In this document: positions 1 through 64,000 of the stretch, in pieces
Layout of the letters: each line of letters begins with the position of its first letter
Numbering within the stretch: the first letter of the stretch is position 1
DNA from: Candidatus Liptonbacteria bacterium
GTDB lineage: Bacteria > Patescibacteriota > Minisyncoccia > UBA6257 > 2-01-FULL-56-20
Reading direction: 5' to 3'
Assembly (NCBI GenBank): GCA_016182105.1
Contig: JACOXZ010000011.1
Location: 1,218-65,217 of the forward strand
DNA length: 64,000 bases
Notes under the pieces: model-generated
What the model saw: only the letters and a program-made list of their open reading frames with translations
What the model was told of the DNA's origin: nothing
The model's database searches: none
Translations under genes and position numbers: made by a program

Positions 1-538
1 GCCTGTCGTGCTCGTTTTCCGTGAGGAGTTTTTCTAGGTTGGGTGCTTCACGGAATGCACCCTGATAGGGATTGTTTCCGTGTTTGATGAGATTCACGAG
101 ATTCTTTGGCCGTGAGATATAGGTTAAGACAAGAGATGATGTGCCAGTCTTTGCTTCAAGGGAACCATAGTGAAAAAGTTTGCCTAAGGGGTTCGAGAAG
201 CTCGTAAATGTCGTGGAGTCGTCTATCCGCAGTGTTTTATCTTTCCGTCGGAAAACACCGCGCGTGTATGTAATCGAACCGGAATGGACGACGTAGTATT
301 CATAGTACCAAGAAAGAAACGCATATACGGTTACGGCAAATTGTGCGCCGGAGAGAAATAAAATTTTCGCTGCCTGGTAGGAAAGGAGGCTTGGAAAGGA
401 TAGCTGGACGTAGAGCTCGTATTTTACGTTGCCGAAGCTCACGGCAACAAGGTAGAGCAAGAACACCGCAACTTCAATAACCGCGAATTTCCATATAAGA
501 ACAATAGGGCTCCGCTTGATTATTGTCTCGTCGCTCAT
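1..538 (-). CDS. hypothetical membrane protein, 3'-truncated by the window edge (two N-terminal TM helices followed by a bacterial PH-like domain)
   Basis: Reverse-strand ATG at 536-538. Open frame with no stop reads MSDETIIKRSPIVLIWKFAVIEVAVFLLYLVAVSF... to position 1. It was not in the ORF track because it is truncated. Confidence 0.5.
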   Translation of the reverse strand, partial: MSDETIIKRSPIVLIWKFAVIEVAVFLLYLVAVSFGNVKYELYVQLSFPSLLSYQAAKILFLSGAQFAVTVYAFLSWYYEYYVVHSGSITYTRGVFRRKDKTLRIDDSTTFTSFSNPLGKLFHYGSLEAKTGTSSLVLTYISRPKNLVNLIKHGNNPYQGAFREAPNLEKLLTENEHDR

Positions 539-786
539 GGTGTGAGGTATTCTTACTCCGCGCACCTTGAGCGTAACACCGGATTTGGCCGCGTCAAACC
601 CCGTCACCTTAAAACATAAATCTTCTTCCTCAAAAATATGATTTGCGAATGAATAACATTTTCTTGAGAAAGACGGCTGGCGCTCACATCTTTCTAAGGT
701 GCGGGGTCAACGCGTCCCAGTCATCCTAGATACCTACTTACCGATAGGTATGTTGCGTTGACTAATGCTGCCGGGCTTGGTATCCT

Positions 787-1083
787 TCACTTTCGTTTCG
801 GACTACCTTTTCGACCAGACAGAAAATCCTTCTCTAAAGCTACGGCAACTAACCGTTTATATGCAAATGCCTTACCAGAACCTGACTTAAGATATCGCTC
901 GAAGTCGCGTGCCTCTTTCTCCGTGGTAAATGCACTATACCAAATTAATTTCCAGGGCAGATGAGGTTTTGTGGATGGCACACTGCCCTCGCTGTGAAGC
1001 TTGAATCTAGCCCGAAGATCATTAGTGGATCCGAAATAAAATATGTGCGACTTCGAGCTGAGCAAAATGTATGTATAGTGCAT
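787..1083 (-). CDS. GIY-YIG nuclease superfamily small protein (UPF0213-like)
   Basis: 98 aa. N-terminal YTYILLS..IFYFGSTNDLRARFKLH matches the GIY-YIG motif. Confidence 0.7.
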   Translation of the reverse strand: MHYTYILLSSKSHIFYFGSTNDLRARFKLHSEGSVPSTKPHLPWKLIWYSAFTTEKEARDFERYLKSGSGKAFAYKRLVAVALEKDFLSGRKGSPKRK

Positions 1084-1112
1084 GCTATTCCGTAGCTTTA
1101 GCGAAGGATAGC

Positions 1113-1181
1113 TGCCGGGCTTGGATTCGAACCAAGGTGACGTGATTCAGAGTCACGTATCCTACCACTAGATGACCCGGC
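1113..1181 (-). tRNA. tRNA-Gln (anticodon CUG)
   Basis: Reverse complement folds as GCCGGGT acceptor, 3-bp D stem ATC/GAT, anticodon stem CGTGA/TCACG with loop CUCUGAA, and T arm CTTGG-TTCGAAT-CCAAG. CCA is not encoded. Confidence 0.65.
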
Positions 1182-1215
1182 AAAGTCTTAGCGGTTCTTA
1201 TGTTATAATAATTCC

Positions 1216-2466
1216 ATGGCGGAAATCAAATTGCCTGATACGAAAGCGCTCAAAGTGACGATTGAAAAACAGCTCGTAAAATCCATTGATGAGGTCTCGA
1301 TCGTGGACTTGATCGACCTCTTTGTTTCTTATGCCTACGCGAGCAGGGCCTCGGACATCCATATTGAGCCAACAGCTGACACCGTGAGGGTCCGTTTCCG
1401 GATAGACGGCATTCTTCACGATATTTTCGATAAAATCGGCGTAACTAAAAGCCTCCATAACGAACTTATCAGCCGCATCAAGGTACTCTCTGGCTTACGG
1501 ACCGACGAGCACTTTTTGCCCCAGGACGGCCGCTTCAAGGCCAAGACTGATCACGTGGGCAATATTGACGTCCGGGTCTCGATTATGCCCACCCACTACG
1601 GAGAGAACGCGGTTATGCGGATCTTAGCCGAGACCCAAACTTTTGAGATTATAGACCTTGGTTTCTCGAAGCCTGACCTTGAGCGGGTGAGGCGGGCTAT
1701 TGAAAAGCCCTACGGCATGATCTTGGCCAATGGTCCCACAGGATCAGGCAAGACCACCACGCTTTACACGATCTTAAAGAAACTCAATAAACCAGAAGTC
1801 TCGATGATTACGATTGAAGACCCGGTGGAGTATTCGCTTGAAGGTACGACCCAAATTCAGGTCGACCCCAAAGCCGGCCTAAACTTTGCAAACGGTCTCC
1901 GCTCGATTCTGCGTCAGGACCCGAATGTCATCATGGTCGGCGAGATCCGCGACCAGGAGACAGCCGGGATTGCGGTCAATGCCGCCTTAACCGGTCACCT
2001 TCTTTTATCAACCCTTCACACCAACGATTCAGCCACTACTTTTCCGCGTTTGATTGACATGGGTGTGCCGCCGTTTCTTGTGGCTTCCACTTTGAACATT
2101 GCCATGGGCCAGCGCCTTGTTCGAAGGCTCTGCCCTGACTGCAAAAAAGAAAAAATTTTGAGCCCAGCGGAGGTTAAAAGTTTAAGCGAACTTGTTCCGG
2201 GAGTTGAATCTAAACCTAAGAAATATTACGCCGCCCAAGGCTGCAGCAAGTGCGGCCAGAGCGGCTACCAGGGTCGGATCGGCATCCGGGAGGTTTTGGA
2301 AGTGAATGATGAGATAAGAAAGCTCGTGATGAATCGAGCAAGCTCGCAGGAGATTAAACAAGCCTCGATAAAAAACGGCATGGTGACTATGGTCCAGGAC
2401 GGTTTAGAGAAGGCGATAAGCGGCATAACAAGCATTGAAGAGGTTCTCCGAACGGTTCGCGAGTAA
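1216..2466 (+). CDS. pilB: type IV pilus assembly / type II secretion ATPase (PilB/GspE family, short form)
   Basis: Walker A GPTGSGKTTT, Asp/His boxes and a C-terminal CxxC...CxxC zinc motif. 416 aa. Confidence 0.9.
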   Translation: MAEIKLPDTKALKVTIEKQLVKSIDEVSIVDLIDLFVSYAYASRASDIHIEPTADTVRVRFRIDGILHDIFDKIGVTKSLHNELISRIKVLSGLRTDEHFLPQDGRFKAKTDHVGNIDVRVSIMPTHYGENAVMRILAETQTFEIIDLGFSKPDLERVRRAIEKPYGMILANGPTGSGKTTTLYTILKKLNKPEVSMITIEDPVEYSLEGTTQIQVDPKAGLNFANGLRSILRQDPNVIMVGEIRDQETAGIAVNAALTGHLLLSTLHTNDSATTFPRLIDMGVPPFLVASTLNIAMGQRLVRRLCPDCKKEKILSPAEVKSLSELVPGVESKPKKYYAAQGCSKCGQSGYQGRIGIREVLEVNDEIRKLVMNRASSQEIKQASIKNGMVTMVQDGLEKAISGITSIEEVLRTVRE

Positions 2467-2478
2467 TTTAAACAAAGG

Positions 2479-3558
2479 ATGGTAGTCAAGCCCCACAAGT
2501 TTACCGAAGGAATTTTTGAGCACGTCGCAACTCAGGAGAAGATAAATTTCGCCCGCCACCTTTCTTTAACCATCAAGGCCGGTCTTCCACTTTTCGAGGG
2601 GCTCAAAATCATCAAAGGCCAGATCGTCTCCAAAACTTTAAAGAAAGTCATTGACGAGTTGATTGATGACGTGAATAAGGGCCAGTTTTTGTCGGACGCT
2701 CTTCAAAGACACCGGCATCTTTTCGGAGAATTTTTTATAAATATCATCAGAATAGGCGAGGCGAGCGGCACTTTGGCCTCGAATCTTCTCTATCTTGCAG
2801 AAGAGATGAAAAAGTCCAAGACTCTTCGAGGCAAAATCCGTTCGTCTATGATCTATCCCGTAATTATTCTTATTGCCACCCTCGCCATCACGTCACTTCT
2901 CATGTTTTTCGTCTTCCCCAAAATCCTTCCGGTTTTCGCAAGTTTGAATATCAAACTGCCGATCACGACCAGAATTATGATTGGCAGCGTGAATTTCCTT
3001 TTGGCAAACTGGCTAAAACTTGTTATTGGAATCGCAGTCGCGGTAATTGGCTTCCGGGCGCTTATCTTTCTTAATGGTTTTCGGTTTATTTTGCATAGGA
3101 TCGCGTTTTTTATACCTGTGCTCGCAAGACTGATCACTCACATTAATATGGCTAATTTCTCGAGGGTCACGGCCGTGCTCCTTAAAAGCGGCGTAAAGAT
3201 CGTGGAGGCAGTGACGATTACAAGCAAAACCTTCAATAACTTAGTCTATCGTCAGGAACTTTTGGCCGCGGCTGAAGAGATAAGGAAAGGCGGGCAACTA
3301 GGCGTCTATCTTTCAAAGAGAAAAAAATTTTTTCCGCCACTGCTCTCCGGTCTCATTACAATAGGGGAGAACACAGGCAATCTCGAAGATAATCTTTTTT
3401 ACCTTGCCGATTACTACGGCGAAGAAGTGGATGCTTCCCTCCGGAACCTCACGGCCTTGATCGAACCGCTTTTGCTTTTAGTTATGGGGCTTGTTGTCGG
3501 CTTCGTGGCGCTCTCGATTGTTACGCCGATCTACTCCATTACCCAAGGCATTAAATGA
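2479..3558 (+). CDS. pilC: type IV pilus inner-membrane platform protein PilC/GspF
   Basis: 359 aa polytopic protein with duplicated GspF-type domains. It directly follows pilB. Confidence 0.85.
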   Translation: MVVKPHKFTEGIFEHVATQEKINFARHLSLTIKAGLPLFEGLKIIKGQIVSKTLKKVIDELIDDVNKGQFLSDALQRHRHLFGEFFINIIRIGEASGTLASNLLYLAEEMKKSKTLRGKIRSSMIYPVIILIATLAITSLLMFFVFPKILPVFASLNIKLPITTRIMIGSVNFLLANWLKLVIGIAVAVIGFRALIFLNGFRFILHRIAFFIPVLARLITHINMANFSRVTAVLLKSGVKIVEAVTITSKTFNNLVYRQELLAAAEEIRKGGQLGVYLSKRKKFFPPLLSGLITIGENTGNLEDNLFYLADYYGEEVDASLRNLTALIEPLLLLVMGLVVGFVALSIVTPIYSITQGIK

Positions 3559-5315
3559 GGAACCGGCAGGGACTCACTTTTATTGATGTTGTTGTTTCGA
3601 TCGGCATCATTGGTATTCTCTTTGTCGGCATTTTTGCCACCTATTCCTCGATTTTGGACGTTATAAACAATTCCGAGAGACGAGGAGCGGCAGCCTCTAT
3701 CTTAAATAGGCAAATCGAGATTATCCGAAATCTGCCCTATAACCAGGTGGGCACAGTAGGCGGCGTGCCTTCCGGTATTATTCCTCAGGAACAGACTCTT
3801 CAGGCCTCGGGACTTACATTCGTCATAAAAACCACTGTTCGGAACATTGACGATCCATATGATGGCACCTTGGGCGGGAACCCCAATGACACAGCGCCGG
3901 CCGACTATAAGCTCGCGGAGCTCGAAGTCAGCTGCTCAAGCTGCGGGAGTTTCGTGCCATTGATTTTGACTACTACAGTCTCTCCTAAAAATTTGGAAGC
4001 CGCGAGCACGAACGGATCTATCTTCGTGAATGTCTTCGATGCGAGCGGAATCGGCATCTCGGGAGTCACGGTTCATGTGGTAAACGCAAGCATTACCCCG
4101 CCCCTAGACCTTTTTGACACGACAAACGCAAGCGGCGTTCTCCAACTTGTGGGCGTGTCAACAAGCACGCAGTCTTATCGGATTGACGTGAGTAAAACCG
4201 GCTATTCATCCGACAAAACCTACCAGCCGGGCGACCCCTCAAACCCTAATCCTCTGAAACCCCATGCGACGGTCGCGGCTCAAACAGTAACCCAAGTGAG
4301 TTTCGCGATTGACCGGGTGAGCACATTAAACGTTCGGACCTCGGACGTTGTCTGTTCGTCCGTCTCCGGACAAGATTTCACTCTTCAGGGGTCTAAACTT
4401 ATCGGTACTGGTCCGGATGTCTTGAAATTTTCGACGTCCTCGGCCACTGACGGGAGCGGCCTCAAGACTTTCAATAATCTTGAATGGGATACCTACAACA
4501 TCAGTCGTTCGGGAACGACTAATTACCTGGTCGGCACCATGCCTTTCTCTCCGTTAACCATAAACCCCAGTTCAACTCAAGATTTTCGATTTATTCTTGA
4601 GCCGTCTTCACCGGATGGGCTCCTTGTTATTGTTAAAGATTCGGGAAGCGGCGCAGTTATAAACGGCGCTTCAGTGAATCTCTCCAAGACGGGGTTCTCC
4701 CAGACTTTGATTACCGGACGCAATTTTTTGCGGCAAACCGATTGGTCGGCCGGTGAATATTCTAGTCAAGACGGCGGCATTGATGTTTCCTCGCCTGCCG
4801 GCACTTTAAAACTTCTTCTCTCGGCTTCGAGTACTTACAGCACCAGCACTGTGAGTTGGCTCACCTCGAATACTTTCAATGTCGGTTCTTCAACGGCCAC
4901 TTATTATACTTTAAGCTGGAGCCCGACCACCCAACCGCCCCAAACCGGCCCTGACAGCTTGAAATTCCAAATCGCTTCGAACAATGACAACGCCACTTGG
5001 AATTTTGTTGGCCCGGACGGCATGGCCGGGAGTTATTACACGACAAACGGCGCGGGCGTAGCCGGCCACAACAACCGTCGTTTTCTACGATATAAAGTAT
5101 TTATGAAAACGGATGACGAGAACTTTACGCCTTCACTCGATGATCTAAGCATTGAATTCAACTCCATCTGCGTGCCTGGCGGCCAGGTTCTTTTTAGCGG
5201 TCTTACCGCCGACGCTTATAGTATCACAGCCACGGCCGTTGGTTATTCTTTAGCATCAAGTTCTGTTTCGGTCGTAAATGGCTTCAATCAAACCGAGGTT
5301 TTAATGTCGCCTTAA
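3555..5315 (+). CDS. large prepilin-type N-terminal domain protein (pilus tip or minor pilin-like)
   Basis: N-terminus MRNRQGLTFIDVVVSIGIIGILFV is a class III signal (GLTFID plus hydrophobic helix). 586 aa, S/T-rich. Confidence 0.6.
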   Translation: MRNRQGLTFIDVVVSIGIIGILFVGIFATYSSILDVINNSERRGAAASILNRQIEIIRNLPYNQVGTVGGVPSGIIPQEQTLQASGLTFVIKTTVRNIDDPYDGTLGGNPNDTAPADYKLAELEVSCSSCGSFVPLILTTTVSPKNLEAASTNGSIFVNVFDASGIGISGVTVHVVNASITPPLDLFDTTNASGVLQLVGVSTSTQSYRIDVSKTGYSSDKTYQPGDPSNPNPLKPHATVAAQTVTQVSFAIDRVSTLNVRTSDVVCSSVSGQDFTLQGSKLIGTGPDVLKFSTSSATDGSGLKTFNNLEWDTYNISRSGTTNYLVGTMPFSPLTINPSSTQDFRFILEPSSPDGLLVIVKDSGSGAVINGASVNLSKTGFSQTLITGRNFLRQTDWSAGEYSSQDGGIDVSSPAGTLKLLLSASSTYSTSTVSWLTSNTFNVGSSTATYYTLSWSPTTQPPQTGPDSLKFQIASNNDNATWNFVGPDGMAGSYYTTNGAGVAGHNNRRFLRYKVFMKTDDENFTPSLDDLSIEFNSICVPGGQVLFSGLTADAYSITATAVGYSLASSSVSVVNGFNQTEVLMSP

Positions 5316-5321
5316 AATAAA

Positions 5322-5924
5322 ATGAATATCAAAAAACTAGCTGGGTTTACCTTTATCGAAGTCGTGATCGTGATCGCGATTTTCGTGGTGATTTTCACTG
5401 TGATTGCGAGCTTTGGCGAGAATACCAGTTTGCTTTCGAACCTAATAAACAAAAGCTTGCAAGCGGAACAAGACCTAAGGCAGACTTTCCAGGTTATAGT
5501 AACTGAAATCCGTTCAGCAGGGCCCTCAAGTCTTGGCGCCTATCCGATTGAGTCGGCCGCTACTTCGTCTTTCGCTTTTTTCAGCGACATTGACGAGGAC
5601 GGCGTTTTTGAGCGGGTAAGATACTTCGTGGGGACTAGCACGCTCGAGAAAGGAGTGATTGAGCCTATTGGGAACCCATTGGTTTACGCGACCTCGAGCG
5701 AGTCTGTAAAAATAGCAGTTAATTACCTGCTTATGGCCTCGAGTACTTTTGAGTATTATGACGCTAATTACACCGGGCTAGAGGCGTCGCTTAGCACGCC
5801 TATAGACGTAACCAAGATCAGGATCGTTAAAGTCACGGTTACGGCTGACGTTAACCCAGGAGCGGCCCCGAAGCCAGTGACCTTCACCAACATCATTAAC
5901 GTGAGAAATCTTCGAAGCAACTGA
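5322..5924 (+). CDS. pseudopilin / minor pilin (prepilin-type N-terminus)
   Basis: The sequence ...GFTFIEVVIVIAIFVVIF sits near the N-terminus. Confidence 0.6.
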   Translation: MNIKKLAGFTFIEVVIVIAIFVVIFTVIASFGENTSLLSNLINKSLQAEQDLRQTFQVIVTEIRSAGPSSLGAYPIESAATSSFAFFSDIDEDGVFERVRYFVGTSTLEKGVIEPIGNPLVYATSSESVKIAVNYLLMASSTFEYYDANYTGLEASLSTPIDVTKIRIVKVTVTADVNPGAAPKPVTFTNIINVRNLRSN

Positions 5925-6025
5925 TCCCGTTAGAAGCCGCGATCGCGTTGCTAAAACTCCAAATATCTATCAATGTACAGTCATTACAATGAACTCGCCT
6001 AGATCGCGATCTGCTTCTAACGGGA
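5925..6025. repeat. family-1 miniature TIR element, copy E1 (about 101 bp; TIR tcccgttagaagccgcgatcgcg / cgcgatctgcttctaacggga)
   Basis: 22-nt terminal inverted repeats read directly. The internal sequence is homologous to E2, E3 and E4. The element ends at the ATG of the downstream gene. Confidence 0.8.
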
Positions 6026-7497
6026 TGAAGAACAAAAAAGGACAACTTTCGCTTCAGGTTTTGATCTTCGGAGCGGTCTCGATAATCGTTATCAGCGGCT
6101 TTGCGCTTTGGGCTTCATCGTTTTTGAAATTCTCTCTTAGGGATTTCAATAAGACATTAGCTTTCTCAATTTCGGAGGCTGGCATTGAGTATTACCGCTG
6201 GCACCTGGCGCACGCGCCACAGGACTTTCAGGACGGCACTGGCGGCCCCGGCCCTTATGTCCACAACTATTACGACAAAAACGGAATTGTCCTCGGCCAG
6301 TTCAGTTTGGAAATCACCCCGCCAGCCACGGGCTCAACGATCGTAAAAATCAAGAGCACTGGCCAGCTTGCGGCCGACTCGAGTATTCAGAAAATAATTC
6401 AGGTTTCGATGGGCATCCCGTCTTTTGCCAAATACGCGGTCGCGGCCAATGACATCATTCGTTTTGGAGACGGCACAATAGTTTACGGACCGATTCATTC
6501 AAACGGCGGCATCCGGTTCGACGGCTACGCTTATAATTTGATAACCAGCGCCGTAGCCGACTATGACGACCCGGATCACGGCGGCGGCAATGAATTCGGA
6601 GTCCATACTCATCGCAATGAAGGAGGCCAAAGCGGAGTGGATAACAGCTACCGACCCAAAGAAGCGCCGCCGCCGCCAGCTCCCGACCGGCCGGATGTTT
6701 TCGGCGCTGGCCGTGAGTTTCCGGTGCCGGCCGTTGATTTCGTTGGCATTACCCAAGATTTGAGCCAAATCAAAGCCGATGCTCAAACAAACGGTTTTTA
6801 TAGGGCGAGCTCAACGGCTTACGGCTATGAAGTGATTCTTAAAACCGATGACACATTTGACCTTTACCGGGTCAATTCTTTAGTGTCTTCGCCTTCTTCA
6901 AATTGCACTAAATCGCAAGATCAAGCCAATAATCAAGGCGGCTGGGGAACCTGGACTATTAATTCCAAAACCTTATTGGGTAATTATGTTTTTCCGGCCA
7001 ATGGTTTGATATTTTTGGAAGACGATGTTTGGGTGAGAGGACAGGTGGACGGCGGCCGTTTGACCATCGCTTCAGCTCGGTTTCCGGATAATCCCTCAAC
7101 AAGAAGCAGCATTACTTTAAACGACAATCTTTTATATACCGATTACAACGGTCTTGATGCCATCGCTTTAATGGCGCAGAAAAATATCAATGTCGGCTGG
7201 CAGAGCCAAGATATCATCAGAATTGATGGGGCTTTGGTCGCCCAAAACGGCTGGGTGGGAAGATATTATTACAATAGTTTCTGTTCGCCGTACGATTTAA
7301 GAGACACCATTACCACTTACGGGTCGCTCGTCTCAAGCCAGCGCTACGGTTTTGCTTACACTACCGGTGTTCAAACTGTTTCCGGCTATCCGACGAGAAA
7401 CCTAATTTACGATTCCAATTTATTATACGGCCCGCCGCCGAGTTTCCCCTTGACCAGCGATCAGTATACACAAATATCCTGGGACGAAGTAAAATAG
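6025..7497 (+). CDS. pilus-associated protein with pilin-like hydrophobic N-terminus (PilX or minor-pilin-like)
   Basis: Starting at ATG 6025 the protein reads MKNKKGQLSLQVLIFGAVSIIVISGF. The ORF-track start at 5989 lies inside the repeat. Confidence 0.5.
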   Translation: MKNKKGQLSLQVLIFGAVSIIVISGFALWASSFLKFSLRDFNKTLAFSISEAGIEYYRWHLAHAPQDFQDGTGGPGPYVHNYYDKNGIVLGQFSLEITPPATGSTIVKIKSTGQLAADSSIQKIIQVSMGIPSFAKYAVAANDIIRFGDGTIVYGPIHSNGGIRFDGYAYNLITSAVADYDDPDHGGGNEFGVHTHRNEGGQSGVDNSYRPKEAPPPPAPDRPDVFGAGREFPVPAVDFVGITQDLSQIKADAQTNGFYRASSTAYGYEVILKTDDTFDLYRVNSLVSSPSSNCTKSQDQANNQGGWGTWTINSKTLLGNYVFPANGLIFLEDDVWVRGQVDGGRLTIASARFPDNPSTRSSITLNDNLLYTDYNGLDAIALMAQKNINVGWQSQDIIRIDGALVAQNGWVGRYYYNSFCSPYDLRDTITTYGSLVSSQRYGFAYTTGVQTVSGYPTRNLIYDSNLLYGPPPSFPLTSDQYTQISWDEVK

Positions 7498-7508
7498 TTT
7501 AAATTCAA

Positions 7509-7955
7509 ATGAGAAAAGGACTTACGTTAATCGAAGTTTTGATCACCATCGTTCTCGTCGCCATTTTAGGCAGCTTTGTCATCGTCTCCTTGAATCCGGT
7601 GGGCCAGCTAGCTTCGGCCAGGAACAACCAGCGGCTCTCAAATTTAAACACCATTTTAAATTCCATTAGTCAAAACGCGGCTGACAGCAAAGGCATTTTT
7701 ACCTGTTTAGGGGGGCCCATCCCCACCTCGACTAAAAGGATGGCGATTGGTGCGGGCAATTATGATATAGCTTCTTGCCTTATTCCGATTTATGCTTCGG
7801 TTTTGCCTTTTGATCCCAAAGACCCTTTAGCGCATTTCACGAGCCAAACCGATTATGACACCGGCTACACAATTATAAGAAACGCCTCAAGCGGGGCCCT
7901 CACAGTAAGCGCGCCTTCGGCTGAGTCCGGCAAGGTTATCTCGGTCAGCCGCTAA
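7509..7955 (+). CDS. type IV pilin
   Basis: MRKGLTLIEVLITIVLVAILGSFV is a canonical prepilin cleavage/methylation N-terminus. 148 aa. Confidence 0.7.
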   Translation: MRKGLTLIEVLITIVLVAILGSFVIVSLNPVGQLASARNNQRLSNLNTILNSISQNAADSKGIFTCLGGPIPTSTKRMAIGAGNYDIASCLIPIYASVLPFDPKDPLAHFTSQTDYDTGYTIIRNASSGALTVSAPSAESGKVISVSR

Positions 7956-9076
7956 GGCTTTTCGGTTTTCAAGTTTTCAATTAAAGCGATTTCCAGGGGT
8001 ACCATCTGAAAAGGGCTATAGCGCATTTCGCTGTAGGCCCGAATTAGATCTTTAGTGAGTCTCAAGAGGCGGTCAAGATCTACGGCCTCGCTCAGTTTTT
8101 TAAGCTGGACTATCTCCTCTTTGGTGAGTTCTGATTGAAAAACTTCTTCTAAGGCAGGATTCACCTTGAGCGACATAATTTTACGGGAATAATGGATCAG
8201 GTCTTTCGCTAGCTGGACTAAATTGTGGCCTTCCTCATTCAGTTTCGCGAGATAATCAAGGCTGCTTTTTAAATCACGGGCAATAATTAGGCTCGCAAGT
8301 CCGCTTACCTTTCTGAAACCCACCCGACCCGTGAGGAGCTCCGCGGTTTTAAGGTCAACCTTGTTCTTCAGTGAGGCGAGCTGATCAAGGAGCGATTCCG
8401 CGTCGCGGAGGGAGCCATCGCCCGAGGCCGCCACGAGTTCCAAGGCGGCTTCGTCAATCTCGATTTTTTCGGCTTTGGCAATTGCCTTGAGTTTCTCGAT
8501 AATCTTAGTTTTAGGGAGTTTTTTGAATAAAAATCTTTGGGTTCTTGAGGTGATGGTCGGAGGCATTTTTTCATACTCGGTCGTCGCGAGGATCAAGACA
8601 GCATGTTTCGGAGGCTCCTCTAGGGTCTTTAAGAGGGCGTTAAAAGCCGGGCCGGTTAACATATGAGCCTCGTCGATAATATAAACCTTAAAATCGCTTC
8701 CGGCAGGCGAGGCGTGGATGCTTTCCTTTAAGTTCCTGATTTCGTCAATGCCGCGGTTAGAGGCCGCGTCAATCTCGATCACATCAAAAGAAGTGCCCGC
8801 GTTGATTTCACTGCAAGAACGGCACTCGTTGCATGGCTCGCCTTGTTCTTGGAATTTCGGGTCTTTGGCCCGGAGTTCACAGTTCAAAAGTTTGGCAATG
8901 AGCCTTGCGGTCGTGGTTTTGCCGGTCCCTCGGGGTCCATAGAAAAGATAAGCGTGGCCGATCCGATTTTGACGAGCCGCGTTTTTTAAAATCTCGACAT
9001 TCGTCTCCTGACCGAGGAGGTCTCCTAGTTTCTGCGGACGATATTTGCGGTAGAGAGCCAGAGCCATCAGCTGCAT
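7952..9076 (-). CDS. dnaX: DNA polymerase III subunit gamma/tau
   Basis: Walker A GPRGTGKTTTARL, the zinc module CNECRSC, and DEAHML. Confidence 0.85.
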   Translation of the reverse strand: MQLMALALYRKYRPQKLGDLLGQETNVEILKNAARQNRIGHAYLFYGPRGTGKTTTARLIAKLLNCELRAKDPKFQEQGEPCNECRSCSEINAGTSFDVIEIDAASNRGIDEIRNLKESIHASPAGSDFKVYIIDEAHMLTGPAFNALLKTLEEPPKHAVLILATTEYEKMPPTITSRTQRFLFKKLPKTKIIEKLKAIAKAEKIEIDEAALELVAASGDGSLRDAESLLDQLASLKNKVDLKTAELLTGRVGFRKVSGLASLIIARDLKSSLDYLAKLNEEGHNLVQLAKDLIHYSRKIMSLKVNPALEEVFQSELTKEEIVQLKKLSEAVDLDRLLRLTKDLIRAYSEMRYSPFQMVPLEIALIENLKTEKP

Positions 9077-9128
9077 TATAAGGAATTTATCCTTCCGTGG
9101 CCAGCGGCTATATCAAATTTTCGACCTA

Positions 9129-9158
9129 TTGACAAAATAGCTAGTTATAGTATATAAT
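9129..9158 (+). promoter_or_regulatory. sigma70-like promoter (TTGACA, 18-nt spacer, TATAAT) driving cassette A
   Basis: TTGACA at 9129-9134 and TATAAT at 9153-9158. Confidence 0.55.
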
Positions 9159-9317
9159 TAATCTGTTCTTTGATAATTCATATTCTAGTTTTTCAATCGC
9201 ATGAGGCGAGCGTTTAGCGAGTTAGATGAATAGCTCTTTAAGCACTCGCCTTATCACGAGGCGCGTCTCTCTCCGGAGGGAGTCCGGTAAGTTCACAACG
9301 AAAAGGAGAACGACGAT

Positions 9318-10191
9318 GACGACACAGTCGATCACGTCCGTCACAGACGGTCAGAAAAAGCAGTACCTGCGGTTCGTCGAGGACGCCGCCGACAAGGCGC
9401 TCGTGGAGGCCGTTCTCGACAAGGACGGTCTCCAGCGAGTCATCGAGAACGGGGACGACCTGCAGGCGGCCATCGTGGCCAAGCTCAAGGAGCTCTCGGT
9501 CACGAACGAGTACGCTGACGAGGAGGTCGGATCGAACTACGGTTACCTCTCGGGTTATAAGCCCAAGGGTATCGCCGAGCAGATCAAGACCCTCCGCAAG
9601 CTGTTCCCGTCGATCGGTACCGCTGACGAGCAGATCGCCAGCAAGCCGCTTCCCGCCAGTGCCGAGGGATGGTTCGCCATTCCGAGGTACGAGCTGGTCG
9701 CGGCGAGCTACAACGACGCGGTTCTCGCGGTGCTCGAGCTGACCAAGAAGGATCGCAATGGCAAGTTCTACAACTGGTGCGAGGGCCACCTCGGCCCGCA
9801 GTACCTGCACCAGACGGAGCGAGCCGTGCGTTCTCTGAAGAAGATCGGCGAAGAGCAGAAGGGTCACGACATCTTGGTCGTTGCGGCGCAGTTTGGTCTC
9901 CGTCACCGGGGCCGTTCCGTCCGTCGGGCTCGCTCCACTATGAACTCCTCGGAGTTCGGACTCGGCGCGTTCGCGGTCGGGGTCATACTGCTGACCCATC
10001 CCGAGCGTCTGAAGCACTACGATGACCTCTGGATCGACTGCGCAGGAGATGAGTACTCTCCTGACGCCGATGGCCGGTTCGACGAGGCCCCGCTCTTCGA
10101 CTTCGACGACGGCGAGGTGGAGTTCTTCACCCACTGGGTGGGCAATGCCCGCGAGTTCTATGGCTCTGCGTCGGGCTTTCTCCCGCAGTAG
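9318..10191 (+). CDS. GC-rich orphan acidic protein (291 aa), no recognisable family
   Basis: SD aaGGAGaacgacg precedes the ATG. Local GC is about 62% against about 46% in flanking sequence. A hairpin terminator follows. The antisense ORF 9238-10278 is judged to be a GC artefact. Confidence 0.55.
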
Positions 10192-10263
10192 TCGCTCCTC
10201 GAAACCTCGAACGCTTGGGTCTTTCGATCGTTTATCGCTTGATCCCTTGCGTTCGCTACAACT

Positions 10264-10312
10264 GGGGGTTATCCACACGGCACACGTGGATAACCCCTTT
10301 TTCTTTTTTTAA
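10264..10312 (+). terminator. rho-independent terminator
   Basis: Hairpin gggggttatccacacg-gcac-acgtggataacccc followed by a T-run. Confidence 0.75.
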
Positions 10313-10348
10313 TTTTTGATTTTAAGAATTTTCATATACAGCAAATAC

Positions 10349-10462
10349 AATTTCCGCGCGGCTATGAGTCCGAGCGGGCATGGTCTCCGACCGCGATCGG
10401 AGGAGCGCAGGACTCATCGCCAGCGAAGCCGCACGCTGGGCGGCTGAGCGGTAGCGGAAATT
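10349..10462. repeat. GC-rich long hairpin element, copy A (closing inverted repeat aatttccgc/gcggaaatt)
   Basis: Nested inverted repeats. Both ends are homologous to the element at 11882-12150. Confidence 0.6.
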
Positions 10463-10514
10463 ATATTTGCTATATTTAAGCAGATTTCGCATAATTTTAA
10501 ATATCTTTTATGAA

Positions 10515-10629
10515 TCCCGTTAGAAGCCGCGATCGCGTTGCAAATAAATTAAATATCAACCAAATGCGTAATCGTTACAATAAAATAAACCTGCAGACTT
10601 GCGCAAATCGCGATCTGCTTCTAACGGGA
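10515..10629. repeat. family-1 miniature TIR element, copy E2
   Basis: Same 22-nt TIRs as E1. The element ends at ATG 10629. Confidence 0.8.
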
Positions 10630-11870
10630 TGAAATTTCTTTTGATTTTAGGGTCGATTTTAGTGGCGGGCGCGGGCCTCTTTTTTATATTCGGAACTTCC
10701 AAAAATTTAATCATCGAACCCAAGGAAAATCCGCAAGGTGATCTTAACCTGACGCTTCTCCGTGTTCCGGAGCCGCCGCTTCCGACCTCAACCCCGCCTT
10801 CACCGCCCACGGCCGTCGATATCACAAACCAGCCGCCGCTTCAAGACCCGCCCCGGGTAGTCAAGGGAATATATGCAACGAGCTGGTCAGCTGGGTCAGA
10901 AAATAAAATTAAATATTTACTTGACCTTATAGATAAAACCGAACTTAACGCTATCGTCATTGATATAAAAGATTATTCCGGCTACGTGGCCTACAGAACC
11001 GGCATTCCCGAAGTTAGAGCCGCAGGCGCCGAAGACCAGATTCGCATCGCAAAACCAAACGCCCTGCTCAAACGTCTTCACGACAAAAATATCTATGTGA
11101 TCGGCAGGATCTCGGTTTTCCAGGACCCGATCTTAGCCAAAGCCCATCCCGAGTGGGCACTCGTTTCTTCAAGCACTGGCAAGCTCTGGGAAGATCGGAA
11201 AGGGCTCCTCTGGATGGATCCGGCCGCAGAACCAGTCTGGGATTATAATTTGAAGATTGCTAGAGACGCCTTGACGCGGGGTTTTGACGAGATTAACTTC
11301 GACTATATTCGTTTTGCTTCTGACGGCGACCTTAAAAATATTAAATATCCGGTTTGGGACGAGAAATCTTTAAAAAGCACAGTGATTAAGAACTTCTTTT
11401 CCTATTTGCGGAAAAATCTTCCCCAAGCCAAGATCTCCGCTGATCTTTTTGGTCTTGCGACCGTGAATCAAGAGGGCTTAGGCATCGGTCAGATTATAGA
11501 AGATGCTTACGAGTATTTTGATTATGTTTCGCCTATGGTTTATCCTTCACATTATGCTCCGGGATTCAATAACTACAAAAATCCCGCCGAGCACCCTTAT
11601 GAAGTGATTCGTTATTCACTTGATGAGGCTCTTAGACGTTTAGAAAACTATTCAAGCTCCACAAATCTTGAGGTTGGTTTAAAATCCAAACTGCGGCCGT
11701 GGCTCCAGGATTTTAACCTCGGCGCGACTTATGGCCCGGAAATGGTGAGGCGTGAGATTCAAGCCGTGGAAGATTCTTTGAATAGCGCCTCGAGTTCCAA
11801 CGCTTTCGCCGGCTGGCTTCTTTGGGATCCAGCGAATGTCTATACGGCAGCGGCCCTTCAAAACCAATGA
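10629..11870 (+). CDS. exported TIM-barrel glycoside-hydrolase-like protein (GHL/DUF4015-type)
   Basis: Signal/TM MKFLLILGSILVAGAGLFFIF, and a GHL-like core VKGIYATSW...NAIVIDIKD...WMDPA...FDEINFDYIRF. The ORF-track start at 10599 lies inside the repeat. Confidence 0.55.
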   Translation: MKFLLILGSILVAGAGLFFIFGTSKNLIIEPKENPQGDLNLTLLRVPEPPLPTSTPPSPPTAVDITNQPPLQDPPRVVKGIYATSWSAGSENKIKYLLDLIDKTELNAIVIDIKDYSGYVAYRTGIPEVRAAGAEDQIRIAKPNALLKRLHDKNIYVIGRISVFQDPILAKAHPEWALVSSSTGKLWEDRKGLLWMDPAAEPVWDYNLKIARDALTRGFDEINFDYIRFASDGDLKNIKYPVWDEKSLKSTVIKNFFSYLRKNLPQAKISADLFGLATVNQEGLGIGQIIEDAYEYFDYVSPMVYPSHYAPGFNNYKNPAEHPYEVIRYSLDEALRRLENYSSSTNLEVGLKSKLRPWLQDFNLGATYGPEMVRREIQAVEDSLNSASSSNAFAGWLLWDPANVYTAAALQNQ

Positions 11871-11881
11871 TAATGATAAAG

Positions 11882-12150
11882 AAAGCAAAGCAATTCTTTT
11901 TTTCCGCGGCTATTCGGCCGAAGCGGGCATGGCGCCCTGACTTTTGGCTTTCGGGAACCGGCGTCGCCTCTGCTCCAGCGGCAGAGTCGCGCCTGCATCT
12001 CGGCACTAAAATCCGCCTAAGGCGGAACCAAGCTTTTAGTGCCTCCGATAGCTTCCCGCAAACCAAAAGTCAGGGCGAGCGAGGCCGAATCGCCAACGAA
12101 AGTCCACGCTGGGGACTTGAGTGGTAGGAAAAAGGGAATTGCTTTGCTTT
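11882..12150. repeat. GC-rich long hairpin element, copy C (269 bp; perfect 15-bp terminal inverted repeats aaagcaaagcaattc / gaattgctttgcttt)
   Basis: Nested inverted repeats (ccctgacttttgg/ccaaaagtcaggg and ggcactaaaa/ttttagtgcc). The 5' and 3' ends align with copy A. Confidence 0.65.
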
Positions 12151-12876
12151 ATGACCTATGAATTGAGTTTAGAAAAATATAGGGGGCCGCTTGATAAACT
12201 CCTCGAGCTTATTGAGGAGAGAAAGCTTGAAATTACCGAGATCAGCCTAGCCGAGGTAACTCAAGATTTTTTGAAGTATTTGAAGACTTTGAAGAGAGTT
12301 GAGGCTGCAATTTTAGCTGAATTTATCGCTGTTGCGAGCCGCCTGATCCTTATTAAATCCAGAACCCTTCTTCCTAATCTGGTGTTGACAGAAGAAGAGG
12401 AAAACGAAATAAAGGATCTCGAGGCTCGGCTTAGAATTTATAAGGAGTTAAAGCCGGCCATGAAAATCCTTGTCTTGATTTGGCAGAAGAAGAACGTCGC
12501 CTTTGGGAGACCCTATTTTTTGAGCTTGGGAAGCGGGGGCCTGGGAGCTACGAGCGAGTTTTTTTATCCCGGCAAGGAATTAAATTTAGCCGCCCTTTCC
12601 GTGAGTCTCCAAAAGATCTTTGAGACCTTGAAGAACCTAGAGTTTGAGACAGAAACCATCAAAGAGAAAATCGTTTCTGTGGAGGAAAAGATTAAAGAGC
12701 TCATAAGCCGCCTAGTTCGCGAGGTGGAGATCAGTTTCAAAAATTTATCTTCTTCCAAATCAGCAAAGGAGATCATTGCCGTCTTCTTGGCCATTCTTCA
12801 TTTGGCCAACGAGCGGCTGATCTCATTGGAGCAAGAAACCCATTTTTCTGATATACTGATAAAAAAAATAGGATGA
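12151..12876 (+). CDS. scpA: segregation and condensation protein A
   Basis: MTYELSLEKYRGPLDKLLELIEERKLEITEISLAEVT matches the ScpA N-terminus. Confidence 0.75.
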   Translation: MTYELSLEKYRGPLDKLLELIEERKLEITEISLAEVTQDFLKYLKTLKRVEAAILAEFIAVASRLILIKSRTLLPNLVLTEEEENEIKDLEARLRIYKELKPAMKILVLIWQKKNVAFGRPYFLSLGSGGLGATSEFFYPGKELNLAALSVSLQKIFETLKNLEFETETIKEKIVSVEEKIKELISRLVREVEISFKNLSSSKSAKEIIAVFLAILHLANERLISLEQETHFSDILIKKIG

Positions 12877-12972
12877 TGCAAATCTACAAAATCTATGCCA
12901 AGTATGCGAATTGCGAATCCGGAGTTTATTAGCAATTTGTAGATTGGCATTATATTTGCAAATTGGCATAAC

Positions 12973-13593
12973 ATGGAAAATGTAGAAGAAAATTTAGCGA
13001 GTTTGGAAGCCCTTCTTTTTATTCAAGGCGAACCGATTGCAAAAAAAAGAATTGGAAAGATTTTGAATCTTCCGCTTGAAGATCTCGAGAAAGTCTTAGG
13101 CGAACTAGAGAAGCGTCTTCACGAGGAGAGCCGCGGACTCTCTTTGGTACTGGACGCGGAAAAAGTCCAGCTTGTTACCAAGTCCAAATTCAGAAATCTT
13201 TTGGAGAGTTTTGCCAAAGAGGAGCTTAGCGAAGAGCTTACGCCGGCTAGCGTTGAAGCTCTCTCAATTATTTCTTATTTAGGACCGATCTCAAGAAGCC
13301 AGCTCGATTTTATTCGAGGTGTGAATTCTACCTTTATTCTAAGAAATCTTTTAATTAGGGGGCTCGTCGAGCGCACACCCCACCCTAAAAGTCCGAATAC
13401 CTATCTCTACAGCCCTAGTTTTCAGCTTCTGCGGCACTTGGGGTTAAAAAATAAAGAAGAACTCCCGGAATACGCAAAGTACCAGGAGCTTTTGAAGAAT
13501 TTCACCCCGTTACACCCAGAAAGCATGGGCTATAAAGATAAGTCGGGTCACGCAGGGGAGGGTGTAACGGGGTTTGGTAGCGATGGTGAGTAA
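12973..13593 (+). CDS. scpB: segregation and condensation protein B
   Basis: LEALLFIQGEPI plus winged-helix repeats. It follows scpA. Confidence 0.7.
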   Translation: MENVEENLASLEALLFIQGEPIAKKRIGKILNLPLEDLEKVLGELEKRLHEESRGLSLVLDAEKVQLVTKSKFRNLLESFAKEELSEELTPASVEALSIISYLGPISRSQLDFIRGVNSTFILRNLLIRGLVERTPHPKSPNTYLYSPSFQLLRHLGLKNKEELPEYAKYQELLKNFTPLHPESMGYKDKSGHAGEGVTGFGSDGE

Positions 13594-14542
13594 CCTTGAA
13601 AAATTCGTCTTTTTGGGCGTGATGATTTTGGTGACCCTTTTTGGAAGTCGTCATTCGCCAGTGATAAATACACCCCCTGCTTCTATCCTTAGTTATCAAG
13701 AAGGGCCTCAAGTTGCCGAAGTTCCGAGAACCTTAGGCGAGGGGTCCTCTATCTCCGATCTTCCGCGGGTCAAAAACCCGCCGTTTTATCGCGTCGCAGT
13801 GAGCCAGCCGTCAAAGATTCTCTCTGACGCCGCGCTTCTTTCTGACCTTAAAAGCGGAGAAATTTATTTCGACCTTAATTCATTGAAGCGCTGGCCGATT
13901 GCTTCGCTTACTAAACTTATGACCGCGGCAGTGAGTTCTGAAAATCTGAATCCCCAAGCAGTGATTACTTTGACCGGAGCCGATTTTGCAATATCTCCAA
14001 ACCATGGGAATCTTCTGAAAGTCGGCGACCGCTACACCGTCCAAGACCTTATGAAAATAATGATTATTTCTTCCTCGAACGAGGCAGCCGAAGCTTTGGC
14101 TGGATTTTATGGTCGGGTTAATTTCGTTTCTCAAATGAATAGTGAGGCGAGGAAGTGGGGCATGACCCAGACCTATTTCAATGATCCGACCGGACTTTCG
14201 GTTTCAAACCAGTCAACTATCCGCGATATCCAAAAGTTAGTCGAGCGGATTTACGAGAATTTTCCGGATATTTTTCCCCTGACTCGGAATCGAACTATTC
14301 CTGTTAAGGAACTCAACTCTGGAAATTATAGGCTCACTTCAAGCACCAATAACTTTTCCGGCCGGCCGGATTTCTTAGGAGGCAAAACCGGCTATACTGA
14401 CGAGGCTAACGGTAATCTTGTTTCGCTTTTTTCTTACGCTAGCCGGCCGATTTTAGTCGTAGTCCTCGGCTCTCCTGACCGCTTCCTCGAGACCGAAAAA
14501 TTAATCAATTGGTTTAAAAATGATTTTACTCCAAGTCAGTAG
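13574..14542 (+). CDS. D-alanyl-D-alanine carboxypeptidase (serine peptidase S11, PBP5-like)
   Basis: The SxxK (ASLTK), SxN (SSSNE) and KTG (KTGYT) motifs are all present. N-terminal membrane anchor. Confidence 0.7.
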   Translation: MVAMVSNLEKFVFLGVMILVTLFGSRHSPVINTPPASILSYQEGPQVAEVPRTLGEGSSISDLPRVKNPPFYRVAVSQPSKILSDAALLSDLKSGEIYFDLNSLKRWPIASLTKLMTAAVSSENLNPQAVITLTGADFAISPNHGNLLKVGDRYTVQDLMKIMIISSSNEAAEALAGFYGRVNFVSQMNSEARKWGMTQTYFNDPTGLSVSNQSTIRDIQKLVERIYENFPDIFPLTRNRTIPVKELNSGNYRLTSSTNNFSGRPDFLGGKTGYTDEANGNLVSLFSYASRPILVVVLGSPDRFLETEKLINWFKNDFTPSQ

Positions 14543-15566
14543 GGTTCTTCTTTTAACAATGATCGGTTTTCTCATGGCCTTGGCAGTGACCCCGATTTGG
14601 TATCGGTTTTTACAGAAATACAGGCTATCCAAACAAATCCGCACTGCGAAAGTTGCCCCGGTTTACAATCAATTTCACGAGAAAAAAACCGGCACGCCCA
14701 CAGCCGGAGGAGTCATTATCTGGGGGACGGTGGTTGGCATCGCCGCGGTCTTCGGGATTTTGGGCTTCGCTTTTAACGGGTTTTGGAAGTATTTGAACTT
14801 TTTGAGCCGAGCCGAGACCTACCTCCCACTGGCTGCCATTTTAATTGCCGGGATTCTAGGGTTTTTGGATGATTGGCTGGGGATTTTGAAGATCGGCGGC
14901 GGAAACGGCGGCGGGCTCAAGGTTCGCTATAAACTCCTGGTCTATCTCTTGATTGCCATAATTGGCGCTTGGTGGTTTTACTTTAAGCTTGATTGGACGG
15001 TTTTGAATATCCCTTTCTACGGCTCGGTTGAGGTCGGCTTTTGGTATATTCCGATTTTTATGTTCATCATTATTGCGAGCGCTTTCTCGGCTAATGAAAC
15101 CGACGGCTTGGACGGGCTTTTAGGAGGAGTGGCTCTTTTTGCTTTCGTGGCATTGACCACGGTGGCATTTGTTTTAGGGAGGTATGACTTAGCGGCCTTT
15201 GGAGGGGTCGTGATAGGAGCGCTTTTGGCGTTCTTATGGTTCAATATCTATCCTGCCAAATTCTTTATGGGCGACACTGGCTCAATGGCTTTGGGAATTA
15301 CTTTGGGCGTGATCGTGATGCTCACAAATACAACCCTACTTCTCCCGTTTTTCGCGATTATCTTAGTCCTTGAATCTTTGTCGGTCTTGATTCAGCTTCT
15401 AAGCAAAAAATTGGCAGGTAAGAAGGTCTTCTTATCCACGCCGATTCACCACCATTTTGAGGCCCTGGGCTGGCACGAGTCGCAGGTTACGATGCGCTTC
15501 TGGATTATCTCCGCGGTCTCCGCGGCCTTTGGACTCGTCGTCTTTTTCCTCACGAGGTTTTTGTAA
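14520..15566 (+). CDS. mraY: phospho-N-acetylmuramoyl-pentapeptide transferase
   Basis: NETDGLDGL and NIYPAKFFMGDTGSMALG motifs. Polytopic membrane protein. Confidence 0.85.
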   Translation: MILLQVSRVLLLTMIGFLMALAVTPIWYRFLQKYRLSKQIRTAKVAPVYNQFHEKKTGTPTAGGVIIWGTVVGIAAVFGILGFAFNGFWKYLNFLSRAETYLPLAAILIAGILGFLDDWLGILKIGGGNGGGLKVRYKLLVYLLIAIIGAWWFYFKLDWTVLNIPFYGSVEVGFWYIPIFMFIIIASAFSANETDGLDGLLGGVALFAFVALTTVAFVLGRYDLAAFGGVVIGALLAFLWFNIYPAKFFMGDTGSMALGITLGVIVMLTNTTLLLPFFAIILVLESLSVLIQLLSKKLAGKKVFLSTPIHHHFEALGWHESQVTMRFWIISAVSAAFGLVVFFLTRFL

Positions 15567-15605
15567 GCATTTAAAATTCTATGAGTTTTTCGTTAAGCTT
15601 ACGTT

Positions 15606-16886
15606 TTGCTAGACTTTGGTTTTCTTGGTATTCTCTGGTTAATGCTTCAATCTAGACTTTTTACTAAGGTCGCCCGTAACTTCCCAAAAGATGAAGAGGC
15701 GATAAACGCCAAGCTTCTTACGCGGGCGGGGTTTGTGGAGAAAGTTTCGGCGGGTGTATATTCGTTTTTGCCGCTCGGACTTCGCGTGATGCGTAAGATT
15801 GAAACAATTATTCGCGAGGAGATGAACGCGCTAGGTGGAATGGAGATCTTGATGCCCGCGTTGCATCCTAAAGAAAACTGGGAGACGACTGGCCGCTGGA
15901 AGACTTTTGACGTGCTCTATAAAATCAAATCGCGGGAAGGCAAAGAATTTGCCTTGGGTCCGACACACGAAGAAATCGTGGTGCCGCTAGTGGCGAAATT
16001 CGTGAATTCCTACAAAGATTTACCTGTTTATCTTTACCAAATACAGGACAAATTCCGAGATGAACTGCGCGCGAAATCAGGCCTTCTCCGAGGTCGGGAA
16101 TTCTTGATGAAGGACTTATACAGTTTTCATACCTCCGAAGGCGATTTAGACTCTTTTTATGAAAAAATGAAAAAAGTTTATACGAAATTATTTTCCCGAG
16201 CCGGACTAAAAACTAGAATAGTGAAGTCATCCGGCGGCACTTTTTCCAAATATTCTCATGAATTCCAGGTATTGACCCCAGTCGGCGAGGATGCGGTTTT
16301 CTACTGCGAAAAGTGCGATTTTGCCGAAAACAAAGAGATTGCAGAGGTAAAAGAAGGGGACAAATGCCCAAATTGTGCGGGGAAAATAAGGGTAAGCCAG
16401 GGAATTGAGGTCGGCAATATCTTCAAATTAGGCACCAAGTTTTCCAAGGATTTTGAGCTTCTCTATAAAGACGAGAAAGGCAAGGAGAATCATATCTCAA
16501 TCGGCTGTTACGGCATAGGCCTTAGCCGGCTTATGGGCGCCATAGTAGAGATTTTTCATGATGAGCAGGGCATAATTTGGCCGGAGACAGTCGCCCCTTT
16601 TGCTGCGCATCTTATAGAGCTTGGGGAAGGCAAATCCAAAAAGCTCTACCACGATTTACAAAAAGCCGGAATAGATGTACTTTATGACGACAGGAATATA
16701 TCACATGGCGAGAAACTGACAGAAGCGGATCTGATTGGCATACCCCTACGTCTGGTTCAGAGCGAAAAAACCGGCGCGAAGATTGAGGTCAAGCGCCGCG
16801 ACGAGAAAGATTCAAAACTGATGACAGTGTCACAAGTTATAAAATTACTACAACCTACAACCTACAACCTACAAACTATAACCTAA
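15606..16886 (+). CDS. proS: proline--tRNA ligase (short archaeal/eukaryal-type class II)
   Basis: Class II aaRS motifs and a C-terminal zinc CxxC...CxxC. The C-terminus is encoded by an acctacaa word repeat. Confidence 0.75.
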   Translation: MLDFGFLGILWLMLQSRLFTKVARNFPKDEEAINAKLLTRAGFVEKVSAGVYSFLPLGLRVMRKIETIIREEMNALGGMEILMPALHPKENWETTGRWKTFDVLYKIKSREGKEFALGPTHEEIVVPLVAKFVNSYKDLPVYLYQIQDKFRDELRAKSGLLRGREFLMKDLYSFHTSEGDLDSFYEKMKKVYTKLFSRAGLKTRIVKSSGGTFSKYSHEFQVLTPVGEDAVFYCEKCDFAENKEIAEVKEGDKCPNCAGKIRVSQGIEVGNIFKLGTKFSKDFELLYKDEKGKENHISIGCYGIGLSRLMGAIVEIFHDEQGIIWPETVAPFAAHLIELGEGKSKKLYHDLQKAGIDVLYDDRNISHGEKLTEADLIGIPLRLVQSEKTGAKIEVKRRDEKDSKLMTVSQVIKLLQPTTYNLQTIT

Positions 16887-16888
16887 TC

Positions 16889-17932
16889 ATGTCCCTCTTT
16901 GATAATTTTTTTAGAGACATCGGCATTGACCTTGGCACGGCTAATTCGCTCATATATCTCAAAAATCACGGCATTGTCGTGAATGAGCCTTCGGTTGCAG
17001 CCGTGAATACCAAAACCAGTCAGATTTTGTCGGTCGGCGAGGAGGCCAAGAAAATGTTTGGCCGCACGCCGGCTCACATAAACGTGATCCGGCCACTTGT
17101 GGCTGGCGTGATCTCGGATTTCGAGATGACCCAGGAATTGCTCCGCCAGTTTTTAAAAAGAGTGAGCCGTGGAACTTTTGCGAGCTTCAGGCGCGGGGTG
17201 CTTGCGATTCCGAATAGCTTGACCGAAGTCGAACGAAAGTCAGTCGAAGACGTGGCCTTGAATGCCGGCTGCAGCAAAGCCTACCTTGTGGAGTCACCGG
17301 TTGTGGCGGCCTTGGGAGCTGGGTTGCCAATCAACCTTCCGGTCGCGAGCCTCATTGTTGATGTTGGCGGCGGAACCACTGATATTGCGGTCATATCCCT
17401 GGGCGGGGCAGTAGCTTCTAAGACCCTGAAAATTGCCGGCGACCGGATGAATGACGATATTGTACGTTTCGTAAAAGATGAATTTCGGCTGGTAATCGGC
17501 GAGCCCACAGCCGAGCTTGCGAAGATAACGGCGGGCTCGGCAGCGCCGATTGATGAGCGGCTCGAGGTGACTTTACGCGGCCGGGATGCGGGAACCGGCC
17601 TACCCCGCGAGGTGGCGATCAAAAGCAATCAGGTTCGAACCGCCATCTCCAAATCCCTGCGCTCGATTATTGATTCCGTAAAAGAAGTGATTGAAGTCGC
17701 GCCGCCTGAACTTGTGGGCGATATGTTAAAGCAGGGGATTTATCTCTGCGGCGGCGGCGCGCTCCTCCGAGGTTTTGACGAACTTATTGAAAAAGAGACA
17801 TCGGTCATGACAACCATCGCGGAGGACCCCCTCACATGCGTCGCTCGCGGCTTGGGCCAGATTATCGATAATTTTGAACTTCACCGAACTTTACTCGACA
17901 ACCCTTTGAAGCCGCCGACAATTAATCTATAA
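16889..17932 (+). CDS. mreB: rod-shape determining protein MreB
   Basis: Actin-fold motifs IGIDLGTANS and DVGGGTTD. Confidence 0.85.
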   Translation: MSLFDNFFRDIGIDLGTANSLIYLKNHGIVVNEPSVAAVNTKTSQILSVGEEAKKMFGRTPAHINVIRPLVAGVISDFEMTQELLRQFLKRVSRGTFASFRRGVLAIPNSLTEVERKSVEDVALNAGCSKAYLVESPVVAALGAGLPINLPVASLIVDVGGGTTDIAVISLGGAVASKTLKIAGDRMNDDIVRFVKDEFRLVIGEPTAELAKITAGSAAPIDERLEVTLRGRDAGTGLPREVAIKSNQVRTAISKSLRSIIDSVKEVIEVAPPELVGDMLKQGIYLCGGGALLRGFDELIEKETSVMTTIAEDPLTCVARGLGQIIDNFELHRTLLDNPLKPPTINL

Positions 17933-17934
17933 AA

Positions 17935-18618
17935 ATGGGCCGCGAACGCTGGCTTTTGGGAATTTTGACTTTGCTTCTTGCGGCACTGATTTTTCTGCCG
18001 CTGCCTTCACTTCTCGAGTTTAAGAAATTTTTAGGCTCTGGAGGCGAAGAGGTTATAAATAATCCGATTTTAGAGAACGTCGCTTTGAAATCGGAACTCG
18101 CGAAGCTCGAGGAAATTAAAAGACAGCTTGGAGAATGGTCGCCAAAATACCTAAGCGCCTCGGTTTATTCCCGTTATCCCTTTAATCTCAAAAATGAATT
18201 TTTGGTGAATGCGGGCCTAGACCAGGGTCTTAAAGGGGGGGAGGCGGTTCTCATTGGGAAATTGCTAGTCGGTCAAGTGGATAAAGTTTTTGAAAATACA
18301 GCACTCGTGAGGACTGTTTTTGACGAACGATGGAAAGAGGCTGTGAGGATCGGAGGGGAAGGGATAGACGCGCTTCTCGAAGGCGGTAATACCCCAAAGG
18401 CGACTTTGATCGTGAAGGATGCCAAAATCTCCGAAGGCGATATCGTCTATAACGCAAGCCCGGAATTTCCTTATTCTCTGCCGATTGCCGAAGTAAAAGA
18501 AATAGGGATTTCCAAGGACCAGATTTTTAAAGAAGCGGTTTTGGAGTTTGGATATGACTTGGGCAGGATTAGCGCCGTTTTAATCTTAAAAAACTATGCC
18601 CCGCCGCCTCAAGAGTAA
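17935..18618 (+). CDS. mreC: MreC-like protein
   Basis: Position immediately after mreB, an N-terminal TM and a coiled coil. Weak direct similarity. Confidence 0.5.
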   Translation: MGRERWLLGILTLLLAALIFLPLPSLLEFKKFLGSGGEEVINNPILENVALKSELAKLEEIKRQLGEWSPKYLSASVYSRYPFNLKNEFLVNAGLDQGLKGGEAVLIGKLLVGQVDKVFENTALVRTVFDERWKEAVRIGGEGIDALLEGGNTPKATLIVKDAKISEGDIVYNASPEFPYSLPIAEVKEIGISKDQIFKEAVLEFGYDLGRISAVLILKNYAPPPQE

Positions 18619-19054
18619 TTTTCTTGTCGCATTTCTTATCGTTTCTTTTGCAGTAGTCCTTCAGCTGAAGATAGGCTTAATTTCAAGTTTGTATCCGAAT
18701 TTCACTTTGGCTGCTTTAATTGCCTCGGCCCTTTTTCTTGATTTCTCCGAACTGGGCTTTTTAGTTTTTTTTAGCGCCCTCATCTTAAACTGGCGGCCGG
18801 GTTTAAGTCCAGAGATTATGGTTTTAATCAGCCTGCCAATCACAGTTTCTGTTCTTAGAAGATTTTTGCCGGCCCAAGCGTGGATGAACCTCGTTCTTGC
18901 CCTCGTCCTCGGTCTCTTGGTTTTTTATTCCGCAGCCGGCTTTCAGAGTTTGGTCAAAAACTTTAATATTTTCTTAATAGACCTTACTATAAGCACGGTC
19001 GTTGCTGTCCCAACTTTTCTTATCCTTAAAACCCTCAATGCCTCGAAAATATAA
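18596..19054 (+). CDS. mreD: MreD-like small polytopic membrane protein
   Basis: Position between mreC and PBP2, 152 aa, all-hydrophobic. Confidence 0.4.
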   Translation: MPRRLKSNFLVAFLIVSFAVVLQLKIGLISSLYPNFTLAALIASALFLDFSELGFLVFFSALILNWRPGLSPEIMVLISLPITVSVLRRFLPAQAWMNLVLALVLGLLVFYSAAGFQSLVKNFNIFLIDLTISTVVAVPTFLILKTLNASKI

Positions 19055-20933
19055 AGCCAAAAATTTTACCGATTTCGAGGAGTCGTTAAATGGCGGCTCA
19101 CGCGAGGAAGTCATAGAGGTGCCCTTGAGCAGCCAGCCGCTTTTTTATACGGGCTTATTAATTTTTCTTTTTGCCGCGCTTGCCGTAGGCCGCGTTCTTT
19201 TCTTGGGTGTAGTCTCCGGCGAAATCTATAAAGCCAGGGCCGAGGCCAATTCTAGCGAGCTCGAGCGGCTTCAAGCGCCGAGGGGTCTCGTCTTCGCGAG
19301 AGGCGGAGAAGTTTTGGCAGAAAACCAGCCGGTTTTCCTGGCCGTCTTGAAGACCAGCGAATTTCTAAAAGACGAGTCTATCCAAGAAAAAACGCTTGCT
19401 TCAATCAAGGAGATTATGGGAATTGATAGAGAACTAGTCTGGAGTCTGATCAAAGAACGAGACCAAGAAAGAATAGGCGACCCAATTGTTCTTAGCGCCG
19501 ACCTAAGCCAAACTGAGCTAATTCAGCTTAAAAGCCTCAATTCCTTGTCCCTGGTCGTAGAGAGCGGTTTCAAGAGGAATTATCCGGACGGCCCAATTTT
19601 TTCTTCCATAATTGGCTATACCGGACTCCCTACCGCCCTAGATCTTAGAGAGAATGCCGAACTTACCGGCGTGGATTTTGTTGGCAAATCCGGCCTAGAG
19701 GCTTTTTACGATAAAGATCTCCGCGGAAAAAACGGATTTTTAGCGTATCTCCGCGATGCCAAAGGTGAAATCTTCGAAGAAAAAAAGGAGAGGCCAGTCG
19801 AGGCAGGAGCGGCTCTCAATTTAACAATTGACGCTGAATTTCAGCGCTATTTTTACCACAGGATGCAAGAGGGACTCACCTCATTAGGGAGAAACTCCGG
19901 CGTTGGTCTGGCGTTAAATCCGAGAAACGGCGAGGTTTTGGCCCTGATTAATTTACCGAGCTACGACCCCAATATTTTCTTGGCTCCAGAGAAAAACGAA
20001 GAGAGGTTGAAACTCTTGAATTCACCGGAGACGCCCCTGTTCAATCGGGCTATAAGCGGCACCTACAGCCCAGGTTCCACAATTAAGCCGCTCGTGGCTC
20101 TCGCGGCTTTGAGCGAAGGCGTGATCAACACCGAAAAACAAATTTATTCCCCAGGCTATCTTGAAATTCCGAATCCTTATGACCCCCAGAAACCCACTCT
20201 TTTCCTCGATTGGCGGCCCCAGGGCTGGGTGAATTTAGAGCGGGCCATTGCTCAGTCCTCGAACGTTTATTTCTACACTGTAGGCGGTGGCTTCGGCGAT
20301 ATTAAGGGGCTGGGGATCAAACGTTTAAACGACTGGTGGCAAAAATTTAATTTAGGAAAGCTCACTGGCATTGATTTACCTTGGGAGGCCAAGGGACTTT
20401 TGCCCACAGTCGAGGAAAAAGAAAAAAGAACCGGCACGCCCTGGCTTTTGGGCGATACTTATAACGTCTCAATTGGCCAGGGAGATCTCTTGCTTACTCC
20501 TCTTCAGATTTTAAACTACGTTGCCGCAATTGGAAACGGCGGGAAAATCTACCGGCCGTTTCTTGTCTCGAATTTCAAACACTCCGAAGTTGCTAGCGAC
20601 CTTTCTAATCTTCAAACTCAAATTTCTGAAGTGGAGAAAGGCATGAAGGCCGCAGTGAATTTTCCCTTAGGCACCGCCTACCTCCTTCACGATCTTCAGG
20701 TCTCGGTCGCTGCAAAAACCGGAACAGCCCAGATTTTGTCGAACACCCAGGCCAACGCCTTCTTTGTCGGTTTTATGCCGGCCGAGGATCCTGAAATTGT
20801 TATCCTGATTTTAGTTGAACGTTCGCGCGAAGGCAGTTTAAACACCGTGCCTATCGCTAAAGACGTGCTTAACTGGTACTACTTAAACCGGATCCCTCAC
20901 CCTTCAGAGATTTTATCTACGTCATCAAAATGA
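19002..20933 (+). CDS. mrdA: penicillin-binding protein 2 (transpeptidase)
   Basis: STIKP (SxxK), SSN and KTGTA motifs. The last 11 codons and the stop codon lie inside family-2 repeat F2-1. Confidence 0.8.
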   Translation: MLSQLFLSLKPSMPRKYKAKNFTDFEESLNGGSREEVIEVPLSSQPLFYTGLLIFLFAALAVGRVLFLGVVSGEIYKARAEANSSELERLQAPRGLVFARGGEVLAENQPVFLAVLKTSEFLKDESIQEKTLASIKEIMGIDRELVWSLIKERDQERIGDPIVLSADLSQTELIQLKSLNSLSLVVESGFKRNYPDGPIFSSIIGYTGLPTALDLRENAELTGVDFVGKSGLEAFYDKDLRGKNGFLAYLRDAKGEIFEEKKERPVEAGAALNLTIDAEFQRYFYHRMQEGLTSLGRNSGVGLALNPRNGEVLALINLPSYDPNIFLAPEKNEERLKLLNSPETPLFNRAISGTYSPGSTIKPLVALAALSEGVINTEKQIYSPGYLEIPNPYDPQKPTLFLDWRPQGWVNLERAIAQSSNVYFYTVGGGFGDIKGLGIKRLNDWWQKFNLGKLTGIDLPWEAKGLLPTVEEKEKRTGTPWLLGDTYNVSIGQGDLLLTPLQILNYVAAIGNGGKIYRPFLVSNFKHSEVASDLSNLQTQISEVEKGMKAAVNFPLGTAYLLHDLQVSVAAKTGTAQILSNTQANAFFVGFMPAEDPEIVILILVERSREGSLNTVPIAKDVLNWYYLNRIPHPSEILSTSSK

Positions 20934-21023
20934 GTACTACAGACAAGACGTTTCCTTTCAAAGTCGCTCGGCAAAAGAGATCACACCATGAAAAATCGTG
21001 CATGATCTCTGAATGGTGAGGGA
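20893..21023. repeat. family-2 miniature TIR element, copy F2-1 (about 131 bp; TIR ccctcacccttcagagat / atctctgaa.ggtgaggg)
   Basis: Homologous to the copies at 34724 and 62973. It ends at an ATG. Confidence 0.8.
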
Positions 21024-21364
21024 TGATTCAAAAATTTATTCGATTTAAAATCACAAGCGCTGCTTTCTTCGCGAGTTTGACACTGGTTTTAAGTGGATGG
21101 CTTTGGGCCTATTTTTCGTTAAGAAATCTCCCGCCACCCTATATTCTTAGGTTTGTGAGCAATCTTGGTGTGACCCAATTAGGCGATCTTCAAGACATTG
21201 CCGCCGCCGGAGCCGTGGCCATGATAAGCGTGCTTTTGAATTTTATACTGGCTTTTGAGCTTGAGACCAAAGCAAAGTTTTTAGCGAAACTCCTGACTTT
21301 TTCAACCCTGACTTTTGCCGCCTTGATTTTCATCGGCTTCGCCGCTATTATTAGCGTCAACTAG
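21023..21364 (+). CDS. hypothetical small membrane protein
   Basis: 113 aa with three hydrophobic segments. The start is supplied by the end of F2-1. Confidence 0.35.
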   Translation: MIQKFIRFKITSAAFFASLTLVLSGWLWAYFSLRNLPPPYILRFVSNLGVTQLGDLQDIAAAGAVAMISVLLNFILAFELETKAKFLAKLLTFSTLTFAALIFIGFAAIISVN

Positions 21365-21445
21365 TGGATAGTGTGCTAGTGACTAGTGACTAGCGCACTA
21401 GCCACCAACGTACTAGTCACTAATGCACTAGTCACTAACTCTCAT

Positions 21446-21757
21446 ATGTCCACATTTGCAATTATCGAAACCGGCGGCAAGCAATACAAAGTTTCTGCCG
21501 GGGACAAAATCAAGATTGAAAAAATCTCTAGGAAAGTGGGCGAGAGTTTTGATTTCGATAAAGTGCTCCTCAAGGCCGACGGAGCGAGCGTGGAGGTAGG
21601 CGCGCCGTACCTCACGGGCGTGAAGGTGGAGGCGACGGTTTTGCGCCAGGCGCGCGACAAGAAAAAAATCGTCTTTAGGTACCACCCAAAAACTCGTTAC
21701 CGAAAGAAGAAAGGACATAGACAGTTCTTTACCGAAGTACAGATTGGGAAGATTTGA
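21446..21757 (+). CDS. rplU: 50S ribosomal protein L21
   Basis: MSTFAIIETGGKQYKV. The ORF-track start at 21386 reads through an upstream actagtcac word repeat. Confidence 0.85.
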   Translation: MSTFAIIETGGKQYKVSAGDKIKIEKISRKVGESFDFDKVLLKADGASVEVGAPYLTGVKVEATVLRQARDKKKIVFRYHPKTRYRKKKGHRQFFTEVQIGKI

Positions 21758-21884
21758 AAGCCCCGCCTTCGTCCGTAAGGACTTCGGCGGGGTGCTCGAT
21801 TTCGTGATCTCGCTTCGCTCGAACGAAATCGGCAAAGGGGCATCGGCAACATTTTACGGAAGTTAAGATAGAGAAAATATAAAA

Positions 21885-21912
21885 CCGTCCGCCTCAGGCG
21901 GACGGTTTTTTT
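21885..21912. terminator. bidirectional rho-independent terminator between rplU and pyrG
   Basis: Hairpin ccgtccgcc-tcag-gcggacgg flanked by T/A runs on both strands. Confidence 0.7.
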
Positions 21913-23533
21913 ATTTCTTCGCAATTGCCGCTTTAATGAACGCCACAAAAAGCGGATGCGGCGCCATTGGGCGCGATTTGAGCTCGGGGTGAAATTGGGT
22001 GCCTACGAAGAACGGATGGTTCTTCAGCTCGATGATTTCCACGAGATTTGTTTCAGGGTTCACACCGGAGAAAACTAAGCCTGCCTTCTCTAGCTTTTCT
22101 CGATACTTGTTGTTGAACTCATAGCGATGGCGGTGGCGCTCTCTCACCATATTTGTTCTATACGCTTTTTCGGCGATTGTGCCTTTCGTGATCCGGCACT
22201 TGTATGCGCCAAGCCGCATCGAGCCCCCGTAGTGTTCTTGGGCGATTTTCCGCGCTTGCTCCGGTAAAACAGCAATCACGGGGTGGGGCGTTTTGGGGTC
22301 GATTTCTGTGGTGTACGCGCCTTTGAGCTTGGCAATATGCCGCGCAAATTCGATTGTTGCAAGCTGCATTCCGTAGCAGAGGCCAAAGTAGGGGATTTTA
22401 TGCTCCCGCGCGTAGCCGATTACCTTGATTTTCCCTTCAATACCGCGGCCCCCAAATCCGCCAGGAACGATAATTCCGGCGTAGCTCTCCAAGGTCGTGA
22501 GGGCCCGGGGATTCGTCTCAAAGACCTCCGCGTTAATCCAATCGATCACCGGCTTCCGTCCAAGTTCCCAGGCCGCGTGCTTTATGGCTTCGATCACCGA
22601 GATATAAGAATCACTCAAAGTAAAGTCGCCGGTTGCGAAGTATTTGCCGACGATGCCGATCCTCACTGGTTTTTTAGCGCGCTGAATTTTTCTCTGGAGC
22701 TTACGCCAAGTTGAACCGTCTCTTTTTCGCGGCTTGAGGCTGAATTTTTTCAAAATTCGGTCGGCGAGTTTCTCCTTCTCAAAATTTAGCGGCACCTCGT
22801 AGATGTTTTTGATGTCGGGCGCCGAGATGATGTCTTCAGGCAAGACGTTGCAGAAGATTGAAATTTTTTCTTTGCGAGGTTTGTCAATCGGGATCACCGA
22901 GCGCGCGAGGATGATGTCTGGTTGTAGTCCGGCGGAGTTCAGGGTCCTCACGGCGTACTGGGTCGGTTTTGTTTTCATCTCGCCCAAATTTTGGGGTACG
23001 GGGAGGTAGCTCACGAGGACGAGGATGAGAGAGGCGGGATCTTTAAGCTTCATAATACGAGCGGCTTCAAGGAAAAGGAGGTTCTGGTACTCGCCAGCGG
23101 TGCCGCCTATCTCAACCAGCGCAAACTGCGCTTTGGATTTTTTGGCGGCAAGCTTGATGCGTCGGATGACCTCTTCCGGAATGTGCGGCACGACTTCCAC
23201 GCACTTGCCGCCGTACTCGAGCCGCCGCTCCCGGTCAATCACTGTCTGGTAGACTAATCCGGTCGTCATATAATTCGGCCGAAGGATATTCGTGTCGAGG
23301 AATCGTTCGTAGTTGCCGATATCCTGGTCACACTCGAGTCCGTCCTCGGTCACAAACACCTCCCCGTGCTCAACGGGGTTCATGGTGCCGGCATCAACGT
23401 TTATGTAGGGATCGATTTTGACTGCGGTGACTCGAAAGCCCCGGTCCTTAAGTAGGGCTGCAATGGCGGCAGAGCCGACGCCCTTGCCGATACCCGACAT
23501 TACACCACCCACAACGAAAATGTATCGCGTCAT
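21911..23533 (-). CDS. pyrG: CTP synthase
   Basis: N-terminal GGVMSGIGKG and a C-terminal glutamine amidotransferase domain with GLCYGMQ. Confidence 0.9.
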   Translation of the reverse strand: MTRYIFVVGGVMSGIGKGVGSAAIAALLKDRGFRVTAVKIDPYINVDAGTMNPVEHGEVFVTEDGLECDQDIGNYERFLDTNILRPNYMTTGLVYQTVIDRERRLEYGGKCVEVVPHIPEEVIRRIKLAAKKSKAQFALVEIGGTAGEYQNLLFLEAARIMKLKDPASLILVLVSYLPVPQNLGEMKTKPTQYAVRTLNSAGLQPDIILARSVIPIDKPRKEKISIFCNVLPEDIISAPDIKNIYEVPLNFEKEKLADRILKKFSLKPRKRDGSTWRKLQRKIQRAKKPVRIGIVGKYFATGDFTLSDSYISVIEAIKHAAWELGRKPVIDWINAEVFETNPRALTTLESYAGIIVPGGFGGRGIEGKIKVIGYAREHKIPYFGLCYGMQLATIEFARHIAKLKGAYTTEIDPKTPHPVIAVLPEQARKIAQEHYGGSMRLGAYKCRITKGTIAEKAYRTNMVRERHRHRYEFNNKYREKLEKAGLVFSGVNPETNLVEIIELKNHPFFVGTQFHPELKSRPMAPHPLFVAFIKAAIAKK

Positions 23534-23560
23534 AATTTAGGATGCGGTATAATTATAGCA

Positions 23561-23959
23561 ATGTCAGAAGAATCTTTTCCATCCTCTGATCATGTTGCGC
23601 TCGAGGCAGATTTAAAGCGGCTCACCCTTGAAATTCAGAGACAAGAAAAATTGCCCGAGAATCGGAATTTGGGCGGTGAAGCGCTCTTGAAGAAATCCTT
23701 GGTCTCGATCGCGCCCACTCCCGAAGAGGCGGGGCTGAAGAGCACGCCCTCTAAGGGCCCTCTCCCGGATTACGCGGAGACCTCCGGCGCCAAAACCAAA
23801 TTAGAAATAGAATATTTTCTGGACTTGGCTTTTCACCAAGGCCTTGACAGAGCCGTGAGAGAGGCGAGAAAGTCGAGCCCCTTTGTGCTTGACGCCTTCC
23901 ACGATGCTTTGGCTGGCAAGCTTTATCCTGAACTCAAAAAAAGGGGGATTCTAAAGTAA
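23561..23959 (+). CDS. hypothetical protein, stop/start overlap with the downstream ATPase
   Basis: 132 aa. It ends at taATGa overlapping the start at 23959. Confidence 0.35.
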   Translation: MSEESFPSSDHVALEADLKRLTLEIQRQEKLPENRNLGGEALLKKSLVSIAPTPEEAGLKSTPSKGPLPDYAETSGAKTKLEIEYFLDLAFHQGLDRAVREARKSSPFVLDAFHDALAGKLYPELKKRGILK

Positions 23960-26317
23960 TGACGGGTTTTTATCTCCTTTTAGGGCTTCTTGCAGCAGTA
24001 CTCATAGGCGGCTTTTATTTTTTGCGTCTTATATCAAAAAGCCGCGCTTTACGGGAATCCCTGGACTTAGGCCTCCTTTTTATCAAAATCCCCAAAGAAG
24101 CCCTTCTCGCTGGCGCTCAAGAGAAAGAGGTGAAGCTTAAAGCGGAGCTCGCCAACTTCGAACAGCTACTGGCCAACCTCGCCTCTTTTAAAAAAACTTT
24201 TGTTTTTGAAGTGGCTGTTCCTCATGTGGGCGAGGAAATTCATTTTTATCTCGCCGTGCCCAAAGTCGCAATAGAGGCGGCGCGAAGCCAGGTTCAAAGC
24301 TTGTGGAGCGGAGCAAGCGTGGCTTTGGTTTCAGACGATTACAGCATTTTTAATCCTCAAGGGACAGTAGCATCTGCTTATCTTCTTCTTAAAGAAAATT
24401 ATAGCTTGCCCATTCGAACCTATAGCGAACTTAACGCCGATTCTTTTGCCTCAATTGTCGGCGCTTTCTCGAAGATCAGCGAAGTTGGCGAGGGAGCGGC
24501 CCTGCAGGTGGTCTTGAAGGGTGCTGGTCAGAACCCCAAGAAGAAAGTTCAGGGATTCATTCGGTTTTTGAAGCGAGGCGAAACATTGAAAAAAGTTTTT
24601 GGCCGTGAATCGGCTTTTGGTCTATCCGTAATAGGGGAGGCTCTAAATCCCGAAGAGCCGGCAAAAGAAAAGCAGGAAAAAGTTGTTGACGAAGAAGCTG
24701 TTCGGGCGCTTGAGGCTAAAATTTCTAAGCCTCTTTTTCAAGTAAACGTAAGGGTGGTTACATCCGCGCCCTCACCTTTTCAGGCTGACGGTATCTTAGA
24801 CGGCATCTTGGCCGGCTTTTCGCAGTTTGGGGCGCCCCGTCGGAACTCTTTTAAGATTGTTAAGCCCAAAAACACCGCGGAGATGGTTCGTAAGTTTATT
24901 TACCGGACCTTTGAGTCAGGCGAGACAATGATTTTATCGAGCGAAGAGGTGGCGAGCTTCTGTCATCTGCCAACTGCGGGAACCGAGATCCCGCGCGTGA
25001 TGTGGCTCAAGGCCAAAGAAGCAGCCCCGCCTTCAAATCTTCCGGCAAGCGGTGTTTTGATAGGCGAGAGCGTGTTCCGCGGGGAAGTCAAAAAGATTTA
25101 TCTCGCTGACGAAGACCGCCGGCGCCACGTCTATATGATCGGCCAGACCGGCACAGGCAAATCCACCCTCCTCGCCAATATGATTGCCCACGACATAAAA
25201 AAGGGCAAAGGCGTGGCTATGATTGACCCGCACGGCGATCTCACAGAGCACGTTTTAGGCCATATTCCCCAAAGCCGAAGGGAGGATTTAATCTATTTTA
25301 ACCCCTCGGATATTTTGAAGCCTTTAGGATTAAACATGCTTGACTACAATTTCGATAGGCCAGAGGAAAAAACTTTTATCGTAAACGAGATGCAGGGAAT
25401 TTTTAACAAGCTTTTTCCTCCGGAGACCATGGGCCCGATGTTCGAACAGTATATGAGAAACGCCCTACTGCTCCTTATGGAAGATATGCCTAATGAGAGA
25501 GCGACCCTGATTGAGGTGCCGAGGATTTTTACCGACCAATACTACCGCGAACGAAAACTCAAACGAATCAGAAATCCAGTTGTTATTGATTTTTGGGAAA
25601 AGGAGGCGGTTAAGGCCGGAGGCGAGGCATCGCTCGCCAACATGACTCCCTACGTCACCTCGAAGTTCAATAATTTTATTTCGAACGACTATATGCGGCC
25701 GATAATTGGCCAGATAAAATCAGCCTTTAATTTCCGCGAGGTGATGGATAGCGGCAAGATCCTGCTCGTGAACCTTTCCAAAGGCAGGATCGGCGACATA
25801 AACGCCGGCCTCTTAGGTATGATTTTCTCCGGCAAAATCCTTATGGCCGCCTTATCAAGGGTTGATATTACGGAAGCCGCAAAGCGCCGGGATTTCAATT
25901 TCTATATTGACGAATTCCAGAATTTCACGACGGATTCAATCAGCGTAATCCTCTCTGAGGCCAGAAAATACCGTTTATCAGTTTATTGCCCAGCTTACGG
26001 AAAAAATACGGGACGCGGTTTTCGGGAATGTGGGGTCGCAGGTTGTTTTTCGTGTGGGCGCGACTGACGCAGAGTTTTTAGTGAAGCAATTCGAGCCGAC
26101 CTTTAGCCAAAGCGATCTTTTAAACATTGATAACTTCAATGCCTATGTAAAGATGCTTGTTTCCGGCGAGACCGCGAAGCCATTTAACATAGAGACATAT
26201 CCCTTGGGCGTGGGCAGCCTTGAGGCCGCGGACGAGCTAAAAGTTTATTCACGAGAGAAATACGGAACGGAGCGCCAAGTTGTTGAAGAAGAAATTTATA
26301 AGAGGCTACGAGGCTAG
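23959..26317 (+). CDS. membrane-anchored P-loop ATPase of the TraD/VirD4/TrwB coupling-protein type, interrupted by a +1 frameshift near 25980
   Basis: N-terminal TM, Walker A GQTGTGKST, and EARKYRLS in frame 1. The conserved continuation IAQLTEKIRDAVFGNVGSQVVFRVGATDAEF is in the +1 frame (ORF 26030-26317). Confidence 0.55.
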
Positions 26318-26337
26318 ATTATGTTATAATAGCAATA

Positions 26338-26849
26338 TGAAAAATATGATTTTTAGCCGAAAGGGGATGACGACTTTTATGTCTATTATGATCGCGATCA
26401 TAGTGCTCGAGCTCGTGGGTATTTTCTATTTTGCTGAGAAGAAAGGTTTTTTGGGCGGGAAGCCGATTGTGCCGGTAACCGTGAGCCTGGTTTCCGAATC
26501 CCAGATTATTGATTACCTTAAGAAAAACCTGCTTGCGCCCTCGGTGGGCAGTTGCACCTACCGGACTTTGGGCGAGAGCGAGCTTACGGCGATGCCAGTT
26601 CATACCTATATTTGGGCTTTGTGTATTGATTTTTATTCAGACAAGACCGTTAGCAGTCCCGTTGATCTTATAGCAAGAACAAGGGATGGCGGAATTGAGA
26701 TTGCTTCACATAAAATACCAAACGAAGCAAACTATCGAAGAGATGTGAAAGACATTTTCCCTTCCCAGATTCAGAATCTAATTTTTGGCTATCCCGCAAG
26801 CGACAAGATAAAAGAAATGCAGACCGAACTTCCGAGACCGTACCTTTAA
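26338..26849 (+). CDS. hypothetical membrane-anchored protein
   Basis: MKNMIFSRKGMTTFMSIMIAIIVLELVGIFYF. No family recognised. Confidence 0.35.
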
Positions 26850-26874
26850 ATAGTTTCCTTGCGCCTTGATCTTT

Positions 26875-28152
26875 TTATCCGAGGCGGTCGTTCTGGGTGA
26901 AGATCTTTAAACCCTTAAGCCACAGGCGGAGCGCTGTCCATCGCGGCATGATCGAGAAAAGATAGTTCAGCTCAACAAGCCCCTTCAATATCCAGCCCCA
27001 AAATCCCGCGACAACCAGTGGCCCGATTTTAGCGACCGCGTACTTCCCGCCGACCGGAGTTATGTAGGGATACTCCATTGATTTATAAACTTTATGATCC
27101 GCAGTTTTAGTTAGGCCATTTTCCATTTTTATATCCTCGATTATGTTTTCTGAAACGACGTTGGCCTGTGATATCGCGGCTCGAGCCACGCTCGGAATCG
27201 GTTTTTCCGTTCGAGGATCGTAGAAACAGATCGTATCGCCTAACCCGTAGACTTTTGAGCGGAATTTTAAATCGGGAGTCTGCGGCAGGCATTCCATTTT
27301 GCCGCGAACAACCACTCGGCCGCGCGCCTCATTCTTTAAGGGCAGCTTTGAGAGGGCTTCCGCGGCTTTGATGCCTCCTGCCCAAATCAAGATATCAAAT
27401 GGTTCTATACGGCCGCTCGTGAGATATGCCTTCTTTTTCTCAACCCTAGTCAGAGATTCGTGAGCGAAGATCTTAACACCCACCCTTTTTAGCCGTTTCT
27501 CGACCAACTTAATAACCCTTGTGTCAAAACCAGGCAGGATCGTTCTCCCCGCTTCGATTATCGCGACCTCAAGTTCGCACTTCCTAAATTCTTTCTCGAG
27601 TTCGCCGCACCATACCTTGAGCTCTGAGGCGAGTTCAACGCCAGTTGCGCCGCCGCCCACAACGAGGATTTTAATATTCTCCTCACCGGCCATCCCTAAG
27701 TTCCAGACGGAGTCGCGGATACGGATAGCATCAGTAAAGGTTTTAAGCGCGAGAGCCGAAGACGCCAGGCCTGGAATATCGAAATAATTGACCTCCGCGC
27801 CCAAAGCGATAACAAGATAGTCGGCTAGAATTTTTTCTTTGCCCCCGAGAATTACTTCGCCACGGATAAGATCAGCGGCTGTGACTTCTTTCTGGAGGAA
27901 GGTGAGGCTTAGATTTTTAATAAGCGGTTTGATCTTATAGGCCGCGACTTCGTGAAGTTCGGCAATATTGGCCAGTGATTTGGAGGTCGTGGCCACTTCA
28001 TAAAGAAGCGGGGTGTAAGTATGGTGGTCGTTTCTATCAATCAAAACCACTTCATAATCTTTAAGGAGCTGAAGAGATCTTAATTTTTTGGAAATTTTGA
28101 TCGCGGCGCGTAGGCCGCCGAACCCAGCGCCCAAGATCACGATTTTTTTCAT
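26875..28152 (-). CDS. NAD(P)/FAD-dependent oxidoreductase (type II NADH dehydrogenase-like)
   Basis: Rossmann GxGxxG motifs MKKIVILGAGFGGL and VVGGGATGVE. Confidence 0.7.
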   Translation of the reverse strand: MKKIVILGAGFGGLRAAIKISKKLRSLQLLKDYEVVLIDRNDHHTYTPLLYEVATTSKSLANIAELHEVAAYKIKPLIKNLSLTFLQKEVTAADLIRGEVILGGKEKILADYLVIALGAEVNYFDIPGLASSALALKTFTDAIRIRDSVWNLGMAGEENIKILVVGGGATGVELASELKVWCGELEKEFRKCELEVAIIEAGRTILPGFDTRVIKLVEKRLKRVGVKIFAHESLTRVEKKKAYLTSGRIEPFDILIWAGGIKAAEALSKLPLKNEARGRVVVRGKMECLPQTPDLKFRSKVYGLGDTICFYDPRTEKPIPSVARAAISQANVVSENIIEDIKMENGLTKTADHKVYKSMEYPYITPVGGKYAVAKIGPLVVAGFWGWILKGLVELNYLFSIMPRWTALRLWLKGLKIFTQNDRLG

Positions 28153-28206
28153 TAGTCTTTAGTGTATAATTAAGTTTAATCTACCGGAAATTTTTTAGCT
28201 ATTCTA

Positions 28207-29316
28207 ATGATTCACTTTCTCCGTGGAGCGAGCGCGGAATCTTTGAAAGGAAGAGTACTGCTCCGGCTGGATTTTAACACTGAAGATGAGTGGCGGTTAA
28301 AGTCAGCCCTGCCAACTATTCGATTTCTTCTAAGGTATGCCGAGAAAATCGTGATTGTGAGCCACAAAGGCCGGCCAATTGGCTTTGATAAAAAATTTAG
28401 CTTAAGAGCCAGCGCTAAATTTTTAGAAAAACTGCTTAAAAGGAAAATAATTTTCTTTCCCCATTTTCGATTTGAAAAGATCAAGAAAACAATTGCCGCC
28501 TCTCCGCGGGGTTCGATTTTTCTTTTGGAAAACCTGCGTTTTTTGAAAGGCGAGTGGAAAAATGACTTAAAATTCGCCAAAAAATTGGCTTCCCTTGCTG
28601 ATTATTACGTGAATGAGGCTTTTGCCGTTTGTCATCGGGCAAATGCCTCTGTTTCAGCCATCACCCGCTTTTTGAAAAGCTATGCCGGCTTAGAACTTGA
28701 GAATGAGCTTAAAAATCTCTCCAAAGTAATGAAAAATCCCCAAAAGCCGCTCACAATAGTTCTGGGAGGCGCCAAGGCTGAAGATAGGTTAGGCATTGTC
28801 AAGTTTTTGAAAAACAAAGTAGACTGGTTCTTGCTCGGCGGCGCGCCAGCTAATACTCTTTTTTTGGCTGAGGGTATAGATATTAAAGATTCTGTGGCTC
28901 TTCGCCGCCACCCGGAGAAAGTGAGACCCTTTCTTAAATATCCGAACATTGTCTTGCCGATTGATTTCGTTTTTTCCGGCCGAAAAATTTTAGACGCCAG
29001 TCCCAAAACCGTACAAGTTTTTAAAGAAAAAATCAGCCAAGCAAAGACTATTGTCTGGAACGGGCCGTTTGGCGTGATTGAGAAAAAAAGGTTCGAGAAA
29101 GGAACATTGGAGATTGGAAAAGCGATCGCGAGAAACCGGCGAGCGTTTTCCGTGGCTGGCGGCGGGGAAACCGTGATGTTTTTAAAAAAATACGGTTTGG
29201 ATAAAAAATTCAGCTTTATTTCAACCGGCGGCGGTGCGATGCTCGATTTTTTGTCAGGCAGGAAGCTTCCTGGAATTGCCGCCCTTGAGCGACGAGGAGG
29301 CAAAAAATCAAAATGA
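28207..29316 (+). CDS. pgk: phosphoglycerate kinase (divergent)
   Basis: RLDFN, LLENLRF and C-terminal GGGA/STGGGA motifs. Confidence 0.75.
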   Translation: MIHFLRGASAESLKGRVLLRLDFNTEDEWRLKSALPTIRFLLRYAEKIVIVSHKGRPIGFDKKFSLRASAKFLEKLLKRKIIFFPHFRFEKIKKTIAASPRGSIFLLENLRFLKGEWKNDLKFAKKLASLADYYVNEAFAVCHRANASVSAITRFLKSYAGLELENELKNLSKVMKNPQKPLTIVLGGAKAEDRLGIVKFLKNKVDWFLLGGAPANTLFLAEGIDIKDSVALRRHPEKVRPFLKYPNIVLPIDFVFSGRKILDASPKTVQVFKEKISQAKTIVWNGPFGVIEKKRFEKGTLEIGKAIARNRRAFSVAGGGETVMFLKKYGLDKKFSFISTGGGAMLDFLSGRKLPGIAALERRGGKKSK

Positions 29317-30146
29317 AAAAAATCATTGTTTTATATCACGGAAAGTGCGACGACGGTTTCGGCGCCGCCTGGGCCGCTTGGAAAAAATTCGGCAGCCGGG
29401 CCAGCTACATTCCTTTAGAACACCAAAAACCGCCGCCAGCCGGCCTAAAAGGCAAAGAGTTATATTTTCTTGATTTTACTTACCCAGCTTCCATCACCAA
29501 GAAGCTGATTAGAGAAAATAAAAGGGTAACCGCAGTTGATCACCATATTTCAGCGAAAGAAGCGGTTTTCGCGACCTACAGATATCTTTTTGACATCAAA
29601 CATTCGGCAGCCGTCCTCTCTTGGAAGTATTTCCACCCCAGAAAATCAGCGCCGAAACTTTTAAGACATATTGAGGACATTGATCTCTGGAAATTCAAAC
29701 TGCCTCGGACGCGGGAGATCATCGCATTTCTTGAAACTAACCCTTTTGACTTCAAGGTATGGGACAGGGTTCGGCGGGGATTAGATAAACCAAAGACGAG
29801 AAAACTTTACATCGAAGAAGGGAAAAGAATCCTAATCTACCAGGAAAAACTAATCGAACATCTTACCGAGAGCGCCGATCTGGTTAATTTTGCCGGCCGG
29901 AGAGTCTTCATCGTGAACTCGCCAGTTTTCAATTCCCAGATTGGACATCTTTTGATCAAAAAGCGGCCGCCAATAGGAATTGTCTGGAGTGCCAAAGACG
30001 GAACAATAAGGGTCTCCCTGCGTTCTAATAGCAAAGTGGATGTTTCAAAAATCGCCAAAAAGTTCGGCGGCGGAGGACACAAGAATGCGGCTGGATTCTC
30101 TTTGCGGGAGGGCGCAAAGTTGCCGTGGAAGCGTATCAAGAATTAA
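29313..30146 (+). CDS. DHH/DHHA1 phosphoesterase (NrnA-like)
   Basis: DHH motif (VDHHI) and GGGH motif (GGGGHKNAAG). Confidence 0.7.
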   Translation: MKKIIVLYHGKCDDGFGAAWAAWKKFGSRASYIPLEHQKPPPAGLKGKELYFLDFTYPASITKKLIRENKRVTAVDHHISAKEAVFATYRYLFDIKHSAAVLSWKYFHPRKSAPKLLRHIEDIDLWKFKLPRTREIIAFLETNPFDFKVWDRVRRGLDKPKTRKLYIEEGKRILIYQEKLIEHLTESADLVNFAGRRVFIVNSPVFNSQIGHLLIKKRPPIGIVWSAKDGTIRVSLRSNSKVDVSKIAKKFGGGGHKNAAGFSLREGAKLPWKRIKN

Positions 30147-30290
30147 CCTAATGACTAATTGACCTGATTTCTAATCAATGTCTAATGACTTAATTTCCCA
30201 ATTTCTAGCTACGAGTTTTGGATTTGGTCATTAGAAATTGGGGATTGATTAGGTTAATTAGAATAATTAGAGCAATTAGAAATTTTAAAC

Positions 30291-30719
30291 ATGAAAACCA
30301 AGCCCCTGTTTGATATCTCAAAAATTATCATCTACACCGACGGCGGCGCTCGCGGAAATCCTGGGCCAGCCGCAATCGGTGTGGTAGTTGCCGACAGAGA
30401 ATATGGCGAATATATCGGCGAAAAGACTAATAACCAGGCCGAATACGAAGCCGTGATTTTTGCCCTGAAGAAAGTGAAACAGCTTATTGGCAAAGTAAAG
30501 GCGAAGAAAGCGGAAATTGAAGTGCGGATGGACTCCGAGCTAATCGTGAAGCAATTAAACGGCGAATATAAAATCAAAGAGCCGGAACTCCAGCCGCTTT
30601 TTGTGAAAGTTTGGAATTTAAGGATGGATTTCGGGAAAATTAATTTTGTACATATCTCACGGGAGCAGAATCGTCGATCTGATAGATTGGTAAATTCGGT
30701 TCTTGACAAGAGGCCGTAG
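30291..30719 (+). CDS. rnhA: ribonuclease HI
   Basis: TDGGARGNPGPAAIGVV and the catalytic acidic residues. Confidence 0.8.
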   Translation: MKTKPLFDISKIIIYTDGGARGNPGPAAIGVVVADREYGEYIGEKTNNQAEYEAVIFALKKVKQLIGKVKAKKAEIEVRMDSELIVKQLNGEYKIKEPELQPLFVKVWNLRMDFGKINFVHISREQNRRSDRLVNSVLDKRP

Positions 30720-30736
30720 GGATGTATAATTATTGT

Positions 30737-31081
30737 GGTAATTCAGACGGTTACCTTACTAGATATTTATCTAGTGGGGAGGAAAGTCGGGACACCTTCT
30801 CGGGTTTTGCCCGAGGAAAAGTAGCGGCTAACAGCCGTCGAGTGAAAACTTAGAGGTGCGAACAGTGACGTCGCAGTTCGAAAGAACTGCGAGGACCCCA
30901 TCCTAACGTAGACTGGTCCAGCTCCGCTATAAGGATAAAAAGGCGGAGGTGAAACGGCTAAATCCTTACTGGGTGCAAGGCCGTGCTCCGACCCATGTCG
31001 GAGAGTGCTGCATGAACCCGAGAGTAATCGAGGGTCCAGAGAAATTGCCGTTAAATACAGAATCCCGCTTATGAATTGCCA
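30737..31081 (+). ncRNA. rnpB: RNase P RNA (bacterial type)
   Basis: GGAGGAAAGUCGGGAC (P4 5' strand), ...GGUGAAA..., and ACAGAAUCCCGCUUAU (P4 3' strand). P1 pairs ggtaattc with gaattgcc. TATAAT lies 7 nt upstream and a strong terminator hairpin sits at 31083-31125. Confidence 0.75.
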
Positions 31082-31115
31082 ACCCCGCCCCTCCATTGGA
31101 GGGGCGGGGTAGTTT

Positions 31116-31595
31116 TTATTTTTTTAAAATCCGCTTTCTTGTAAGAAGATAAAGCAGTCCGGAAATAATTATTGCCGAGAAGACAGCGAACCTCATGAGC
31201 CCCAAGCCGGCCAAAGTGCCCACAGCCGCGGTTGACCACATCGTGGCCGCGGTTGTGAGGCCTTTCACGTGCTCTTCGGTTTTGATGATGACGCCGGCGC
31301 CCAAGAAACCGATGCCGACCACAATATTAGCAATCACATTCAAAAAACCGCTGTTCCGAGCAATTACTTCTGGCAAATTTTCCGGAGAAGTGGAAACAAG
31401 ATAGGGAAGGTTTATGCCGATAATCGCGAAAATGGCAGCGCCGCCAGCGACAAGCATACTTGTCCGAATGCCGGCTTCTTTGCCGATCATCTCCCGCTCG
31501 AGGCCCATGAAGGCCCCCAAAGCAAGGGCGATCAAAAAATGAAGGATCATTTGCTCAAAGTCCATCATTGTCTTACAATTTTCATTATACAACAT
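31116..31595 (-). CDS. MgtC/SapB family membrane protein
   Basis: GLEREMIGKEAGIRT and a four-TM architecture. Confidence 0.7.
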   Translation of the reverse strand: MLYNENCKTMMDFEQMILHFLIALALGAFMGLEREMIGKEAGIRTSMLVAGGAAIFAIIGINLPYLVSTSPENLPEVIARNSGFLNVIANIVVGIGFLGAGVIIKTEEHVKGLTTAATMWSTAAVGTLAGLGLMRFAVFSAIIISGLLYLLTRKRILKK

Positions 31596-31602
31596 TTAAT
31601 TT

Positions 31603-32982
31603 ATGCGGATTCTTTCAAATGAAATCGCGAGTCACGAGGGAAAAGAGGTGGTGCTTGCCGGCTGGGTGGGAGCCCGCCGCGACCACGGCAAGCTTATTTT
31701 TATTGACCTCCGCGACAGGCGTGGTTTAGCCCAACTCGTTTTCACACCAGAGAAAAAGACTTACGCTGAGGCCGACAAATTGCGGCCGGAATGGGTGATT
31801 CAAGTTAAAGGAGAAGTCCGGCGCCGGCCAAAAGGAATGGAAAACCCTGCTCTCCCAAGCGGCAATTTTGAAGTGAGTGTCGCGGAAATCGAAGTTTTAA
31901 ATCATGCGATAACCCCACCGTTTCCCTTGGAGAGCGATGGTTATGATATTGATGAAAGTATCCGTCTCAAATACCGCTATCTTGATCTGCGGCGGCCGCG
32001 GCTCAGTCGCAATCTAAAAATTCGTCATCAAGTAAGCCAGTTTATCCGTAAGTACTTAGGTGATCGCGATTTTGTGGAGGTGGAGACGCCGATCTTGACG
32101 AAATCCACTCCCGAGGGCGCTCGGGATTTTATCGTGCCCTCCCGTCTTCAGCCGGGCAAGTTTTACGCTTTACCCCAGTCGCCCCAGCAGTATAAACAAC
32201 TCTTAATGGTCGCTGGTTTTGAGCGGTATTTTCAATTAGCGCGAGCTCTCCGAGACGAAGACCTGCGCGCTGACCGCGGTTTTGAACACACCCAGCTTGA
32301 CCTAGAGATGAGCTTTGTGGGTGAGAAGGACGTGATGGAGTTAATCGAGGGGTTAATGACTGCTCTTTTCGAAGATTTCGGCAAAAAAATTTATAAAAAA
32401 CCTTTTCCAGTTATTGACTATAAAGAAGCTATAAAAAAGTTCGGCGCTGATAAATTCGATTTGCGGGCCAAGAAAAACCTGGAAGAGGTCGCTTTGGCCT
32501 GGGTCATAAATTTTCCGGTTTTCGTCCGCGACGAGAAAACCAAGGAATTGACCTATTCCCATAATCCCTTCACCGCGCCGAGGGGCGAGGATATACCCAA
32601 GCTTTTGGCTCATAAGGATTTAGAAAATCTGGTTTCACTCCAGTATGACTTAGTTTGCAACGGTTTTGAGATTGGCGGCGGCGGCATAAGAATAAACAAA
32701 GCCGAAGTTCTAGAAAAAGTTTTTAAAATCCTTGGTCATTCCAAAGATAAGATCCAAAAGCAATTTGGCCATATGCTTGAGGCATTTCGATTCGGCGCCC
32801 CGCCCCATGGAGGGATTGCTTTGGGTTTGGACCGGATTTTAATGATTTTAGCCGGTGAAGAGTATCTGCGGGAGGTCGTGGCATTCCCCACGACTGGAGG
32901 CGGTGAAACTAGTGTAATGGATGCGCCCTCAGAGGTTGATAAGAGTCAGCTCGATGAGCTACACTTAAAAATTAAAAAATAG
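31603..32982 (+). CDS. class IIb aminoacyl-tRNA synthetase, aspartate--tRNA ligase type (asparagine--tRNA ligase not excluded)
   Basis: N-terminal OB fold (VVLAGWVGARRDHGKLIFIDLRD), class II motifs, and GGGIRI. Confidence 0.65.
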   Translation: MRILSNEIASHEGKEVVLAGWVGARRDHGKLIFIDLRDRRGLAQLVFTPEKKTYAEADKLRPEWVIQVKGEVRRRPKGMENPALPSGNFEVSVAEIEVLNHAITPPFPLESDGYDIDESIRLKYRYLDLRRPRLSRNLKIRHQVSQFIRKYLGDRDFVEVETPILTKSTPEGARDFIVPSRLQPGKFYALPQSPQQYKQLLMVAGFERYFQLARALRDEDLRADRGFEHTQLDLEMSFVGEKDVMELIEGLMTALFEDFGKKIYKKPFPVIDYKEAIKKFGADKFDLRAKKNLEEVALAWVINFPVFVRDEKTKELTYSHNPFTAPRGEDIPKLLAHKDLENLVSLQYDLVCNGFEIGGGGIRINKAEVLEKVFKILGHSKDKIQKQFGHMLEAFRFGAPPHGGIALGLDRILMILAGEEYLREVVAFPTTGGGETSVMDAPSEVDKSQLDELHLKIKK

Positions 32983-33573
32983 ATGGCCCATCCAAAGGAG
33001 GAAAAAACGGTAATTATCGTAAAGCCCGACGGCGTGAAACGCGGGTTAATCGGCGAGATTATGAAGCGAGTTGAGCAGCGCGGGTTAAAGATTATTGCAG
33101 TAAAGATGATTCAGGCTGACAAGCCTCTGATTGACAAGCACCTGCCCAAGAGCAGGCAGTGGATTATTGATGTCGGAAACAAAAGTTTGGAGGACTATAA
33201 AAAATATAAACTTGACCCTCGAAAGCATATCGGGACCGCTGATCCGTTCAAGATTGGAATGTTGGTGCGAAAGTGGCTTTTTGATTATTGGACGTCAGGT
33301 CCTGTGGTAGCGTTCGCGGTTCAGGGAGTGCACGCGATTGACATGGTGAGGAAGATTGTCGGGAATACCTTGCCGGCCAAGGCCGAGATGGGAACGATTA
33401 GAGGGGACTATTCGGTTGATTCGGCGATTTTAGGAAATTTAGGGAAACGGGCGGTGCACAACATCGTCCACGCCTCGGGGAGTCCGGAAGAAGCAAGGAA
33501 TGAGTTCAAGAAGTGGTTTAAACCAAATGAGCTTCATTCTTACGATCGCGCCGATGACGATATTATGTTCTAG
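32983..33573 (+). CDS. ndk: nucleoside diphosphate kinase (with an internal insertion)
   Basis: IIKPDGVKRGLIGEI, and a GTIRGDY....N..HAS segment that matches Ndk GTIRGDF...N..HGSD. Confidence 0.7.
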   Translation: MAHPKEEKTVIIVKPDGVKRGLIGEIMKRVEQRGLKIIAVKMIQADKPLIDKHLPKSRQWIIDVGNKSLEDYKKYKLDPRKHIGTADPFKIGMLVRKWLFDYWTSGPVVAFAVQGVHAIDMVRKIVGNTLPAKAEMGTIRGDYSVDSAILGNLGKRAVHNIVHASGSPEEARNEFKKWFKPNELHSYDRADDDIMF

Positions 33574-34342
33574 ATTTTAAGAAAGTTTTGATAATTTGAT
33601 TTAAATCTCCGCCTAAGATTTTTTCAATATTGTGGAATTTTTTGCCGAGGCGGTGGTCGGTGACGCGGTCTTCGGGGAAATTGTAAGTGCGAATTTTCTC
33701 GGCGCGCTCGGCCGAGCCGATCTGTTCTTTCCTGAGGCCGCCGATTTTTTGCTGTTCCTCGATTTTCTTTTGTTCAAAAAGCTTGGCCCTTAAGATCGCG
33801 AGCGCTTTTTCCTTGTTGGCTGATTGAGACCGCTCAACTTGAGAAGAAACCACAAGGCCGGTTGGCTTGTGCAGTATCCTCACAGCCGTTTCCACCTTAT
33901 TAACGTTCTGTCCGCCCGGGCCCGAGGAACGAAAAAAAGAGATTTCCAAATCTTGGCTCATGATTTCTACTTCTTTAGTTTCGACTTCCGGGAGTACCGC
34001 GACCGAGGCTGTGGAGGTATGAACCCGGCCGGACTTTTCGGTTTTTGGTATCCTTTGCACGCGATGCACACCTGATTCATTCTTTAAACTTTGAAAGACG
34101 TCATCGCCCGCGATTTCAGCAACCAGGGTTTTGTAGCCGCTTAAGGTTGTTTGGCTATAGTCTAAAATTTCAAAGCGCCAGAGGCGGCTCGCGGCATAAC
34201 GTTGATACATTCTTGCCAAATCCGCGGCGAAAATAGCGGCCTCATCGCCGCCCGCTCCGGCTCTAATCTCTAATATAACTTTATCCTTGCCCATAGCTTC
34301 AAATTTGCTTTTGAGTATAGTATTATAAAGGTGATGAATCAA
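33563..34342 (-). CDS. release factor 1-like protein lacking N-terminal domain 1 (259 aa)
   Basis: GGQ motif (SGPGGQNVNKVETAVRI) and PKT tripeptide in VHRVQRIPKTEKSGRVHTS. Confidence 0.6.
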   Translation of the reverse strand: MIHHLYNTILKSKFEAMGKDKVILEIRAGAGGDEAAIFAADLARMYQRYAASRLWRFEILDYSQTTLSGYKTLVAEIAGDDVFQSLKNESGVHRVQRIPKTEKSGRVHTSTASVAVLPEVETKEVEIMSQDLEISFFRSSGPGGQNVNKVETAVRILHKPTGLVVSSQVERSQSANKEKALAILRAKLFEQKKIEEQQKIGGLRKEQIGSAERAEKIRTYNFPEDRVTDHRLGKKFHNIEKILGGDLNQIIKTFLKSRT

Positions 34343-34723
34343 CCACCGCTTATTTTACTTGTTGACGACGAAGCCGATTTTCTGGAAATATTTTATACAA
34401 AACTTCGGGCTGCGGGCTTCAGAGTGGAGACAGCCGAGAGCGGCGAGAAAGCGATTGAGGCGGCCAAAAAACTTAAACCCGATCTGATTTTAATGGATAT
34501 GAAGATGCCTAAGATGAACGGCGCCCAAGTTATGATGAAGCTTAAAGAAGATCCTGAAACCAAGGATATAAAAGTGGTATTTCTCACTAATTTTGGCGAC
34601 CCTCGGACCGAGATGGAAGAAATTGATCGCAAATTTTCCAGAGATCTTGGCGCCATGGATTATTTGAGAAAGACGAGCGACCTTGATGAGGTGGTTCAAA
34701 AAATACAAACTTTTTTTAAGTGA
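34331..34723 (+). CDS. single-domain response regulator (CheY-like receiver)
   Basis: LLVDDE...D...MP receiver motifs. Confidence 0.7.
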   Translation: MMNQPPLILLVDDEADFLEIFYTKLRAAGFRVETAESGEKAIEAAKKLKPDLILMDMKMPKMNGAQVMMKLKEDPETKDIKVVFLTNFGDPRTEMEEIDRKFSRDLGAMDYLRKTSDLDEVVQKIQTFFK

Positions 34724-34855
34724 CCCCCCCACTCTTCAGAGATTTTCTCTACGTCATCAAAATGAGTACTATAGACAAAATGTTTCATTTCAAGGCCGTT
34801 CGGCAGATGAGATTATGCTACGAAAAATCGTGCATGATCTCTGAAGAGTGAGGGA
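34724..34855. repeat. family-2 miniature TIR element, copy F2-2
   Basis: It begins immediately after the TGA of the upstream response regulator and ends at the ATG of the next one. Confidence 0.8.
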
Positions 34856-35262
34856 TGAGGCCGAAACCTTTAATTTTATTAGTTGACGATGAGGCTGATT
34901 TTCGAGAGATTATCAGCGCGAAGCTCACCGCAGCGGGTTTTGACGTTGCTCTAGCTAAAAATCAGTCCGAAGCCGTCGCTAAAGCCGAGCAACTCTTGCC
35001 TGACCTGATTTTAATGGATATCTATTTGCCGCCCGGGCCAACCGGGACTGATACGGCCTTGAACATCAGGCAAAATCCCAAAACCAAAGATTTAAAAATC
35101 GCATTCCTCACCAATCTTAAAGAACCCTGGCCTGCAATCGGCGGGGATAGAGAAAAAGTTACCCAAGAGCTTGGCATGGAAGGGTTTATAGAAAAGACAG
35201 AAGATTTGAATATGCTCGTCAAAAAAATCCAGGAAATTTTAGAGAAGGCTCCCTCGTCTTGA
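34855..35262 (+). CDS. single-domain response regulator (paralogue of 34331-34723)
   Basis: MRPKPLILLVDDEADF receiver domain. Confidence 0.7.
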   Translation: MRPKPLILLVDDEADFREIISAKLTAAGFDVALAKNQSEAVAKAEQLLPDLILMDIYLPPGPTGTDTALNIRQNPKTKDLKIAFLTNLKEPWPAIGGDREKVTQELGMEGFIEKTEDLNMLVKKIQEILEKAPSS

Positions 35263-35325
35263 CCCCGCACCTTAGAAAGATTTCGTTTTCTAGAACGCCT
35301 GTGGATAAATCCTTATTTTTATTAC

Positions 35326-35410
35326 ACAAAATCTGATTTGCGAATGACCTACCCTTATTATCAAGAAAAACGGCTAGGCGTTCACATCTTTCTAAGGTGA
35401 CGGGGTTGAT
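35326..35410 (+). promoter_or_regulatory. conserved ~80-nt intergenic element upstream of rpsP (copy b of the atctttctaaggtgNcgggg motif)
   Basis: It aligns position-for-position with 636-710. The core recurs at 53342-53365. Confidence 0.4.
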
Positions 35411-35440
35411 TTTTTATCGGCTGGCGCTATAATCTTTCGC

Positions 35441-35767
35441 ATGCTTAGGATGAGGCTTCAGAGGATAGGCAAGAAGCACCAGCCGAGTTTCCGGCTCACG
35501 GTTTCCGAAGCTCGCTCAAAAATGGCTGGGCCGCCGGTTGAGAATTTGGGTTCATATAATTCTTTTACCAAAGTGGCGAATTTTAAAAAAGAGAGGATTG
35601 AATATTGGTTAGGTGTCGGCGCGAAACCTGGAGCGACAGTTCATAATCTTTTGGTAAAGGAGGGGATCTTGAAGGCGAAAAAGCTAGCAGTCAAGATCGG
35701 AAAAGCCAAGGATAAAGGCAAAGCCGAGCCGCAGATAGCCCCGGTTGCTCCGGCAGCCGCGGGTTGA
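35441..35767 (+). CDS. rpsP: 30S ribosomal protein S16
   Basis: MLRMRLQRIGKKHQPSFRLTVSEARS. Preceded by TTGATT-16-TATAAT and a 7-nt leader. Confidence 0.8.
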   Translation: MLRMRLQRIGKKHQPSFRLTVSEARSKMAGPPVENLGSYNSFTKVANFKKERIEYWLGVGAKPGATVHNLLVKEGILKAKKLAVKIGKAKDKGKAEPQIAPVAPAAAG

Positions 35768-35793
35768 CCCCATTAGATAAATATCTAACGGGG

Positions 35794-35824
35794 TTGACAC
35801 ATTTCTATTTCCGTCTTATATATA
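35794..35824 (+). promoter_or_regulatory. sigma70-like promoter (TTGACA-17-TATATA)
   Basis: Perfect -35 at 35794-35799. Preceded by the hairpin ccccattagataaatatctaacgggg. Confidence 0.55.
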
Positions 35825-35897
35825 ATTAATATAAATTAATAAGGTAAAATAGCGGGAAAAGGTCGAAAAGATTTTTTGAAAGAGAAAACAGTCAATA

Positions 35898-36215
35898 ATG
35901 GCTAAAGGAGCTGATCAGGAATTTCTCGAGTTTCTCGTGAAATCTTTAGTTGATCACCCGGATGATGTGCAGGTTCTCCGGAAAGTTGACGAGATGGGCG
36001 TACTTCTCTCCTTAAAAGTTAACCCGCTCGATATGGGACAGGTGGTTGGTAGGCAGGGAGCGACAGCCAAAGCGATTCGGTCGCTTCTCCGGATTGTTGG
36101 GATCAAGAATAATGCGAGAGTGAACTTGAAGATCGAGGAGCCGGAGGGCAGCACGAGGCCTGGGGTGAGAAGGCCTATGGGAGAGCCAGTTGCTCGAGGA
36201 AGAGAAGAATTCTAA
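35898..36215 (+). CDS. KH-domain RNA-binding protein (YlqC/UPF0109-like)
   Basis: VGRQGATAKAIRSLLRIVG is a KH GxxG-type motif. Confidence 0.65.
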   Translation: MAKGADQEFLEFLVKSLVDHPDDVQVLRKVDEMGVLLSLKVNPLDMGQVVGRQGATAKAIRSLLRIVGIKNNARVNLKIEEPEGSTRPGVRRPMGEPVARGREEF

Positions 36216-36325
36216 GGATCTAAAGTTAAAATTTAAGCTAAAGCCGCCCTTAAGGGCGGCTTTAGCTTTCTATTTTATTTGACGTGAGGGACCCGAGCTC
36301 ATATAATATCAATCTGTTTTTAATT

Positions 36326-36895
36326 ATGCTCTCCTACACTGATTTAAAAAAAGGAACTCTTTTTGTTAAAGACGGGGAGCCGTATGAGGTTTTGGAGTCG
36401 AATTTTTTGCGGATGCAGCAGAGGAAAGCAGTAGTTCAAACCAAAATCCGCAATTTAATTTCCGAGAAGATTGTTGACCAGAATTTCCAGGCGAGCGACT
36501 ACTTTGAAGAGGCGGATGTGGAAAAAAAAGAAGCGGTTCTCGTCTACTGCCACCGCGGAGAGTTTTGGTTTACAGAGCCGAATAACCCTAAAAATCGTTT
36601 TTCAGTTTCAAACGAAGTCCTCGGTGAGCGAGCCAAATTCTTAAAGCCAAATACTAAAGTTCAGATTTTGGCTTGGAGCGGCCGGATTATCAGAGTCGAG
36701 TTGCCGATCAAGATGGATTTTAAAGTTATTGAGGCGCCGCCTGCAGTTCGAGGTAATACTGCCCAAGGCGGCACAAAGACAGTAGTTATTGAAGGCGGAG
36801 CCAGGGTGTCCGCGCCCCTTTTTGTGAATGAGGGAGACCTCATTAGAATTAATACTGAAACCGGAGAATACGTGGAGCGGGGGCAAAAAACCTAA
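36326..36895 (+). CDS. efp: elongation factor P
   Basis: DLKKGTLFVKDGEPYEVLE...KAVVQTKIRNL. Confidence 0.8.
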   Translation: MLSYTDLKKGTLFVKDGEPYEVLESNFLRMQQRKAVVQTKIRNLISEKIVDQNFQASDYFEEADVEKKEAVLVYCHRGEFWFTEPNNPKNRFSVSNEVLGERAKFLKPNTKVQILAWSGRIIRVELPIKMDFKVIEAPPAVRGNTAQGGTKTVVIEGGARVSAPLFVNEGDLIRINTETGEYVERGQKT

Positions 36896-37488
36896 CGGGC
36901 TCGCCGGCCCCTCGCCCTCAAAAAGTAAATCAAATTAGGCAGGATTGAGAGGAGGATTATGAAGCCGATAATCGGCCAGAGATAGAGGTCGATGTTTTCA
37001 ACTATGCTTCCGAGGTAATAGCCTAGGCTCGAAAGGCCAACAGCCCAGAGTACAGCGCCCAAAATATTATAGATGAGAAATACGCGGTAGTTCATTTTGC
37101 CAACTCCAGCTAAGATGGGCGCGAAGGTTCTTATAAAAGGTATAAATCTTGCAAGGACAATGGTTTTCCCACCATGCTTTTCATAGAAAGTTTTTGCTCG
37201 TTCTAGATGGTCTTTGTGAAAAAAAACCGAATCTTCACGTTTGAAGATGGCCGGGCCAACGCGGCGGCCAAAAGCATAACCGAAATTGTCCCCTAAAATA
37301 GCGGCGATGAAGGTAAGGGCGGCAAGGAGCGGCAGATTGAGGTAGCCGCGCGAGGCGAGAAAGCCAGCCGTAAAAAGCAAGCTGTCTCCTGGCAGGAAAA
37401 AACCGATGAAAAGCCCGGACTCGGCAAATACGATCGCAAAAATTCCCAGATAGCCAACGGCTTTGATTAGACTTATAAGGTCAAACAC
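36892..37488 (-). CDS. DedA family membrane protein
   Basis: GLFIGFFLPGDSLLFTAGFLA. Confidence 0.7.
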   Translation of the reverse strand: MFDLISLIKAVGYLGIFAIVFAESGLFIGFFLPGDSLLFTAGFLASRGYLNLPLLAALTFIAAILGDNFGYAFGRRVGPAIFKREDSVFFHKDHLERAKTFYEKHGGKTIVLARFIPFIRTFAPILAGVGKMNYRVFLIYNILGAVLWAVGLSSLGYYLGSIVENIDLYLWPIIGFIILLSILPNLIYFLRARGRRAR

Positions 37489-37490
37489 TC

Positions 37491-38531
37491 CTAAATTTTT
37501 TGCACTGACTCGCTTTTTAGGACGATGGTCGGGTAAATATCAAAGAGAGCAAAGAGTAAACTTAAAACCAGGGGGCCGATCAAAAAGCCGATCGGGCCAA
37601 AAAAGGCAATGCCGCCGATTACGCTAAGAAGAATAAAGAAAGGATGGATGTGGATCTTGCGCTGAATTAGTTTTGGCCGGAGGAAATTATCAACTGTTCC
37701 CACAATAGCAATTCCCCAGGCGATCATCCCAATTCCTTGAGGCAGGTGACCGGAGAGGAGGAGATAAAATCCGGCCGGAATTGTGATAAGTGCCGTCCCA
37801 ATAGCTGGGAGGAGCGCCGCGATCACGGTCACAGAGCCCCAGAGCGCCGGGTTAGGAAGGCCGAAGATAAAGAAACCAAGACCTGCAAGTGCCCCTTGGA
37901 TCAAGGAGACGATCAGGGTCCCCTTAATGACCGAACTTACGGTTACTCGGAGTTTTTTAATGATCATACGGTTGTGTTCGTCAGTAAGCGGGCTTAAGGA
38001 AATCAAGGAGTTTTTAAAGCTATTGCCGTCTTTGAAAAAATAATAAAGAGCAAAGAAACTTAGAACGAAATTTATGAAAAATTTGGAGAAGGTGGAAAAA
38101 ACCGAGCCGAAGTTTTGGACGAGCGATTCCAAGATTTGGCGGAGATACTGGTCAAAATTGAAAGAGATGCCGGGGACGAATCTTTGGAGTCGATCTTTTA
38201 TTAAAACCGCAATCTCCTTAGGAAGCGCGGTGTTTTTGCCGGTCGTAAGATCGGTATAGAGCCCTCGAGCTTCCTGAATAAGTTGAAAACTGAAAAGAAA
38301 TAAAGGTACAAGAATGACAATAATAACAATCATAGTTGAAAGAAAAGCAGCCAAGCCATCGTTTTGCCGCATGAGTCGGAGGATCTTTTGATGAAGCGGC
38401 TGGAAAATTACGGCAAAGGTGGCTGCTAAGACAAAGACGCTTAAGTAGGGAAGAAAAATAAAAAAGACGAGCGCCAGAATACCGATCAAGAGGGCTAGAA
38501 AAAAATAGATCTGGAGGTCTCGAGTGTTCAT
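37491..38531 (-). CDS. AI-2E family transporter (UPF0118)
   Basis: Eight-TM pattern with a typical N-terminus. Confidence 0.65.
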   Translation of the reverse strand: MNTRDLQIYFFLALLIGILALVFFIFLPYLSVFVLAATFAVIFQPLHQKILRLMRQNDGLAAFLSTMIVIIVILVPLFLFSFQLIQEARGLYTDLTTGKNTALPKEIAVLIKDRLQRFVPGISFNFDQYLRQILESLVQNFGSVFSTFSKFFINFVLSFFALYYFFKDGNSFKNSLISLSPLTDEHNRMIIKKLRVTVSSVIKGTLIVSLIQGALAGLGFFIFGLPNPALWGSVTVIAALLPAIGTALITIPAGFYLLLSGHLPQGIGMIAWGIAIVGTVDNFLRPKLIQRKIHIHPFFILLSVIGGIAFFGPIGFLIGPLVLSLLFALFDIYPTIVLKSESVQKI

Positions 38532-38568
38532 TGTAGAATTTAAACTCTACATCTATTATATATGAAGA

Positions 38569-39744
38569 ATGAATGGCGTAAAGGCTAAAAAAGTGGTTTT
38601 CGTGGGACTAAGCGGAGGGGTGGATAGCTCGGTCGCAGCCCTGATTTTATCTGGCTACGCCAGATCTCGCGAAGCGAGAAAAGAAAAAGGATACGAAGTA
38701 ATCGGGGTTTTTATGCGCTGTTTCAATTTAGACGGGTGTGCCGAGCGAGATGCCGAGGACGCCAGACGGGTGGCTGGTCACCTTGGGATTCCTTTTTACG
38801 TCTGGGATTTTGAGGAGGAGTATAAGCAACGGGTGGTGGACTACATGGTTCAGGGATACGCCCAAGGGATTACCCCGAATCCGGACGTGATGTGCAATAA
38901 GGAAATCAAGTTTGGGCTCTTTTTAGAGAAGGCGCTTAAGATGGGAGGGACTCACGTGGCCACGGGGCACTATGTTCGGCTGACTGTTTCTCGGGACCGG
39001 CTGTTGACTCGCTCCAGCGGCGAGTCCCAGCCTGCGAGAGCTCCTTCGAAGCAATCAGCCTCACCAGTTTATTCGCTTTCTGTTGCTAAAGATAAAAATA
39101 AGGACCAGTCCTATTTCCTTTGGACTTTGACCCAAAAACAGTTGAAGCATTGCCTTTTTCCGATAGGAAGTTATTTAAAGTCCGAGGTGCGTGAAATTGC
39201 ACGTAAGGCCGGGCTCCCGACGGCTGATAAAAAAGATTCGCAGGGGATTTGTTTTTTAGGGAAAGTGACGCTCGGGGATTTTCTGCGAGAGTATATTCCC
39301 GAGGAGAGGGGGCCGGTTTTAAGCGTGACTGGCGAGCGGCTCGGCGAGCACCAGGGCTCTCATTTTTATACGATCGGCCAGCGCCGCGGGATTGGGATTG
39401 GCGGCGGCACGCCCTACTACGTGGCGGAAAAGGATGTGGCGACAAATACGCTCGTTGTTGCCCCGAGTGAAACTCACGAGTCGCTCTATCGAAAGGAAAT
39501 CGAGCTTACTGATGTAAATTTCATCCGGTCGGATTTACCATCTCTAATTCGCGCGAATAAGGGAATTGAGGTTTTAGCTAGAGTTCGCTACCGCCAGCCG
39601 CTTGCTCTCGCGAAACTCTATAACCTATCACCTAACACCTATCACCTCGAATTTGGCCGGCCTGTCAAATTCGTCACCCCCGGCCAGTCAGCCGTGTTCT
39701 ATCTAAAGGACGGTGAGATGTTTGGCGGGGGGATAATCACATGA
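38569..39744 (+). CDS. mnmA: tRNA 2-thiouridine(34) synthase MnmA (with a GC-rich in-frame insertion)
   Basis: PP-loop SGGVDSS and the KDQSYFL motif. Confidence 0.8.
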   Translation: MNGVKAKKVVFVGLSGGVDSSVAALILSGYARSREARKEKGYEVIGVFMRCFNLDGCAERDAEDARRVAGHLGIPFYVWDFEEEYKQRVVDYMVQGYAQGITPNPDVMCNKEIKFGLFLEKALKMGGTHVATGHYVRLTVSRDRLLTRSSGESQPARAPSKQSASPVYSLSVAKDKNKDQSYFLWTLTQKQLKHCLFPIGSYLKSEVREIARKAGLPTADKKDSQGICFLGKVTLGDFLREYIPEERGPVLSVTGERLGEHQGSHFYTIGQRRGIGIGGGTPYYVAEKDVATNTLVVAPSETHESLYRKEIELTDVNFIRSDLPSLIRANKGIEVLARVRYRQPLALAKLYNLSPNTYHLEFGRPVKFVTPGQSAVFYLKDGEMFGGGIIT

Positions 39745-40328
39745 TCATAGTGTTTACAGGTAATGGTAAAGGTAAGACTACCGCGGCTCTGGGACAGGCT
39801 ATGCGGGTTTTGGGGCGCGGTAAGCGGGCGCTAGTGATCCAATTCATTAAGGGTCCGTGGAGAAGCGGCGAGGATGAGTTTGTAACAAAAATCAGAAATC
39901 AAAAAGCAAGAATCAGAGCCAAGGACGCCTCGCTCTTGGACGGCGTCGAAAATATCCACGACTTCGAAATCCGCAAAATGGGCTTAGGTTTTGTGGGGAT
40001 TTTGGGTGACAAATTGCCCCGGGAAGATCATATGAAAGCCGCGGAAAACGCCCTAGAGCATTTTCGAGAAGAGCTTTTTCGAGGCCAGGGCAAAGCCTGG
40101 GATCTGATTGTCTTGGACGAGATTAACGTAGCCACTTCCCTGGGGCTTCTTAAAAAAGAAAATGTTTTGTCTATTTTGAAGCTCGTTCCTCAAGACAAAA
40201 TTGTGATTTTAACCGGCCGCGCTGCGCCCCAAGAATTTCTTGATCACGCTCATCTTGTGACTGAAATGAAAGAAGTGAAGCATCCTTTTAATGACGGCAA
40301 GCTCGCGAAGATCTTTTCAGAATTTTAG
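39741..40328 (+). CDS. cob(I)yrinic acid a,c-diamide adenosyltransferase family protein (CobA/CobO/BtuR)
   Basis: FTGNGKGKTTAALGQAMRVLGRGKRALVIQFIKG. Confidence 0.6.
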   Translation: MIIVFTGNGKGKTTAALGQAMRVLGRGKRALVIQFIKGPWRSGEDEFVTKIRNQKARIRAKDASLLDGVENIHDFEIRKMGLGFVGILGDKLPREDHMKAAENALEHFREELFRGQGKAWDLIVLDEINVATSLGLLKKENVLSILKLVPQDKIVILTGRAAPQEFLDHAHLVTEMKEVKHPFNDGKLAKIFSEF

Positions 40329-40370
40329 AACCAACCCTGCCGCCAAAAACTGAGCAAAATTTCTACTATG

Positions 40371-40403
40371 ATTATACCGCAATTGCGGTATAATCGTAGT
40401 AAG
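40371..40403. promoter_or_regulatory. perfect 24-bp palindrome ATTATACCGCAATTGCGGTATAAT plus CGTAGTAAG (copy 1, upstream of rpsB)
   Basis: Read directly. A near-identical copy is at 62923-62955. Confidence 0.5.
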
Positions 40404-40448
40404 AAGGGCGGTTAGACAAATTGAAGAGGGTCTTATACACTTTTACCT

Positions 40449-41264
40449 ATGTCCGAAGAGTCAATTATAGCGAAAACTAAAGAACTTTTTCCGGATGAGG
40501 CCTTCCGTGAGATGGTCGAAGCCGGAGTTTTTTATGGCCGAAAAAAGAGTCGGGTGAATCCCAAGATGTGGCCATACATTTTAACCAACCGCGGAGGCAT
40601 TGAGATCATCAATTTAACGAAGACTGTTCAAGACTTGGACCGAGCTATGACTTTCCTTCGCGAAAAAGCCAAAGAGAACGCCATGATACTTCTCGTTGCC
40701 ACCCAGCCGCATGCCGAGGAAATTAAAAATTTAGCCATTGAATTCAACTTTCCATATGTTGTGAAGCGTTGGATCGGAGGCACCCTCACTAATTTTAAAA
40801 TTATCTCCCTACAAGTCGAGCACTTTAAGAGACTTAAAAGCGATCTCGCCTCAGGCGCTTTTCAAGAATACACTAAAAAAGAGAGAGCCCGCGTTGAGGC
40901 CGAAATAAAGAAGCTTGAGGAACTAATTGGCGGACTTGAGAACATGAGCCGGCGGCCGGATCTTGTTTTAATAGTTGACTTTTACCCTCACAAAACAGCC
41001 GTAAGAGAGGCAAGACGGCTTCGGATCCCGATCGTGGCTTTCTCGAATATTGACAGCGACCCAGATCAAGTTGATTACCTTGTACCAGGGAACACAAACT
41101 CTAGGAAAAGCGTCAATTGGTTTCTAGGAAAAGTGAGAGAGGCCCTCAAGGAAGGCGAGCAGGCGAGACTCACAAGCGCGCCCTCAGCAGCAGATATTGA
41201 CCCGACTCTTCACGAAACTAAAGAAGACGAGAAGAATATTTTGGAATTCGCTAAAGATGGATAA
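40449..41264 (+). CDS. rpsB: 30S ribosomal protein S2
   Basis: Typical S2 core, 271 aa. Confidence 0.9.
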   Translation: MSEESIIAKTKELFPDEAFREMVEAGVFYGRKKSRVNPKMWPYILTNRGGIEIINLTKTVQDLDRAMTFLREKAKENAMILLVATQPHAEEIKNLAIEFNFPYVVKRWIGGTLTNFKIISLQVEHFKRLKSDLASGAFQEYTKKERARVEAEIKKLEELIGGLENMSRRPDLVLIVDFYPHKTAVREARRLRIPIVAFSNIDSDPDQVDYLVPGNTNSRKSVNWFLGKVREALKEGEQARLTSAPSAADIDPTLHETKEDEKNILEFAKDG

Positions 41265-41703
41265 GTTAGGCGATATCCAGAGGCTGCGGGAGGCAACCGG
41301 AGCTGGAGTCATGGAGTGCAAAAAAGCCATAGAAGATGCGGAAGGTGATTTTGACCGAGCAGTAAGTTTGATTCACAAAAGGGGGCTTCTTAAGGTTCAA
41401 AAGCGCAAGGCACGGGAAACCGGAGCCGGACTTATTGAATCCTACGTTCATAATGATAGGATTGGCGTTCTCTTGGATTTGCGGGCTGAGACTGATTTTG
41501 TTGTCCGTTCCGAGCCTTTTCGCCGGCTCTCCCACGAGCTTGCCATGCAGATTGCGGCTCTCGCGCCTCAAAATCTTGAGGAATTATTGAAACAGCCGTA
41601 TATTAAAGATGAATCTAGGACTGTCGAGGATTTAATAAAAGAAGTGATTGCCCTGGTTGGCGAAAACATCCGAGTTAATAAGTTCTATCGTTTAGAACTC
41701 TAA
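41257..41703 (+). CDS. tsf: elongation factor Ts (short form)
   Basis: LREATGAGVMECKKAL-type N-terminus. It overlaps the rpsB stop. Confidence 0.7.
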   Translation: MDKLGDIQRLREATGAGVMECKKAIEDAEGDFDRAVSLIHKRGLLKVQKRKARETGAGLIESYVHNDRIGVLLDLRAETDFVVRSEPFRRLSHELAMQIAALAPQNLEELLKQPYIKDESRTVEDLIKEVIALVGENIRVNKFYRLEL

Positions 41704-41735
41704 AACCTAAAACCTATCACCTAAAACCTAGTAAC

Positions 41736-42062
41736 ATGCTTCAATTCATTTTAACCAACATCTTAATGATTTCTTTGGGAACGATCCTTTATCTTGTGGC
41801 GAGAACCTTGCCAAGGATTGACGGCGAGCCCTCGGGAAAGGAGAATATTCTGGATCGCTTGGCTAATTCCGAGATACCGGAAAAGGTAGACGTGGTCCTC
41901 AATAGTTTTTTGGCAAAGTTCTTGAGACGGCTCAAAATTTTCCTTATGAAAATTGACAATTTTGTGAGCGAAAGGCTGAAGAAAATTTCGGTTAATGGCG
42001 GTAGTTCCAAGACTAAAATTGACTTTAAGGGCATAAACGAAGAAAATAAGACTGAAGAATAA
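41736..42062 (+). CDS. hypothetical small membrane protein
   Basis: 108 aa with an N-terminal TM. Preceded by the G-poor repeat ctaaaacct. Confidence 0.35.
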   Translation: MLQFILTNILMISLGTILYLVARTLPRIDGEPSGKENILDRLANSEIPEKVDVVLNSFLAKFLRRLKIFLMKIDNFVSERLKKISVNGGSSKTKIDFKGINEENKTEE

Positions 42063-42065
42063 AGC

Positions 42066-42153
42066 GCGCAGGTAGTCCCGTAGGGGGCGGGAGTGGTCTG
42101 TAAAACCATTGCCCATCTGGGCCCCGTGAGTTCGACTCTCACCCTGCGCACCA
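42066..42153 (+). tRNA. tRNA-Tyr (anticodon GUA), class II with a long variable arm, CCA encoded
   Basis: Acceptor gcgcagg/cctgcgc, anticodon loop CUGUAAA, variable arm gccca-tc-tgggc, T arm gtgag-ttcgact-ctcac, then ACCA. Confidence 0.65.
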
Positions 42154-42393
42154 CGTTGGAAAAGTCAATGCCTCGCGGCGCGGAACGCGCCGCTCGGCGA
42201 CCAAATCGTAAGGATTTTTCGGGGCAAAAAGAAATTCCCGATTCCATTAAAAGCAGAAAAGAAAAATTTTTCAAACACTCCCAAGAGGTGGCAAGCCGCC
42301 TCTTGACTTTTGTGACGTAATATGCTATCTTTAGGTGAAATCTGGGCATAGTGCTTAAATGGAATCAAATCGTACCTTGAAAGGAGAAAGACG

Positions 42394-42558
42394 ATGTACA
42401 ATATCACACGGCCGTTGTTCGGAGGAATGGCCATTCCCGCCCCTTTCTTTGCCATGAATGCGGACAGTTCAGAGAAGGCGTTGGCATGGGTCGGGTATGG
42501 CATCATCTTCGCCCTGCTCTCTCTCGTGTCGGCTGTCGCCGCTCGCGACGAGAAGTAA
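42394..42558 (+). CDS. GC-rich 54-aa hydrophobic peptide (cassette B ORF)
   Basis: SD aaaGGAGaaagacg precedes the ATG. Hydrophobic stretch ALAWVGYGIIFALLSLVSAVAA. Followed by a terminator. Confidence 0.4.
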   Translation: MYNITRPLFGGMAIPAPFFAMNADSSEKALAWVGYGIIFALLSLVSAVAARDEK

Positions 42559-42580
42559 GCAGACCTTTCTTCGTGCCATA

Positions 42581-42617
42581 ACGGGGATTCGCGCAACGCG
42601 GTCCCCGTTTCTTTTTT
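42581..42617 (+). terminator. rho-independent terminator of cassette B
   Basis: Hairpin acggggattcgcgcaacgcggtccccgt followed by a T-run and the conserved AT-rich linker. Confidence 0.65.
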
Positions 42618-42672
42618 AATTTTTGATTTAAAAGTTTTCATAAAAGAATTTGCCGCCAAAGAAAAACTTGAA

Positions 42673-42832
42673 ATTGTCAGCGGTGCGGCTCCCCGATACC
42701 ATCCGCCTTCGGCGGAGCTACGGGGCAGGCCGCCGCATTTTCGGATTTTCGCGGGGGGCTTTCCTCGCTCCGACGTTACGTCGGAGCGAAATGCGCTGTG
42801 CCCCGTAGTAAGCTTTGCTTTACTACTGGGGT
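42673..42832. repeat. GC-rich structured element of cassette B (multiple hairpins, e.g. cgctccgacg-ttac-gtcggagcg)
   Basis: It occupies the same position relative to the AT linker as element A. Sequence similarity to A and C is weak. Confidence 0.4.
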
Positions 42833-42974
42833 TCGGATTACTTTAAGAATACTGTATAAGTAGCAAAAGCACTGCCGTAACTGAAGCGGTTTGTAACAAA
42901 ACATACTATTCTATCGTATATTTAAATAAATCTTTCAAAGGTCGTTAAATCCAACCAGACATAACACGAGAGAT

Positions 42975-44459
42975 ATGAAAAAAGTATTGTTAAGTGTAGT
43001 GCTTGCTGGTTTTCTTGGACTATCCATCTTCCCCTTTGGAGTCTTGGCACAGACCAGCCAAAATACCCAGGCGCTCCTTGACCAAATCCAAGCGCTCCTG
43101 AAGAGGGTTCAGGACCTGCAGAATCAGATAAACCAGCTCCAAGTACAGAAGCTGGAGGCCGCGACACAGGTCTCAAACCTCGTTAAATCGCTGAAGCAGG
43201 GTGATTCAGGAGAAAACGTGAAGACCCTTCAAGCCCTTCTTGCGGCTGATTCGGATATCTATCCAGAGGGCCTGATGTCGGGCTACTACGGGAGACTTAC
43301 TGCCGCTGCCGTGAAACGCTTCCAGACGAAGCACAGCATTGAGGCTGTGGGCGTGGTTGGGCCGAAGACGCTAAAGAAGTTGAATGAGGTCCTCCAGAAA
43401 AATCCGGTTGCTATCGAGGTTTCGAGTTCAACTGGGGAAAGACGGCCCTGCGCGATTGTGCCACCCGGGCATTTGATCGCCCCTGGATGGCTCAAAAAGA
43501 ATGCGCCGCCGGTCGTGCCTCCCTGCCAAGTGCTCCCGCCGGGCATATTGACGAAGCTCGGTCAGGCGACCACGACTCCCGACACAACGGCGCCCGTGAT
43601 TTCCGGCATTGCTACGCAAAATGTGACAGTGAATACTGCGACAGTCGCCTGGGCGACCAATGAGCTTGCGACGAGCAAGGTCTATTACGGGACTTCCACT
43701 CCGCTCAGCCTCGGCACGGCGAGCATGGTTACGGACAACACCCTCATTACTAGCCACGCGATTGGCTTGAGCGGTCTTGCCGCGACCACCACTTATTACT
43801 ACGTAGTCGAATCCAAAGATGCGGCCGGAAACACAGCCACCTCCACGGAACGGTCTTTTACCACTACGGCGCAGGCTGACGTAACAGCGCCGAGCATCAC
43901 ATCCTATTCAGTTGTTCCGGCGACCTCGTCAGCTATCATTTCCTGGGTGACGAATGAAACGGCTGATTCGCAGGTTTTCTACGACACCTCGACTAGCTAC
44001 GGCCTCGCGACGCCGCTTGAAACCCCGCTCTTGACAAGTCATTCCCAAACACTAACGGGACTTACGGCTAGCACTACCTATTACTTCCAGATTCGTTCTA
44101 GGGACGCGGCTTTGAATCTCGGGACAGCGACCGGGCAGTTCACGACCCTAGCTCTTCCTGATACAACCGCGCCGGTAATCTCGGCGGTTACCGCGACCGG
44201 CGTCAATAGCTCTTCGGCCACTATCGTTTGGACGACTGACGAACCTTCAACAAGTAAGGTATTTTACGGAACGGTTTTCCCAATAGACACCGCTACAGCC
44301 GCCTTTGTTAGCTCTGCCGCGCTAGTCACAAGCCACTCGATTCCGCTTACGGGTTTGAATGCGAGCACGACTTACTACTATACCGTTCAGTCAGCGGACG
44401 CAAACGCCAATACCGCCACTTCCGCGACTTCGAGCCAGCAGTTCACGACCGGTTTGTAG
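42975..44459 (+). CDS. secreted protein with a peptidoglycan-binding domain and three fibronectin-III-like repeats
   Basis: Signal peptide, a PG_binding_1-like segment (YYGRLTAAAVKRFQ), and three repeats of about 95 aa. Confidence 0.6.
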   Translation: MKKVLLSVVLAGFLGLSIFPFGVLAQTSQNTQALLDQIQALLKRVQDLQNQINQLQVQKLEAATQVSNLVKSLKQGDSGENVKTLQALLAADSDIYPEGLMSGYYGRLTAAAVKRFQTKHSIEAVGVVGPKTLKKLNEVLQKNPVAIEVSSSTGERRPCAIVPPGHLIAPGWLKKNAPPVVPPCQVLPPGILTKLGQATTTPDTTAPVISGIATQNVTVNTATVAWATNELATSKVYYGTSTPLSLGTASMVTDNTLITSHAIGLSGLAATTTYYYVVESKDAAGNTATSTERSFTTTAQADVTAPSITSYSVVPATSSAIISWVTNETADSQVFYDTSTSYGLATPLETPLLTSHSQTLTGLTASTTYYFQIRSRDAALNLGTATGQFTTLALPDTTAPVISAVTATGVNSSSATIVWTTDEPSTSKVFYGTVFPIDTATAAFVSSAALVTSHSIPLTGLNASTTYYYTVQSADANANTATSATSSQQFTTGL

Positions 44460-44537
44460 AAGAACGAACTTTCTAAGCGAGAACCCCCGAAAGTTCGGGG
44501 GTTTTCGTTATGACTTATATGGGATATGATGTTTTAG

Positions 44538-45038
44538 ATGCTCGAATACGTAAGCGATGCTGTTGTTTTGGATCGGGAGGAAAACGGCGACCTGGATGTC
44601 GTTCTACTCATCTTTACTAAAAAATTCGGGAAGCTCCGCGCCAAAGTGAAGAGTGTTAGGAAAATCACCTCCAAGCTTGCTTCACACCTTGAACCAGGGA
44701 ATTTGAGCCAGGTGCGGCTGGTCGAGAAAAATGGTTTTCAAATTACTGACGCTTGAAAGCAAACCCGTCTTGAAGTTACCTTGCCGGACCTCTATTTCTT
44801 AAACCAGCTCATCCCTGAAGCCGAACCGGATTTTCTTCTTTGGGAAGCTTTAGTGGGAAAGAAATTCGACTGGCAGGCGATTTTAAGGATCTTAGGTTGG
44901 GATCCGAGTCTCGGGCGCTGCGAAGTTTGCGTGAGGGGTGCCCCTGAGTTTTTTCATCTTAAAAAGCTGGATTTTGTCTGTGAGCGCTGTAGCGCTTCTT
45001 CCCGAATACCGAAAAGTGAGGTAGTATACTTAAGATAA
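44538..45038 (+). CDS. recO: RecO-like recombination protein interrupted by one in-frame TGA at 44754-44756
   Basis: ORFs 44538-44756 and 44781-45038 share one frame. C-terminal Cys cluster CEVC...CERC. Confidence 0.45.
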
Positions 45039-46757
45039 ATGAGAGGAGCGTCGCTTGTCGGGATTATTTTTTTAGTGGTGCTGATTATAGCTGGGGGCGT
45101 TTATTTTCTCTTGCGAGGCGGGGGCAGTCCCAATGTAAGTTTAGAATTCTCGAAACCTGACCAGGTGCTCTTAGGCCAGCCGTTTAGCGTCACTGTTTCC
45201 TTCTCAAACTATTCGGAAAGCGTCCTCAAGAATACGAAGTTGTCGTTAGCATTGCCGGAAGGCGTTTCCTTCCTAGGGCAGTCGCCGGACCAGAAAGTCA
45301 TGGAACAAACAGTGGGCGACCTGGGCGTTGGGAGTTTAAGTCAGCAGACCTTTAGTTTGATTGTCACATCCGGCAGCCAGAGTTTAAAGCGGCTTATGGC
45401 CAAACTAATCTATGCGACCGAAGAAAATCTTAAAGTCCAGTTTGTGAGCATTGCCAATGCCGATATTCCAGTTGGTCAGCCGGCGATCAGCTTGAATTTA
45501 GGAACGCCAGCGAACGTCTTTAGCGGAGAGAGTTTCGCGGTTAAGGTGAGCTATCAAAACAACACCAACGAAGATTTCAAAAATCTCGGCCTCAAAATCG
45601 ACTACCCGTCCATCTTTCGATATCAGAAAAGCACCTTGGACCCCACCTCCGGCAATAATTTTTGGCGGCTGGGGGCCCTCACCCGCGGCTCGGACGGCTC
45701 ATTTACTATTACAGGGAGCGTCGTAGGCCCAGAGCAGTCTTTTTTTAATGTGGACGCCACCCTCACAGCTGATTTTCTAGGTCAAAACTACACTTTAGGC
45801 ACCCAGACGGCGAGCGTGGCGATCTCTGTTGCTCCGCTTTCTTTGTCAATTAGCGTGAACGAAAGCATGGATTACATCGCGAAGGTCGGCGACACCCTGC
45901 GTTATGTTTTGAGGTACAGAAATAATTCCGACACCGCTCTTCAAAATGTGGTAATCCAAACTAAGCTAACCGGCGAGCTTCTTGACTTCCAAACCGCAAG
46001 GAGCGAGGCATCTTTGAATTCACTGACCAATACTTTTTCCTGGGGAGCGGCGAACACCCCCGAGCTTTTGAGTTTAGCGCCGGGTCAGGAAGGAACGGTG
46101 AATTTGGAGATTAGACTCCTTCACGCTTTTCCCATCCGACGCTTGAGCGACAAAAACTATACTTTGAAGGCCCAAGCCGAGATTCAGTCGCCAACTGTTC
46201 CCCAAAACACCACAGCCGAAAAAACTCTTTCAGTCACGAGTCTCGAGACCAAAGTGGCGGGTCAAATAGCGATTGATTCACGGGCTTTTTTCCGAGACGC
46301 GGCTTCCGGATTTTTGAACTCGGGTCCATATCCCCCCAAAGTGAACGTAGCGACACAGTACACAATTCACTGGCTAATAACTAATTACTCTACGGATGTC
46401 GTGAATATCCAGGTTTCGGCATACCTTCAGTCCGGGAGCCGCTTCACCGGAAAATTTAAATCCAATCTTGAGGGCCAGCCGCCGGTCTTCGATCAGAATA
46501 GCGGCCGGGTTTTGTGGCAGGTCCGAAGCATTCCAGCGACCAAAGGAATCGTTGGGGAACCGGCCGAGGCCATCTTTCAAATCGAGACAACTCCTGCAGT
46601 AAATCAGGTTGGCCAGGAACTCCCGCTACTTAGCGAAACTAGGATTCAAGCCTTGGACAGCTTCACTAATTTAACTTTAGAGTCGTCGGATGGCGCTTTA
46701 AACACTTCTTTGCCTGATGACCCTACTATTCAAGGCGACCGTCGAGTTCAGCCCTAA
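45039..46757 (+). CDS. large membrane-anchored or exported hypothetical protein with beta-rich repeat domains (DUF11-like)
   Basis: N-terminal TM. 572 aa, S/T/N-rich. Confidence 0.4.
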   Translation: MRGASLVGIIFLVVLIIAGGVYFLLRGGGSPNVSLEFSKPDQVLLGQPFSVTVSFSNYSESVLKNTKLSLALPEGVSFLGQSPDQKVMEQTVGDLGVGSLSQQTFSLIVTSGSQSLKRLMAKLIYATEENLKVQFVSIANADIPVGQPAISLNLGTPANVFSGESFAVKVSYQNNTNEDFKNLGLKIDYPSIFRYQKSTLDPTSGNNFWRLGALTRGSDGSFTITGSVVGPEQSFFNVDATLTADFLGQNYTLGTQTASVAISVAPLSLSISVNESMDYIAKVGDTLRYVLRYRNNSDTALQNVVIQTKLTGELLDFQTARSEASLNSLTNTFSWGAANTPELLSLAPGQEGTVNLEIRLLHAFPIRRLSDKNYTLKAQAEIQSPTVPQNTTAEKTLSVTSLETKVAGQIAIDSRAFFRDAASGFLNSGPYPPKVNVATQYTIHWLITNYSTDVVNIQVSAYLQSGSRFTGKFKSNLEGQPPVFDQNSGRVLWQVRSIPATKGIVGEPAEAIFQIETTPAVNQVGQELPLLSETRIQALDSFTNLTLESSDGALNTSLPDDPTIQGDRRVQP

Positions 46758-46814
46758 TCAGGTTTTACCTGCCTGCCGCAGGCAGGGGTGTCAGATTATA
46801 GGTTTTAGAAAAAT

Positions 46815-48137
46815 ATGATGGAAAATATGATGGAAAAAATTGTGAGTTTAGCCAAGCGCCGAGGTTTTATTTTTCCCGGCTCCGAGATCTACGGCGGGCT
46901 CGCCAATTCTTGGGATTACGGCCCTTTGGGCGTGGAACTCAAAAATAACGTTAAAAAACTCTGGTGGGAAAGGTTTGTCCATCGTAGGGACGATATTTTG
47001 GGAATTGATTCCTCTATTATAATGAACCCCAAAGTTTGGGAGGCGAGCGGACACCTTAAGGAGTTTAAGGATAAACTTGCCGAGTGCAAGAATTGCAAAA
47101 AGAGGTTTAAAGCAAGCGACACCCGTAACGATACCTGCCCAGCCTGTGGCCATAAGAGCGGGTTTAATATGGAGGTCAAGGATTTCAATTTGATGTTCCA
47201 GACCCATTTGGGGCCGGTGCTCGACAAGAAAGCCCTTGTCTATCTGCGGCCGGAGACAGCCCAAGCTATGTTCGTCGATTTCAAAGCCATCTTGGACTCT
47301 GCGAGCGTGAAGATTCCTTTTGGCATTGCGCAGGTTGGCAAGGCTTTTCGGAATGAAATTACGCCGGGGAACTTCATTTTCCGCACTCGCGAATTTGAAC
47401 AAATGGAGATTGAATATTTCATACGAGAAAAAGAGTGGCAGAAATATTTTGATTACTGGCAGGAGGAGATTTTGAAATGGATTGAGTCCGTCGGGATAAA
47501 CAAAAAAAGAGTCCACCTTGTCGAGGTCAAGGAAAGAGAAAGAGCCCACTATTCCAAGCGCTCTGTAGATTTCGAATACGAGTTTCCTTTTGGTCAGGCC
47601 GAGCTTTACGGTTTGGCTTACCGAGGCGATTTTGACCTCAAGAATCACGAAAAGTATTCAGGCACAAGTCTCAAGTATAGAGATCCGGACACAGGGGAGG
47701 AATTTTTGCCGCACGTGATTGAACCAACTTGGGGAGTTGACCGATCGGTCTTAGCCATTCTTCTCGATTCTTACGAGGAAGAAAGTAAAGGCAAAGAAAA
47801 GAGAACTGTTCTTCGTCTTTTGCCGCAGCTCGCGCCTTACAAGGCCGCAGTTTTTCCGCTTCTGGCGAACAAAGACAAGCTTATAAAATTAGCGAGAAAA
47901 GTTTATGAGGATCTGAGAGGAAATTTTTTTGTCGCCTGGGACGATAGGGGCAATATAGGCAAACGTTACTTTGCCCAAGACGAGATCGGCACGCCATTCT
48001 GCCTTACGGTTGATTTTGAGAGTCTGGAAAATGACGAGGTGACTGTCCGAGATCGCGACTCTATGGGGCAGGAAAGAATTAAAATAGAGAAGCTAGAAAG
48101 TTTTCTGCATGACAAAGTTTATAGTAAAGGGCGGTAA
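46815..48137 (+). CDS. glyQS: glycine--tRNA ligase (homodimeric alpha2 type)
   Basis: KRRGFIFPGSEIYGGLANSWDYGPLG. Confidence 0.8.
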   Translation: MMENMMEKIVSLAKRRGFIFPGSEIYGGLANSWDYGPLGVELKNNVKKLWWERFVHRRDDILGIDSSIIMNPKVWEASGHLKEFKDKLAECKNCKKRFKASDTRNDTCPACGHKSGFNMEVKDFNLMFQTHLGPVLDKKALVYLRPETAQAMFVDFKAILDSASVKIPFGIAQVGKAFRNEITPGNFIFRTREFEQMEIEYFIREKEWQKYFDYWQEEILKWIESVGINKKRVHLVEVKERERAHYSKRSVDFEYEFPFGQAELYGLAYRGDFDLKNHEKYSGTSLKYRDPDTGEEFLPHVIEPTWGVDRSVLAILLDSYEEESKGKEKRTVLRLLPQLAPYKAAVFPLLANKDKLIKLARKVYEDLRGNFFVAWDDRGNIGKRYFAQDEIGTPFCLTVDFESLENDEVTVRDRDSMGQERIKIEKLESFLHDKVYSKGR

Positions 48138-49404
48138 AGAACTTCACGGCGAAATTAGGCTTGCTGGCGCGAAGGCTGAAGCGCCGAAGCTTATGATCGC
48201 TTCGCTCTTAACCGATGAGCCGGTGCGGCTCGATAATTTCCCTAAGATCGGCGACACGGACATCACCCGTGAACTCTGCGAACGTATAGGAAGCAAGTTT
48301 TCAGTAAAAAACGGATCTGCGACGCTCACGACTCCTTCTCTAAAAAACAGCCGCGTTTTGGAGCTAAGCCGACGAAATCGAATCCCAATACTTGCCCTGG
48401 GCCCGCTCCTCGCCCGTACTGGCGAGGCGGAAGTGCCGATTTTGGGGGGGGATAAGATTGGGCCGAGGCCAGTTGACCTCCATCTCCAAGCGCTCCGCGC
48501 TTTGGGCGCAGAGATTGAAATAACCGCTTCAAGTTTCAGGGCAAAGGCACCCAAAGGCCTTCGAGGAGCTTTAATAGAACTTGGTTTTCCAAGTGTTGGT
48601 GCGACAGAAAACACAATCCTTGCCGCAGTGCTTGCTAAAGGCAAAACAGTCTTGAAAAATGCCGCACTTGGGCCGGAAATTATAGGACTTATAAAGATGC
48701 TTCAGAAGATGGGTGCGATAATTGAGCTTGCCCCGCCGCGTACTATTACGATAGAGGGCGTATCCCGTCTCCGCGGCACGAGGCATCGGATTTTGCCCGA
48801 CCGTAACGAGGCCGTTTCATTTGCGTGCTTAGCGATTGCGACGGGAGGCGATATTTTAATCCGCGGCGCCGTTCAGGAACACCTCATCACGTTTTTAAAC
48901 ACACTCCGGCGAATCGGCGCCGACTACGAAGTTTTGCCCGAGGGCATTCGTTTCCGGCGCATGAATAATTTACGAGTGACCGACATTGAAACCGCAACCC
49001 ATCCTGGCTTTATGACCGACTGGCAGCAGCCGTTTGCGGTGCTCTTAACGCAAGCGGACGGTGCCTCGACCATTCATGAAACGATCTACGAGGATCGCTT
49101 CGGTTACGTGGCGGACTTAAACGCGATGGGCGCCTCGATCGAGATATCGGACATGTGCCCCTCCGGCCGCAGCTGCAGATTTTCGGGCGGGCACTCTAAG
49201 CACGTTGCAAAGATTTCAGGCCCCTCGAAACTTCGCGGCGGCAAACTCGCTGTTCGCGACCTCCGCTCGGGGATGGTAGACGTGATCGCCGCGCTTGTTG
49301 CAGAGGGGGAGTCGTTGATCGAAGGCGTCGAAGAAATCGACCGCGGCTACGAGCGCATAGACGAACGGCTGCGGAAGTTAGGAGCCGAGATTAAACGGAT
49401 ATGA
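48109..49404 (+). CDS. murA: UDP-N-acetylglucosamine 1-carboxyvinyltransferase
   Basis: Typical MurA N-terminus and length. Confidence 0.8.
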   Translation: MTKFIVKGGKELHGEIRLAGAKAEAPKLMIASLLTDEPVRLDNFPKIGDTDITRELCERIGSKFSVKNGSATLTTPSLKNSRVLELSRRNRIPILALGPLLARTGEAEVPILGGDKIGPRPVDLHLQALRALGAEIEITASSFRAKAPKGLRGALIELGFPSVGATENTILAAVLAKGKTVLKNAALGPEIIGLIKMLQKMGAIIELAPPRTITIEGVSRLRGTRHRILPDRNEAVSFACLAIATGGDILIRGAVQEHLITFLNTLRRIGADYEVLPEGIRFRRMNNLRVTDIETATHPGFMTDWQQPFAVLLTQADGASTIHETIYEDRFGYVADLNAMGASIEISDMCPSGRSCRFSGGHSKHVAKISGPSKLRGGKLAVRDLRSGMVDVIAALVAEGESLIEGVEEIDRGYERIDERLRKLGAEIKRI

Positions 49405-49457
49405 AACTCTATTAAATTAGATTGACTTATTAGTATTTTTGAATTTAAATTAATGTA

Positions 49458-50465
49458 ATGTTTACTCGGAAAATCGGCATTGATTTGGGCACGGCGAATA
49501 CGATTGTTTTTGTTCCGGGAAAGGGATTCATTATTAACGAGCCGACGATTGTGGCAATGAATAAACCCGAGAACTCTATCCTCGCTGTAGGCGTTGAGGC
49601 CAAAGAGATGATAGGCCGAACTTCCGAGAACATCTTGGCCTACCGTCCCTTAAAAGACGGCGTGATTGCCGATTACTATATCACGAAGGCCATGCTCACT
49701 TATTTCATCTCCAAAGCCGTGAGCTGGTTTAATTTGTTTAAGCCGGAGGTGGTGATCTCGGTGCCGGCCGGCATAACCCAGACCGAGCGCCGTGCCGTCG
49801 TGAATGCCGCTCGGGAGGCAGGGGCGAGGCGGGCCTATGTTGTCCGCGAGCCGGTACTCGCGGCCCTAGGCGCAGGCATCCCCATTAATGCCCGCTCTGG
49901 CAATATGGTGGTGAATATCGGAGGCGGCACATCCGAGGTGGCTGTGATTGCTTTGGGAAGCATTGTTTCATGGACAAGTTTGAGGGTCGCTGGCAACCGC
50001 TTTGATCAGGCCATTCGTGATTATGTGAAGAAAAAGTACGCCCTCGCGATCGGCGAGCAGACTGCCGAGGCGGTGAAGATTGAGATAGGATCGGCAATGC
50101 CCACCAAAGAAAAGATGGAATACGAAATTCGCGGCCGAGACTTGGTTTCGGGTCTGCCTAAGGATGTGGCCTTGACCTCGAATGAAATTGCCGAAGCCCT
50201 GAACCCATACCTCATAGAAATCGCCGGTTCAGTGCAGAATGTTTTTAACGTGACCCCGCCAGAGCTTGTGGCCGATATTATGGAGAAAGGGATGGTTTTA
50301 TCCGGAGGCAGCGCCCAACTCCACTCACTTCCAGAATTTTTTGAGCGGACCTTAGGTGTTCAGGCTTACGTGGCCGAAGATCCTCTTTTTTGCGTGGCCA
50401 AAGGCACGGGTCTCATCTTGAGCCACCTCGACACTTACAAAAGGACGCTTTCGAATAAACAGTAA
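49458..50465 (+). CDS. MreB-like actin homologue (second copy)
   Basis: IGIDLGTANT, NIGGGTSE. Confidence 0.75.
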   Translation: MFTRKIGIDLGTANTIVFVPGKGFIINEPTIVAMNKPENSILAVGVEAKEMIGRTSENILAYRPLKDGVIADYYITKAMLTYFISKAVSWFNLFKPEVVISVPAGITQTERRAVVNAAREAGARRAYVVREPVLAALGAGIPINARSGNMVVNIGGGTSEVAVIALGSIVSWTSLRVAGNRFDQAIRDYVKKKYALAIGEQTAEAVKIEIGSAMPTKEKMEYEIRGRDLVSGLPKDVALTSNEIAEALNPYLIEIAGSVQNVFNVTPPELVADIMEKGMVLSGGSAQLHSLPEFFERTLGVQAYVAEDPLFCVAKGTGLILSHLDTYKRTLSNKQ

Positions 50466-51382
50466 TGTTGATAGGCCACGAGCGGATCATTAAGGACTTA
50501 GAATATCTAGCGAAGAGTCGCGACTTCAGTCACGCCTATCTATTTTTCGGAACAGAGCAAGTAGGTAAAAGGAGAGTGGCTTTAGGATTAGCAAATTATT
50601 TTGAAAAAGGAATTTTTGACCCGCCAGCCTCGACTAGCTCGAGTCTAGGCGGGCCAGGCGAGCCGCCCTCCGCTGGGGGCGAGCCTCGCCTCCATGGAGG
50701 CGGGAGACCCCTGAACGACACCCGGCAAATTGAGCCGAGCCCGGAGAAAACAATCGGCATTAATGTCGTCCGGGAGCTAAAGAATTACTTGTCCCAAAAA
50801 CCGAATGTGAGTCCATACCGTCTGGTGATTATAAATGATGCTGAATTTTTGACCCCAGAGGCCCAAAACGCTCTTCTCCGCTTAACTGAAGAGCCGCCGC
50901 CTTCTTCTCTTTTAATCTTAGTTTTACGGGATCCGGAGTCGCTCACGCCTACGCTTACCTCGCGTTTTCAAAAAATTTATTTTGGGACGGTTCAAACCTC
51001 GATCGTGAAAGTCTGGTTAGAGAAAGAGTTAAAGATTTCAGTTAAAAAAGCCGAAGAAGTTGCTAAGATTTCCCGCGGGAAGCCCGGGCTCGCTTACAGC
51101 ATGCTTAAGGATAAAAACTTTGAGGCGCTCACGCGAACGGCGGAAAAATTCTCTAAAGTCCCCAAAAGAGATCGCCGCCTTTTTTTAAAAAAACTTCTCG
51201 AATCCAAAAACTTTAATTTCCCTGCCTTTTTAGATGCTTTAGTCATAAATCTGGAGCCAAAAAAAGTGGATAATTTTCACCTCTGGCACAAAATTTTAGA
51301 ACTCAAGAGGAAAATGACCTATTTCAATTTGAATCCGCGTCTCCAGCTTGAGAATCTTTTGGAGGCTTTTGTATCCCGTTAG
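50465..51382 (+). CDS. holB: DNA polymerase III delta' subunit-like (with a GC-rich low-complexity insertion)
   Basis: AAA+-like N-terminus HAYLFFGTEQVGK and RLTEEPP. Confidence 0.6.
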   Translation: MLIGHERIIKDLEYLAKSRDFSHAYLFFGTEQVGKRRVALGLANYFEKGIFDPPASTSSSLGGPGEPPSAGGEPRLHGGGRPLNDTRQIEPSPEKTIGINVVRELKNYLSQKPNVSPYRLVIINDAEFLTPEAQNALLRLTEEPPPSSLLILVLRDPESLTPTLTSRFQKIYFGTVQTSIVKVWLEKELKISVKKAEEVAKISRGKPGLAYSMLKDKNFEALTRTAEKFSKVPKRDRRLFLKKLLESKNFNFPAFLDALVINLEPKKVDNFHLWHKILELKRKMTYFNLNPRLQLENLLEAFVSR

Positions 51383-51412
51383 ATAACTATCTCACGGGAT
51401 AAACAAAACCTT

Positions 51413-51519
51413 CACCCAGCACATAAATTTATGATGACGTTCACAAACAACAAATCAATAACTGCCACACAAAACAGCTTAATACTGAAGGTCACCTGGT
51501 TAAATTTATGTGCTGGGTG
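51413..51519. repeat. perfect 19-bp inverted repeats (cacccagcacataaattta / taaatttatgtgctgggtg) flanking a 69-nt loop
   Basis: Read directly. Intergenic between holB and frr. Confidence 0.6.
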
Positions 51520-51558
51520 CTCAATTTTATCATCTCGCTTCGCTCGAACAAAATTGGC

Positions 51559-52125
51559 ATGACAGCTGAGGTAGCGGGAAGATTTATTAAGGAACTCGAA
51601 GCTGAATTGAAGTCGGTGGTTCAAAGATTCCGTGAAGAGGTGAGAGTCCTCCGCGGCAGCCGTCTTTCGACCGAACCTGTGGAAAATATTAAGGTTAATT
51701 ATTATGATGAATGGCTTACAATAAAAGAGCTTGGGACCCTTACGGTCGTACCGCCACGCGAAATTGATATTAAAGTCTGGGATAAAACTGCGGCACCGCT
51801 TATCTTAAAAGCTTTGGAAGATTCTAAAAGCGGGCTCACAGTTCAAAGTGAAGGGGACTTAATTAGAACCTTTCTTCCGGTTTTAACCAAAGAGCGCCGC
51901 GAGGAGCTTGGAAAACTCGTTAAAAAAATATCCGAGTTGAGCCGTATCCAAGTTAGGAGCCGTAGGGACGAGGCGATAAAAAAAATCAAGTCAGCAAGCG
52001 ACAAAAAAGAGATTAGCGAAGATCAGGTTTTTAAGTCTAAAGAAAAAATCCAAGAATTAGTTGATAATGCGAATAACCAAATCGAAACCATTGTTCAGAA
52101 TAAAATCAAAGAACTAAGCGAATAA
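51559..52125 (+). CDS. frr: ribosome recycling factor
   Basis: RRF motifs VRVLRGSR, VKVWDK. The ORF-track start at 51508 reads through a hairpin motif. Confidence 0.8.
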   Translation: MTAEVAGRFIKELEAELKSVVQRFREEVRVLRGSRLSTEPVENIKVNYYDEWLTIKELGTLTVVPPREIDIKVWDKTAAPLILKALEDSKSGLTVQSEGDLIRTFLPVLTKERREELGKLVKKISELSRIQVRSRRDEAIKKIKSASDKKEISEDQVFKSKEKIQELVDNANNQIETIVQNKIKELSE

Positions 52126-52149
52126 TCTCCACCCTTCAAAGATATCAAG

Positions 52150-53211
52150 ATGCTAATTGCTTTATTCGTCATTATTGGACTTTCACTTTTAATTTTAGGC
52201 CACGAGGCCGGGCATTTTTTGGCGGCCAAGTACTTTAAGTTAAAAGTTGATGAGTTCGGTTTTGGTTTTCCGCCTCGGATTTTTGCCTGGAGGCCAAAAG
52301 CCAAAAAAAGTGAAACTGAGTATAGTGTGAACTGGCTGCCTTTCGGCGGTTTTGTGAAGATTGCTGGTGAAAATGCCGAGATAAAGAGCGACACGCAGAA
52401 ACTCGAAGAAATTTCCGAGGAAGAAAAAGAACAGCTTTTTGTTTTTCAATCAGTTTCACGGAGAAGTCTTATAATTTTGGCTGGGGTCACGATGAATTTC
52501 ATTATCGGTTGGTTTTTGATTTCCTCAGTGCTTATGATCGGCACGCCTCCGGTTTTGATTGTAAGCGAAGTCCAAGCCGGTTCGCCGGCGGAGGAGGCTG
52601 GCATACTTCAAGGCGACGTGATTAAAAATTACACTGCGGCTGATTCCTTTATTAAGTTCGTGAGCGGAAATCGAGGCAAAGAAATCGAGGTTCAAGTTGA
52701 GCGCGGCAAAAAAGATTTGGTCTTTAAAGTCACGCCCCGAGCCGAAGTTGACCCTAAACAGGGAGCTCTCGGAGTTTTTTTGGCTGAAGGAGGCGTACCT
52801 CGGCAAGGTTTTTTTAATGCCATCTACACCGGTCTAAAACAGTCAGTTGTGATTGTTGGGCTCACGATCTCCGCCCTTTATGAACTTCTAAAAAATCTCA
52901 TTCTTCACGGATCTCTGATTTCCGGGATAGTGGGGCCGGTTGGAATTTTCGGGGTAGCTCAGCAGGCCGGAGAGATCGGTTTTATCTATTTGCTCCAGCT
53001 GATGAGTTTGATCTCTTTAAACCTCGCGGTTGTCAACCTCATTCCTTTCCCGGCTTTGGACGGCGGCCGATTTTTGATGATTTTAATCGAGAAAATCAAA
53101 GGCTCGCCGATACCAAGACGAGTTGAGGCCTTAGTGAATGGCCTGGGCTTCGCTTTTCTTATCTTTCTTATGGCCATTCTTACCATCCGTGATATCGCGA
53201 GATGGTTTTAG
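52150..53211 (+). CDS. rseP: RIP (site-2) zinc metalloprotease RseP
   Basis: HEAGHF (HExxH), a PDZ segment and a C-terminal LDGG motif. Confidence 0.75.
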   Translation: MLIALFVIIGLSLLILGHEAGHFLAAKYFKLKVDEFGFGFPPRIFAWRPKAKKSETEYSVNWLPFGGFVKIAGENAEIKSDTQKLEEISEEEKEQLFVFQSVSRRSLIILAGVTMNFIIGWFLISSVLMIGTPPVLIVSEVQAGSPAEEAGILQGDVIKNYTAADSFIKFVSGNRGKEIEVQVERGKKDLVFKVTPRAEVDPKQGALGVFLAEGGVPRQGFFNAIYTGLKQSVVIVGLTISALYELLKNLILHGSLISGIVGPVGIFGVAQQAGEIGFIYLLQLMSLISLNLAVVNLIPFPALDGGRFLMILIEKIKGSPIPRRVEALVNGLGFAFLIFLMAILTIRDIARWF

Positions 53212-53225
53212 GCAACTGAGCGTTG

Positions 53226-53341
53226 TCCCGTTAGAAGCCGCGATCGCTTTGGGTAATGCATAGTTGTTTGCCGTATGGATAGTCATTGTTATACATCGCT
53301 ATAGTCCACATATCACTGATCGCGATCTGTTTCTAACGGGA
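53226..53341. repeat. family-1 miniature TIR element, copy E3
   Basis: Same TIRs as E1 and E2. Flanked by cgttg on both sides. Confidence 0.8.
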
Positions 53342-53383
53342 CGTTGCTATCTTTCTAAGGTGCGGGGTAAAATAGAGATATAA

Positions 53384-53761
53384 ATGCCTAACGTGAGGCC
53401 CACGAAGAAAATCTTGATTGTTGAGGATGAAAAGCCAGCGGCTAAGGCCTTTGGGCTTAAACTAGGCCGCGCTGGCTTTGAATCCGAAGTTGCTTTTGAC
53501 GGCGTAGACGCGCTCGCGATATTAGCCAAAAAAAACTTCGACCTTATCCTTCTTGACCTTGTGATGCCGCGGATGGATGGCTTTGAGTTCTTGGCTGAGC
53601 TAAAAAACAGGAATATAAAAACACCGGTCATCGTGACAAGTAGTTTGAGTCAGGAAGAAGACGCCAAAAGAGCCAAAGATTTGGGCGCTATAGATTATTT
53701 TGTGAAATCCGATACGCCGATTGCGGATATCGTCGAGCACGTGAAAAAAGTTTTGAACTAA
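53384..53761 (+). CDS. single-domain response regulator
   Basis: KKILIVEDE...DLVMPRMDG. Confidence 0.7.
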   Translation: MPNVRPTKKILIVEDEKPAAKAFGLKLGRAGFESEVAFDGVDALAILAKKNFDLILLDLVMPRMDGFEFLAELKNRNIKTPVIVTSSLSQEEDAKRAKDLGAIDYFVKSDTPIADIVEHVKKVLN

Positions 53762-55446
53762 TGATTGACACCGGAAAAATAGAATCCATCCTTTTGCGGG
53801 AAAATTATGTCACCTCCGATGAGATCAAAAAGGCCGAGGAGTTTGGGAAATCCCGCAATACATCGCCGATTGAGTATCTATTAACCGAGGGACTCATAAC
53901 CAAAGATCTTTTGGGTCAGGCCATTGCCGAATCTTTTGGGGTGCCTTACGCCGATTTGAATTCCAACGCGCCGTCTAAGGAGCAAGTTTTAAAAATCCCC
54001 GAGGAGACTGCCAAAAAATTTCACATCGTCCTTTTCAAAGAAAGCGAGCTCGAAGTCGTAGTTGCAACCGATGATCCAGAGCAGGAAGGGCTAAAAGAGG
54101 CGCTCGATAACATTTTCAATCCCTTTAATGTTTTTGAAAAAGTCAAAAGGACAACGGTTGCTTATTCTCTGCCCGAGGACATTGAGTCGGTTTTTATTTA
54201 TTACCGGAAGCCCCTAGAGACAAGATTCACTAAAATCATCGAAGCCAAGAAACGGGTCGCGCCCGAGATCATTGAAGAAATTTTGGAAGACGCCATTGCC
54301 TTCCGTGCTTCTGACGTCCATTTCGAACCGCAGGAAAAGGAAGTGCTTATCCGCTTCAGGATTGACGGTGTTCTTCACGAGGCCGGCCGGATTCCAAAAG
54401 AACACTATGAAAACATTTTAAACAGGATAAAGGTCCAGTCACATCTTCGGATTGACGAGCACCTCTCCGCTCAAGACGGCGCGATGAGATACGAGAGGTC
54501 TGGAGGAGCTGTTGACTTACGTGTCTCCGTAGTGCCAACTCTTGACGGCGAAAAAGTCGCGATCCGTATACTTGCTCAGTACATTCAGAGTTTTTCCCTT
54601 GGCGATTTGGGGTTCTCACACTCGGATCAGGAAGGTATTTTGGAGGCGGGAAAATTGCCTTTTGGAATGATTTTAGTCACCGGCCCAACTGGGTCGGGAA
54701 AAACCACCACTCTTTACGCCCTGATTAAGATTCTGAACCGTCCAGAGGTAAATATCACAACCATTGAAGACCCAGTGGAATATAAGATAGTTGGGGTAAA
54801 CCAAATCAGAGTGAACCCTGCGACTAATCTCACTTTTGCCGAAGGTCTTCGTTCGATTGTGAGGCAGGACCCCAATATCATCTTGGTTGGAGAGGTCCGC
54901 GACCGCGAAACCGCTGAAATTTCCGTAAATGCCGCCTTAACCGGTCACCTTCTCCTTTCCACTTTCCACGCCAATGACGCCGCAACCGCTATCCCTCGGC
55001 TCTTAGACATGGGCGTTGAGCCATTTCTTCTCGCTTCAACGCTTGAGGTCGTGATCGCCCAACGGCTCACTCGCCGAATTTGCGTAGCCTGCCGTAAGAG
55101 CGTCTCAATGAGTTCCGAGGAGCTCTTGCATCTCCATCCCGCCATAAGTCGATATTTCCCCGGGAAGAGTTTTAACCTTTACAAAGGCAAGGGCTGTAAT
55201 ACTTGCGGCAAGACAGGTTATAAAGGGAGAATAGCCATTTTTGAGATCATCCGGATTACGCCGGAGATGGAAGACTTGATTTTGAAAAACCCGCCGACCT
55301 CCGAGATTTGGAAGCTGGCGAGGCGTCAGGGGTCTCGCTCGCTTTTTGAGGACGGTTTAGAGAAAGTTAAAGCCGGCATCACTACTTTAGAAGAACTTTT
55401 CCGAGTGGCTAATCCGCCAGAGATGACTTTAGGCGGCCTGGAGTAA
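53761..55446 (+). CDS. pilB: type IV pilus assembly ATPase PilB/GspE (long form with N-terminal domain)
   Basis: GPTGSGKTTT plus a C-terminal Cys cluster. Paralogue of 1216-2466. Confidence 0.85.
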   Translation: MIDTGKIESILLRENYVTSDEIKKAEEFGKSRNTSPIEYLLTEGLITKDLLGQAIAESFGVPYADLNSNAPSKEQVLKIPEETAKKFHIVLFKESELEVVVATDDPEQEGLKEALDNIFNPFNVFEKVKRTTVAYSLPEDIESVFIYYRKPLETRFTKIIEAKKRVAPEIIEEILEDAIAFRASDVHFEPQEKEVLIRFRIDGVLHEAGRIPKEHYENILNRIKVQSHLRIDEHLSAQDGAMRYERSGGAVDLRVSVVPTLDGEKVAIRILAQYIQSFSLGDLGFSHSDQEGILEAGKLPFGMILVTGPTGSGKTTTLYALIKILNRPEVNITTIEDPVEYKIVGVNQIRVNPATNLTFAEGLRSIVRQDPNIILVGEVRDRETAEISVNAALTGHLLLSTFHANDAATAIPRLLDMGVEPFLLASTLEVVIAQRLTRRICVACRKSVSMSSEELLHLHPAISRYFPGKSFNLYKGKGCNTCGKTGYKGRIAIFEIIRITPEMEDLILKNPPTSEIWKLARRQGSRSLFEDGLEKVKAGITTLEELFRVANPPEMTLGGLE

Positions 55447-55449
55447 GCG

Positions 55450-56520
55450 ATGATCCCTTTTTTACGCAACTTCGGCCTTGGCCAAGAAAAAGATTATTTA
55501 ATCGAAAATTTATCTCTACTTCTCGCTTCCGGGATTACTATCACCTCGGCGCTTGAGGCCATTAAAGTTGAGGTTAGATCTCAAAGGATCAAGGGGATAG
55601 TGACTGCGCTTGAGGAAGACGTAGAGAGCGGCGTGCCGCTCTGGAAGGCGCTTCAAGGGAGCCGGCTTTTCGCGCCGCATGTGGTCTCACTCGTGAAGAT
55701 CGGCGAGGAGGCTGGCCGTCTTCCCGAAAATCTAAAGGTCATTGCCGAGGAAGAGCAGAAGGATAGGGTATTTCGCTCGAAAATACGTTCGGCCATGATG
55801 TATCCGGTTTTCGTCTTTACCCTGACTGTAATAATCGGCGTCGGCATTGCCTGGTTTATCCTGCCGCGTTTGGCCTCGGTCTTCAGCGAGCTTGATATCA
55901 AACTGCCCCTTGTGACGAGGGCCTTGATCGCTCTCGGCAAATTTTTAGGAGAGTATGGCGCTATCGTGATCCCTCTTATTCTTCTTGCGGCTGTTGCCCT
56001 AATTTACTTTCTTTTTATTTTCCGGCGCACCAAGTTTATCGGCCAATTTATTCTTTTTAAGATCCCGGGCGTCGGGAAACTAATTAAAGAAGTGGAACTA
56101 GCGAGAATGGGTTATATTTTAGGGACGCTCCTCAAGGCCGGGCTTACTGCTCCAGAATCTTTAGGGTCGCTATCCGAGGCCTCAACTTCTTTTACCTACC
56201 GCAACCTATACGCTTTTTTGAAGGACCATGTTGAGGCAGGGGATTCATTCCAAAAGAGCTTTCGTTTTTTTCCAAAGATAAATTCATTTATCCCAACGCC
56301 GATTGAGGAACTTATCGTTACAGGCGAGAAATCCGGCCGTCTCTCGGAGAGTTTTCTTAAAATCGCCGAAATATTTGAGAGTAAAACCGATATTACGACA
56401 AAGAATCTCACGGTTATTTTGGAGCCGATTCTTCTTGTAATTGTCTGGTTGGGGGTTGTGGCTGTGGCCTTAGCTGTCATTTTGCCGATTTACAGTTTGA
56501 TCGGAGGGTTTAATAAGTGA
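55450..56520 (+). CDS. pilC: type IV pilus platform protein PilC/GspF (second copy)
   Basis: Paralogue of 2479-3558. Confidence 0.8.
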   Translation: MIPFLRNFGLGQEKDYLIENLSLLLASGITITSALEAIKVEVRSQRIKGIVTALEEDVESGVPLWKALQGSRLFAPHVVSLVKIGEEAGRLPENLKVIAEEEQKDRVFRSKIRSAMMYPVFVFTLTVIIGVGIAWFILPRLASVFSELDIKLPLVTRALIALGKFLGEYGAIVIPLILLAAVALIYFLFIFRRTKFIGQFILFKIPGVGKLIKEVELARMGYILGTLLKAGLTAPESLGSLSEASTSFTYRNLYAFLKDHVEAGDSFQKSFRFFPKINSFIPTPIEELIVTGEKSGRLSESFLKIAEIFESKTDITTKNLTVILEPILLVIVWLGVVAVALAVILPIYSLIGGFNK

Positions 56521-56521
56521 G

Positions 56522-56950
56522 ATGCGCGGCTTTATGTTACTAGAGGTCCTGCTTTCAGTAGTTTTGATTGCGGTCTTGGCCGTGATCACTATCCCTATTT
56601 ATCAGTCGTTTCAGGTAAAAAACGATCTCGAGCTTGCGGTAAATACCGTGTCGCAGACTTTGCGGCGGGCCCAAATTTTTGCGGAGTCAGTCGCGAGCGA
56701 TACCGCTTGGGGCGTTTTTGTGGGTTCAAGTAGCATCACCCTTTTTCGGGGCCCAAGTTTTTCAAGCCGGGTTACCTCTTCAGATGAAGTTTTTGATTTG
56801 CCATCCACCATTTCTCCGGGAGGGCTTCGGGAGTTTATTTTTTTGAAATTCTCCGGTGAACCGCAAGCTACTGGAACACTAACCCTAACTTCTTCAGCTA
56901 ATGAGACAAAGTCCGTTAGCGTTAATAGTAAGGGAGTCGTTACTTATTAG
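56522..56950 (+). CDS. pseudopilin
   Basis: MRGFMLLEVLLSVVLIAVL. Confidence 0.55.
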   Translation: MRGFMLLEVLLSVVLIAVLAVITIPIYQSFQVKNDLELAVNTVSQTLRRAQIFAESVASDTAWGVFVGSSSITLFRGPSFSSRVTSSDEVFDLPSTISPGGLREFIFLKFSGEPQATGTLTLTSSANETKSVSVNSKGVVTY

Positions 56951-56952
56951 CG

Positions 56953-58497
56953 ATGAAACTACCGACTACTCACTACTCACTACTCACTCGTCGTGGCTTC
57001 AGTCCGGTTGAGGTGATTTTAGCGGGTTCTATCCTGGCTTTGATCGTGACAGCCATTGTGGGCGCCTTGGTTTACGGAAGAGAGGGGACTCAAGTTTCCG
57101 GGAGTAGGGCGAGGGCGATCTTTTTGGCCGATGAGGGGCTTGAGGCTCTTCGCAATATGCGCGATGAAAGCTTTACTAATCTAACCGACGGTCCGCATGG
57201 TCTTGTAACCTCTGGTAGTCAGTGGGTCTTTTCGGGAGTAGAGGACGTGACCGATATTTTTACGAGGCAAATTCAAATCGGGACGATTGATTCAACGACC
57301 AAACAAATCACTTCAACTGTAACCTGGCAGCAGAATCCCCAGCGCCAGGGATCTGTATCTTTGGGGACACGATTGACAAACTGGAAGATTATAGCCGGTT
57401 TTCAGGCTGATAGTCTTTCTGTGAATACTTCAGCTGCCGATGTGGATTCTACAGACAATACGCATGTCATCGGCGTCACTATCGATAACCTTGGTGTCAC
57501 CGATATCACCATCACCCACATGACAGTTTCTTGGAGCGGTGTCTCCGGCGCGACAAGGCTGAACGGCATCACGATCAACGGCACCCAGGTTTTCTCCGGT
57601 AATTCTAACTCAGGCACACTTCTTGATATTGCTGATTTTACTTTGACTGCGGGGGCGGGGAGTTATCCCATCAATTTTTTTGATTTCAATAGGAATATGA
57701 CCAATAGTACCTTGACAGTTGTCTTTACCATGGCTGATGGTTCAACCAAGGAAGTGACCTTTAGTCCGGGTGCCGTGCCGCCGGACACCACCCCGCCGGC
57801 AGCGATTACCAATCTCGCCGTCTCGAATGTGACCTCCAATTCCACCGACCTTTCTTGGACCGCTCCGGGAGACGATGATAACACCGGCACCGCTACCTCC
57901 TACGACGTTCGCTATTCTACCGCTCCGATTACTGATGCCACCTGGTCATCAGCCACCCAGGTGACCGGAGAACCCGCCCCCGCTCCCGCAGGGACAGCTC
58001 AATCCATGACCGTCACAAGCCTATCGCCGTCTACGACTTATTACTTTGCTATTCGAACCGCCGATGAAGTACCAAATATCTCAAGTCTCTCGAATATACC
58101 GAGCGTCACAACGTTAACACCTGCTCAAGCCGATAGTCTTTTGGTGGATACTTCGGCTGTCAATATTAATCCAAGTGATAATACCCAGGTGATCGGTATA
58201 ACCCTTGAGAATACTGGAACCTCGAATATCACCATTACCCAAATGACAGTTTCCTGGAGCGGTGTATCAGGCGGGACAAGATTGAACGGCATCACGATCG
58301 GCGGCACCCAGGTTTTCTCTGGTAATTCTAACTCCGGTACGCTTCTTGATATTACCGATTTCACTTTGACTGCGGGTGCTGGAATTTATCAACTCAATAA
58401 TCTCGACTTCAACCGGAGAATCACCGGAATAACTTTAAGTATTACCTTCACTATGGCTGACGGGTCCACCAAGACGGTAAGCGGCATCACCCCGTAA
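56953..58497 (+). CDS. large pilin-like protein with two tandem duplicated domains flanking an FN3-like module
   Basis: N-terminus RRGFSPVEVILAG. Two nearly identical ~125-aa repeats (57402-57780 and 58125-58497). Confidence 0.55.
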   Translation: MKLPTTHYSLLTRRGFSPVEVILAGSILALIVTAIVGALVYGREGTQVSGSRARAIFLADEGLEALRNMRDESFTNLTDGPHGLVTSGSQWVFSGVEDVTDIFTRQIQIGTIDSTTKQITSTVTWQQNPQRQGSVSLGTRLTNWKIIAGFQADSLSVNTSAADVDSTDNTHVIGVTIDNLGVTDITITHMTVSWSGVSGATRLNGITINGTQVFSGNSNSGTLLDIADFTLTAGAGSYPINFFDFNRNMTNSTLTVVFTMADGSTKEVTFSPGAVPPDTTPPAAITNLAVSNVTSNSTDLSWTAPGDDDNTGTATSYDVRYSTAPITDATWSSATQVTGEPAPAPAGTAQSMTVTSLSPSTTYYFAIRTADEVPNISSLSNIPSVTTLTPAQADSLLVDTSAVNINPSDNTQVIGITLENTGTSNITITQMTVSWSGVSGGTRLNGITIGGTQVFSGNSNSGTLLDITDFTLTAGAGIYQLNNLDFNRRITGITLSITFTMADGSTKTVSGITP

Positions 58498-58502
58498 CAT
58501 TT

Positions 58503-59018
58503 ATGCGTAGAAAGGATACTAGAAACAGGAGAGGTTTTACTCTGGTCGAGCTTATTCTTTATGTAAGCGTGTCCGCATTAGTGGCGCTTGCGGCAGCCGG
58601 GCTCATAGTTATCATTATTCAAGCTCGCGTTAAAAGCCAAACCGTTGCCGAAGTTGAGCAGGTTGGGAGCCATGTGCTGAATCTTATCACCCAAACCGCG
58701 AGAAACTCTCTTCGAATTAATTCACCCCTTCCCGGCGGCTCGAGCAGTGTTTTGTCCCTGGCTAATCAATCCAGTACCAAAAACCCTACTATTTTTGATG
58801 TTCAAAGCAGCACGATTCGAATTACAGAGGGCGCCTATCAGCCAGTGCCGCTTACCTCTTCCCGGCTTTTAGCTTCAAGTCTTTTGTTTCAAAATCTATC
58901 CCGAACCAACACCTCCGGCACCATAAGAATTCAATTTACTTTAACTCACCAAAATCCCGGCAGTCGAAACGAATATGATTACGTAAAAAATTTTTATGGT
59001 TCAGCAACAGTTAGATAG
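58503..59018 (+). CDS. pseudopilin
   Basis: RRGFTLVELILYVSVSALVA. Confidence 0.5.
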   Translation: MRRKDTRNRRGFTLVELILYVSVSALVALAAAGLIVIIIQARVKSQTVAEVEQVGSHVLNLITQTARNSLRINSPLPGGSSSVLSLANQSSTKNPTIFDVQSSTIRITEGAYQPVPLTSSRLLASSLLFQNLSRTNTSGTIRIQFTLTHQNPGSRNEYDYVKNFYGSATVR

Positions 59019-59087
59019 CTTTTAGCTGATAGCTTTTAGAAGTAAAATAACTAAAAGCTAAAAGCTGTAACCTAAAAGCTAGTAATT

Positions 59088-59456
59088 ATGTATATCGAAT
59101 CATTTAAACAATTGACAGTTTGGCAAAAATCGATCCAATTAGTGAAAGAAATTTATAGGGTGACAGACAAATTTCCTGCCTCGGAGATGTACGGCTTAGT
59201 AAGTCAGATGAGAAGAGCGGCAATATCAATTCCTTCAAATATTGCCGAGGGCAAAAAAAGGAAAACGAAGAAAGATTTTCTGCAATTTCTAAGAATAGCC
59301 GATGGTTCCGCCGCTGAGCTAGAGACCCAAATTATTATTGCAAAAGAATTATTTCCAAAATTAGACTTTTCTAAGACAGTATCATTACTAGAGGAGATCC
59401 AAAAAATGTTAATAACCATAATCAAAAAGTTTGAAGGAAATGGTCATGCTGACTAG
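59088..59456 (+). CDS. four-helix-bundle protein of the 23S-rRNA-IVS / DGR Avd-like family
   Basis: 122 aa. WQKSIQLVKEIYRVT...AISIPSNIAEG is typical of this family. Flanked by aaaagct repeats. Confidence 0.6.
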   Translation: MYIESFKQLTVWQKSIQLVKEIYRVTDKFPASEMYGLVSQMRRAAISIPSNIAEGKKRKTKKDFLQFLRIADGSAAELETQIIIAKELFPKLDFSKTVSLLEEIQKMLITIIKKFEGNGHAD

Positions 59457-59502
59457 CGGCCTAAAAGCTAAAAGCTATAAGCTAAAAGCTAAGGGTGGTT
59501 AC

Positions 59503-59874
59503 ATCACGCTTTTAATGGTTATTATTGTGGGCGCGATAGGCGTCGCAACCGGCGTCTCTCTTCTTCTTTTAGGCGTCGGTTCATCTCGAAGCAGCTTATC
59601 GTTTGAGAAGTCGAATCAAGCCAAGGCCTTGTCGAATGCCTGCGCGGAGGCAGCACTTGATCAAATAAGAAATTCATCTGCCTTCTCCGGAAGCGCTGGA
59701 TTAACTTTCGGCCGTGGCAGCTGCAGCTATCAGGTTTTAAACTTAGGCGGCCAGAGTCGTTTAATTAACGCTTCAGGCACGGTGGATGAGGTCGTAAGAA
59801 AAATCAAAATAACCCTAAATCAAATCACGCCTAAGATTAACCTTACTTCCTGGCAAGAAGTTTCTGATTTTTAA
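59503..59874 (+). CDS. pseudopilin-like protein
   Basis: GGYITLLMVIIVGAIGVATG. The upstream part of ORF 59431 is encoded by the word repeat. Confidence 0.4.
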   Translation: MTLLMVIIVGAIGVATGVSLLLLGVGSSRSSLSFEKSNQAKALSNACAEAALDQIRNSSAFSGSAGLTFGRGSCSYQVLNLGGQSRLINASGTVDEVVRKIKITLNQITPKINLTSWQEVSDF

Positions 59875-59949
59875 TCCACAGAGAAAAATCAGTGAGTTAT
59901 GATATAATTTTTATAAGCCAGACCCCCACACTAATCAGGACTTTGAGTT

Positions 59950-60087
59950 ATGTTCTATGTGTATGTGTTGCGTAGCATGAAAGACAAGAAATTATATAAT
60001 ATAGGTTATACGAATAATCTTAACCGCAGGTTGATAGAACATATTAGTGTGGGGGAAAGGTCGCGAGAATTTCAGATTCTAAAATGA
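59950..60087 (+). pseudogene. truncated GIY-YIG nuclease remnant (45 aa)
   Basis: MFYVYVLRS...KLYNIGYTNNLNRRLIEH is the N-terminal half only. Confidence 0.5.
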
Positions 60088-60557
60088 TAAGTAATTTTTC
60101 TTCGAGACGCGGTTTTACGCTTTTGGAAATCCTGCTTGTAGTGGCTGCCCTGGGAATCCTGGCTGGCATTGTCATTTTGGCGATCAATCCCGGAAAACAG
60201 CTTGGCGACACAAGAAATGCTGCGAGGAAGGTTGACGTGAACACCATTATTAACGGCGTTTATCAGTATTCTCTTGACAATAACGGCAACCTGCCGTCCG
60301 GGCTTTCGACTTCAACTTGTTCGACAGCCACCAATAATATCTGTAAGACTTCAGTTGCAACCTCGAGCTGCACAGGCTTTGTTGACCTTTCGGTTTTGAC
60401 TCAAAACGAGAAATATCTTGTTTCTATTCCTATTGATCCCTCGATTTCGAGTGCCTCAACCGGCACTGGTTATTTCGTAAGAAAGACGGTGAACGGCCGA
60501 GTGGAGGTTTGCGCGCCAAACGCTGAACAAGGAGCCACTGTGAGCGTAATCCGTTGA
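60084..60557 (+). CDS. type IV pilin
   Basis: RRGFTLLEILLVVAALGILAGIVILAINP. Confidence 0.7.
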   Translation: MISNFSSRRGFTLLEILLVVAALGILAGIVILAINPGKQLGDTRNAARKVDVNTIINGVYQYSLDNNGNLPSGLSTSTCSTATNNICKTSVATSSCTGFVDLSVLTQNEKYLVSIPIDPSISSASTGTGYFVRKTVNGRVEVCAPNAEQGATVSVIR

Positions 60558-60563
60558 GAGGAG

Positions 60564-60680
60564 TCCCGTTAGAAGCAGATCGCGATCTGGGTAAGTCTGC
60601 AGTTCAATTTTATTCACTGTAATGACTATACACTGATAGATGTTGGATTTTTAGCAACGCGATCGCGGCTTCTAACGGGA
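60564..60680. repeat. family-1 miniature TIR element, copy E4 (inverted relative to E1, E2 and E3)
   Basis: The reverse complement of the internal sequence aligns with E1 and E2. It ends at the ATG of the histidine kinase. Confidence 0.8.
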
Positions 60681-62203
60681 TGAAACTACCAACTAAAATC
60701 GCCCTTATTATTTTCTCCGGCGCGACCATCGGCGCTGTCGCGGCCGGTTTTTTGGTGTTTTCTTTCACCCGCTCGGCGCTTCAAGAAACAATCGGCATCC
60801 AGAATATCATCGTTCCTTCTCCGGACGGTTCTTCAACGATTGTTACCTCGCCCGCGAGAGACACGGCTTTGAATTTGGTTTTTCTTTTGATACCCATTTT
60901 CTTCCTAGCGACGAGTGTGGTGATTTTATTCGTTGTTGTCTTCGTGGTGAGGCCGATTACGGTTCTCACGAGAACCGCGAAGGCTATCGCCGGCGGGGAC
61001 ACCAGTTTACGGGCGAAAGTTACCTCCACCGACGAAGTGGGCGAGCTTACCAAGAGCTTTAACGCCATGGCCGAGCGACTGATTAATTTAAGCGAAGAGA
61101 CCAAGGCAATACTAGAGACCCTGCCCGAGCCGCTTTTCGTTTTGACTGAAGACGGGGTCGTTACTTCCGTGAACCGCGCTGCCTCGGAGATGGTCGGCCA
61201 CAGCGAGAAAGAGATGAGGGGACGGCTTTTAAGGGATGTCTTGGCTGGCATCGCGCTTCTCGAGGAAGCCAAAGATGTGGCCTTAAAAATTGAGGAAGGA
61301 GTAGCCGCGGCCAAGCCTATAAAATTCGAGGAAGTCTCTATAAAAAATAAAGTTTTCGAAGTTTTTATAACTCCAGTCAAGGATTATCGGGGTAGAACCT
61401 CTCACGGCGCTGTTATTTTCCATGATATAACCCACATTAAAGAAGTTGATCGTTTGAAAACCGAATTCGTCTCAGTGGCTTCGCACCAGCTCCGAACACC
61501 GCTTACTGCCATTAATTGGTATATAGAAATGCTTTTCTCCGGAGATGCCGGGAGAATCGCGGGAGCCCAAAAGGATTATCTCCAAGAGATTTATGACGCG
61601 AGTAAACGAATGGTCAGGTTAATCAACGACCTTTTAAATGTTTCGCGACTTGATAGCGGCCGCCTCAAGATCGAACCTACGCCGACCCAGCTTGAAGATT
61701 TTATCGATAATGTTTTATCAGAGCTTAGGCCAGTCGCTAAAGAAAAAAATTGCGAGTTGCTTTTCAAAAAACCAAAAACCAGGCTTCCTAAAGTGGACAT
61801 TGATCAAAGTTTGCTCCGGCAGGTGATTCAAAACCTAGTCACGAATTCGATCCGCTATTCAGAGCCGAAGTTGTGTGACACTGCTTTAACTTTGGAAAAA
61901 AGGGATGGCAAGGATTATTTGATTACAATCAAAGACAGTGGCATTGGGATTCCGAGGGAGGTTCAGGCAAGGATTTTTGAGAAGTTTTTCCGGGCTGACA
62001 ATGCCATAAGAGTAGTGGCTGAAGGAACCGGCTTAGGCCTTTATATCGCTAAAATGGTTATCGAAACTTCCGGAGGCAAGATTTGGTTCGAGTCCGAGCC
62101 GGAAAAAGGCCTGCCTGCCGGTAGGCATGGCACGACTTTTTATTTCACAATTCCTCTTACCGGAATGAAAAAGAAGGGGGGAGAGTTAGGGCTTGCGGGG
62201 TAG
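60680..62203 (+). CDS. sensor histidine kinase (TM, HAMP, PAS, HisKA, HATPase_c)
   Basis: H-box SVASHQLRTPLTAI and G-boxes. Confidence 0.8.
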   Translation: MKLPTKIALIIFSGATIGAVAAGFLVFSFTRSALQETIGIQNIIVPSPDGSSTIVTSPARDTALNLVFLLIPIFFLATSVVILFVVVFVVRPITVLTRTAKAIAGGDTSLRAKVTSTDEVGELTKSFNAMAERLINLSEETKAILETLPEPLFVLTEDGVVTSVNRAASEMVGHSEKEMRGRLLRDVLAGIALLEEAKDVALKIEEGVAAAKPIKFEEVSIKNKVFEVFITPVKDYRGRTSHGAVIFHDITHIKEVDRLKTEFVSVASHQLRTPLTAINWYIEMLFSGDAGRIAGAQKDYLQEIYDASKRMVRLINDLLNVSRLDSGRLKIEPTPTQLEDFIDNVLSELRPVAKEKNCELLFKKPKTRLPKVDIDQSLLRQVIQNLVTNSIRYSEPKLCDTALTLEKRDGKDYLITIKDSGIGIPREVQARIFEKFFRADNAIRVVAEGTGLGLYIAKMVIETSGGKIWFESEPEKGLPAGRHGTTFYFTIPLTGMKKKGGELGLAG

Positions 62204-62314
62204 CTATTTGCGAGTATCAAAAATTTTCTCCTTGATTTTTGTGCCTTAGGCATAAAATACTAAATTGCAGTGTTATTGTAATCCCGCAAAATTTACCGCG
62301 CAAATAATAAGTGC

Positions 62315-62383
62315 TGCGGGGGAAGGAGTCGGACCTTCATACCGGGATTCAAAGTCCCGTGTCCTACCGTTAGACGACCCCGC
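62315..62383 (-). tRNA. tRNA-Gln (anticodon UUG)
   Basis: The reverse complement has the same architecture as the tRNA at 1113-1181. The anticodon loop is CUUUGAA. Confidence 0.6.
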
Positions 62384-62409
62384 AAGTTAACTGTTATAAT
62401 ATCCCAAAC

Positions 62410-62907
62410 ATGAAAAAAGGCAAAAAATCTTTTCTCGTCATTTTCATTTTGGTCGTGGTGGCAGTTGGCCTTCTGGGCTTCAATAATATTTTCAGGCCAG
62501 CTGGTTCTTCGAATAGTTCCGACGAAGACCCGCTCTCGCGCTGCATCCAGCATTTGAGAGGGGGCATGCATATCCATCCGCACCTGACAATTGTGATTGA
62601 TGGCGAGCGGCAAACAATTTCAGGGAATGTCGGAATGTCAATCATGTGTATGCGTCCGGTGCACACTCACGATGTCACCGGGGAGATCCATATCGAACAT
62701 CCTTCTTTCCAAGATTTTACCCTCGGTGATTTTTTCAGCGTTTGGCAAAAACCGTTTTCGAGAGGCCAAATTTTAGACTATTCGCCTAACCTTGAGTATG
62801 AAATTGTGATGACCGTGGACGGCAAGCCCAGCGACGAATTTGAAAACCTGATTTTCAAAGACAAGCAGCAAATCGTGATAGAATACAAAAAAGTCGTAGG
62901 TAAATGA
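62410..62907 (+). CDS. hypothetical secreted protein with His-rich motifs
   Basis: Signal peptide. HLRGGMHIHPH...HTHDVTGEIHIEH. Confidence 0.35.
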   Translation: MKKGKKSFLVIFILVVVAVGLLGFNNIFRPAGSSNSSDEDPLSRCIQHLRGGMHIHPHLTIVIDGERQTISGNVGMSIMCMRPVHTHDVTGEIHIEHPSFQDFTLGDFFSVWQKPFSRGQILDYSPNLEYEIVMTVDGKPSDEFENLIFKDKQQIVIEYKKVVGK

Positions 62908-62922
62908 AAAGAGTTACTATTA

Positions 62923-62955
62923 TTATACCACAATTGCGGTATAATCGTAGTAAGG
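62923..62955. promoter_or_regulatory. palindromic motif copy 2 (attataccAcaattgcggtataatcgtagtaag)
   Basis: 32 of 33 positions match 40371-40403. Confidence 0.5.
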
Positions 62956-62972
62956 TTTAATAAAAGAAAATG

Positions 62973-63103
62973 ATCCCCCACCTTTCGGAGATTTCTCCCC
63001 GTCATCAAAACGAAGTTTGGACACAAAGCATTTGTTTTCAAGGTCGCCTTAGACTTGAGACCGTGCTTCAGAAAGAAGCGTATGATCTCTGAAAGGTGAG
63101 GGA
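62973..63103. repeat. family-2 miniature TIR element, copy F2-3
   Basis: It ends at the ATG of sodA. Confidence 0.75.
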
Positions 63104-63741
63104 TGAAATTTGAATTACCAGCGCTCCCGTATCCATACGACGCACTAGAGCCATTTATTGACGCTCGGACCATGGAGATTCACCACACCAAGCATCACGC
63201 GACATACGTGGCGAAGCTGAACGAGGCCCTGGAAAAACACCCCGCCGTCGCTCACGCTTCGGCGGGCAAGCCCGAGTTCGAAATACTGGAAGGACTTTTG
63301 AAGAATCTCGAGGCGGTTCCAGAAGATATAAGAACCGCAGTCAGGAACCACGGCGGAGGGCACTGGAACCATTCTTTTTTTTGGTTGGTAATGGCTCCAA
63401 ATGCCGGAGGCGAACCGAGCAGCGTCTTAGCTGAAGCAATAAATAATGCTTTCGGCAGTTTTGAAAAATTCAAAGAAAAATTCACTAGCGCTGGTCTTAA
63501 TAGGTTTGGCTCCGGCTGGGCCTGGCTCGTGGCGAGTAACGGCAAGTTAGAAGTTTACAGCACGCCGAATCAAGACAACCCTTTAATGGAAGGAAAAGTT
63601 CCGGTTTTGGGTATCGATGTGTGGGAACATGCGTACTATGTTAAATTTTTATGGAATAGGGCAGAGTATATTAAGACCTGGTGGAACGTCGTTAATTGGC
63701 GACGAATTGAAGAAAATTACAATAAAATTGTGAAAAAATAG
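63103..63741 (+). CDS. sodA: Fe/Mn superoxide dismutase
   Basis: [18 protein letters not shown]. Confidence 0.9.
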
Positions 63742-63831
63742 TTTCATAGACGCCTCCGATGTGCCTCGGGTCGCCCCGGAATTCACAGCCGGGACGTTTT
63801 TTTGCGTTTAGCGTGTGTTAAAATTATAGTA

Positions 63832-64000
63832 ATGCCGTTCTTTCGGAGGAGAAAACTAAAACGGAGGATTTTAGACGTCCATTTTAGGCCTTTGCATCAG
63901 CCGAAGAAGATATTTTATAGCCTGCGGCAGGTGGTCTCTGGGTTCTTGGGGAGTGAGGAAATTCTTGATCTTCGCCAGAATGCTTGGAGGCAGCCGGAGT
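63832..64000 (+). CDS. hypothetical protein, 3'-truncated at the window edge
   Basis: ATG 63832, open to the end. Basic N-terminus. Confidence 0.25.
   Translation, partial: MPFFRRRKLKRRILDVHFRPLHQPKKIFYSLRQVVSGFLGSEEILDLRQNAWRQPE

What the first reader, a model, noticed from the sequence alone, without database searches (positions are those of the whole stretch)
636..710. Conserved ~80-nt intergenic element (copies at 636-710 and 35326-35410; core also at 53342-53365)
The two long copies align along their whole length. Copy a has aaaatATGATTTGCGAATGAA...TCTTGAGAAAgACGGCTgGCGcTCACATCTTTCTAAGGTGcGGGGT. Copy b has aaaatCTGATTTGCGAATGAC...ATCAAGAAAaACGGCTaGCGtTCACATCTTTCTAAGGTGaCGGGGT. The core TCTTTCTAAGGTG.CGGGG also sits between E3 and the response regulator at 53384. 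Copy b lies just upstream of the rpsP promoter. Copy a lies in a region with no + strand gene downstream. It could be a transcription-factor binding region, a small RNA or another degraded repeat family. The core resembles the 16S 3'-end/ITS boundary CCTTTCTAAGG, but I could not take this further.
Basis: seen in the sequence. Interest (0 to 1): 0.5.

Follow-up and report, generated by a model that had tools for sequence, protein, structure and literature searches.

The report
Small mobile inverted-repeat element (MITE)
The repeated ~80-nt "intergenic element" is the right-hand part of a ~143-bp non-coding transposable element (a MITE) that has jumped into gene junctions of a tiny groundwater Patescibacteria genome; this is ordinary as a class, but it is a new family and its mobility is directly shown.

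Summary
The unit is CCCCG..CGGGG, about 143 bp, with 20-21-nt terminal inverted repeats.

The window holds:
- one full copy (B, 35263-35405);
- one internally deleted copy (A, 599-706);
- one right-end fragment (C, 53216-53225 plus 53347-53367), split by a nested insertion of another repeat.

A metagenome scan found 14 more related loci in groundwater assemblies. They have different flanks, both orientations and 4-6-bp flanking direct repeats.

Three orthologous filled/empty pairs show insertion with target-site duplication:
- copy B versus L133 (TTGA);
- L116 versus window 56531-56534 (TTTA);
- L117 versus window 37481-37485 (TTTAA).

There is no coding capacity, no Rfam match, no covariation and no transposase in the window. 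Verdict: a new MITE family in a Paceibacteria-like genome, mobilised in trans by an unidentified transposase.

Local effects are inferred. The TTGA duplication preserves both the stop codon of the response-regulator gene and the rpsP -35 box. Copy C may supply a -35 box. The resemblance to the 16S 3' end has no support.

The parts
594..597 (.). Left flanking direct repeat TCAA of copy A. It is imperfect: one extra A at 598 separates it from the tip.
   Evidence: Direct reading; flank table.
599..706 (+). Copy A: a 108-bp derivative of the MITE with an internal deletion. The left arm CCCCGTCACCTTA is truncated (599-612) and the right inverted repeat is intact (688-706). About 30 nt of the left subterminal region are missing.
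   Evidence: nhmmer matches profile positions 46-143 at 610-707 with E=7e-18. Alignment to copy B and to L118. Folds as a terminal hairpin.
707..710 (.). Right flanking direct repeat TCAA of copy A.
35259..35262 (.). Left copy of the target-site duplication TTGA of copy B. It contains the TGA stop codon of the response-regulator gene 34855-35262.
   Evidence: The empty orthologous site in L133 has a single TTGA.
35263..35405 (+). Copy B: the full-length MITE, 143 bp. Left inverted repeat 35263-35281, right inverted repeat 35386-35405; the right arm carries the one extra base (GGTG-A-CGGGG).
   Evidence: nhmmer E=7e-36 over profile positions 3-142. Hairpin fold -26.4 kcal/mol, z=-5.8. Absent from orthologous loci L133, L129 and L132.
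35406..35409 (.). Right copy of the duplication TTGA. It forms the first four bases of the rpsP -35 hexamer TTGATT.
35406..35433 (+). Promoter-like site of rpsP: TTGATT-16-TATAAT, with the ATG at 35441. It predates the insertion, because it is present at the empty site in L133.
53216..53225 (+). Copy C, proximal piece of a right-end fragment (CTGAGCGTTG). It was cut off from the rest by the insertion of E3.
   Evidence: Removing 53226-53346 restores CTGAGCGTTGCTATCTTTCTAAGGTGCGGGG, which matches profile positions 110-142 with E=5e-10.
53226..53341 (.). E3: a member of a different inverted-repeat family (TCCCGTTAGAAGC...TCTAACGGGA), nested inside copy C. Its 5-bp duplication CGTTG lies at 53221-53225 and 53342-53346.
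53347..53367 (+). Copy C, distal piece: the right inverted repeat CTATCTTTCTAAGGTGCGGGG.
53344..53373 (+). Promoter-like site facing outward: -35 TTGCTA inside the MITE end, 18-nt spacer, -10 TAAAAT in the flank. It ends 10 nt upstream of the response-regulator ATG at 53384. This is a consensus match only.
56531..56534 (+). Empty target site TTTA in the window. The orthologous locus L116 (86% identical) carries the MITE here with TTTA duplicated. The site lies inside the first codons (MRGFMLLEV) of ORF 56522-56950.
37481..37485 (-). Empty target site TTTGA (minus strand) in the window. The orthologous locus L117 (86% identical) carries the MITE here flanked by TTTAA on both sides. The site lies at codons 2-3 of ORF 36892-37488.

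Best explanation

Anatomy (shown). It is a ~143-bp non-coding DNA transposon remnant. Its terminal inverted repeats are ACCCCG(T)CACCTTAGAAAGAT and ATCTTTCTAAGGTGCGGGGT, 20-21 nt long. The subterminal blocks are conserved and the centre is variable.

Mobility (shown). It inserts into A/T-rich T..A tetramers to hexamers (TCAA/TTGA, TAAA/TTTA) and duplicates them.

Mechanism (inferred). A transposase encoded elsewhere binds the two ends and moves the element in trans. That transposase was not found.

The window's copies:
- Copy B is an insertion at the TTGA where the response-regulator stop codon overlapped the rpsP -35 box. The duplication leaves both signals intact, so the insertion was probably near-neutral (inferred).
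- Copy A is a decayed copy with an internal deletion.
- Copy C is an end fragment that was later hit by a second MITE family.

Secondary effects on the host (all inferred):
- The right end carries a -35-like TTGCTA. With a suitable flank it makes a hybrid outward promoter (copy C).
- The arm GGTG-A-CGGGG can provide an in-frame GTG start when the element lands in the first codons of a gene (L116, L117).
- The arms provide stop codons when it lands at gene 3' ends.
- If transcribed, the element folds into a long hairpin.
For: - Copies with unrelated flanks: three sites in the window and 14 of 15 metagenome loci, in both orientations.
- Terminal inverted repeats: 20-21 nt, essentially invariant across 13 aligned copies. 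The centre is variable, and mean column identity is 82%.
- Flanking direct repeats: 12 of 13 copies have a repeat of at least 4 nt, against 21 of 156 mismatched left/right flank pairs.
- Three filled/empty orthologous comparisons with an exact duplication: window copy B versus L133 (TTGA); L116 versus the window (TTTA); L117 versus the window (TTTAA). L129 and L132 also have short response-regulator-to-rpsP spacers with no element.
- A nested insertion of another repeat family into copy C, with its own 5-bp duplication.
- No RNA family match and no covariation in the stem.
- It meets the published structural definition of prokaryotic MITEs: under 500 bp, inverted repeats of 4-30 bp, flanking direct repeats, intergenic location, stem-loop transcripts, mobilised in trans (PMC10969869).
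Against: - No autonomous insertion sequence with the same ends was found. About 72 window ORFs have no transposase Pfam domain, and the short related loci examined for ORFs (L124, L127, L128) show none either.
- The duplication length varies (4, 5 or 6 nt), which is unusual for many transposase families.
- Exactly one of the two arms always carries an extra base. The polarity of the duplicated target follows that arm: 11 of 12 events, P=0.006. A simple symmetric cut-and-paste model does not predict this.
- The metagenome search required one exact 20-mer arm, so the conservation of that arm is partly due to how copies were ascertained.
Confidence: 0.9

Rival explanations
1. It is a single-strand hairpin element. 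A hairpin-recognising enzyme would move it, either an HUH/Y1 transposase as for REPIN/RAYT and IS200/IS605-derived elements, or an integron-integrase-like enzyme. The single bulged base would mark the active strand.
For: - All 13 complete copies have exactly one extra base in one arm, which gives one extrahelical base in the hairpin.
- Target polarity follows the arm with the extra base: 11 of 12 events, P=0.006.
- The whole unit folds as one long hairpin.
Against: - True duplications of the target are seen at three empty/filled pairs, and the repeat differs from copy to copy while matching left to right within a copy. IS200/IS605 and REPIN elements make no duplication (my recollection of those families).
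- There is no Y1 transposase or integrase domain in the window.
- The asymmetry is also explained by inheritance from an asymmetric founder.
Confidence: 0.06
2. It is a host regulatory DNA site: an operator pair or transcription-factor binding region kept upstream of promoters.
For: - Copies B and C lie directly upstream of gene starts.
- The 20-nt arms are very well conserved.
Against: - The element is absent from the same intergenic site in close relatives whose promoter is intact (L133, L129).
- It occurs inside coding 5' ends, at 3' ends and between convergent genes.
- It has target-site duplications.
- The neighbouring genes share no common function.
Confidence: 0.02
3. It is a small RNA gene or a cis-acting structured RNA.
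For: - The hairpin is stable: z=-5.8 folded as DNA and z=-2.9 for copy A folded as RNA.
- MITE transcripts can act as sRNAs in other bacteria (PMC10969869).
Against: - No Rfam hit, even at E<=1.
- Covariation term about 0. Only 1 of 24 predicted pairs shows a change on both sides, and the inverted-repeat stem itself is invariant.
- The scan of copy B found no promoter or terminator inside the element; the promoter-like sites near copies A and C lie outside the element or straddle its end.
- Orientation relative to neighbouring genes is not fixed.
Confidence: 0.02
4. It is an invertible DNA switch: a promoter-carrying segment flipped between its inverted repeats by a recombinase.
For: - In four copies (L116, L120, L125 and window B) the interior is reversed relative to the asymmetric tips.
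- For the three of these that were scored (L116, L120, window B), the duplication polarity follows the tips, not the interior. This suggests in-place flipping.
- Correia elements are reported to invert (PMC10969869).
Against: - No promoter-like site lies wholly inside the element; the copy C site (53344-53373) straddles its right end and the flank.
- No recombinase in the window.
- Flips between 20-nt inverted repeats can arise by ordinary recombination or template switching.
- Insertion polymorphism and duplications show that the unit is a transposon first.
Confidence: 0.04

Closest known systems
Correia repeat-enclosed elements (CREE/NEMIS) of Neisseria
   Same: - Non-coding element of ~100-200 bp with terminal inverted repeats of about 20-26 nt.
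- Many copies at gene junctions.
- Ends that can create outward promoters.
- Hairpin-forming transcripts.
- Reported in-place inversion (PMC10969869).
   Different: - Different phylum.
- The duplication here is 4-6 bp (T..A), not the TA that I recall for Correia.
- Similarity to the Correia sequence was not tested.
- IHF binding and RNase III processing are unknown here.
ERIC/IRU (Enterobacteriaceae) and RUP (Streptococcus pneumoniae) MITE-like repeats
   Same: - Small (~107-127 bp) imperfect-palindrome intergenic repeats.
- Copies inserted near gene ends.
- Elements inserting into one another are described for prokaryotic MITE clusters (PMC10969869).
   Different: - Similarity to ERIC or RUP sequences was not tested.
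- RUP is linked to an IS630-type transposase with a TA target (my recollection). Here the target is TCAA/TAAA-like and the partner is unknown.
REPIN / REP elements mobilised by RAYT
   Same: - Two inverted arms form a ~100-nt hairpin.
- Dispersed in intergenic DNA.
   Different: - REPs are themselves short palindromes and make no target duplication (PMC2817692 lists the class; the details are my recollection).
- Here the arms are not palindromic and duplications are present.
- No RAYT-like gene was seen in the window.
Sister families in the same window: the E repeats (TCCCGTTAGAAGC...) and the 133-nt D2 repeats (TCCCTCACCCTTCAGAGAT...)
   Same: - Same architecture.
- Similar tips (CCC/CCCC, then ..TTAGA / TTCAGA..GAT).
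- Targets that contain TGA.
- The same insertion hot spots.
   Different: - Different interior sequences.
- No bulged base in the arms.
- The duplication is usually TGA or TGAA.

Membership tests
Prokaryotic MITE | Small size (under 500 bp) and no transposase coding capacity | tested here: met
   Complete copies are 138-143 bp; copy A is 108 bp. That is too short for a transposase. The size criterion is from PMC10969869.
Prokaryotic MITE | Terminal inverted repeats | tested here: met
   The arms are 20-21 nt and complementary apart from one bulged base. They are invariant in 13 copies.
Prokaryotic MITE | Flanking direct repeats produced by duplication of the target | tested here: met
   12 of 13 copies have a direct repeat of 4-6 nt. 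Three empty orthologous sites hold a single copy of the repeat.
Prokaryotic MITE | Multiple dispersed copies and presence/absence polymorphism between relatives | tested here: met
Prokaryotic MITE | A cognate autonomous IS or transposase with matching ends that acts in trans | not testable with these tools
   No transposase domain in about 72 window ORFs. The viral, phage and plasmid collections have no match.
REP/REPIN-RAYT | Palindromic REP units, no target duplication, associated Y1 (RAYT) gene | tested here: not met
   Duplications are present. The arm is not a palindrome (direct reading). No Y1 transposase domain was found in the window.
IS200/IS605-derived palindrome-associated elements | Subterminal hairpins instead of terminal inverted repeats, and insertion 3' of a fixed tetra/pentanucleotide without duplication | tested here: not met
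   The inverted repeats are terminal. The left and right flanking repeats are identical within a copy but differ between copies. The defining features are from my recollection.
Integron attC site | R''/R' core sites (RYYYAAC / GTTRRRY), cassette array, integrase nearby | tested here: not met
   The ends are CCCCG/CGGGG. Copies are isolated at unrelated gene junctions. No integrase domain was found in the window. The core-site consensus is from my recollection.
Any Rfam RNA family | Covariance-model match | tested here: not met
   Only two tRNAs reach the gathering score in the window. There is no hit at E<=1 in 35200-35460.
Correia element family | Correia-specific 26-bp inverted-repeat sequence and TA duplication in Neisseria | tested here: not met
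   The duplications here are TTGA, TTTA, TCAA and the like, not TA. Similarity to the Correia sequence itself was not tested.

The most novel reading that the evidence does not exclude
The family, together with its sister families in the same genome, may be a Patescibacteria-specific MITE superfamily with two unusual properties.

1. Its ends are adapted to streamlined genomes. It targets TGA/TCAA-type sequences at gene junctions. Its tips plus the duplication rebuild stop codons, start codons (GTG-ACG-GGG in the arm here, terminal A + TG in the sister families) and -35 boxes, so insertions are tolerated where almost no intergenic DNA exists.

2. Its single, always-present bulged base, coupled to target polarity, may reflect an oriented, strand-specific transposition chemistry rather than a symmetric DDE cut-and-paste reaction.
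Probability: 0.15. Interest if true: 0.6.

Novelty: new member of a known kind. Interest (0 to 1): 0.35.

Why it matters
Patescibacteria (CPR) genomes are about 1 Mb, tightly packed and usually thought to be poor in mobile DNA.

- The largest recent MITE census used RefSeq and excluded suspect MAGs (PMC11602168).
- Full-text searches for MITEs in Patescibacteria or CPR returned nothing relevant.

Recently mobile MITEs therefore sit at stop codons, start codons and promoter boxes of housekeeping genes such as rpsP and a type IV pilus operon. This matters in three ways:
1. Such genomes are still being reshaped by transposition.
2. The elements provide natural strain and lineage markers for groundwater populations.
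3. It warns annotators that conserved intergenic motifs, and odd N- or C-terminal extensions, in these genomes may be transposon ends.

As biology it is an expected kind of element, not a new mechanism.

Tried and rejected
- Genome-collection scan. I used a 15/16-specified-base pattern, which was too short. All 113 stretches were single chance hits with no extended similarity, including the one Patescibacteria hit (L046, inside a coding region).
- 16S 3'-end resemblance. I found no supporting evidence. The window has no rRNA.
- L124. This metagenome hit is a chance 21-mer inside an 890-aa gene of an unrelated organism.
- Viral contigs, phage records and plasmid records gave no match.
- Exact look-up of the window's S16 protein. 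It is not on record, so the source contig could not be extended.
- Transposase hunt. Pfam scans of about 72 ORFs found none.
- RNA hypotheses. Rfam at the gathering and E<=1 thresholds, plus alifold covariation, gave nothing.
- Weak nhmmer hit at 36594-36679 (E=0.008). It lies inside the EF-P gene and the orthologous L117 position scores E=0.5, so I treated it as noise.
- Transposase family. From memory of the ISfinder family table, IS1380-like (4-5-bp duplication, CC ends) or IS982-like (3-9 bp, AC ends) partners would fit. This is a lead only and was not tested.

Full report
**1. The observation**

The three sites exist as described. The 20-mer ATCTTTCTAAGGTGCGGGGT, allowing up to 3 mismatches, occurs at four places against 0.00 expected in shuffles:
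- 688-707(+)
- 35262-35281(-)
- 35386-35405(+, with a 1-nt insertion)
- 53349-53368(+)

Copy B is bounded by two inverted arms, 35263-35281 and 35386-35405. Copy A has a shortened inverted arm at 599-612 (CCCCGTCACCTTA). So the ~80-nt element is the right two-thirds of a larger unit with terminal inverted repeats.

**2. Context**

The window is a compact genome of Patescibacteria type. It holds type IV pilus ATPases and platform proteins, single-domain response regulators, a small GIY-YIG protein, ribosomal proteins and tRNA synthetases. The named homologues of its S16 protein come from Paceibacteria/Minisyncoccia MAGs, and the closest unnamed ones come from Hainich groundwater 0.1-µm assemblies.

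The three copies sit as follows:
- Copy A lies between two minus-strand genes. One is a membrane-protein-like ORF whose ATG is at 538. The other is the GIY-YIG gene at 787-1083.
- Copy B lies between a response-regulator gene (34855-35262) and rpsP (35441).
- Copy C lies between an M50 peptidase gene (52150-53211) and a response-regulator gene (53384).

**3. Relatives elsewhere**

My first scan, of the genome collection, used too short a pattern and returned only chance hits.

A 20-specified-base scan of the metagenome collection returned 15 loci, L114-L128. One of them, L124, is a chance hit inside a large unrelated gene. Eleven loci carry both arms about 120 nt apart. A profile built from 11 metagenome copies plus window copy B also recovers L125 as a full copy and L127/L128 as partial ones.

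The flanks are unrelated to one another, except that L115 and L126 are orthologous. Both orientations occur.

The 13-copy alignment gives a consensus of about 143 bp:

ACCCCGTCACCTTAGAAAGATTTCGTTTTTCAnAACGC ... ATCTGATTTGCGAATGA ... CAAGAAAAACGGCTGGGCGTTGCTATCTTTCTAAGGTGCGGGGT

The ends are invariant, the subterminal blocks are conserved and the centre is variable.

**4. Proof of insertion**

Twelve of 13 complete copies are flanked by a direct repeat of 4-6 nt that starts with T and usually ends with A (TCAA, TTGA, TAAA, TTTA, TTTAA, TCAAAA and so on). Only 21 of 156 mismatched left/right flank pairs do as well.

Three orthologous comparisons show the empty state.

(i) Copy B versus L133. L133 comes from a relative whose S16 protein is 82% identical. 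It reads ...GCTCGCTCGCC**TTGA**TTTTTTATCGACTGGCTTTATAATCTTTCGCATG. The window reads ...GCTCCCTCGTC**TTGA**[143 bp]**TTGA**TTTTTTATCGGCTGGCGCTATAATCTTTCGCATG. L129 (S16 94% identical) and L132 also lack the element in this spacer.

(ii) L116 versus the window. L116 is 86% identical to window 54331-57615. It carries the element where the window has a single TTTA at 56531-56534.

(iii) L117 versus the window. L117 is 86% identical to window 35500-37931. It carries the element, flanked by TTTAA on both sides, where the window has TTTGA at 37481-37485 on the minus strand.

This is presence/absence polymorphism with target-site duplication, the signature of transposition.

**5. The three window copies**

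- Copy B (35263-35405) is full length.
- Copy A (599-706) matches profile positions 46-143 plus the tip of the left arm, so it has lost about 30 nt of its left interior. Its flanking TCAA repeat is imperfect.
- Copy C is a right-end fragment split by another element. E3 (53226-53341, ends TCCCG...CGGGA) is flanked by CGTTG on both sides. Deleting E3 and one CGTTG restores CTGAGCGTTGCTATCTTTCTAAGGTGCGGGG, the exact right end of the family.

So this is a nested insertion: a MITE hit by a second MITE family.

**6. What it is not**

- No Rfam family matches, even at E<=1.
- The consensus fold is just the inverted-repeat stem plus a short AACGC/GCGTT extension. The inverted-repeat stem is invariant, only 1 of 24 pairs shows a change on both sides, and the covariation term is +0.13. 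The stable hairpin (z=-5.8, z=-2.9) is therefore a by-product of the inverted repeats.
- A conserved operator is excluded. The element is missing from the same promoter region in close relatives. Elsewhere it lies inside coding 5' ends, at 3' ends and between convergent genes.
- REPIN/RAYT, IS200/IS605-type elements and attC sites fail on the duplication, on the end structure and on the absence of the relevant enzymes in the window.

**7. Mechanism and effects**

Shown: the architecture, the duplications and the insertion polymorphism.

Inferred: mobilisation in trans by a transposase that binds the arms. No such gene is in the window (about 72 ORFs scanned). The three partial or solo loci whose ORFs were listed (L124, L127, L128) show none either. 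I could not scan further.

The insertions look tolerated because the element and its duplication rebuild local signals:
- Copy B. The left TTGA keeps the response regulator's TGA stop. The right TTGA keeps the rpsP -35 box: TTGATT-16-TATAAT at 35406-35433, with the ATG 7 nt after the -10.
- L116. The element sits inside the first codons of a pilin-like ORF that reads MRGFMLLEV in the window. The arm GTG-ACG-GGG followed by the duplicated TTT gives an in-frame (M)TGFMLLEV.
- L117. The same arm gives (M)TGFNLVSLIEAVGYLG, where the window has (M)FDLISLIKAVGYLG.
- L121 and L128. The upstream ORFs run into the arm and stop there.
- Copy C. The right end's TTGCTA, an 18-nt spacer and the flank's TAAAAT form a promoter-like site. 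It ends 10 nt upstream of the response regulator's ATG. This is a consensus match only.

**8. An oddity**

In all 13 complete copies exactly one arm carries one extra base (CCCCG-T-CACC versus GGTG-CGGGG). In nine of the 13 aligned copies, and in window copy A, the extra base is on the 'left' arm relative to the interior. In L116, L120, L125 and window copy B it is on the other arm.

If copies are oriented by the arm with the extra base, the duplicated target reads TCAA.. or TAAA.. in 11 of 12 independent events (P=0.006). If they are oriented by the interior, the count is only 8 of 12.

The simplest reading has two parts. The founder had asymmetric ends and inserts with a polarity relative to its target. 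The interior of some resident copies later flipped by recombination between the arms. In-place inversion is reported for Correia elements (PMC10969869). A strand-specific, hairpin-recognising mechanism cannot be excluded, but the true duplications argue against the known ones.

**9. Comparison and novelty**

The element meets the published structural criteria for prokaryotic MITEs (PMC10969869). Correia, ERIC and RUP elements are its closest functional analogues, but nothing tested here places it in those families: the duplication is not TA, and similarity to their sequences was not tested.

Literature searches found no description of MITEs in Patescibacteria or CPR. The large 2024 census worked on RefSeq and excluded suspect MAGs.

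I therefore class it as a new member of a known kind. Interest is modest at 0.35: a clean, well-documented case in an unusual host, with a small unexplained asymmetry.

Noticed in passing
window 5925-6024, 10515-10628, 53226-53341, 60564-60679: This is the E family, a second MITE-like family: TCCCGTTAGAAGC...GCTTCTAACGGGA, about 100-116 bp. Its flanking duplications are TGA, TGAA and CGTTG, and none for the fourth copy. The terminal A plus the TG of the duplication forms the ATG of the downstream gene at 6025, 10629 and 60680. Relatives L114, L121, L129 and L132 also carry E-type arms.
   Followed up: partly
window ~20895-21022, 34726-34854, ~62974-63102: This is a third MITE-like family, the 133-nt D2 repeat. 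Its arms, TCCCTCACCCTTCAGAGAT / ATCTCTGAATGGTGAGGGA, resemble those of the finding. The flanks are TGA, and again the terminal A plus TG gives the downstream ATG (21023, 34855, 63103). The copy at 34726-34854 is shared with L133. At the same junction between the two response-regulator genes, L129 has an E-type element and L132 is empty.
   Followed up: partly
window 35764-35797; L129 ~3350-3360; L132 ~4483-4570; L133 ~2096-2245: The TTGA at the rpsP stop codon and the next promoter's -35 box is an insertion hot spot. L129 is empty. The window has a 26-bp mini-element, CCCCATTAGATAAATATCTAACGGGG, flanked by TTGA. L132 has a ~77-bp element with arms CCCCGTTAGAAAT. L133 has a different element with arms CCCCCACACTAATTGTGGAT. 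All three are flanked by TTGA.
   Followed up: partly
window 51375-51398: There is another mini-palindrome of the same kind, TCCCGTTAGATAACTATCTCACGGGA. It overlaps the end of ORF 50465-51382.
   Followed up: no
L114-L126 and window copies A and B: The polarity of the duplicated target follows the arm with the extra base (11 of 12 events, P=0.006), not the interior orientation (8 of 12). A symmetric transposition model does not explain this.
   Followed up: partly
window 35428-35443 and 53368-53386; L114 2307-2321: Several genes start 7-10 nt after a -10-like hexamer, with no Shine-Dalgarno spacing: rpsP, the response-regulator gene at 53384, and the L114 ORF at 2319. This suggests leaderless or near-leaderless mRNAs.
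   Followed up: no
window 59016-59491: A gene for a 23S rRNA intervening-sequence protein / bAvd-like four-helix protein lies at 59088-59456. It is bracketed by CTAAAAGCTAAAAGC-type repeats in inverted orientation (59016-59039, 59051-59081, 59461-59491). Similar repeats lie at 16848, 39611 and 41700.
   Followed up: no
window 40364-40402 and 62914-62952: Two copies of a 39-nt near-perfect palindrome, TACTATGATTATACCGCAATTGCGGTATAATCGTAGTAA, lie in intergenic DNA.
   Followed up: no
window 9226-10312: This stretch has long overlapping ORFs on both strands (321 aa on + and 346 aa on -) and no Pfam match. It may be foreign or compositionally atypical DNA.
   Followed up: no
window 57402-57701 and 58125-58424: A 300-nt direct repeat (77% identical) lies within the fn3-containing ORF 56953-58497, which suggests an internal domain duplication.
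   Followed up: no

Follow-up and report, generated by a model that had tools for sequence, protein, structure and literature searches.

MIRUs are a mycobacterial repeat class, not known outside that group, which consists of units of 40-100 bp, often in tandem arrays, and is not known to have terminal inverted repeats or an associated nuclease gene. They contain an ORF whose stop codon is coupled to the start codon of the host gene, an arrangement proposed to have minimal impact on expression (Supply et al. 1997, as relayed in PMC12548453). These repeats share several features with the element family described here, of which four copies (copies 1-4) lie in the window, i.e. the whole 64-kb stretch of DNA that was analysed, which belongs to a Candidatus Liptonbacteria contig: both are small and dispersed, apparently insert at start codons and have an ORF co-oriented with the host gene. 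The MIRU coupling distance of -4 nt (ATGA) matches that of copy 2 and of 73 of the 109 full-length elements listed, and a MIRU-type ORF stop at the host start is present in copy 2 and absent in copies 1, 3 and 4. Unlike MIRUs, the present family has inverted ends of 12-23 nt, target duplications, relatives that encode a nuclease and a host among the Patescibacteria, and its short copies mostly have a +4 spacing (TAA-CGGG-ATG) instead of the -4 overlap. No tandem arrays of units were found, apart from a few adjacent insertions.

Bacterial MITEs, such as the Correia elements of Neisseria, the enterobacterial ERIC/IRU and the RPE of Rickettsia, resemble the present copies in their length of about 100-150 bp, inverted ends, duplication, high copy number and capacity to form hairpins. 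They are also co-transcribed with neighbouring genes, as would be the case here, and the RPEs, too, can be translated through. A TA is duplicated by Correia elements, which contain promoter and IHF sites, and RPEs insert in frame within genes. All three are generally regarded as derivatives of IS elements with a transposase, and we know of no report that any of them rebuilds start codons by its terminal base or derives from a nuclease-only cassette. The sequence of the present family is unrelated to theirs. The window copies have several of the features by which MITEs are recognised, namely a size below about 500 bp with inverted ends, flanking duplications (copies 1-3) and multiple dispersed copies; the longer relatives that share their ends encode a GIY-YIG nuclease, which is not a known transposase.

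With regard to the longer members of the family, free-standing GIY-YIG homing genes and the UPF0213/YhbQ/SLX1 branch have the same PF01541 catalytic domain and are likewise small, selfish-looking and horizontally mobile. Unlike the homing genes, the full-length elements have no DNA-binding domain, possess inverted ends and duplications, precede many unrelated genes and often have an ORF without start and stop codons of its own; the window copies have no gene. Integron attC sites resemble the family in being imperfect palindromes (57-141 bp) in which the outer boxes are conserved, the centre varies and the bulge is asymmetric, and the outer box of the family, GTTAGAA/TTCTAAC, is reminiscent of the GTTRRRY/RYYYAAC of attC. 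An identification with attC was rejected, as the box order is reversed (the 5' arm bears GTT... in the family and ...AAC in attC). Furthermore, unlike attC, the family shows no cassette arrays and no integrase, and its insertions are gene-less and at start codons.

Four copies in the window and empty sites in relatives

A first-pass annotation had described four copies of an inverted-repeat element with homologous interiors, one of them inverted, and TIRs of 22 nt. All four were recovered at the positions given there (Table 1). An nhmmer profile search returned exactly four matches, copies 1-3 on the forward strand and copy 4 on the reverse strand, and the copies align along their entire length, not merely in the TIRs, with a mean column identity of 77% and invariant ends. 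The inverted ends form an imperfect repeat of 21-23 nt whose outer 12-13 nt are identical across copies, except for a single substitution in the right arm of copy 3 that leaves a G:T wobble in the outer stem; the 12-mer CCCGTTAGAAGC has seven exact occurrences, which together with this single-mismatch arm account for all eight arms. The copies are predicted to fold with -38 to -53 kcal/mol each (z = -3.9 to -5.9), in stems that include the A of the AUG. No Pfam domains were found in the four copies, and only two tRNAs reached the threshold in an Rfam scan of the window; the best sub-threshold match was that of copy 2 to WsnRNA46, with 21 bits against a cut-off of 65.3. The PilB protein encoded in the window has no exact match on record. 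The targeted genes are unrelated to each other, the copies being dispersed single insertions before core genes. The density in the window is four full and two mini copies within 64 kb, and several loci per MAG are found elsewhere. HIP1 (GCGATCGC), considered as a cyanobacterial signature, is irrelevant here, with just 5 sites in the window, 4 of which lie within elements.

Table 1. Family members and GIY-YIG genes in the window, with their flanking duplications.
Feature	Position	Strand	Duplication (left / right)	Context
Copy 1, putative non-autonomous element T+CCCG..CGGG+A, 101 bp	5925..6025	+	TGA, 5922-5924 / 6026-6028	Sense to host gene 6025-7497
Copy 2, 115-bp element	10515..10629	+	TGAA, 10511-10514 / 10630-10633	Sense to DUF4015 glycosyl hydrolase gene 10629-11870
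Copy 3, 116-bp element, divergent interior	53226..53341	+	CGTTG, 53221-53225 / 53342-53346	Upstream of response-regulator ATG 53384
Copy 4, 117-bp element	60564..60680	-	None	Antisense to histidine-kinase gene 60680-62203
Mini member with 24-nt hairpin, C + CCCATTAGATAAATATCTAACGGG + G	35768..35793	.	TTGA, 35764-35767 / 35794-35797	
Mini member, T + CCCGTTAGATAACTATCTCACGGG + A	51374..51399	.	Not clear	
Intact GIY-YIG nuclease gene, 98 aa	787..1083	-		PF01541, 57.9 bits; adjoins tRNA 1112-1182
Truncated GIY-YIG ORF, 45 aa	59950..60087	+		TGA overlaps ATG 60084 of pseudopilin gene 60084-60557

Comparison with relatives bears out the insertion of the element. Relatives of the contig are present in the Hainich groundwater metagenomes. 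Copy 2 is missing from three orthologous sites, where the empty sites read ...tatcttttATGAAattt..., i.e. ATGAAattt, and it is therefore an insertion that duplicated (A)TGAA; a pseudo-start ATG remains on its left (10510-10512), and the host ATG is the NCBI-annotated start of P0001. At the site of copy 1, the orthologous junction of a relative without the element (L121) is aacTGAaATGAgaaac, from which the window sequence can be derived with an additional 5-nt deletion. The left TGA of copy 1 is the stop of the pseudopilin gene 5322-5924, the host ATG takes its A from the end of the element (6025), and the N-terminus of the host protein is conserved starting at residue 1. The site of copy 4 holds only a 21-nt TCCC..GGGA remnant in one relative (L124), and in another (L123) the element is absent and a TTG start stands where the window has the terminal A of the element followed by TG. 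The four copies are real mobile DNA elements, tiny, MITE-like and polymorphic for presence or absence, and the empty sites demonstrate insertion.

Other details of the first description stand in part. The final A of the element, thought to be the A of the downstream ATG in every copy, is so in copies 1, 2 and 4 (in the latter at 60680); copy 3 is inserted at a -35-like TTGCTA, 43 nt 5' of the ATG, with no abutting start codon. The flank duplications, read as tgaa and cgttg, are TGA, TGAA and CGTTG for copies 1, 2 and 3, respectively, confirmed in the case of copy 2 by the empty sites, and are absent for copy 4. A preceding stop codon, placed within about 10 nt of three of the four copies, abuts copy 1 and lies 6 nt from copy 4, the distance being 14 nt at copy 3, and there is none near copy 2. 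Nor do the copies lack coding capacity, as had been stated: copy 2 contains a 22-codon ORF (10564-10632, MRNRYNKINLQTCANRDLLLTG*), the TGA of which overlaps the host ATG at 10629 (ATGA) and which amounts to 40 codons when read from the left pseudo-start at 10510. Copies 1 and 3 have short ORFs of 9 codons (5973-6002, MYSHYNELA*, and 53275-53304, respectively), and copy 4 has no intact internal ORF.

The two shorter hairpins with the same ends that had also been noticed are mini members of 24 nt (35769-35792 and 51375-51398). In the first, the left TTGA holds the TGA stop of ORF 35441-35767 and the right TTGA rebuilds a -35 TTGACA, followed after 17 nt by TATATA. In the second, the left arm provides the TAG stop (51380-51382) of ORF 50465-51382.

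Start codons, orientation and a short ORF across the family

The 12-nt ends are common to at least 118 genome loci, mostly of Patescibacteria, with a few loci labelled as other phyla. Elements were sampled by exact-match end patterns, and the resulting counts are lower bounds, skewed towards intact copies. The general anatomy is (T or C)+CCCGTTAGA...TCTAACGGG+(A or G), with a terminal base pair that is T..A in 129 and C..G in 28 of the 162 elements listed; G..C also occurs. Conservation across the phylum extends to the outer 12 nt and not to the interiors, and the ends carry stop codons in two frames. A duplication of 3-5 bp flanks 121 of the 162 elements; 93 of these duplications span 4 bp, 17 span 3 bp and 11 span 5 bp. 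It mostly takes the form T-N-N-A, overwhelmingly TGAA or TGGA, with T first in 111 and A last in 110 of the 121 elements with a duplication listed.

An ATG adjoins 120 of the 162 elements listed, which agrees with the preferential siting at stop/start junctions suggested earlier. The insertion point lies directly 3' of the first base of the start codon, and the last base of the element together with the duplicated TG makes up the rebuilt ATG or GTG. The left copy of the duplication retains the prior upstream feature, be it a former start codon, an overlapping stop codon or a -35 box; a left pseudo-start is kept in 95 of the 120 ATG-abutting elements, and 87 of these 95 match the gene start over 4-6 nt. 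Three elements read ATGAA-C...G-TGAA, so that the terminal G of the element creates a GTG start. That the duplication is a constant palindrome of 6 bp (ATGAAT or GTTGAC) around an element consisting of CCCG..CGGG is contradicted by these cases and by right copies reading ATGAAA. That carried-over overhangs template the choice of target, with piggyBac-like inheritance of the duplicated sequence, is unlikely, as near-identical copies from the same MAG (L021 and L025) have TGAA and TGCG. The enrichment at start codons could partly reflect survivorship in very compact genomes instead of targeting.

The orientation of the element follows that of the host gene by 84:2 among the elements listed, with the gene on the right of sense elements in 43 cases versus on the left in 1, and on the left of antisense elements in 41 versus on the right in 1; copy 4 of the window is one exception. 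Furthermore, 42 of the 84 main-family elements listed contain an ATG-initiated ORF of at least 15 codons that ends at the TAA in the right end (TAA-CGGG-ATG). This ORF is typically 19-28 codons long, its TAA falling 4 nt before the host ATG, and its count exceeds those in shuffled interiors (5.1±2.2, maximum 13 in 1000), on the antisense strand (5) and in the other two frames (3 each). Among the start-codon-abutting main-family elements listed, 45 of 79 have an ORF of at least 12 codons to the same TAA and 4 have an overlapping TGA. When the elements are clustered at 80% identity, 37 of the 78 clusters have the short ORF. Its codon-position entropy is flat (1.29/1.44/1.47), so that selection on the peptide is not detectable and conservation at that level was rejected; what is conserved is an open frame alone. 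A conserved upstream ORF beginning at the left pseudo-start and spanning the element was also discarded as a general feature, as just 21 of 95 stay open throughout and none of the frames is enriched. A long internal ORF is missing from half of the short copies, including copies 1, 3 and 4 of the window, and is therefore not required for persistence.

Supply of the start codon by the terminal base, the 84:2 orientation, the short ORF, the nuclease-coding relatives and the phylum-wide span are features absent from the first-pass annotation.

Relatives that encode a GIY-YIG nuclease

Relatives of about 275 bp with the same ends were found at 120 or more metagenome loci, and their sole content is a GIY-YIG nuclease ORF of 86-95 aa, of UPF0213/SLX1-like type. 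The frame is open over at least 80 codons in 109 of the 116 nuclease-coding copies listed, and the ORF fills the element end to end. The Pfam match is to PF01541 (61 bits against a cut-off of 22.6; E = 1e-16 for L039 and L053) and covers the catalytic domain only; one example of 94 aa reads MNPVRDDEYYYVYVLRS...KRFLSLTG. The closest solved structures are the UPF0213 proteins BH0048 and EF2693, and there are weak matches to the structure-specific nuclease SLX1 and to group I intron endonucleases (TIGR01453, 18 bits, under the cut-off). The codon-position entropy of 0.76/0.61/1.39 indicates purifying selection. In the 73 elements with ATGA coupling mentioned above, the nuclease ORF stops at the duplicated TGA, which overlaps the restored ATG of the host; 26 of the 109 ORFs listed have no internal start codon, and the nuclease would often be read from the original ATG of the host. 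Among the same 109 copies, a duplication is present in 66 (TGAA in 42), a sense-side start codon abuts in 78 and only a reverse start in 8.

The short and the nuclease-coding copies occur together: of the 120 nuclease-coding loci listed, 30 have contigs that also carry short copies of the identical end subtype, 44 in all. Both kinds of element resemble each other, in like orientation, over their final 20-25 nt only, and no homology between their interiors was detected beyond this segment. The full-length elements found have the end subtype GAGAC and the window copies GAAGC, with no full-length element of the GAAGC type among those found. Inside the 64-kb window there is no full-length nuclease-coding element with family ends. 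The intact GIY-YIG gene of the window (Table 1) shares 47% identity with the nuclease that the full-length elements encode, lacks the family ends and is a possible candidate for a nuclease acting in trans. The truncated GIY-YIG ORF has the stop/start architecture of the family and also lacks its ends; the segment 59921-60056 in this region is missing in the relatives L123 and L124.

Genes for a DDE enzyme, an HUH enzyme or a recombinase were not found between family ends in the element-containing loci analysed. A literature search on the end sequence, on MITEs of CPR and on GIY-YIG genes with inverted repeats or duplications returned no description, and we could not find the arrangement of a start-codon element with nuclease-only relatives described.

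Origin of the short copies

The four copies are probably non-autonomous derivatives of a start-codon-parasitising GIY-YIG cassette, tolerable via translational coupling as proposed for MIRUs, a reading to which we assign a probability of roughly 0.7. The full-length element would consist of the nuclease ORF between the ends, co-oriented with the host gene and inserted after the first base of its start codon, and the short copies would have lost the nuclease and retained the ends and the orientation. As the geometry of stops and starts suggests, ribosomes crossing the element would melt its strong hairpin and would be passed on to the host start codon by termination-reinitiation. This coupling would leave the insertion nearly harmless and allow the element to borrow the promoter and the translation start of the host, and the proposed hand-over of ribosomes would account for the strict co-orientation. 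The GIY-YIG nuclease, in trans in the case of the short copies, would cut DNA to move the element.

A further step, which we advance only tentatively, is that a GIY-YIG nuclease of about 90 residues without a DNA-binding domain may be the sole mobility enzyme, representing a new enzymatic class of DNA transposon. The known enzyme classes of DNA transposons are DDE, HUH, tyrosine/serine recombinase and Cas1, and we know of no GIY-YIG enzyme that acts as a DNA transposase. In such a nuclease transposon, the enzyme would recognise the hairpin or cruciform of the ends, like the structure-specific SLX1, the target start codon would serve as element start, element stop and rebuilt host start, and the four copies of the window would be miniatures mobilised in trans.

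DDE transposases classically leave a short duplication beside elements with inverted ends, and the 3-5 bp T-N-N-A duplication is typical of DDE elements. The copies could accordingly be ordinary MITEs moved in trans by a DDE transposase (e.g. IS1380/piggyBac-like or IS5-like) encoded elsewhere, with the GIY-YIG gene as a passenger or secondary capture and the start-codon positions as survivorship, for which a rough estimate of ATGRA sites suggests that it alone could yield a sizeable share at starts. CCC...GGG termini and a TTAA duplication are hallmarks of piggyBac, which has IS1380 as its bacterial outgroup (PMC10813416). The present family shares the CCC...GGG termini, a 4-bp T-N-N-A duplication (TTAA in one element) and seamless-looking empty sites. 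The resemblance of the ends, CCCTAGAAAG in the family and CCCGTTAGAAG in piggyBac, may be chance. Unlike in piggyBac/IS1380, no DDE transposase was found here, the duplication is usually TGAA or TGGA, neither of them palindromic, and the terminal base pair varies (T..A, C..G, G..C), which is unusual for DDE ends. Moreover, in about 1.6 Mb of element-containing loci no pair of family ends was separated by over 300 bp and none enclosed an ORF of transposase size, the nuclease ORF fills 109 of the 116 copies listed under purifying selection, unlike usual cargo, and the 84:2 orientation bias is not generated by a symmetric transposase on a near-palindromic target. We regard this origin as unlikely.

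Homing leaves no target duplication and does not need inverted ends. A free-standing homing-endonuclease gene that cuts element-free alleles and spreads by recombination-dependent homing, with the scattered sites and short copies as rare illegitimate events, is at odds with the duplications of 121 of 162 short and 66 of 109 long copies listed, with insertions before many unrelated genes and with a 94-aa protein devoid of the domain for DNA binding to which homing enzymes owe their long recognition sites; there were no hits in 2.9 million viral contigs either. GIY-YIG is a classical homing-endonuclease fold, to which the weak TIGR01453 match adds, a few loci are labelled as other phyla, and GIY-YIG genes are reported to be frequently transferred out of Patescibacteria (PMC12455944), and even so we consider homing very improbable. 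Least probable of all is a host regulatory hairpin controlling translation initiation or termination of the neighbouring genes, a functional role of the TIR hairpin that had been raised initially and that the very stable predicted stems including the A of the AUG, the phylum-wide outer 12 nt and the scarcity of Shine-Dalgarno cores (4 of 57 starts in this genome, so that local structure could matter) might favour, as orthologous genes of close relatives do without the element, the target genes are unrelated, the interiors are unconserved, copy 3 and the mini members sit at -35 boxes and gene ends, no Rfam family matches, and the two strands fold equally (sense -39.0, antisense -39.8 kcal/mol) with equal G:U counts, which rejects selection on the hairpin at the RNA level.

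Patescibacteria (CPR) are ultra-small bacteria with tiny, gene-dense genomes, usually described as poor in mobile elements. If the derivation of the short copies from a start-codon GIY-YIG cassette is true, these bacteria host an abundant element with ends suited to gene-dense genomes, which bring stops in two frames and a base that completes a start codon. It would be a second, independent and far more widespread case of the MIRU principle, in which coupling of an ORF to the host start makes an insertion harmless, and it would point to a possible nuclease-only transposon. With regard to annotation, many start codons of CPR would be element-derived, with pseudo-starts about 120 nt upstream, short ORFs and 90-aa nucleases would be embedded in presumed 5' UTRs, and more than 2,000 protein clusters labelled 'GIY-YIG nuclease family protein' may be element genes. 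The insertions would also be handy as strain-level markers.

Inverted-repeat elements and the start codons they rebuild

The four inverted-repeat elements of the window (copies 1-4) align from end to end with a mean column identity of 77% and invariant ends, and a profile derived from relatives matches exactly these four, which bears out the repeat family and the coordinates proposed by the first-pass annotation. Seven exact occurrences of the 12-mer CCCGTTAGAAGC in the window and one arm with a single mismatch make up the eight arms of these copies, whose predicted hairpins range from -38 to -53 kcal/mol (z = -3.9 to -5.9); no Rfam family matches the elements. The neighbouring genes encode an unknown 490-aa protein, a DUF4015 glycosyl hydrolase, a response regulator and a histidine kinase, and since these are unrelated the copies represent a dispersed repeat, not a duplicated leader. 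The annotation's claim that every copy ends at a start codon holds for copies 1, 2 and 4, but not for copy 3, while the two shorter hairpins that it reported with the same ends do belong to the family.

Inverted-repeat elements and GIY-YIG reading frames of the window
Feature	Position	Strand	Remarks
Copy 1	5925-6025	+	Matched by relatives-derived profile; ends ...CGGGA-TG at host ATG
Copy 2	10515-10629	+	Matched by relatives-derived profile; ends ...CGGGA-TG at host ATG
Copy 3	53226-53341	+	Matched by relatives-derived profile; 43 nt upstream of ATG, at -35-like TTGCTA
Copy 4	60564-60680	-	Matched by relatives-derived profile; ends ...CGGGA-TG at host ATG
Mini member	35768		24-nt hairpin
Mini member	51374		24-nt hairpin
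Intact stand-alone GIY-YIG gene	787-1083	-	Without family ends; directly downstream of tRNA 1112-1182 (-)
Truncated GIY-YIG ORF	59950-60087		TGA overlaps next gene's ATG

At the site of copy 2, three DUF4015 orthologues (88, 86 and 73% identity) lack the element and read ...taaatatcttttATGAAattt..., against ...tatcttttATGAA-TCCCG...CGGG-ATGAAattt in the window, so that copy 2 is an insertion which duplicated (A)TGAA. The DUF4015 protein is 100% identical to that of a Candidatus Liptonbacteria MAG, with its start annotated at the ATG that abuts copy 2. For copy 1, the protein of the host gene, whose start codon abuts the element, is conserved from residue 1, and the syntenic junction in a relative (L121) is aacTGAaATGAgaaac, from which the window state can be derived only with one more small deletion. 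For copy 4, one relative (L123, kinase 92% identical) lacks the element and has TTG as the start codon (agtaagcTTGAAACTG), and another (L124, 86%) holds a 21-nt TCCC...GGGA remnant exactly at the window's site; the A of the window's kinase ATG is therefore element-derived.

Anatomy was counted in 162 elements among the matches listed. The bases flanking CCCG and CGGG are complementary in 159 of them (T..A 129, C..G 28, G..C 2) and, with these bases taken as termini, the duplications measure 4 bp in 93, 3 bp in 17 and 5 bp in 11, with none in 41. Their first base is T in 111 of 121 and their last A in 110 of 121, TGAA/TTCA and TGGA/TCCA being the commonest. An ATG abuts 120 of the 162 elements; 95 of these 120 keep a left pseudo-start, 5-7 nt from CCCG, which in 87 of the 95 matches the first 4-6 nt of the gene exactly. 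In three loci (L049, L051 and L058) with the arrangement ATGAA-C...G-TGAA, the old ATG is retained at the left and the right-hand start is a GTG formed by the terminal G, which fixes the element boundary and shows that the first base of the start codon comes from the element. The family is mobile, with defined ends and duplications, and its terminal base rebuilds start codons. Upstream functions are kept by the left duplicate, as seen for the TGA stop codon at copy 1 and for the mini copy at 35768, where the left duplicate contains a stop codon and the overlapping -35 box is rebuilt by the right one; the mini copy at 51374 supplies the TAG stop of the upstream ORF. Tandem elements with one common duplicate (..TCTAACGGG-ATGAAT-CCCGTTAG..; L027 ~6620, L103 ~3420, L046 1157-1391 and L128 720-1062) also occur, the rebuilt target apparently being re-used by further insertions.

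The family is phylum-wide in Patescibacteria. The exact-end pattern used for sampling was found at at least 118 loci in species-representative genomes, nearly all patescibacterial among the matches listed (Saccharibacteria, Paceibacteria, Nomura-, Kaiser-, Levy-, Jorgensen-, Taylor- and Zambryskibacteria, Microgenomates and others); nine of those listed bear labels of other phyla, MAG taxonomy labels being the depositors' own. Elements at the listed loci measure between 24 and about 130 nt, apart from two of 275 nt, and the family ends had no matches in 2.9 million viral contigs.

Other repeats and motifs of the window

The motif ATCTTTCTAAGGTG(C/A)CGGGG is conserved at 679-710 (+), 35259-35281 (-), 35377-35404 (+) and 53340-53371 (+), between a -35-like hexamer (TTCACA or TTGCTA) and a -10-like TAAAAT or TCAA, in one case preceding a response-regulator gene, and looks like a shared promoter or operator. 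A 39-nt near-palindrome, TACTATGATTATACCGCAATTGCGGTATAATCGTAGTAA, present at 40364-40402 and 62914-62952 (90% match), may be a divergent promoter or operator, since its TATAAT-like boxes point both ways. Heptamer repeats (CTAAAAG / CTACAAC / CTAAAAC)n at 59016-59081 and 59461-59491 are inverted around ORF 59088-59456, with similar repeats at 16848, 39611 and 41700. A 133-nt direct repeat is found three times (20894-21026, 34726-34858 and 62974-63106; 86% and 62% identity), and ORF 56953-58497 contains a 300-nt duplication (57402-57701 and 58125-58424; 77%). Between dnaX and the DUF4015 gene (9077-10514) lie about 1.4 kb with overlapping ORFs 9226-10191 (+) and 9238-10278 (-); in relatives this interval is only about 260 nt, GC-rich and structured-looking (L120 1211-1466, L121 3929-4187). 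The dnaX-adjacent sequence could be an SRP-RNA-like gene, with no Rfam match there in the window.

Nuclease-coding relatives

The two 275-nt members, on contigs that also hold short copies, are bounded by CCCGTTAGAGAC...GTCTCTAACGGG and encode a GIY-YIG protein of 92-94 aa (PF01541, E = 1e-16). At locus L039 the ATG of the left duplicate (aaaATGAA-TCCCG...) opens the ORF, whose end is ...CTA ACG GGA TGA, the TGA stop being the right duplicate, which overlaps the host ATG. In metagenomes, a scan for the same ends recovered at least 120 loci. Among the matches listed, an open frame of at least 80 codons fills 109 of 116 long elements; the overlapping TGA is the stop in 73 of the 109, the duplication is TGAA in 42, and the termini are T..A in 73 and C..G in 27. 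An internal start codon is absent from 26 of the 109, which need an in-frame ATG in the left flank, and a start codon abuts the ORF-sense side in 78, against a reverse start only in 8. In the same matches the codon-position entropy (0.76/0.61/1.39) points to a protein under purifying selection. Short copies of 24-144 nt are present on 30 of 120 listed nuclease-element loci, many with an identical GAGAC end subtype and the same CCTG+end on the gene-proximal side. Long and short forms are similar only in their last 20-25 nt, in the same orientation, and the nuclease-only long relatives have ends, duplications, position and orientation in common with the short copies. The matching protein clusters of 86-95 aa number at least 2,292, and their names go no further than 'GIY-YIG nuclease family protein' or 'putative endonuclease'; the nearest solved structures are UPF0213 proteins, the SLX1 match being weak.

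With regard to the window's own GIY-YIG frames, the tRNA and stand-alone gene arrangement recurs in a relative (L123 7611-7865, -), and the C-terminus of the stand-alone protein (..KDFLSGRK..) is similar to that of the mobile nuclease (..KRFLSLTG). The N-terminal half of the truncated ORF lies in a 136-nt segment (59921-60056) bounded by a perfect 13-nt inverted repeat, CCCCCACACTAAT / ATTAGTGTGGGGG (59923-59935 / 60043-60055), with a single occurrence in the window. This segment is precisely absent at orthologous sites (L123 ~3480, L124 ~2190), where only the downstream ...aaggtcg(c/a)gag... is kept; it may belong to a second family of inverted-repeat elements, or its absence may reflect a hairpin-mediated deletion.

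Architecture and co-occurrence suggest that the GIY-YIG nuclease may be the driver of mobility, perhaps with structure-specific cuts at the hairpin or cruciform base, and that the short, non-autonomous copies would be moved in trans. A conventional MITE driven by a DDE transposase seems unlikely: the CCC ends and T-N-N-A-type duplication recall piggyBac/IS1380 (PMC10813416), but about 1.6 Mb of element-containing loci yielded no transposase. Classical homing by the nuclease gene is harder still to credit, given the duplications, the diverse targets and a nuclease devoid of a DNA-binding domain. The searchable literature makes no mention of the end sequence, of CPR MITEs or of GIY-YIG genes between inverted repeats with duplications; one study does no more than list GIY-YIG genes with others transferred from Patescibacteria (PMC12455944). 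The family has been rated as combining known kinds, namely a MITE, a selfish nuclease gene and MIRU-like coupling, and a new enzymatic class of DNA transposon is a tentative possibility.

Orientation, short reading frame and proposed translational coupling

The main family has asymmetric ends (CCCGTTAGAAGC-CGCGRTCGC ... GAYCGCGAYCT-GCTTCTAACGGG) and is strictly co-oriented with its host genes. Among the matches listed, a gene of at least 60 codons lies on the right in 43 and on the left in 1, and for the reverse orientation on the left in 41 and on the right in 1, copy 4 being one of the two exceptions. Selection on an RNA hairpin as the cause of this bias was ruled out by equal sense and antisense folding (-39.0 vs -39.8 kcal/mol) and equal G:U counts. 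The first-pass suggestion of a hairpin acting in translation initiation or termination, i.e. a host regulatory hairpin, is very improbable in view of the element-free orthologous sites, folding that is equal on both strands, the lack of conservation in the interior and the members located away from start codons.

Element interiors are poorly conserved, with an A-rich sense strand. Among the matches listed, an ATG-ORF of 19-28 codons with an interior start is present in 42 of 84 main-family elements (37 of 78 clusters at 80% identity), compared with 5.1±2.2 in interior shuffles (maximum 13 in 1000), 5 on the antisense strand and 3 in each of the two other frames. This frame-specific ORF abuts the host start: its TAA stop lies within the right end (CTTC-TAA-CGGG-ATG), 4 nt ahead of the host ATG. 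Free divergence of the peptides and a flat codon-position entropy (1.29/1.44/1.47) indicate that the frame is kept open and the peptide is not. In a few elements the ORF frame ends at a TGA overlapping the host ATG; copy 2 is one of them, at odds with the earlier assertion of no coding capacity. Through-reading from the left pseudo-start across the whole element was rejected, as it is not conserved. The window copies are partly decayed, since three of the four are devoid of a long ORF and one is inverted.

The start of the short ORF sits in an A-rich loop and resembles native leaders such as taaatatcttttATG. Shine-Dalgarno cores (GGAG, GAGG or AGGA at -18..-4) precede 4 of 57 uncurated first-ATG starts of window ORFs of at least 150 aa, against 13% at random positions, and this Liptonbacteria genome thus seems to initiate translation largely without such pairing.

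Taken from sequence, the proposed mechanism is a translational coupling through the element, in which the stem would melt as ribosomes translate the nuclease ORF or the short ORF in its place, and the ribosomes would then be passed to the rebuilt start by termination-reinitiation. Such coupling would account for the orientation, the ORF geometry and the preference for TGA-containing duplications. The same logic, with insertion tolerated via translation hand-over, has been proposed for MIRUs (PMC12548453). For the present family, coupling would render insertions tolerable and provide the element with free expression.

Follow-up and report, generated by a model that had tools for sequence, protein, structure and literature searches.

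A stand-alone gene in a Candidatus Liptonbacteria contig is very probably a variable-protein target of a Patescibacteria-specific DGR clade

INTRODUCTION

The Patescibacteria, also known as the CPR group, are ultra-small bacteria. A published survey describes a clade of diversity-generating retroelements (DGRs) restricted to CPR hosts, clade 2 in Roux et al. 2021, with target proteins that lack recognisable domains (PMC8144416). Wu et al. 2018 describe a 'CPR set' with variable-region classes UVR1–6 of unknown fold, as well as remote targets, and document diversification in trans for DGRs (PMC5758913).

Here, we analysed a 64-kb stretch of Candidatus Liptonbacteria DNA (the window), in which a GC-rich cassette (cassette A) had been noticed from the letters alone. 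Our analysis indicates that cassette A (9129–10312) is very probably a stand-alone copy of the variable-protein gene of a DGR clade specific to Patescibacteria.

RESULTS

Layout of cassette A

The cassette and the two elements adjoining it are composed of the following features.

9129–9158, plus strand: sigma-70 promoter, with TTGACA at 9129–9134, an 18-nt spacer and TATAAT at 9153–9158 (12/12 consensus positions)
9165–9173, plus strand: GTTCTTTGA motif just 3ʹ of the −10 box, the probable transcript 5ʹ end
Up to the ATG at 9316, plus strand: whole leader, about 150 nt
9193–9318, plus strand: conserved structured 5ʹ leader, about 125 nt, with covariation (covariance model R1)
9304–9308, plus strand: ribosome-binding site AGGAG, upstream of the start codon at 9316
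9316–10191, plus strand: target-protein ORF, 291 aa
10060–10158, plus strand: variable region (VR), with hypervariable codons for residues 254–281 (nt 10075–10158)
10159–10191, plus strand: constant 3ʹ end of the VR, rich in GC and poor in A, TATGGCTCTGCGTCGGGCTTTCTCCCGCAGTAG, putative IMH counterpart
10192–10256, plus strand: 3ʹUTR with a YTTGR/CTCGA pentamer array of period 8–9 nt and a foldable hairpin
10265–10312, plus strand: intrinsic-terminator-like hairpin with 12-bp arms (GGGGTTATCCAC and GTGGATAACCCC), followed by a T-run
10305–10336, plus strand: AT-rich block common to cassette B, adjoining the conserved cassette and outside it
10336–10475, no strand: GC-rich palindromic element of 140 nt with 22-nt arms, adjoining the conserved cassette and outside it

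The sequence-only reading had placed the promoter, leader, ribosome-binding site, 291-aa ORF, terminator, AT block and hairpin correctly. Promoters resembling TTGACA/TATAAT were also seen 5ʹ of most homologues, and GTTCTTTNA was present within 250 nt upstream in 27 of 72 loci from relatives, where the background rate is 0.01 per 250 nt, lying either about 120–157 nt or about 20–27 nt before the ATG. A long antisense ORF (9238–10278) was taken as a by-product of GC-richness. The neighbours of cassette A in the window are dnaX and a DUF4015 gene, neither of which adjoins the target gene in any of the 80 related loci, showing that the neighbourhood is not conserved.

The 291-aa protein belongs to a very large Patescibacteria family

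The 291-aa protein has the same sequence (100% identity) as HYT13_01540, which is named a hypothetical protein in a metagenome-assembled genome (MAG) of Candidatus Liptonbacteria. Far from being the orphan that it had been called, it has more than 2,840 homologues of 60–79% identity, falling into 2,023 clusters at 50% identity, with 238 matches in species-representative genomes; almost all homologues whose host is named by the source or the record title are from Patescibacteria. The claim that it matches no family holds for the curated HMM libraries, as searches of Pfam, PHROGs, PADLOC and NCBIfam gave no match, but does not hold more widely, given these thousands of homologues. A profile search of PDB sequences with the ORF gave no match either. 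The AlphaFold2 model of the protein (mean pLDDT 81) predicts an N-terminal helical region followed by an alpha/beta domain bearing the VR, and Foldseek found no significant match to this model in the PDB. The ORF is intact, and all family-invariant residues are present.

The family carries the marks of DGR targets

The VR occupies the last ~43 codons of the ORF. Variability in the family alignment was not spread evenly across the protein but confined to residues 254–281, and all eight columns with an entropy of at least 2.5 bits lie there (residues 257, 262, 264, 267, 273, 277, 279 and 281). In the family consensus of the template repeat (TR), which aligns with 10060–10189 at 74% identity, each hypervariable residue of the window VR has AAC, AAT or AAG as its corresponding codon. 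The TR with adenine-biased mismatches by which a DGR target is recognised was found in the family, since an A-rich TR adjoins the target gene in 42 of the 80 related loci and TR adenines carry 412 of the 423 TR/VR mismatches in 24 cognate TR/VR pairs.

A gene for the accessory protein Avd, one for a reverse transcriptase (RT), or both, are found near the target gene in 38 of these 80 loci; RT matches were obtained in 38, and Avd matches in a largely overlapping set. In the relatives, an ncRNA of about 400 nt lies 3ʹ of the target gene, or 5ʹ of the gene in a divergent arrangement, and consists of a structured 5ʹ domain of about 250 nt followed by an A-rich TR, which is a copy of the final ~130 nt of the gene; an Avd gene and an RT gene adjoin this ncRNA. 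The nearest relative with genomic context (L001, 74% identical) has a full DGR. One locus (L020) shows the canonical order of target, TR, avd and RT; its Avd scored 84.6 bits against the NCBIfam DivGenRetAVD cutoff of 80 and 64.4 bits against the Pfam bAvd cutoff of 40, and its RT gave an RVT_1 match of 94 bits. The suggestion that the ORF is coupled to a structured RNA is thus borne out in the relatives, where that RNA is the TR-containing DGR RNA, and not for the linker and hairpin at 10305–10475.

The homology between TR and VR stops at the stop codon. The tail at 10159–10191 is conserved in the 3ʹUTR alignment, ending in CCGCAGTA in VRs and in CCGAAGTC in TRs, and in close locus pairs this constant tail was 94–100% identical, compared to 71–86% for the variable segment. 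This tail is the putative equivalent of the site for initiation of mutagenic homing (IMH). As in other DGRs, the IMH-like constant end is followed by inverted repeats (10208–10255 and 10265–10297) that are absent after the TR, and the TR copy is followed by a terminator different from that of the target gene. The proposal of an accessory or mobile module can be kept insofar as a retroelement-derived accessory system in an unconserved context is concerned; the system is of a known kind, a DGR.

A stand-alone copy: remote target or fossil

Searches of the window by tblastn with the family RT and Avd, and by blastn with the VR and TR consensus, revealed no TR, Avd or RT, so that the span free of all three extends 9 kb upstream and 54 kb downstream of the target gene and the 64 kb hold no complete self-contained DGR cassette. 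An Avd-like gene at 59088 belongs to 23S_rRNA_IVP and falls below the Avd cutoff.

Our preferred inference is that the window gene remains an intact target that is acted on remotely, in trans, with the DGR core encoded at another place in the genome. The main alternative is a recently orphaned fossil, in which the DGR core was lost from the genome, the VR is frozen and the protein is an ordinary binding protein of fixed specificity; we regard this as possible, though on balance doubtful. The absence of TR, Avd and RT from the window is what a fossil would show, 38 of the 80 related loci likewise have no TR within ±4 kb, no RT from the same MAG was among the best 120 matches to a related RT, and CPR DGRs are reported to have mostly single adjacent targets (PMC5758913). 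Against a fossil stand the intact ORF with all family-invariant residues and the promoter, leader, IMH-like end, pentamer array and hairpins, which are conserved as in the DGR-linked copies. Pairs of solo loci, moreover, were 90–92% identical in the gene body, 77–81% in the VR and 94–97% in the tail, a VR-specific divergence that is the same in linked pairs, and action in trans is documented for DGR cores (PMC5758913).

Across the family, about half of the target-gene copies are solo, yet in these too the VR diverges faster than the remainder of the gene.

A conserved, switch-like leader RNA

The 5ʹ leader contains three helices.

About 9197–9259, plus strand: P1 hairpin, 24 bp, 93% paired, 21 of the 24 pairs showing compensatory changes
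9247–9251 (CGCCU) with 9259–9263 (AGGCG), plus strand: alternative helix, 90% paired, 4 of the 5 pairs showing compensatory changes
9273–9287, plus strand: P3 hairpin (CCGGA..UCCGG)

P1 and the alternative helix are mutually exclusive, and both covary; the covariation observed in the leader was reached by none of 500 shuffles. The covariance model R1 scored the window leader at 84 bits (E 3e-19). Of the 81 related loci searched, about 50 have a leader detected by R1 in front of the target gene, and 35 of these were in the training alignment. A second match in the window (21331–21445, 24 bits) was taken as noise. In Rfam, the leader (9193–9318) had no match, the best hit, Plastid-psbJ-2, reaching 21.8 bits where 65.6 are required (E 0.24), and a gathering-threshold scan of the whole window returned tRNAs only. 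The target gene, then, carries a switch-like conserved leader RNA that is absent from Rfam.

The 3ʹUTR and the terminator

The pentamer array downstream of the stop codon is conserved in about 60 loci and absent after the TR copy. The foldable hairpin of the 3ʹUTR has its arms at 10208–10219 and 10244–10255, and the terminator has its arms at 10265–10276 and 10286–10297, followed by the T-run; the fold of 10186–10312 gave a z-score of −5.9. The terminator was missed by an automatic scan because of its loop of 9 nt. Many homologous loci share its stem sequence GGGGTTATCCACA, and TTATCCACA occurs only twice in the window. The terminator stem also bears a resemblance, at the level of letters, to a DnaA box.

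The AT-rich block, the GC-rich hairpin and cassette B

The sequence-only reading had taken the ORF, the AT-rich linker and the GC-rich hairpin RNA together as an undescribed mobile module, recurring in the window as cassettes A, B and C. The hairpin does fold far better than shuffled sequences, with z-scores of −5.4 on the plus strand and −7.5 on the minus strand and with arms of 22 nt at 10336–10357 and 10454–10475, and a weak promoter-like site (TTAAGA, 18 nt, TACAAT at 10322–10351) lies directly upstream of it, overlapping the AT block. The AT block has an 18-nt exact match, TTTTTTAATTTTTGATTT, to 42612–42629 in cassette B, plus TTTTCATA, and as many matches were found in none of 100 shuffles; the gene context of cassette A, as noted above, is not syntenic. 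However, neither the linker nor the hairpin showed similarity to any of the 80 related loci or to the 79%-identical relative L081. As they are not co-located with the homologues of the gene, the reading of an ORF plus hairpin RNA module fails, and we consider such a module very unlikely. In addition, the hairpin is single-copy in the window, and a metagenome scan for its arms gave 52 single-arm matches, about the chance estimate for an 18-mer, none of them paired.

Cassette B (42154–42832) comprises a small ORF, a terminator, the AT motif and GC-rich hairpins. The statement that the same architecture recurs there is right only loosely, as homology between the two cassettes is limited to the 18-nt AT motif and the context of the ribosome-binding site; the ORF of cassette B is unrelated to that of cassette A and has three homologues, and we therefore rejected cassette B as a paralogous module. 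Rfam scans of cassette B at gathering and E-value thresholds yielded tRNAs and noise only.

Several known RNA and DNA elements were considered for the hairpin. A part in the DGR RNA was rejected, with similarity in 0 of the 80 related loci, as was a LOOT RNA (RF03000, gathering threshold 46.4 bits), since 9080–10660 had no LOOT match even at E ≤10; at this threshold, the hairpin had no match to any other Rfam family either. A MITE was rejected as well, both arms being found for only one element in the window and the metagenome matches being unpaired. An integron attC site does not fit arms (ATACAGCAAATACAATTTCCGC and GCGGAAATTATATTTGCTATAT) without GTTRRRY or RYYYAAC cores and neighbours such as dnaX and the DUF4015 gene; a retron ncRNA does not fit a window without an RT; and an IS110 bridge RNA or TnpB omega-RNA does not fit the absence of DEDD, TnpB or related domains in a Pfam search. 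The AT linker and the 140-nt palindrome are local intergenic elements outside the DGR system. A T-run and ATTTTTGATT-like sequences follow the terminators of two related loci (L082 and L026).

GC-richness is a property of the target gene

The ORF has a GC content of 62.2%, compared to 47.6% for the window. A comparison of codon usage with the rest of the window, as the sequence-only reading had proposed, singled out the ORF as the only strong outlier, its GC3 (G+C at third codon positions) being 0.83, some 5.7 SD above the value for 61 ORFs of the window (0.519 ± 0.054). In related loci, the target gene family has a GC3 of 0.72 against 0.42 for the adjacent RT, in hosts of 29–56% GC, and RT and Avd in the same cassettes are host-like (0.42–0.43). 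The GC excess of the target gene ranged from +6 to +27 points in 79 of the 80 related loci, with flanks of 29–56% GC and protein identities of 50–79%. At four-fold sites, the frequency of A was 0.09 in the target and 0.23 in the adjacent RT.

These results indicate that the GC-richness belongs to the target gene alone across its hosts, and is not a sign of foreign origin, as had been supposed. The recent acquisition of a foreign gene from a high-GC donor with no link to a retroelement, which the 15-point GC excess, the GC3 of 0.83 in a 47.6% GC genome and the variable genomic context might suggest, is extremely unlikely, as the excess is family-wide, RT and Avd in the same cassettes are host-like and almost all source-named homologues come from Patescibacteria. 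High expression was also considered as a cause of the GC3 and set aside, as no other gene in the window exceeds 0.65, including those read from their translations as MreB-like, EF-P-like and S2-like. The gene-wide GC3 excess lies outside what the DGR model explains. The strong, host-independent GC3 excess and the adenine depletion are seen in the target only, not in RT or Avd.

DISCUSSION

From established DGR biology, a mechanism can be proposed for the window gene as a remote target. Transcription would start from the perfect sigma-70 promoter and run through the conserved ~125-nt leader. The RT–Avd complex would copy the TR RNA into cDNA, misincorporating opposite adenines, and the cDNA would take the place of the VR, with the constant GC-rich 3ʹ end, which may serve as the IMH counterpart, as its anchor. 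About a dozen codons derived from AAY or AAG, for residues at the surface of a putatively lectin-like C-terminal domain, would thereby be rewritten. The pentamer array and hairpins, which are present after the VR and not after the TR, probably identify the VR as the copy that receives the new sequence. Because the 3ʹ strand of P1, which contains CCUC, has a GAGG mimic further downstream as an alternative pairing partner, the leader most likely acts either as a switch on access to the ribosome-binding site or as an mRNA stabiliser.

A bolder reading is that the block of promoter, leader, ORF and 3ʹUTR is an autonomous target module, spreading and persisting in Patescibacteria independently of the RT core, which we consider unlikely. 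If the block is such a module, the conserved leader would be an undescribed RNA switch gating the production of the variable protein, and the gene-wide loss of synonymous adenines, seen in the four-fold sites and the GC3, would be the footprint of, or an adaptation to, an RT that mutates adenines and works not only on the TR but also on the transcript of the target itself.

If the assignment to a DGR is right, what appeared to be a foreign orphan cassette is a DGR target gene. The protein and most of its homologues are named only as hypothetical in public databases, and no curated HMM covers the family, so a profile built from the family alignment would label thousands of Patescibacteria genes.

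Among known elements, the LOOT RNA (RF03000) is comparable to the window hairpin in position, as in four related loci (L001, L003, L018 and L067) it sits directly after the target-gene terminator, and it is likewise GC-rich and structured, with a length of about 120 nt. The true LOOT copies of the relatives reach 63–86 bits, whereas the window element is a simple long palindrome with 22-nt arms and no LOOT match. MITE/REP-like elements share with it the 22-nt terminal inverted arms, the AT-rich intergenic site and a stable fold on both strands; the window element differs from them in being single-copy in 64 kb, unpaired in metagenomes and without a clear target-site duplication.

The prototype targets Mtd (Bordetella phage BPP-1) and TvpA (Treponema denticola) have, like the window protein, a VR at the extreme C-terminus, variation at TR codons that contain adenine and a constant GC-rich IMH-like end followed by inverted repeats. 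They show no sequence similarity to the window protein, which, unlike them, is apparently cytoplasmic and acidic. For the C-type lectin/Ig fold used in VR display, the fold match to the prototypes was marginal. Downstream of the VR there is a pentamer array with two hairpins here but a single short GC hairpin in Mtd and TvpA, and the TR RNA of the relatives of the window gene has a large structured domain 5ʹ of the TR, unlike the Mtd and TvpA systems. Remote targets of the Treponema and Legionella type resemble the window copy in that the VR gene is far from, or without, a neighbouring RT; they are not typical of CPR DGRs in the published survey, and the trans-acting core was not found in the window.

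The closest described system is the CPR DGR clade. A keyword search of the available text of PMC8144416 and PMC5758913 found no mention of a 5ʹ leader, a 3ʹUTR pentamer array or a GC3 excess of the target. The window copy differs from this clade in having no TR, Avd or RT in 64 kb. Its family shares with the clade the Patescibacteria hosts, the C-terminal VR whose template is a neighbouring TR with AAC codons, the Avd plus the ~349-aa RT in the cassette, and the lack of a Pfam domain, signal peptide or transmembrane segment. The solo copies, the leader RNA and the GC3 excess leave the classification unchanged and provide leads on how the expression and mutagenesis of variable proteins are controlled in unculturable organisms.

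Composition of cassette A and the family of its protein

The block at 9129-10312 (cassette A) and its downstream sequence contained every feature that the sequence-only reading had listed, namely promoter, leader, ORF, terminator, AT block and GC-rich hairpin, which were located as follows.

9129-9158, + strand: perfect sigma-70 promoter by motif match (TTGACA 9129-9134, 18-nt spacer, TATAAT 9153-9158)
between the promoter and the ORF start at 9316, + strand: leader of about 150 nt
9304-9308, + strand: ribosome-binding site AGGAG, read from the sequence
9316-10191, + strand: ORF of 291 aa
10265-10312, + strand: terminator, a 12-bp GC-rich hairpin followed by a T-run
downstream of the terminator: AT block, its first 18 nt an exact repeat of 42612-42629
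10336-10475: GC-rich palindrome of 140 nt with 22-nt arms (folding z-score -5.4 for the + strand, -7.5 for the - strand)

The ORF was also GC-rich as claimed (62.2% versus 47.6% for the window), and the proposed codon-usage check gave a G+C content at third codon positions (GC3) of 0.83, compared to 0.519 ± 0.054 for 61 window ORFs, making it the sole strong GC3 outlier.

The ORF had been called an orphan matching no recognised family. Pfam, NCBIfam, PHROGs and PADLOC indeed held no matching model, but a hypothetical protein from a Candidatus Liptonbacteria metagenome-assembled genome (MAG) had exactly the same sequence (100% identity), and homologues sharing 60-79% identity numbered more than 2,840. 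The family comprised 2,023 clusters at 50% identity, with 238 matches in species-representative genomes, and almost all homologues from named organisms belonged to Patescibacteria (the candidate phyla radiation, CPR). The family alignment was strongly conserved except at residues ~254-281; all eight columns with an entropy of at least 2.5 bits (residues 257, 262, 264, 267, 273, 277, 279 and 281) fell within this segment. Since a Foldseek search against the PDB returned no match, any fold assignment is suggestive only.

The family is a target of diversity-generating retroelements

In many related loci, a conserved non-coding RNA starts 130-150 nt past the stop codon of the target gene, and its 3ʹ part is an adenine-rich copy of that gene's last ~130 nt (PDADGDFSNAPYFNFNDGKVKFDTNWVDNANDNYGSASGFVPK), that is, the template repeat (TR) of a diversity-generating retroelement (DGR). 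The AAC, AAT and AAG codons of the TR coincide exactly with the hypervariable positions of the protein family. When 24 cognate pairs of TR and variable region (VR) were compared, 412 of 423 mismatches lay at TR adenines, and such a concentration is a hallmark of DGRs. Among 80 related loci, 42 had a TR no more than 4 kb from the target gene and 38 had a reverse transcriptase (RT) match; the loci matching the accessory protein Avd overlapped largely with the latter. The order was either target, TR, avd (reverse strand) and RT, or a divergent RT, avd and TR block upstream of the target. At L020, a relative with canonical DGR genes, Avd exceeded the NCBIfam DivGenRetAVD and Pfam bAvd cutoffs and the RT matched RVT_1. 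The 291-aa gene family is thus a DGR target, and the broader idea of an accessory, retroelement-linked gene with a structured RNA proved correct for its relatives, in which the TR-containing DGR RNA lies beside the homologues. The window VR aligned with the TR consensus across 10060-10189, and by our reading of this alignment its variable codons can be derived from a TR typical of the family by A-to-N changes.

The DGR RNA also carried, 5ʹ of the TR, a domain of ~250 nt that is conserved and structured (e.g., L020 5041-5297 and L065 3792-4052). It starts GAGnyTAGGCTAATG, shows compensatory changes in 32 of 54 predicted pairs and is without an Rfam family, its only match being a partial one to RT-7 at 27 bits. 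LOOT RNA (Rfam RF03000) directly adjoined the DGR cassette on either side, at times as an inverted pair, at L001, L003, L018, L020, L046, L050, L065 and L067. Its presence in 7 of 16 DGR-linked loci scanned, versus only 1 of 18 loci with a solo target, suggests that LOOT RNA and CPR DGRs are linked in a way not yet described. Target genes were duplicated in tandem at L053 (135-2900), L051, L063 and L078; truncated copies of the DGR RNA 5ʹ end between those of L053 hint that recombination within the DGR RNA gene produced the duplication.

GC-richness is specific to the target gene

The block had been described as foreign-looking, a description at odds with the related loci, where the target ORF was richer than its flanks (29-56% GC) by 6-27 GC points in 79 of 80 cases. 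Mean GC3 was 0.72 for targets versus 0.42 for flanking ORFs; in 36 complete cassettes the target again had 0.72, compared to 0.42 in RT and 0.43 in Avd. Solo and linked copies showed this excess to the same degree, and it was spread evenly over the gene. The bias at four-fold degenerate sites was asymmetric (A 0.09, T 0.22, C 0.42, G 0.27 in the target; A 0.23, T 0.32, C 0.23, G 0.22 in RT), and 96% of AAR, GAR and CAR codons ended in G in the window target gene versus 47% in other window genes. Both the GC3 excess and the synonymous adenine depletion were independent of host GC. GC-richness is therefore a property of the target gene and not of a foreign island. High expression as its cause is not supported, because no other window gene comes near such bias, nor is the GC3 pattern accounted for by a gene recently acquired from a GC-rich donor through horizontal transfer. 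Keyword searches of the DGR surveys consulted gave no mention of a target-specific composition effect.

Conserved leader and 3ʹ elements

TTGACA/TATAAT-type promoters were apparent upstream in most related loci, and a GTTCTTTNA motif lay 3ʹ of the -10 box in 27 of 72 (background 0.01 per 250 nt). The leader contains a 24-bp hairpin, P1 (93% paired, compensatory changes in 21 of 24 pairs), and a hairpin P3 (CCGGAGCGAUUCCGG). An alternative 5-bp helix, mutually exclusive with P1, forms between the P1 3ʹ strand (CCUC) and a segment further downstream that contains GAGG and mimics the P1 5ʹ strand (90% paired, compensatory changes in 4 of 5 pairs). None of 500 shuffles reached the observed covariation, and slid controls collapsed. 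The leader had no Rfam match; our covariance model recovered it ahead of the target gene in roughly 50 loci, including 35 from the training alignment, and scored the window leader at 84 bits, with no second convincing match in the window.

The closing stretch of the VR (10159-10191), at which TR/VR homology breaks off, is constant, poor in A and rich in GC. Between the stop codon and the terminator (10192-10256) lies an array of 6-8 YTTGR pentamers with a period of 8-9 nt, which is able to fold as a hairpin (10208-10255) and occurs in the 3ʹUTRs of about 60 related loci. The terminator stem sequence GGGGTTATCCACA is itself conserved and contains the DnaA-box consensus TTATCCACA. As the terminator behind the TR copy differs from that of the target gene, the 3ʹ elements distinguish the recipient copy from the donor.

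The palindrome and cassette B

The proposed undescribed module of ORF plus hairpin RNA found no support: the 140-nt palindrome had no counterpart in the 80 related loci and was absent from the closest relative, L081 (79% identical), where REP-like repeats and an IS200/RAYT-like gene stand behind the terminator. These repeats (GTCAACGTGGCAGGTTGACGTGGCAGG) were inserted inside the L081 leader as well as behind the terminator (340-410 and 1440-1500), and the adjoining gene was read as IS200/RAYT-like from its HUH-like MPNHYHLL motif. The palindrome arms occurred once in the window, and a metagenome-wide scan gave 52 single, unpaired matches, which we estimate to be about the chance number. A weak promoter-like site just upstream (TTAAGA, 18 nt, TACAAT) means that a small transcript may arise from the palindrome. 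The palindrome did not match the LOOT model; true LOOT RNAs sit at its position in L001, L003, L018 and L067.

Cassette B (42154-42832; region 42066-42832), directly downstream of tRNA-Tyr, had been credited with the same architecture. It does carry a promoter-like site, an ORF, a terminator, the shared AT motif and two GC-rich hairpins (folding z-score -4.8), but what the two cassettes have in common is limited to the 18-nt AT motif and the context of the ribosome-binding site. Its ORF (GC3 0.72) encodes a hydrophobic protein of 54 aa with only 3 homologues. Because a metagenomic relative (L082 1-470) retains the order tRNA, ORF, terminator and TTTTTTTATTTTTGATTTAAGAATTT, the AT motif looks like a lineage-typical sequence behind terminators rather than a module junction.

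The window copy stands alone

The DGR core is absent from the window: tblastn with a family RT and Avd and blastn with VR and TR consensus found no RT, Avd or TR and no second VR in the 64 kb. The target gene lies between dnaX and a DUF4015 glycosyl-hydrolase-like gene, neighbours shared by none of the 80 related loci, so its location is not conserved. It retains every conserved cis element. With the family-level features of a DGR target at a locus that has no TR, RT or Avd of its own, it is a previously unannotated DGR target and not a self-contained DGR.

Such solo copies are common, 38 of 80 related loci having no TR within 4 kb. Closely related solo copies shared 90-92% identity in the gene body, 77-81% in the variable segment and 94-97% in the constant tail, the same pattern as in DGR-linked pairs (L027 versus L030: 98% body, 79% variable segment, 100% tail). 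This VR-specific divergence suggests ongoing or recent diversification of solo copies in trans. Among the best 120 matches to a related RT, no protein came from the same MAG. We infer that the window copy is probably served in trans, a recent fossil being the main alternative.

Other elements in the window

An inverted-repeat family (ATCCCGTTAGAAGCCGCGATCGCG, ~75 nt AT-rich spacer, CGCGATCTGCTTCTAACGGGAT) occurred at 5916-6029, 10506-10633, 53217-53345 and 60555-~60680. In the first two, the copies read closely, the right arm extends into the start codon of the gene that follows, and the other two also lie just upstream of genes; the genes behind them (pilin-like, DUF4015, response regulator; functions partly read from translations) suggest a cis-regulatory or mobile element. 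The gene at 59088-59456, of the 23S_rRNA_IVP family, is AT-rich (GC3 0.34) and encodes a four-helix bundle; it is a distant Avd relative scoring under the Avd cutoff. It lies between 31-nt direct repeats (CTAAAAGCTAAAAGCT) at 59051 and 59461 (region 59051-59491), an arrangement that resembles an insertion among pilin-like genes. Short arrays of CTAAAACCT/CTAAAAGCT-type repeats (~31 nt) were present at 16848, 39611, 41700 (just upstream of an ATG), and 59051 and 59461, the two flanking that gene.

Proposed mechanism and relation to known DGRs

By analogy with established DGR biology (PMC5758913, PMC6182149), RT-Avd would make cDNA from the TR RNA, erring opposite adenines, and this cDNA would replace the VR as far as the constant 3ʹ end, rewriting about a dozen surface codons of a putative lectin-like domain. 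The pentamer array and hairpins may mark the recipient copy, and the leader could govern translation via the alternative CCUC/GAGG pairing, or stabilise the mRNA. The leader RNA, the prevalence of solo targets and the target-specific composition are worth following up. The nearest known group is the DGR clade confined to CPR, in which targets lack recognisable domains (PMC8144416), together with the CPR set and UVR classes (PMC5758913).
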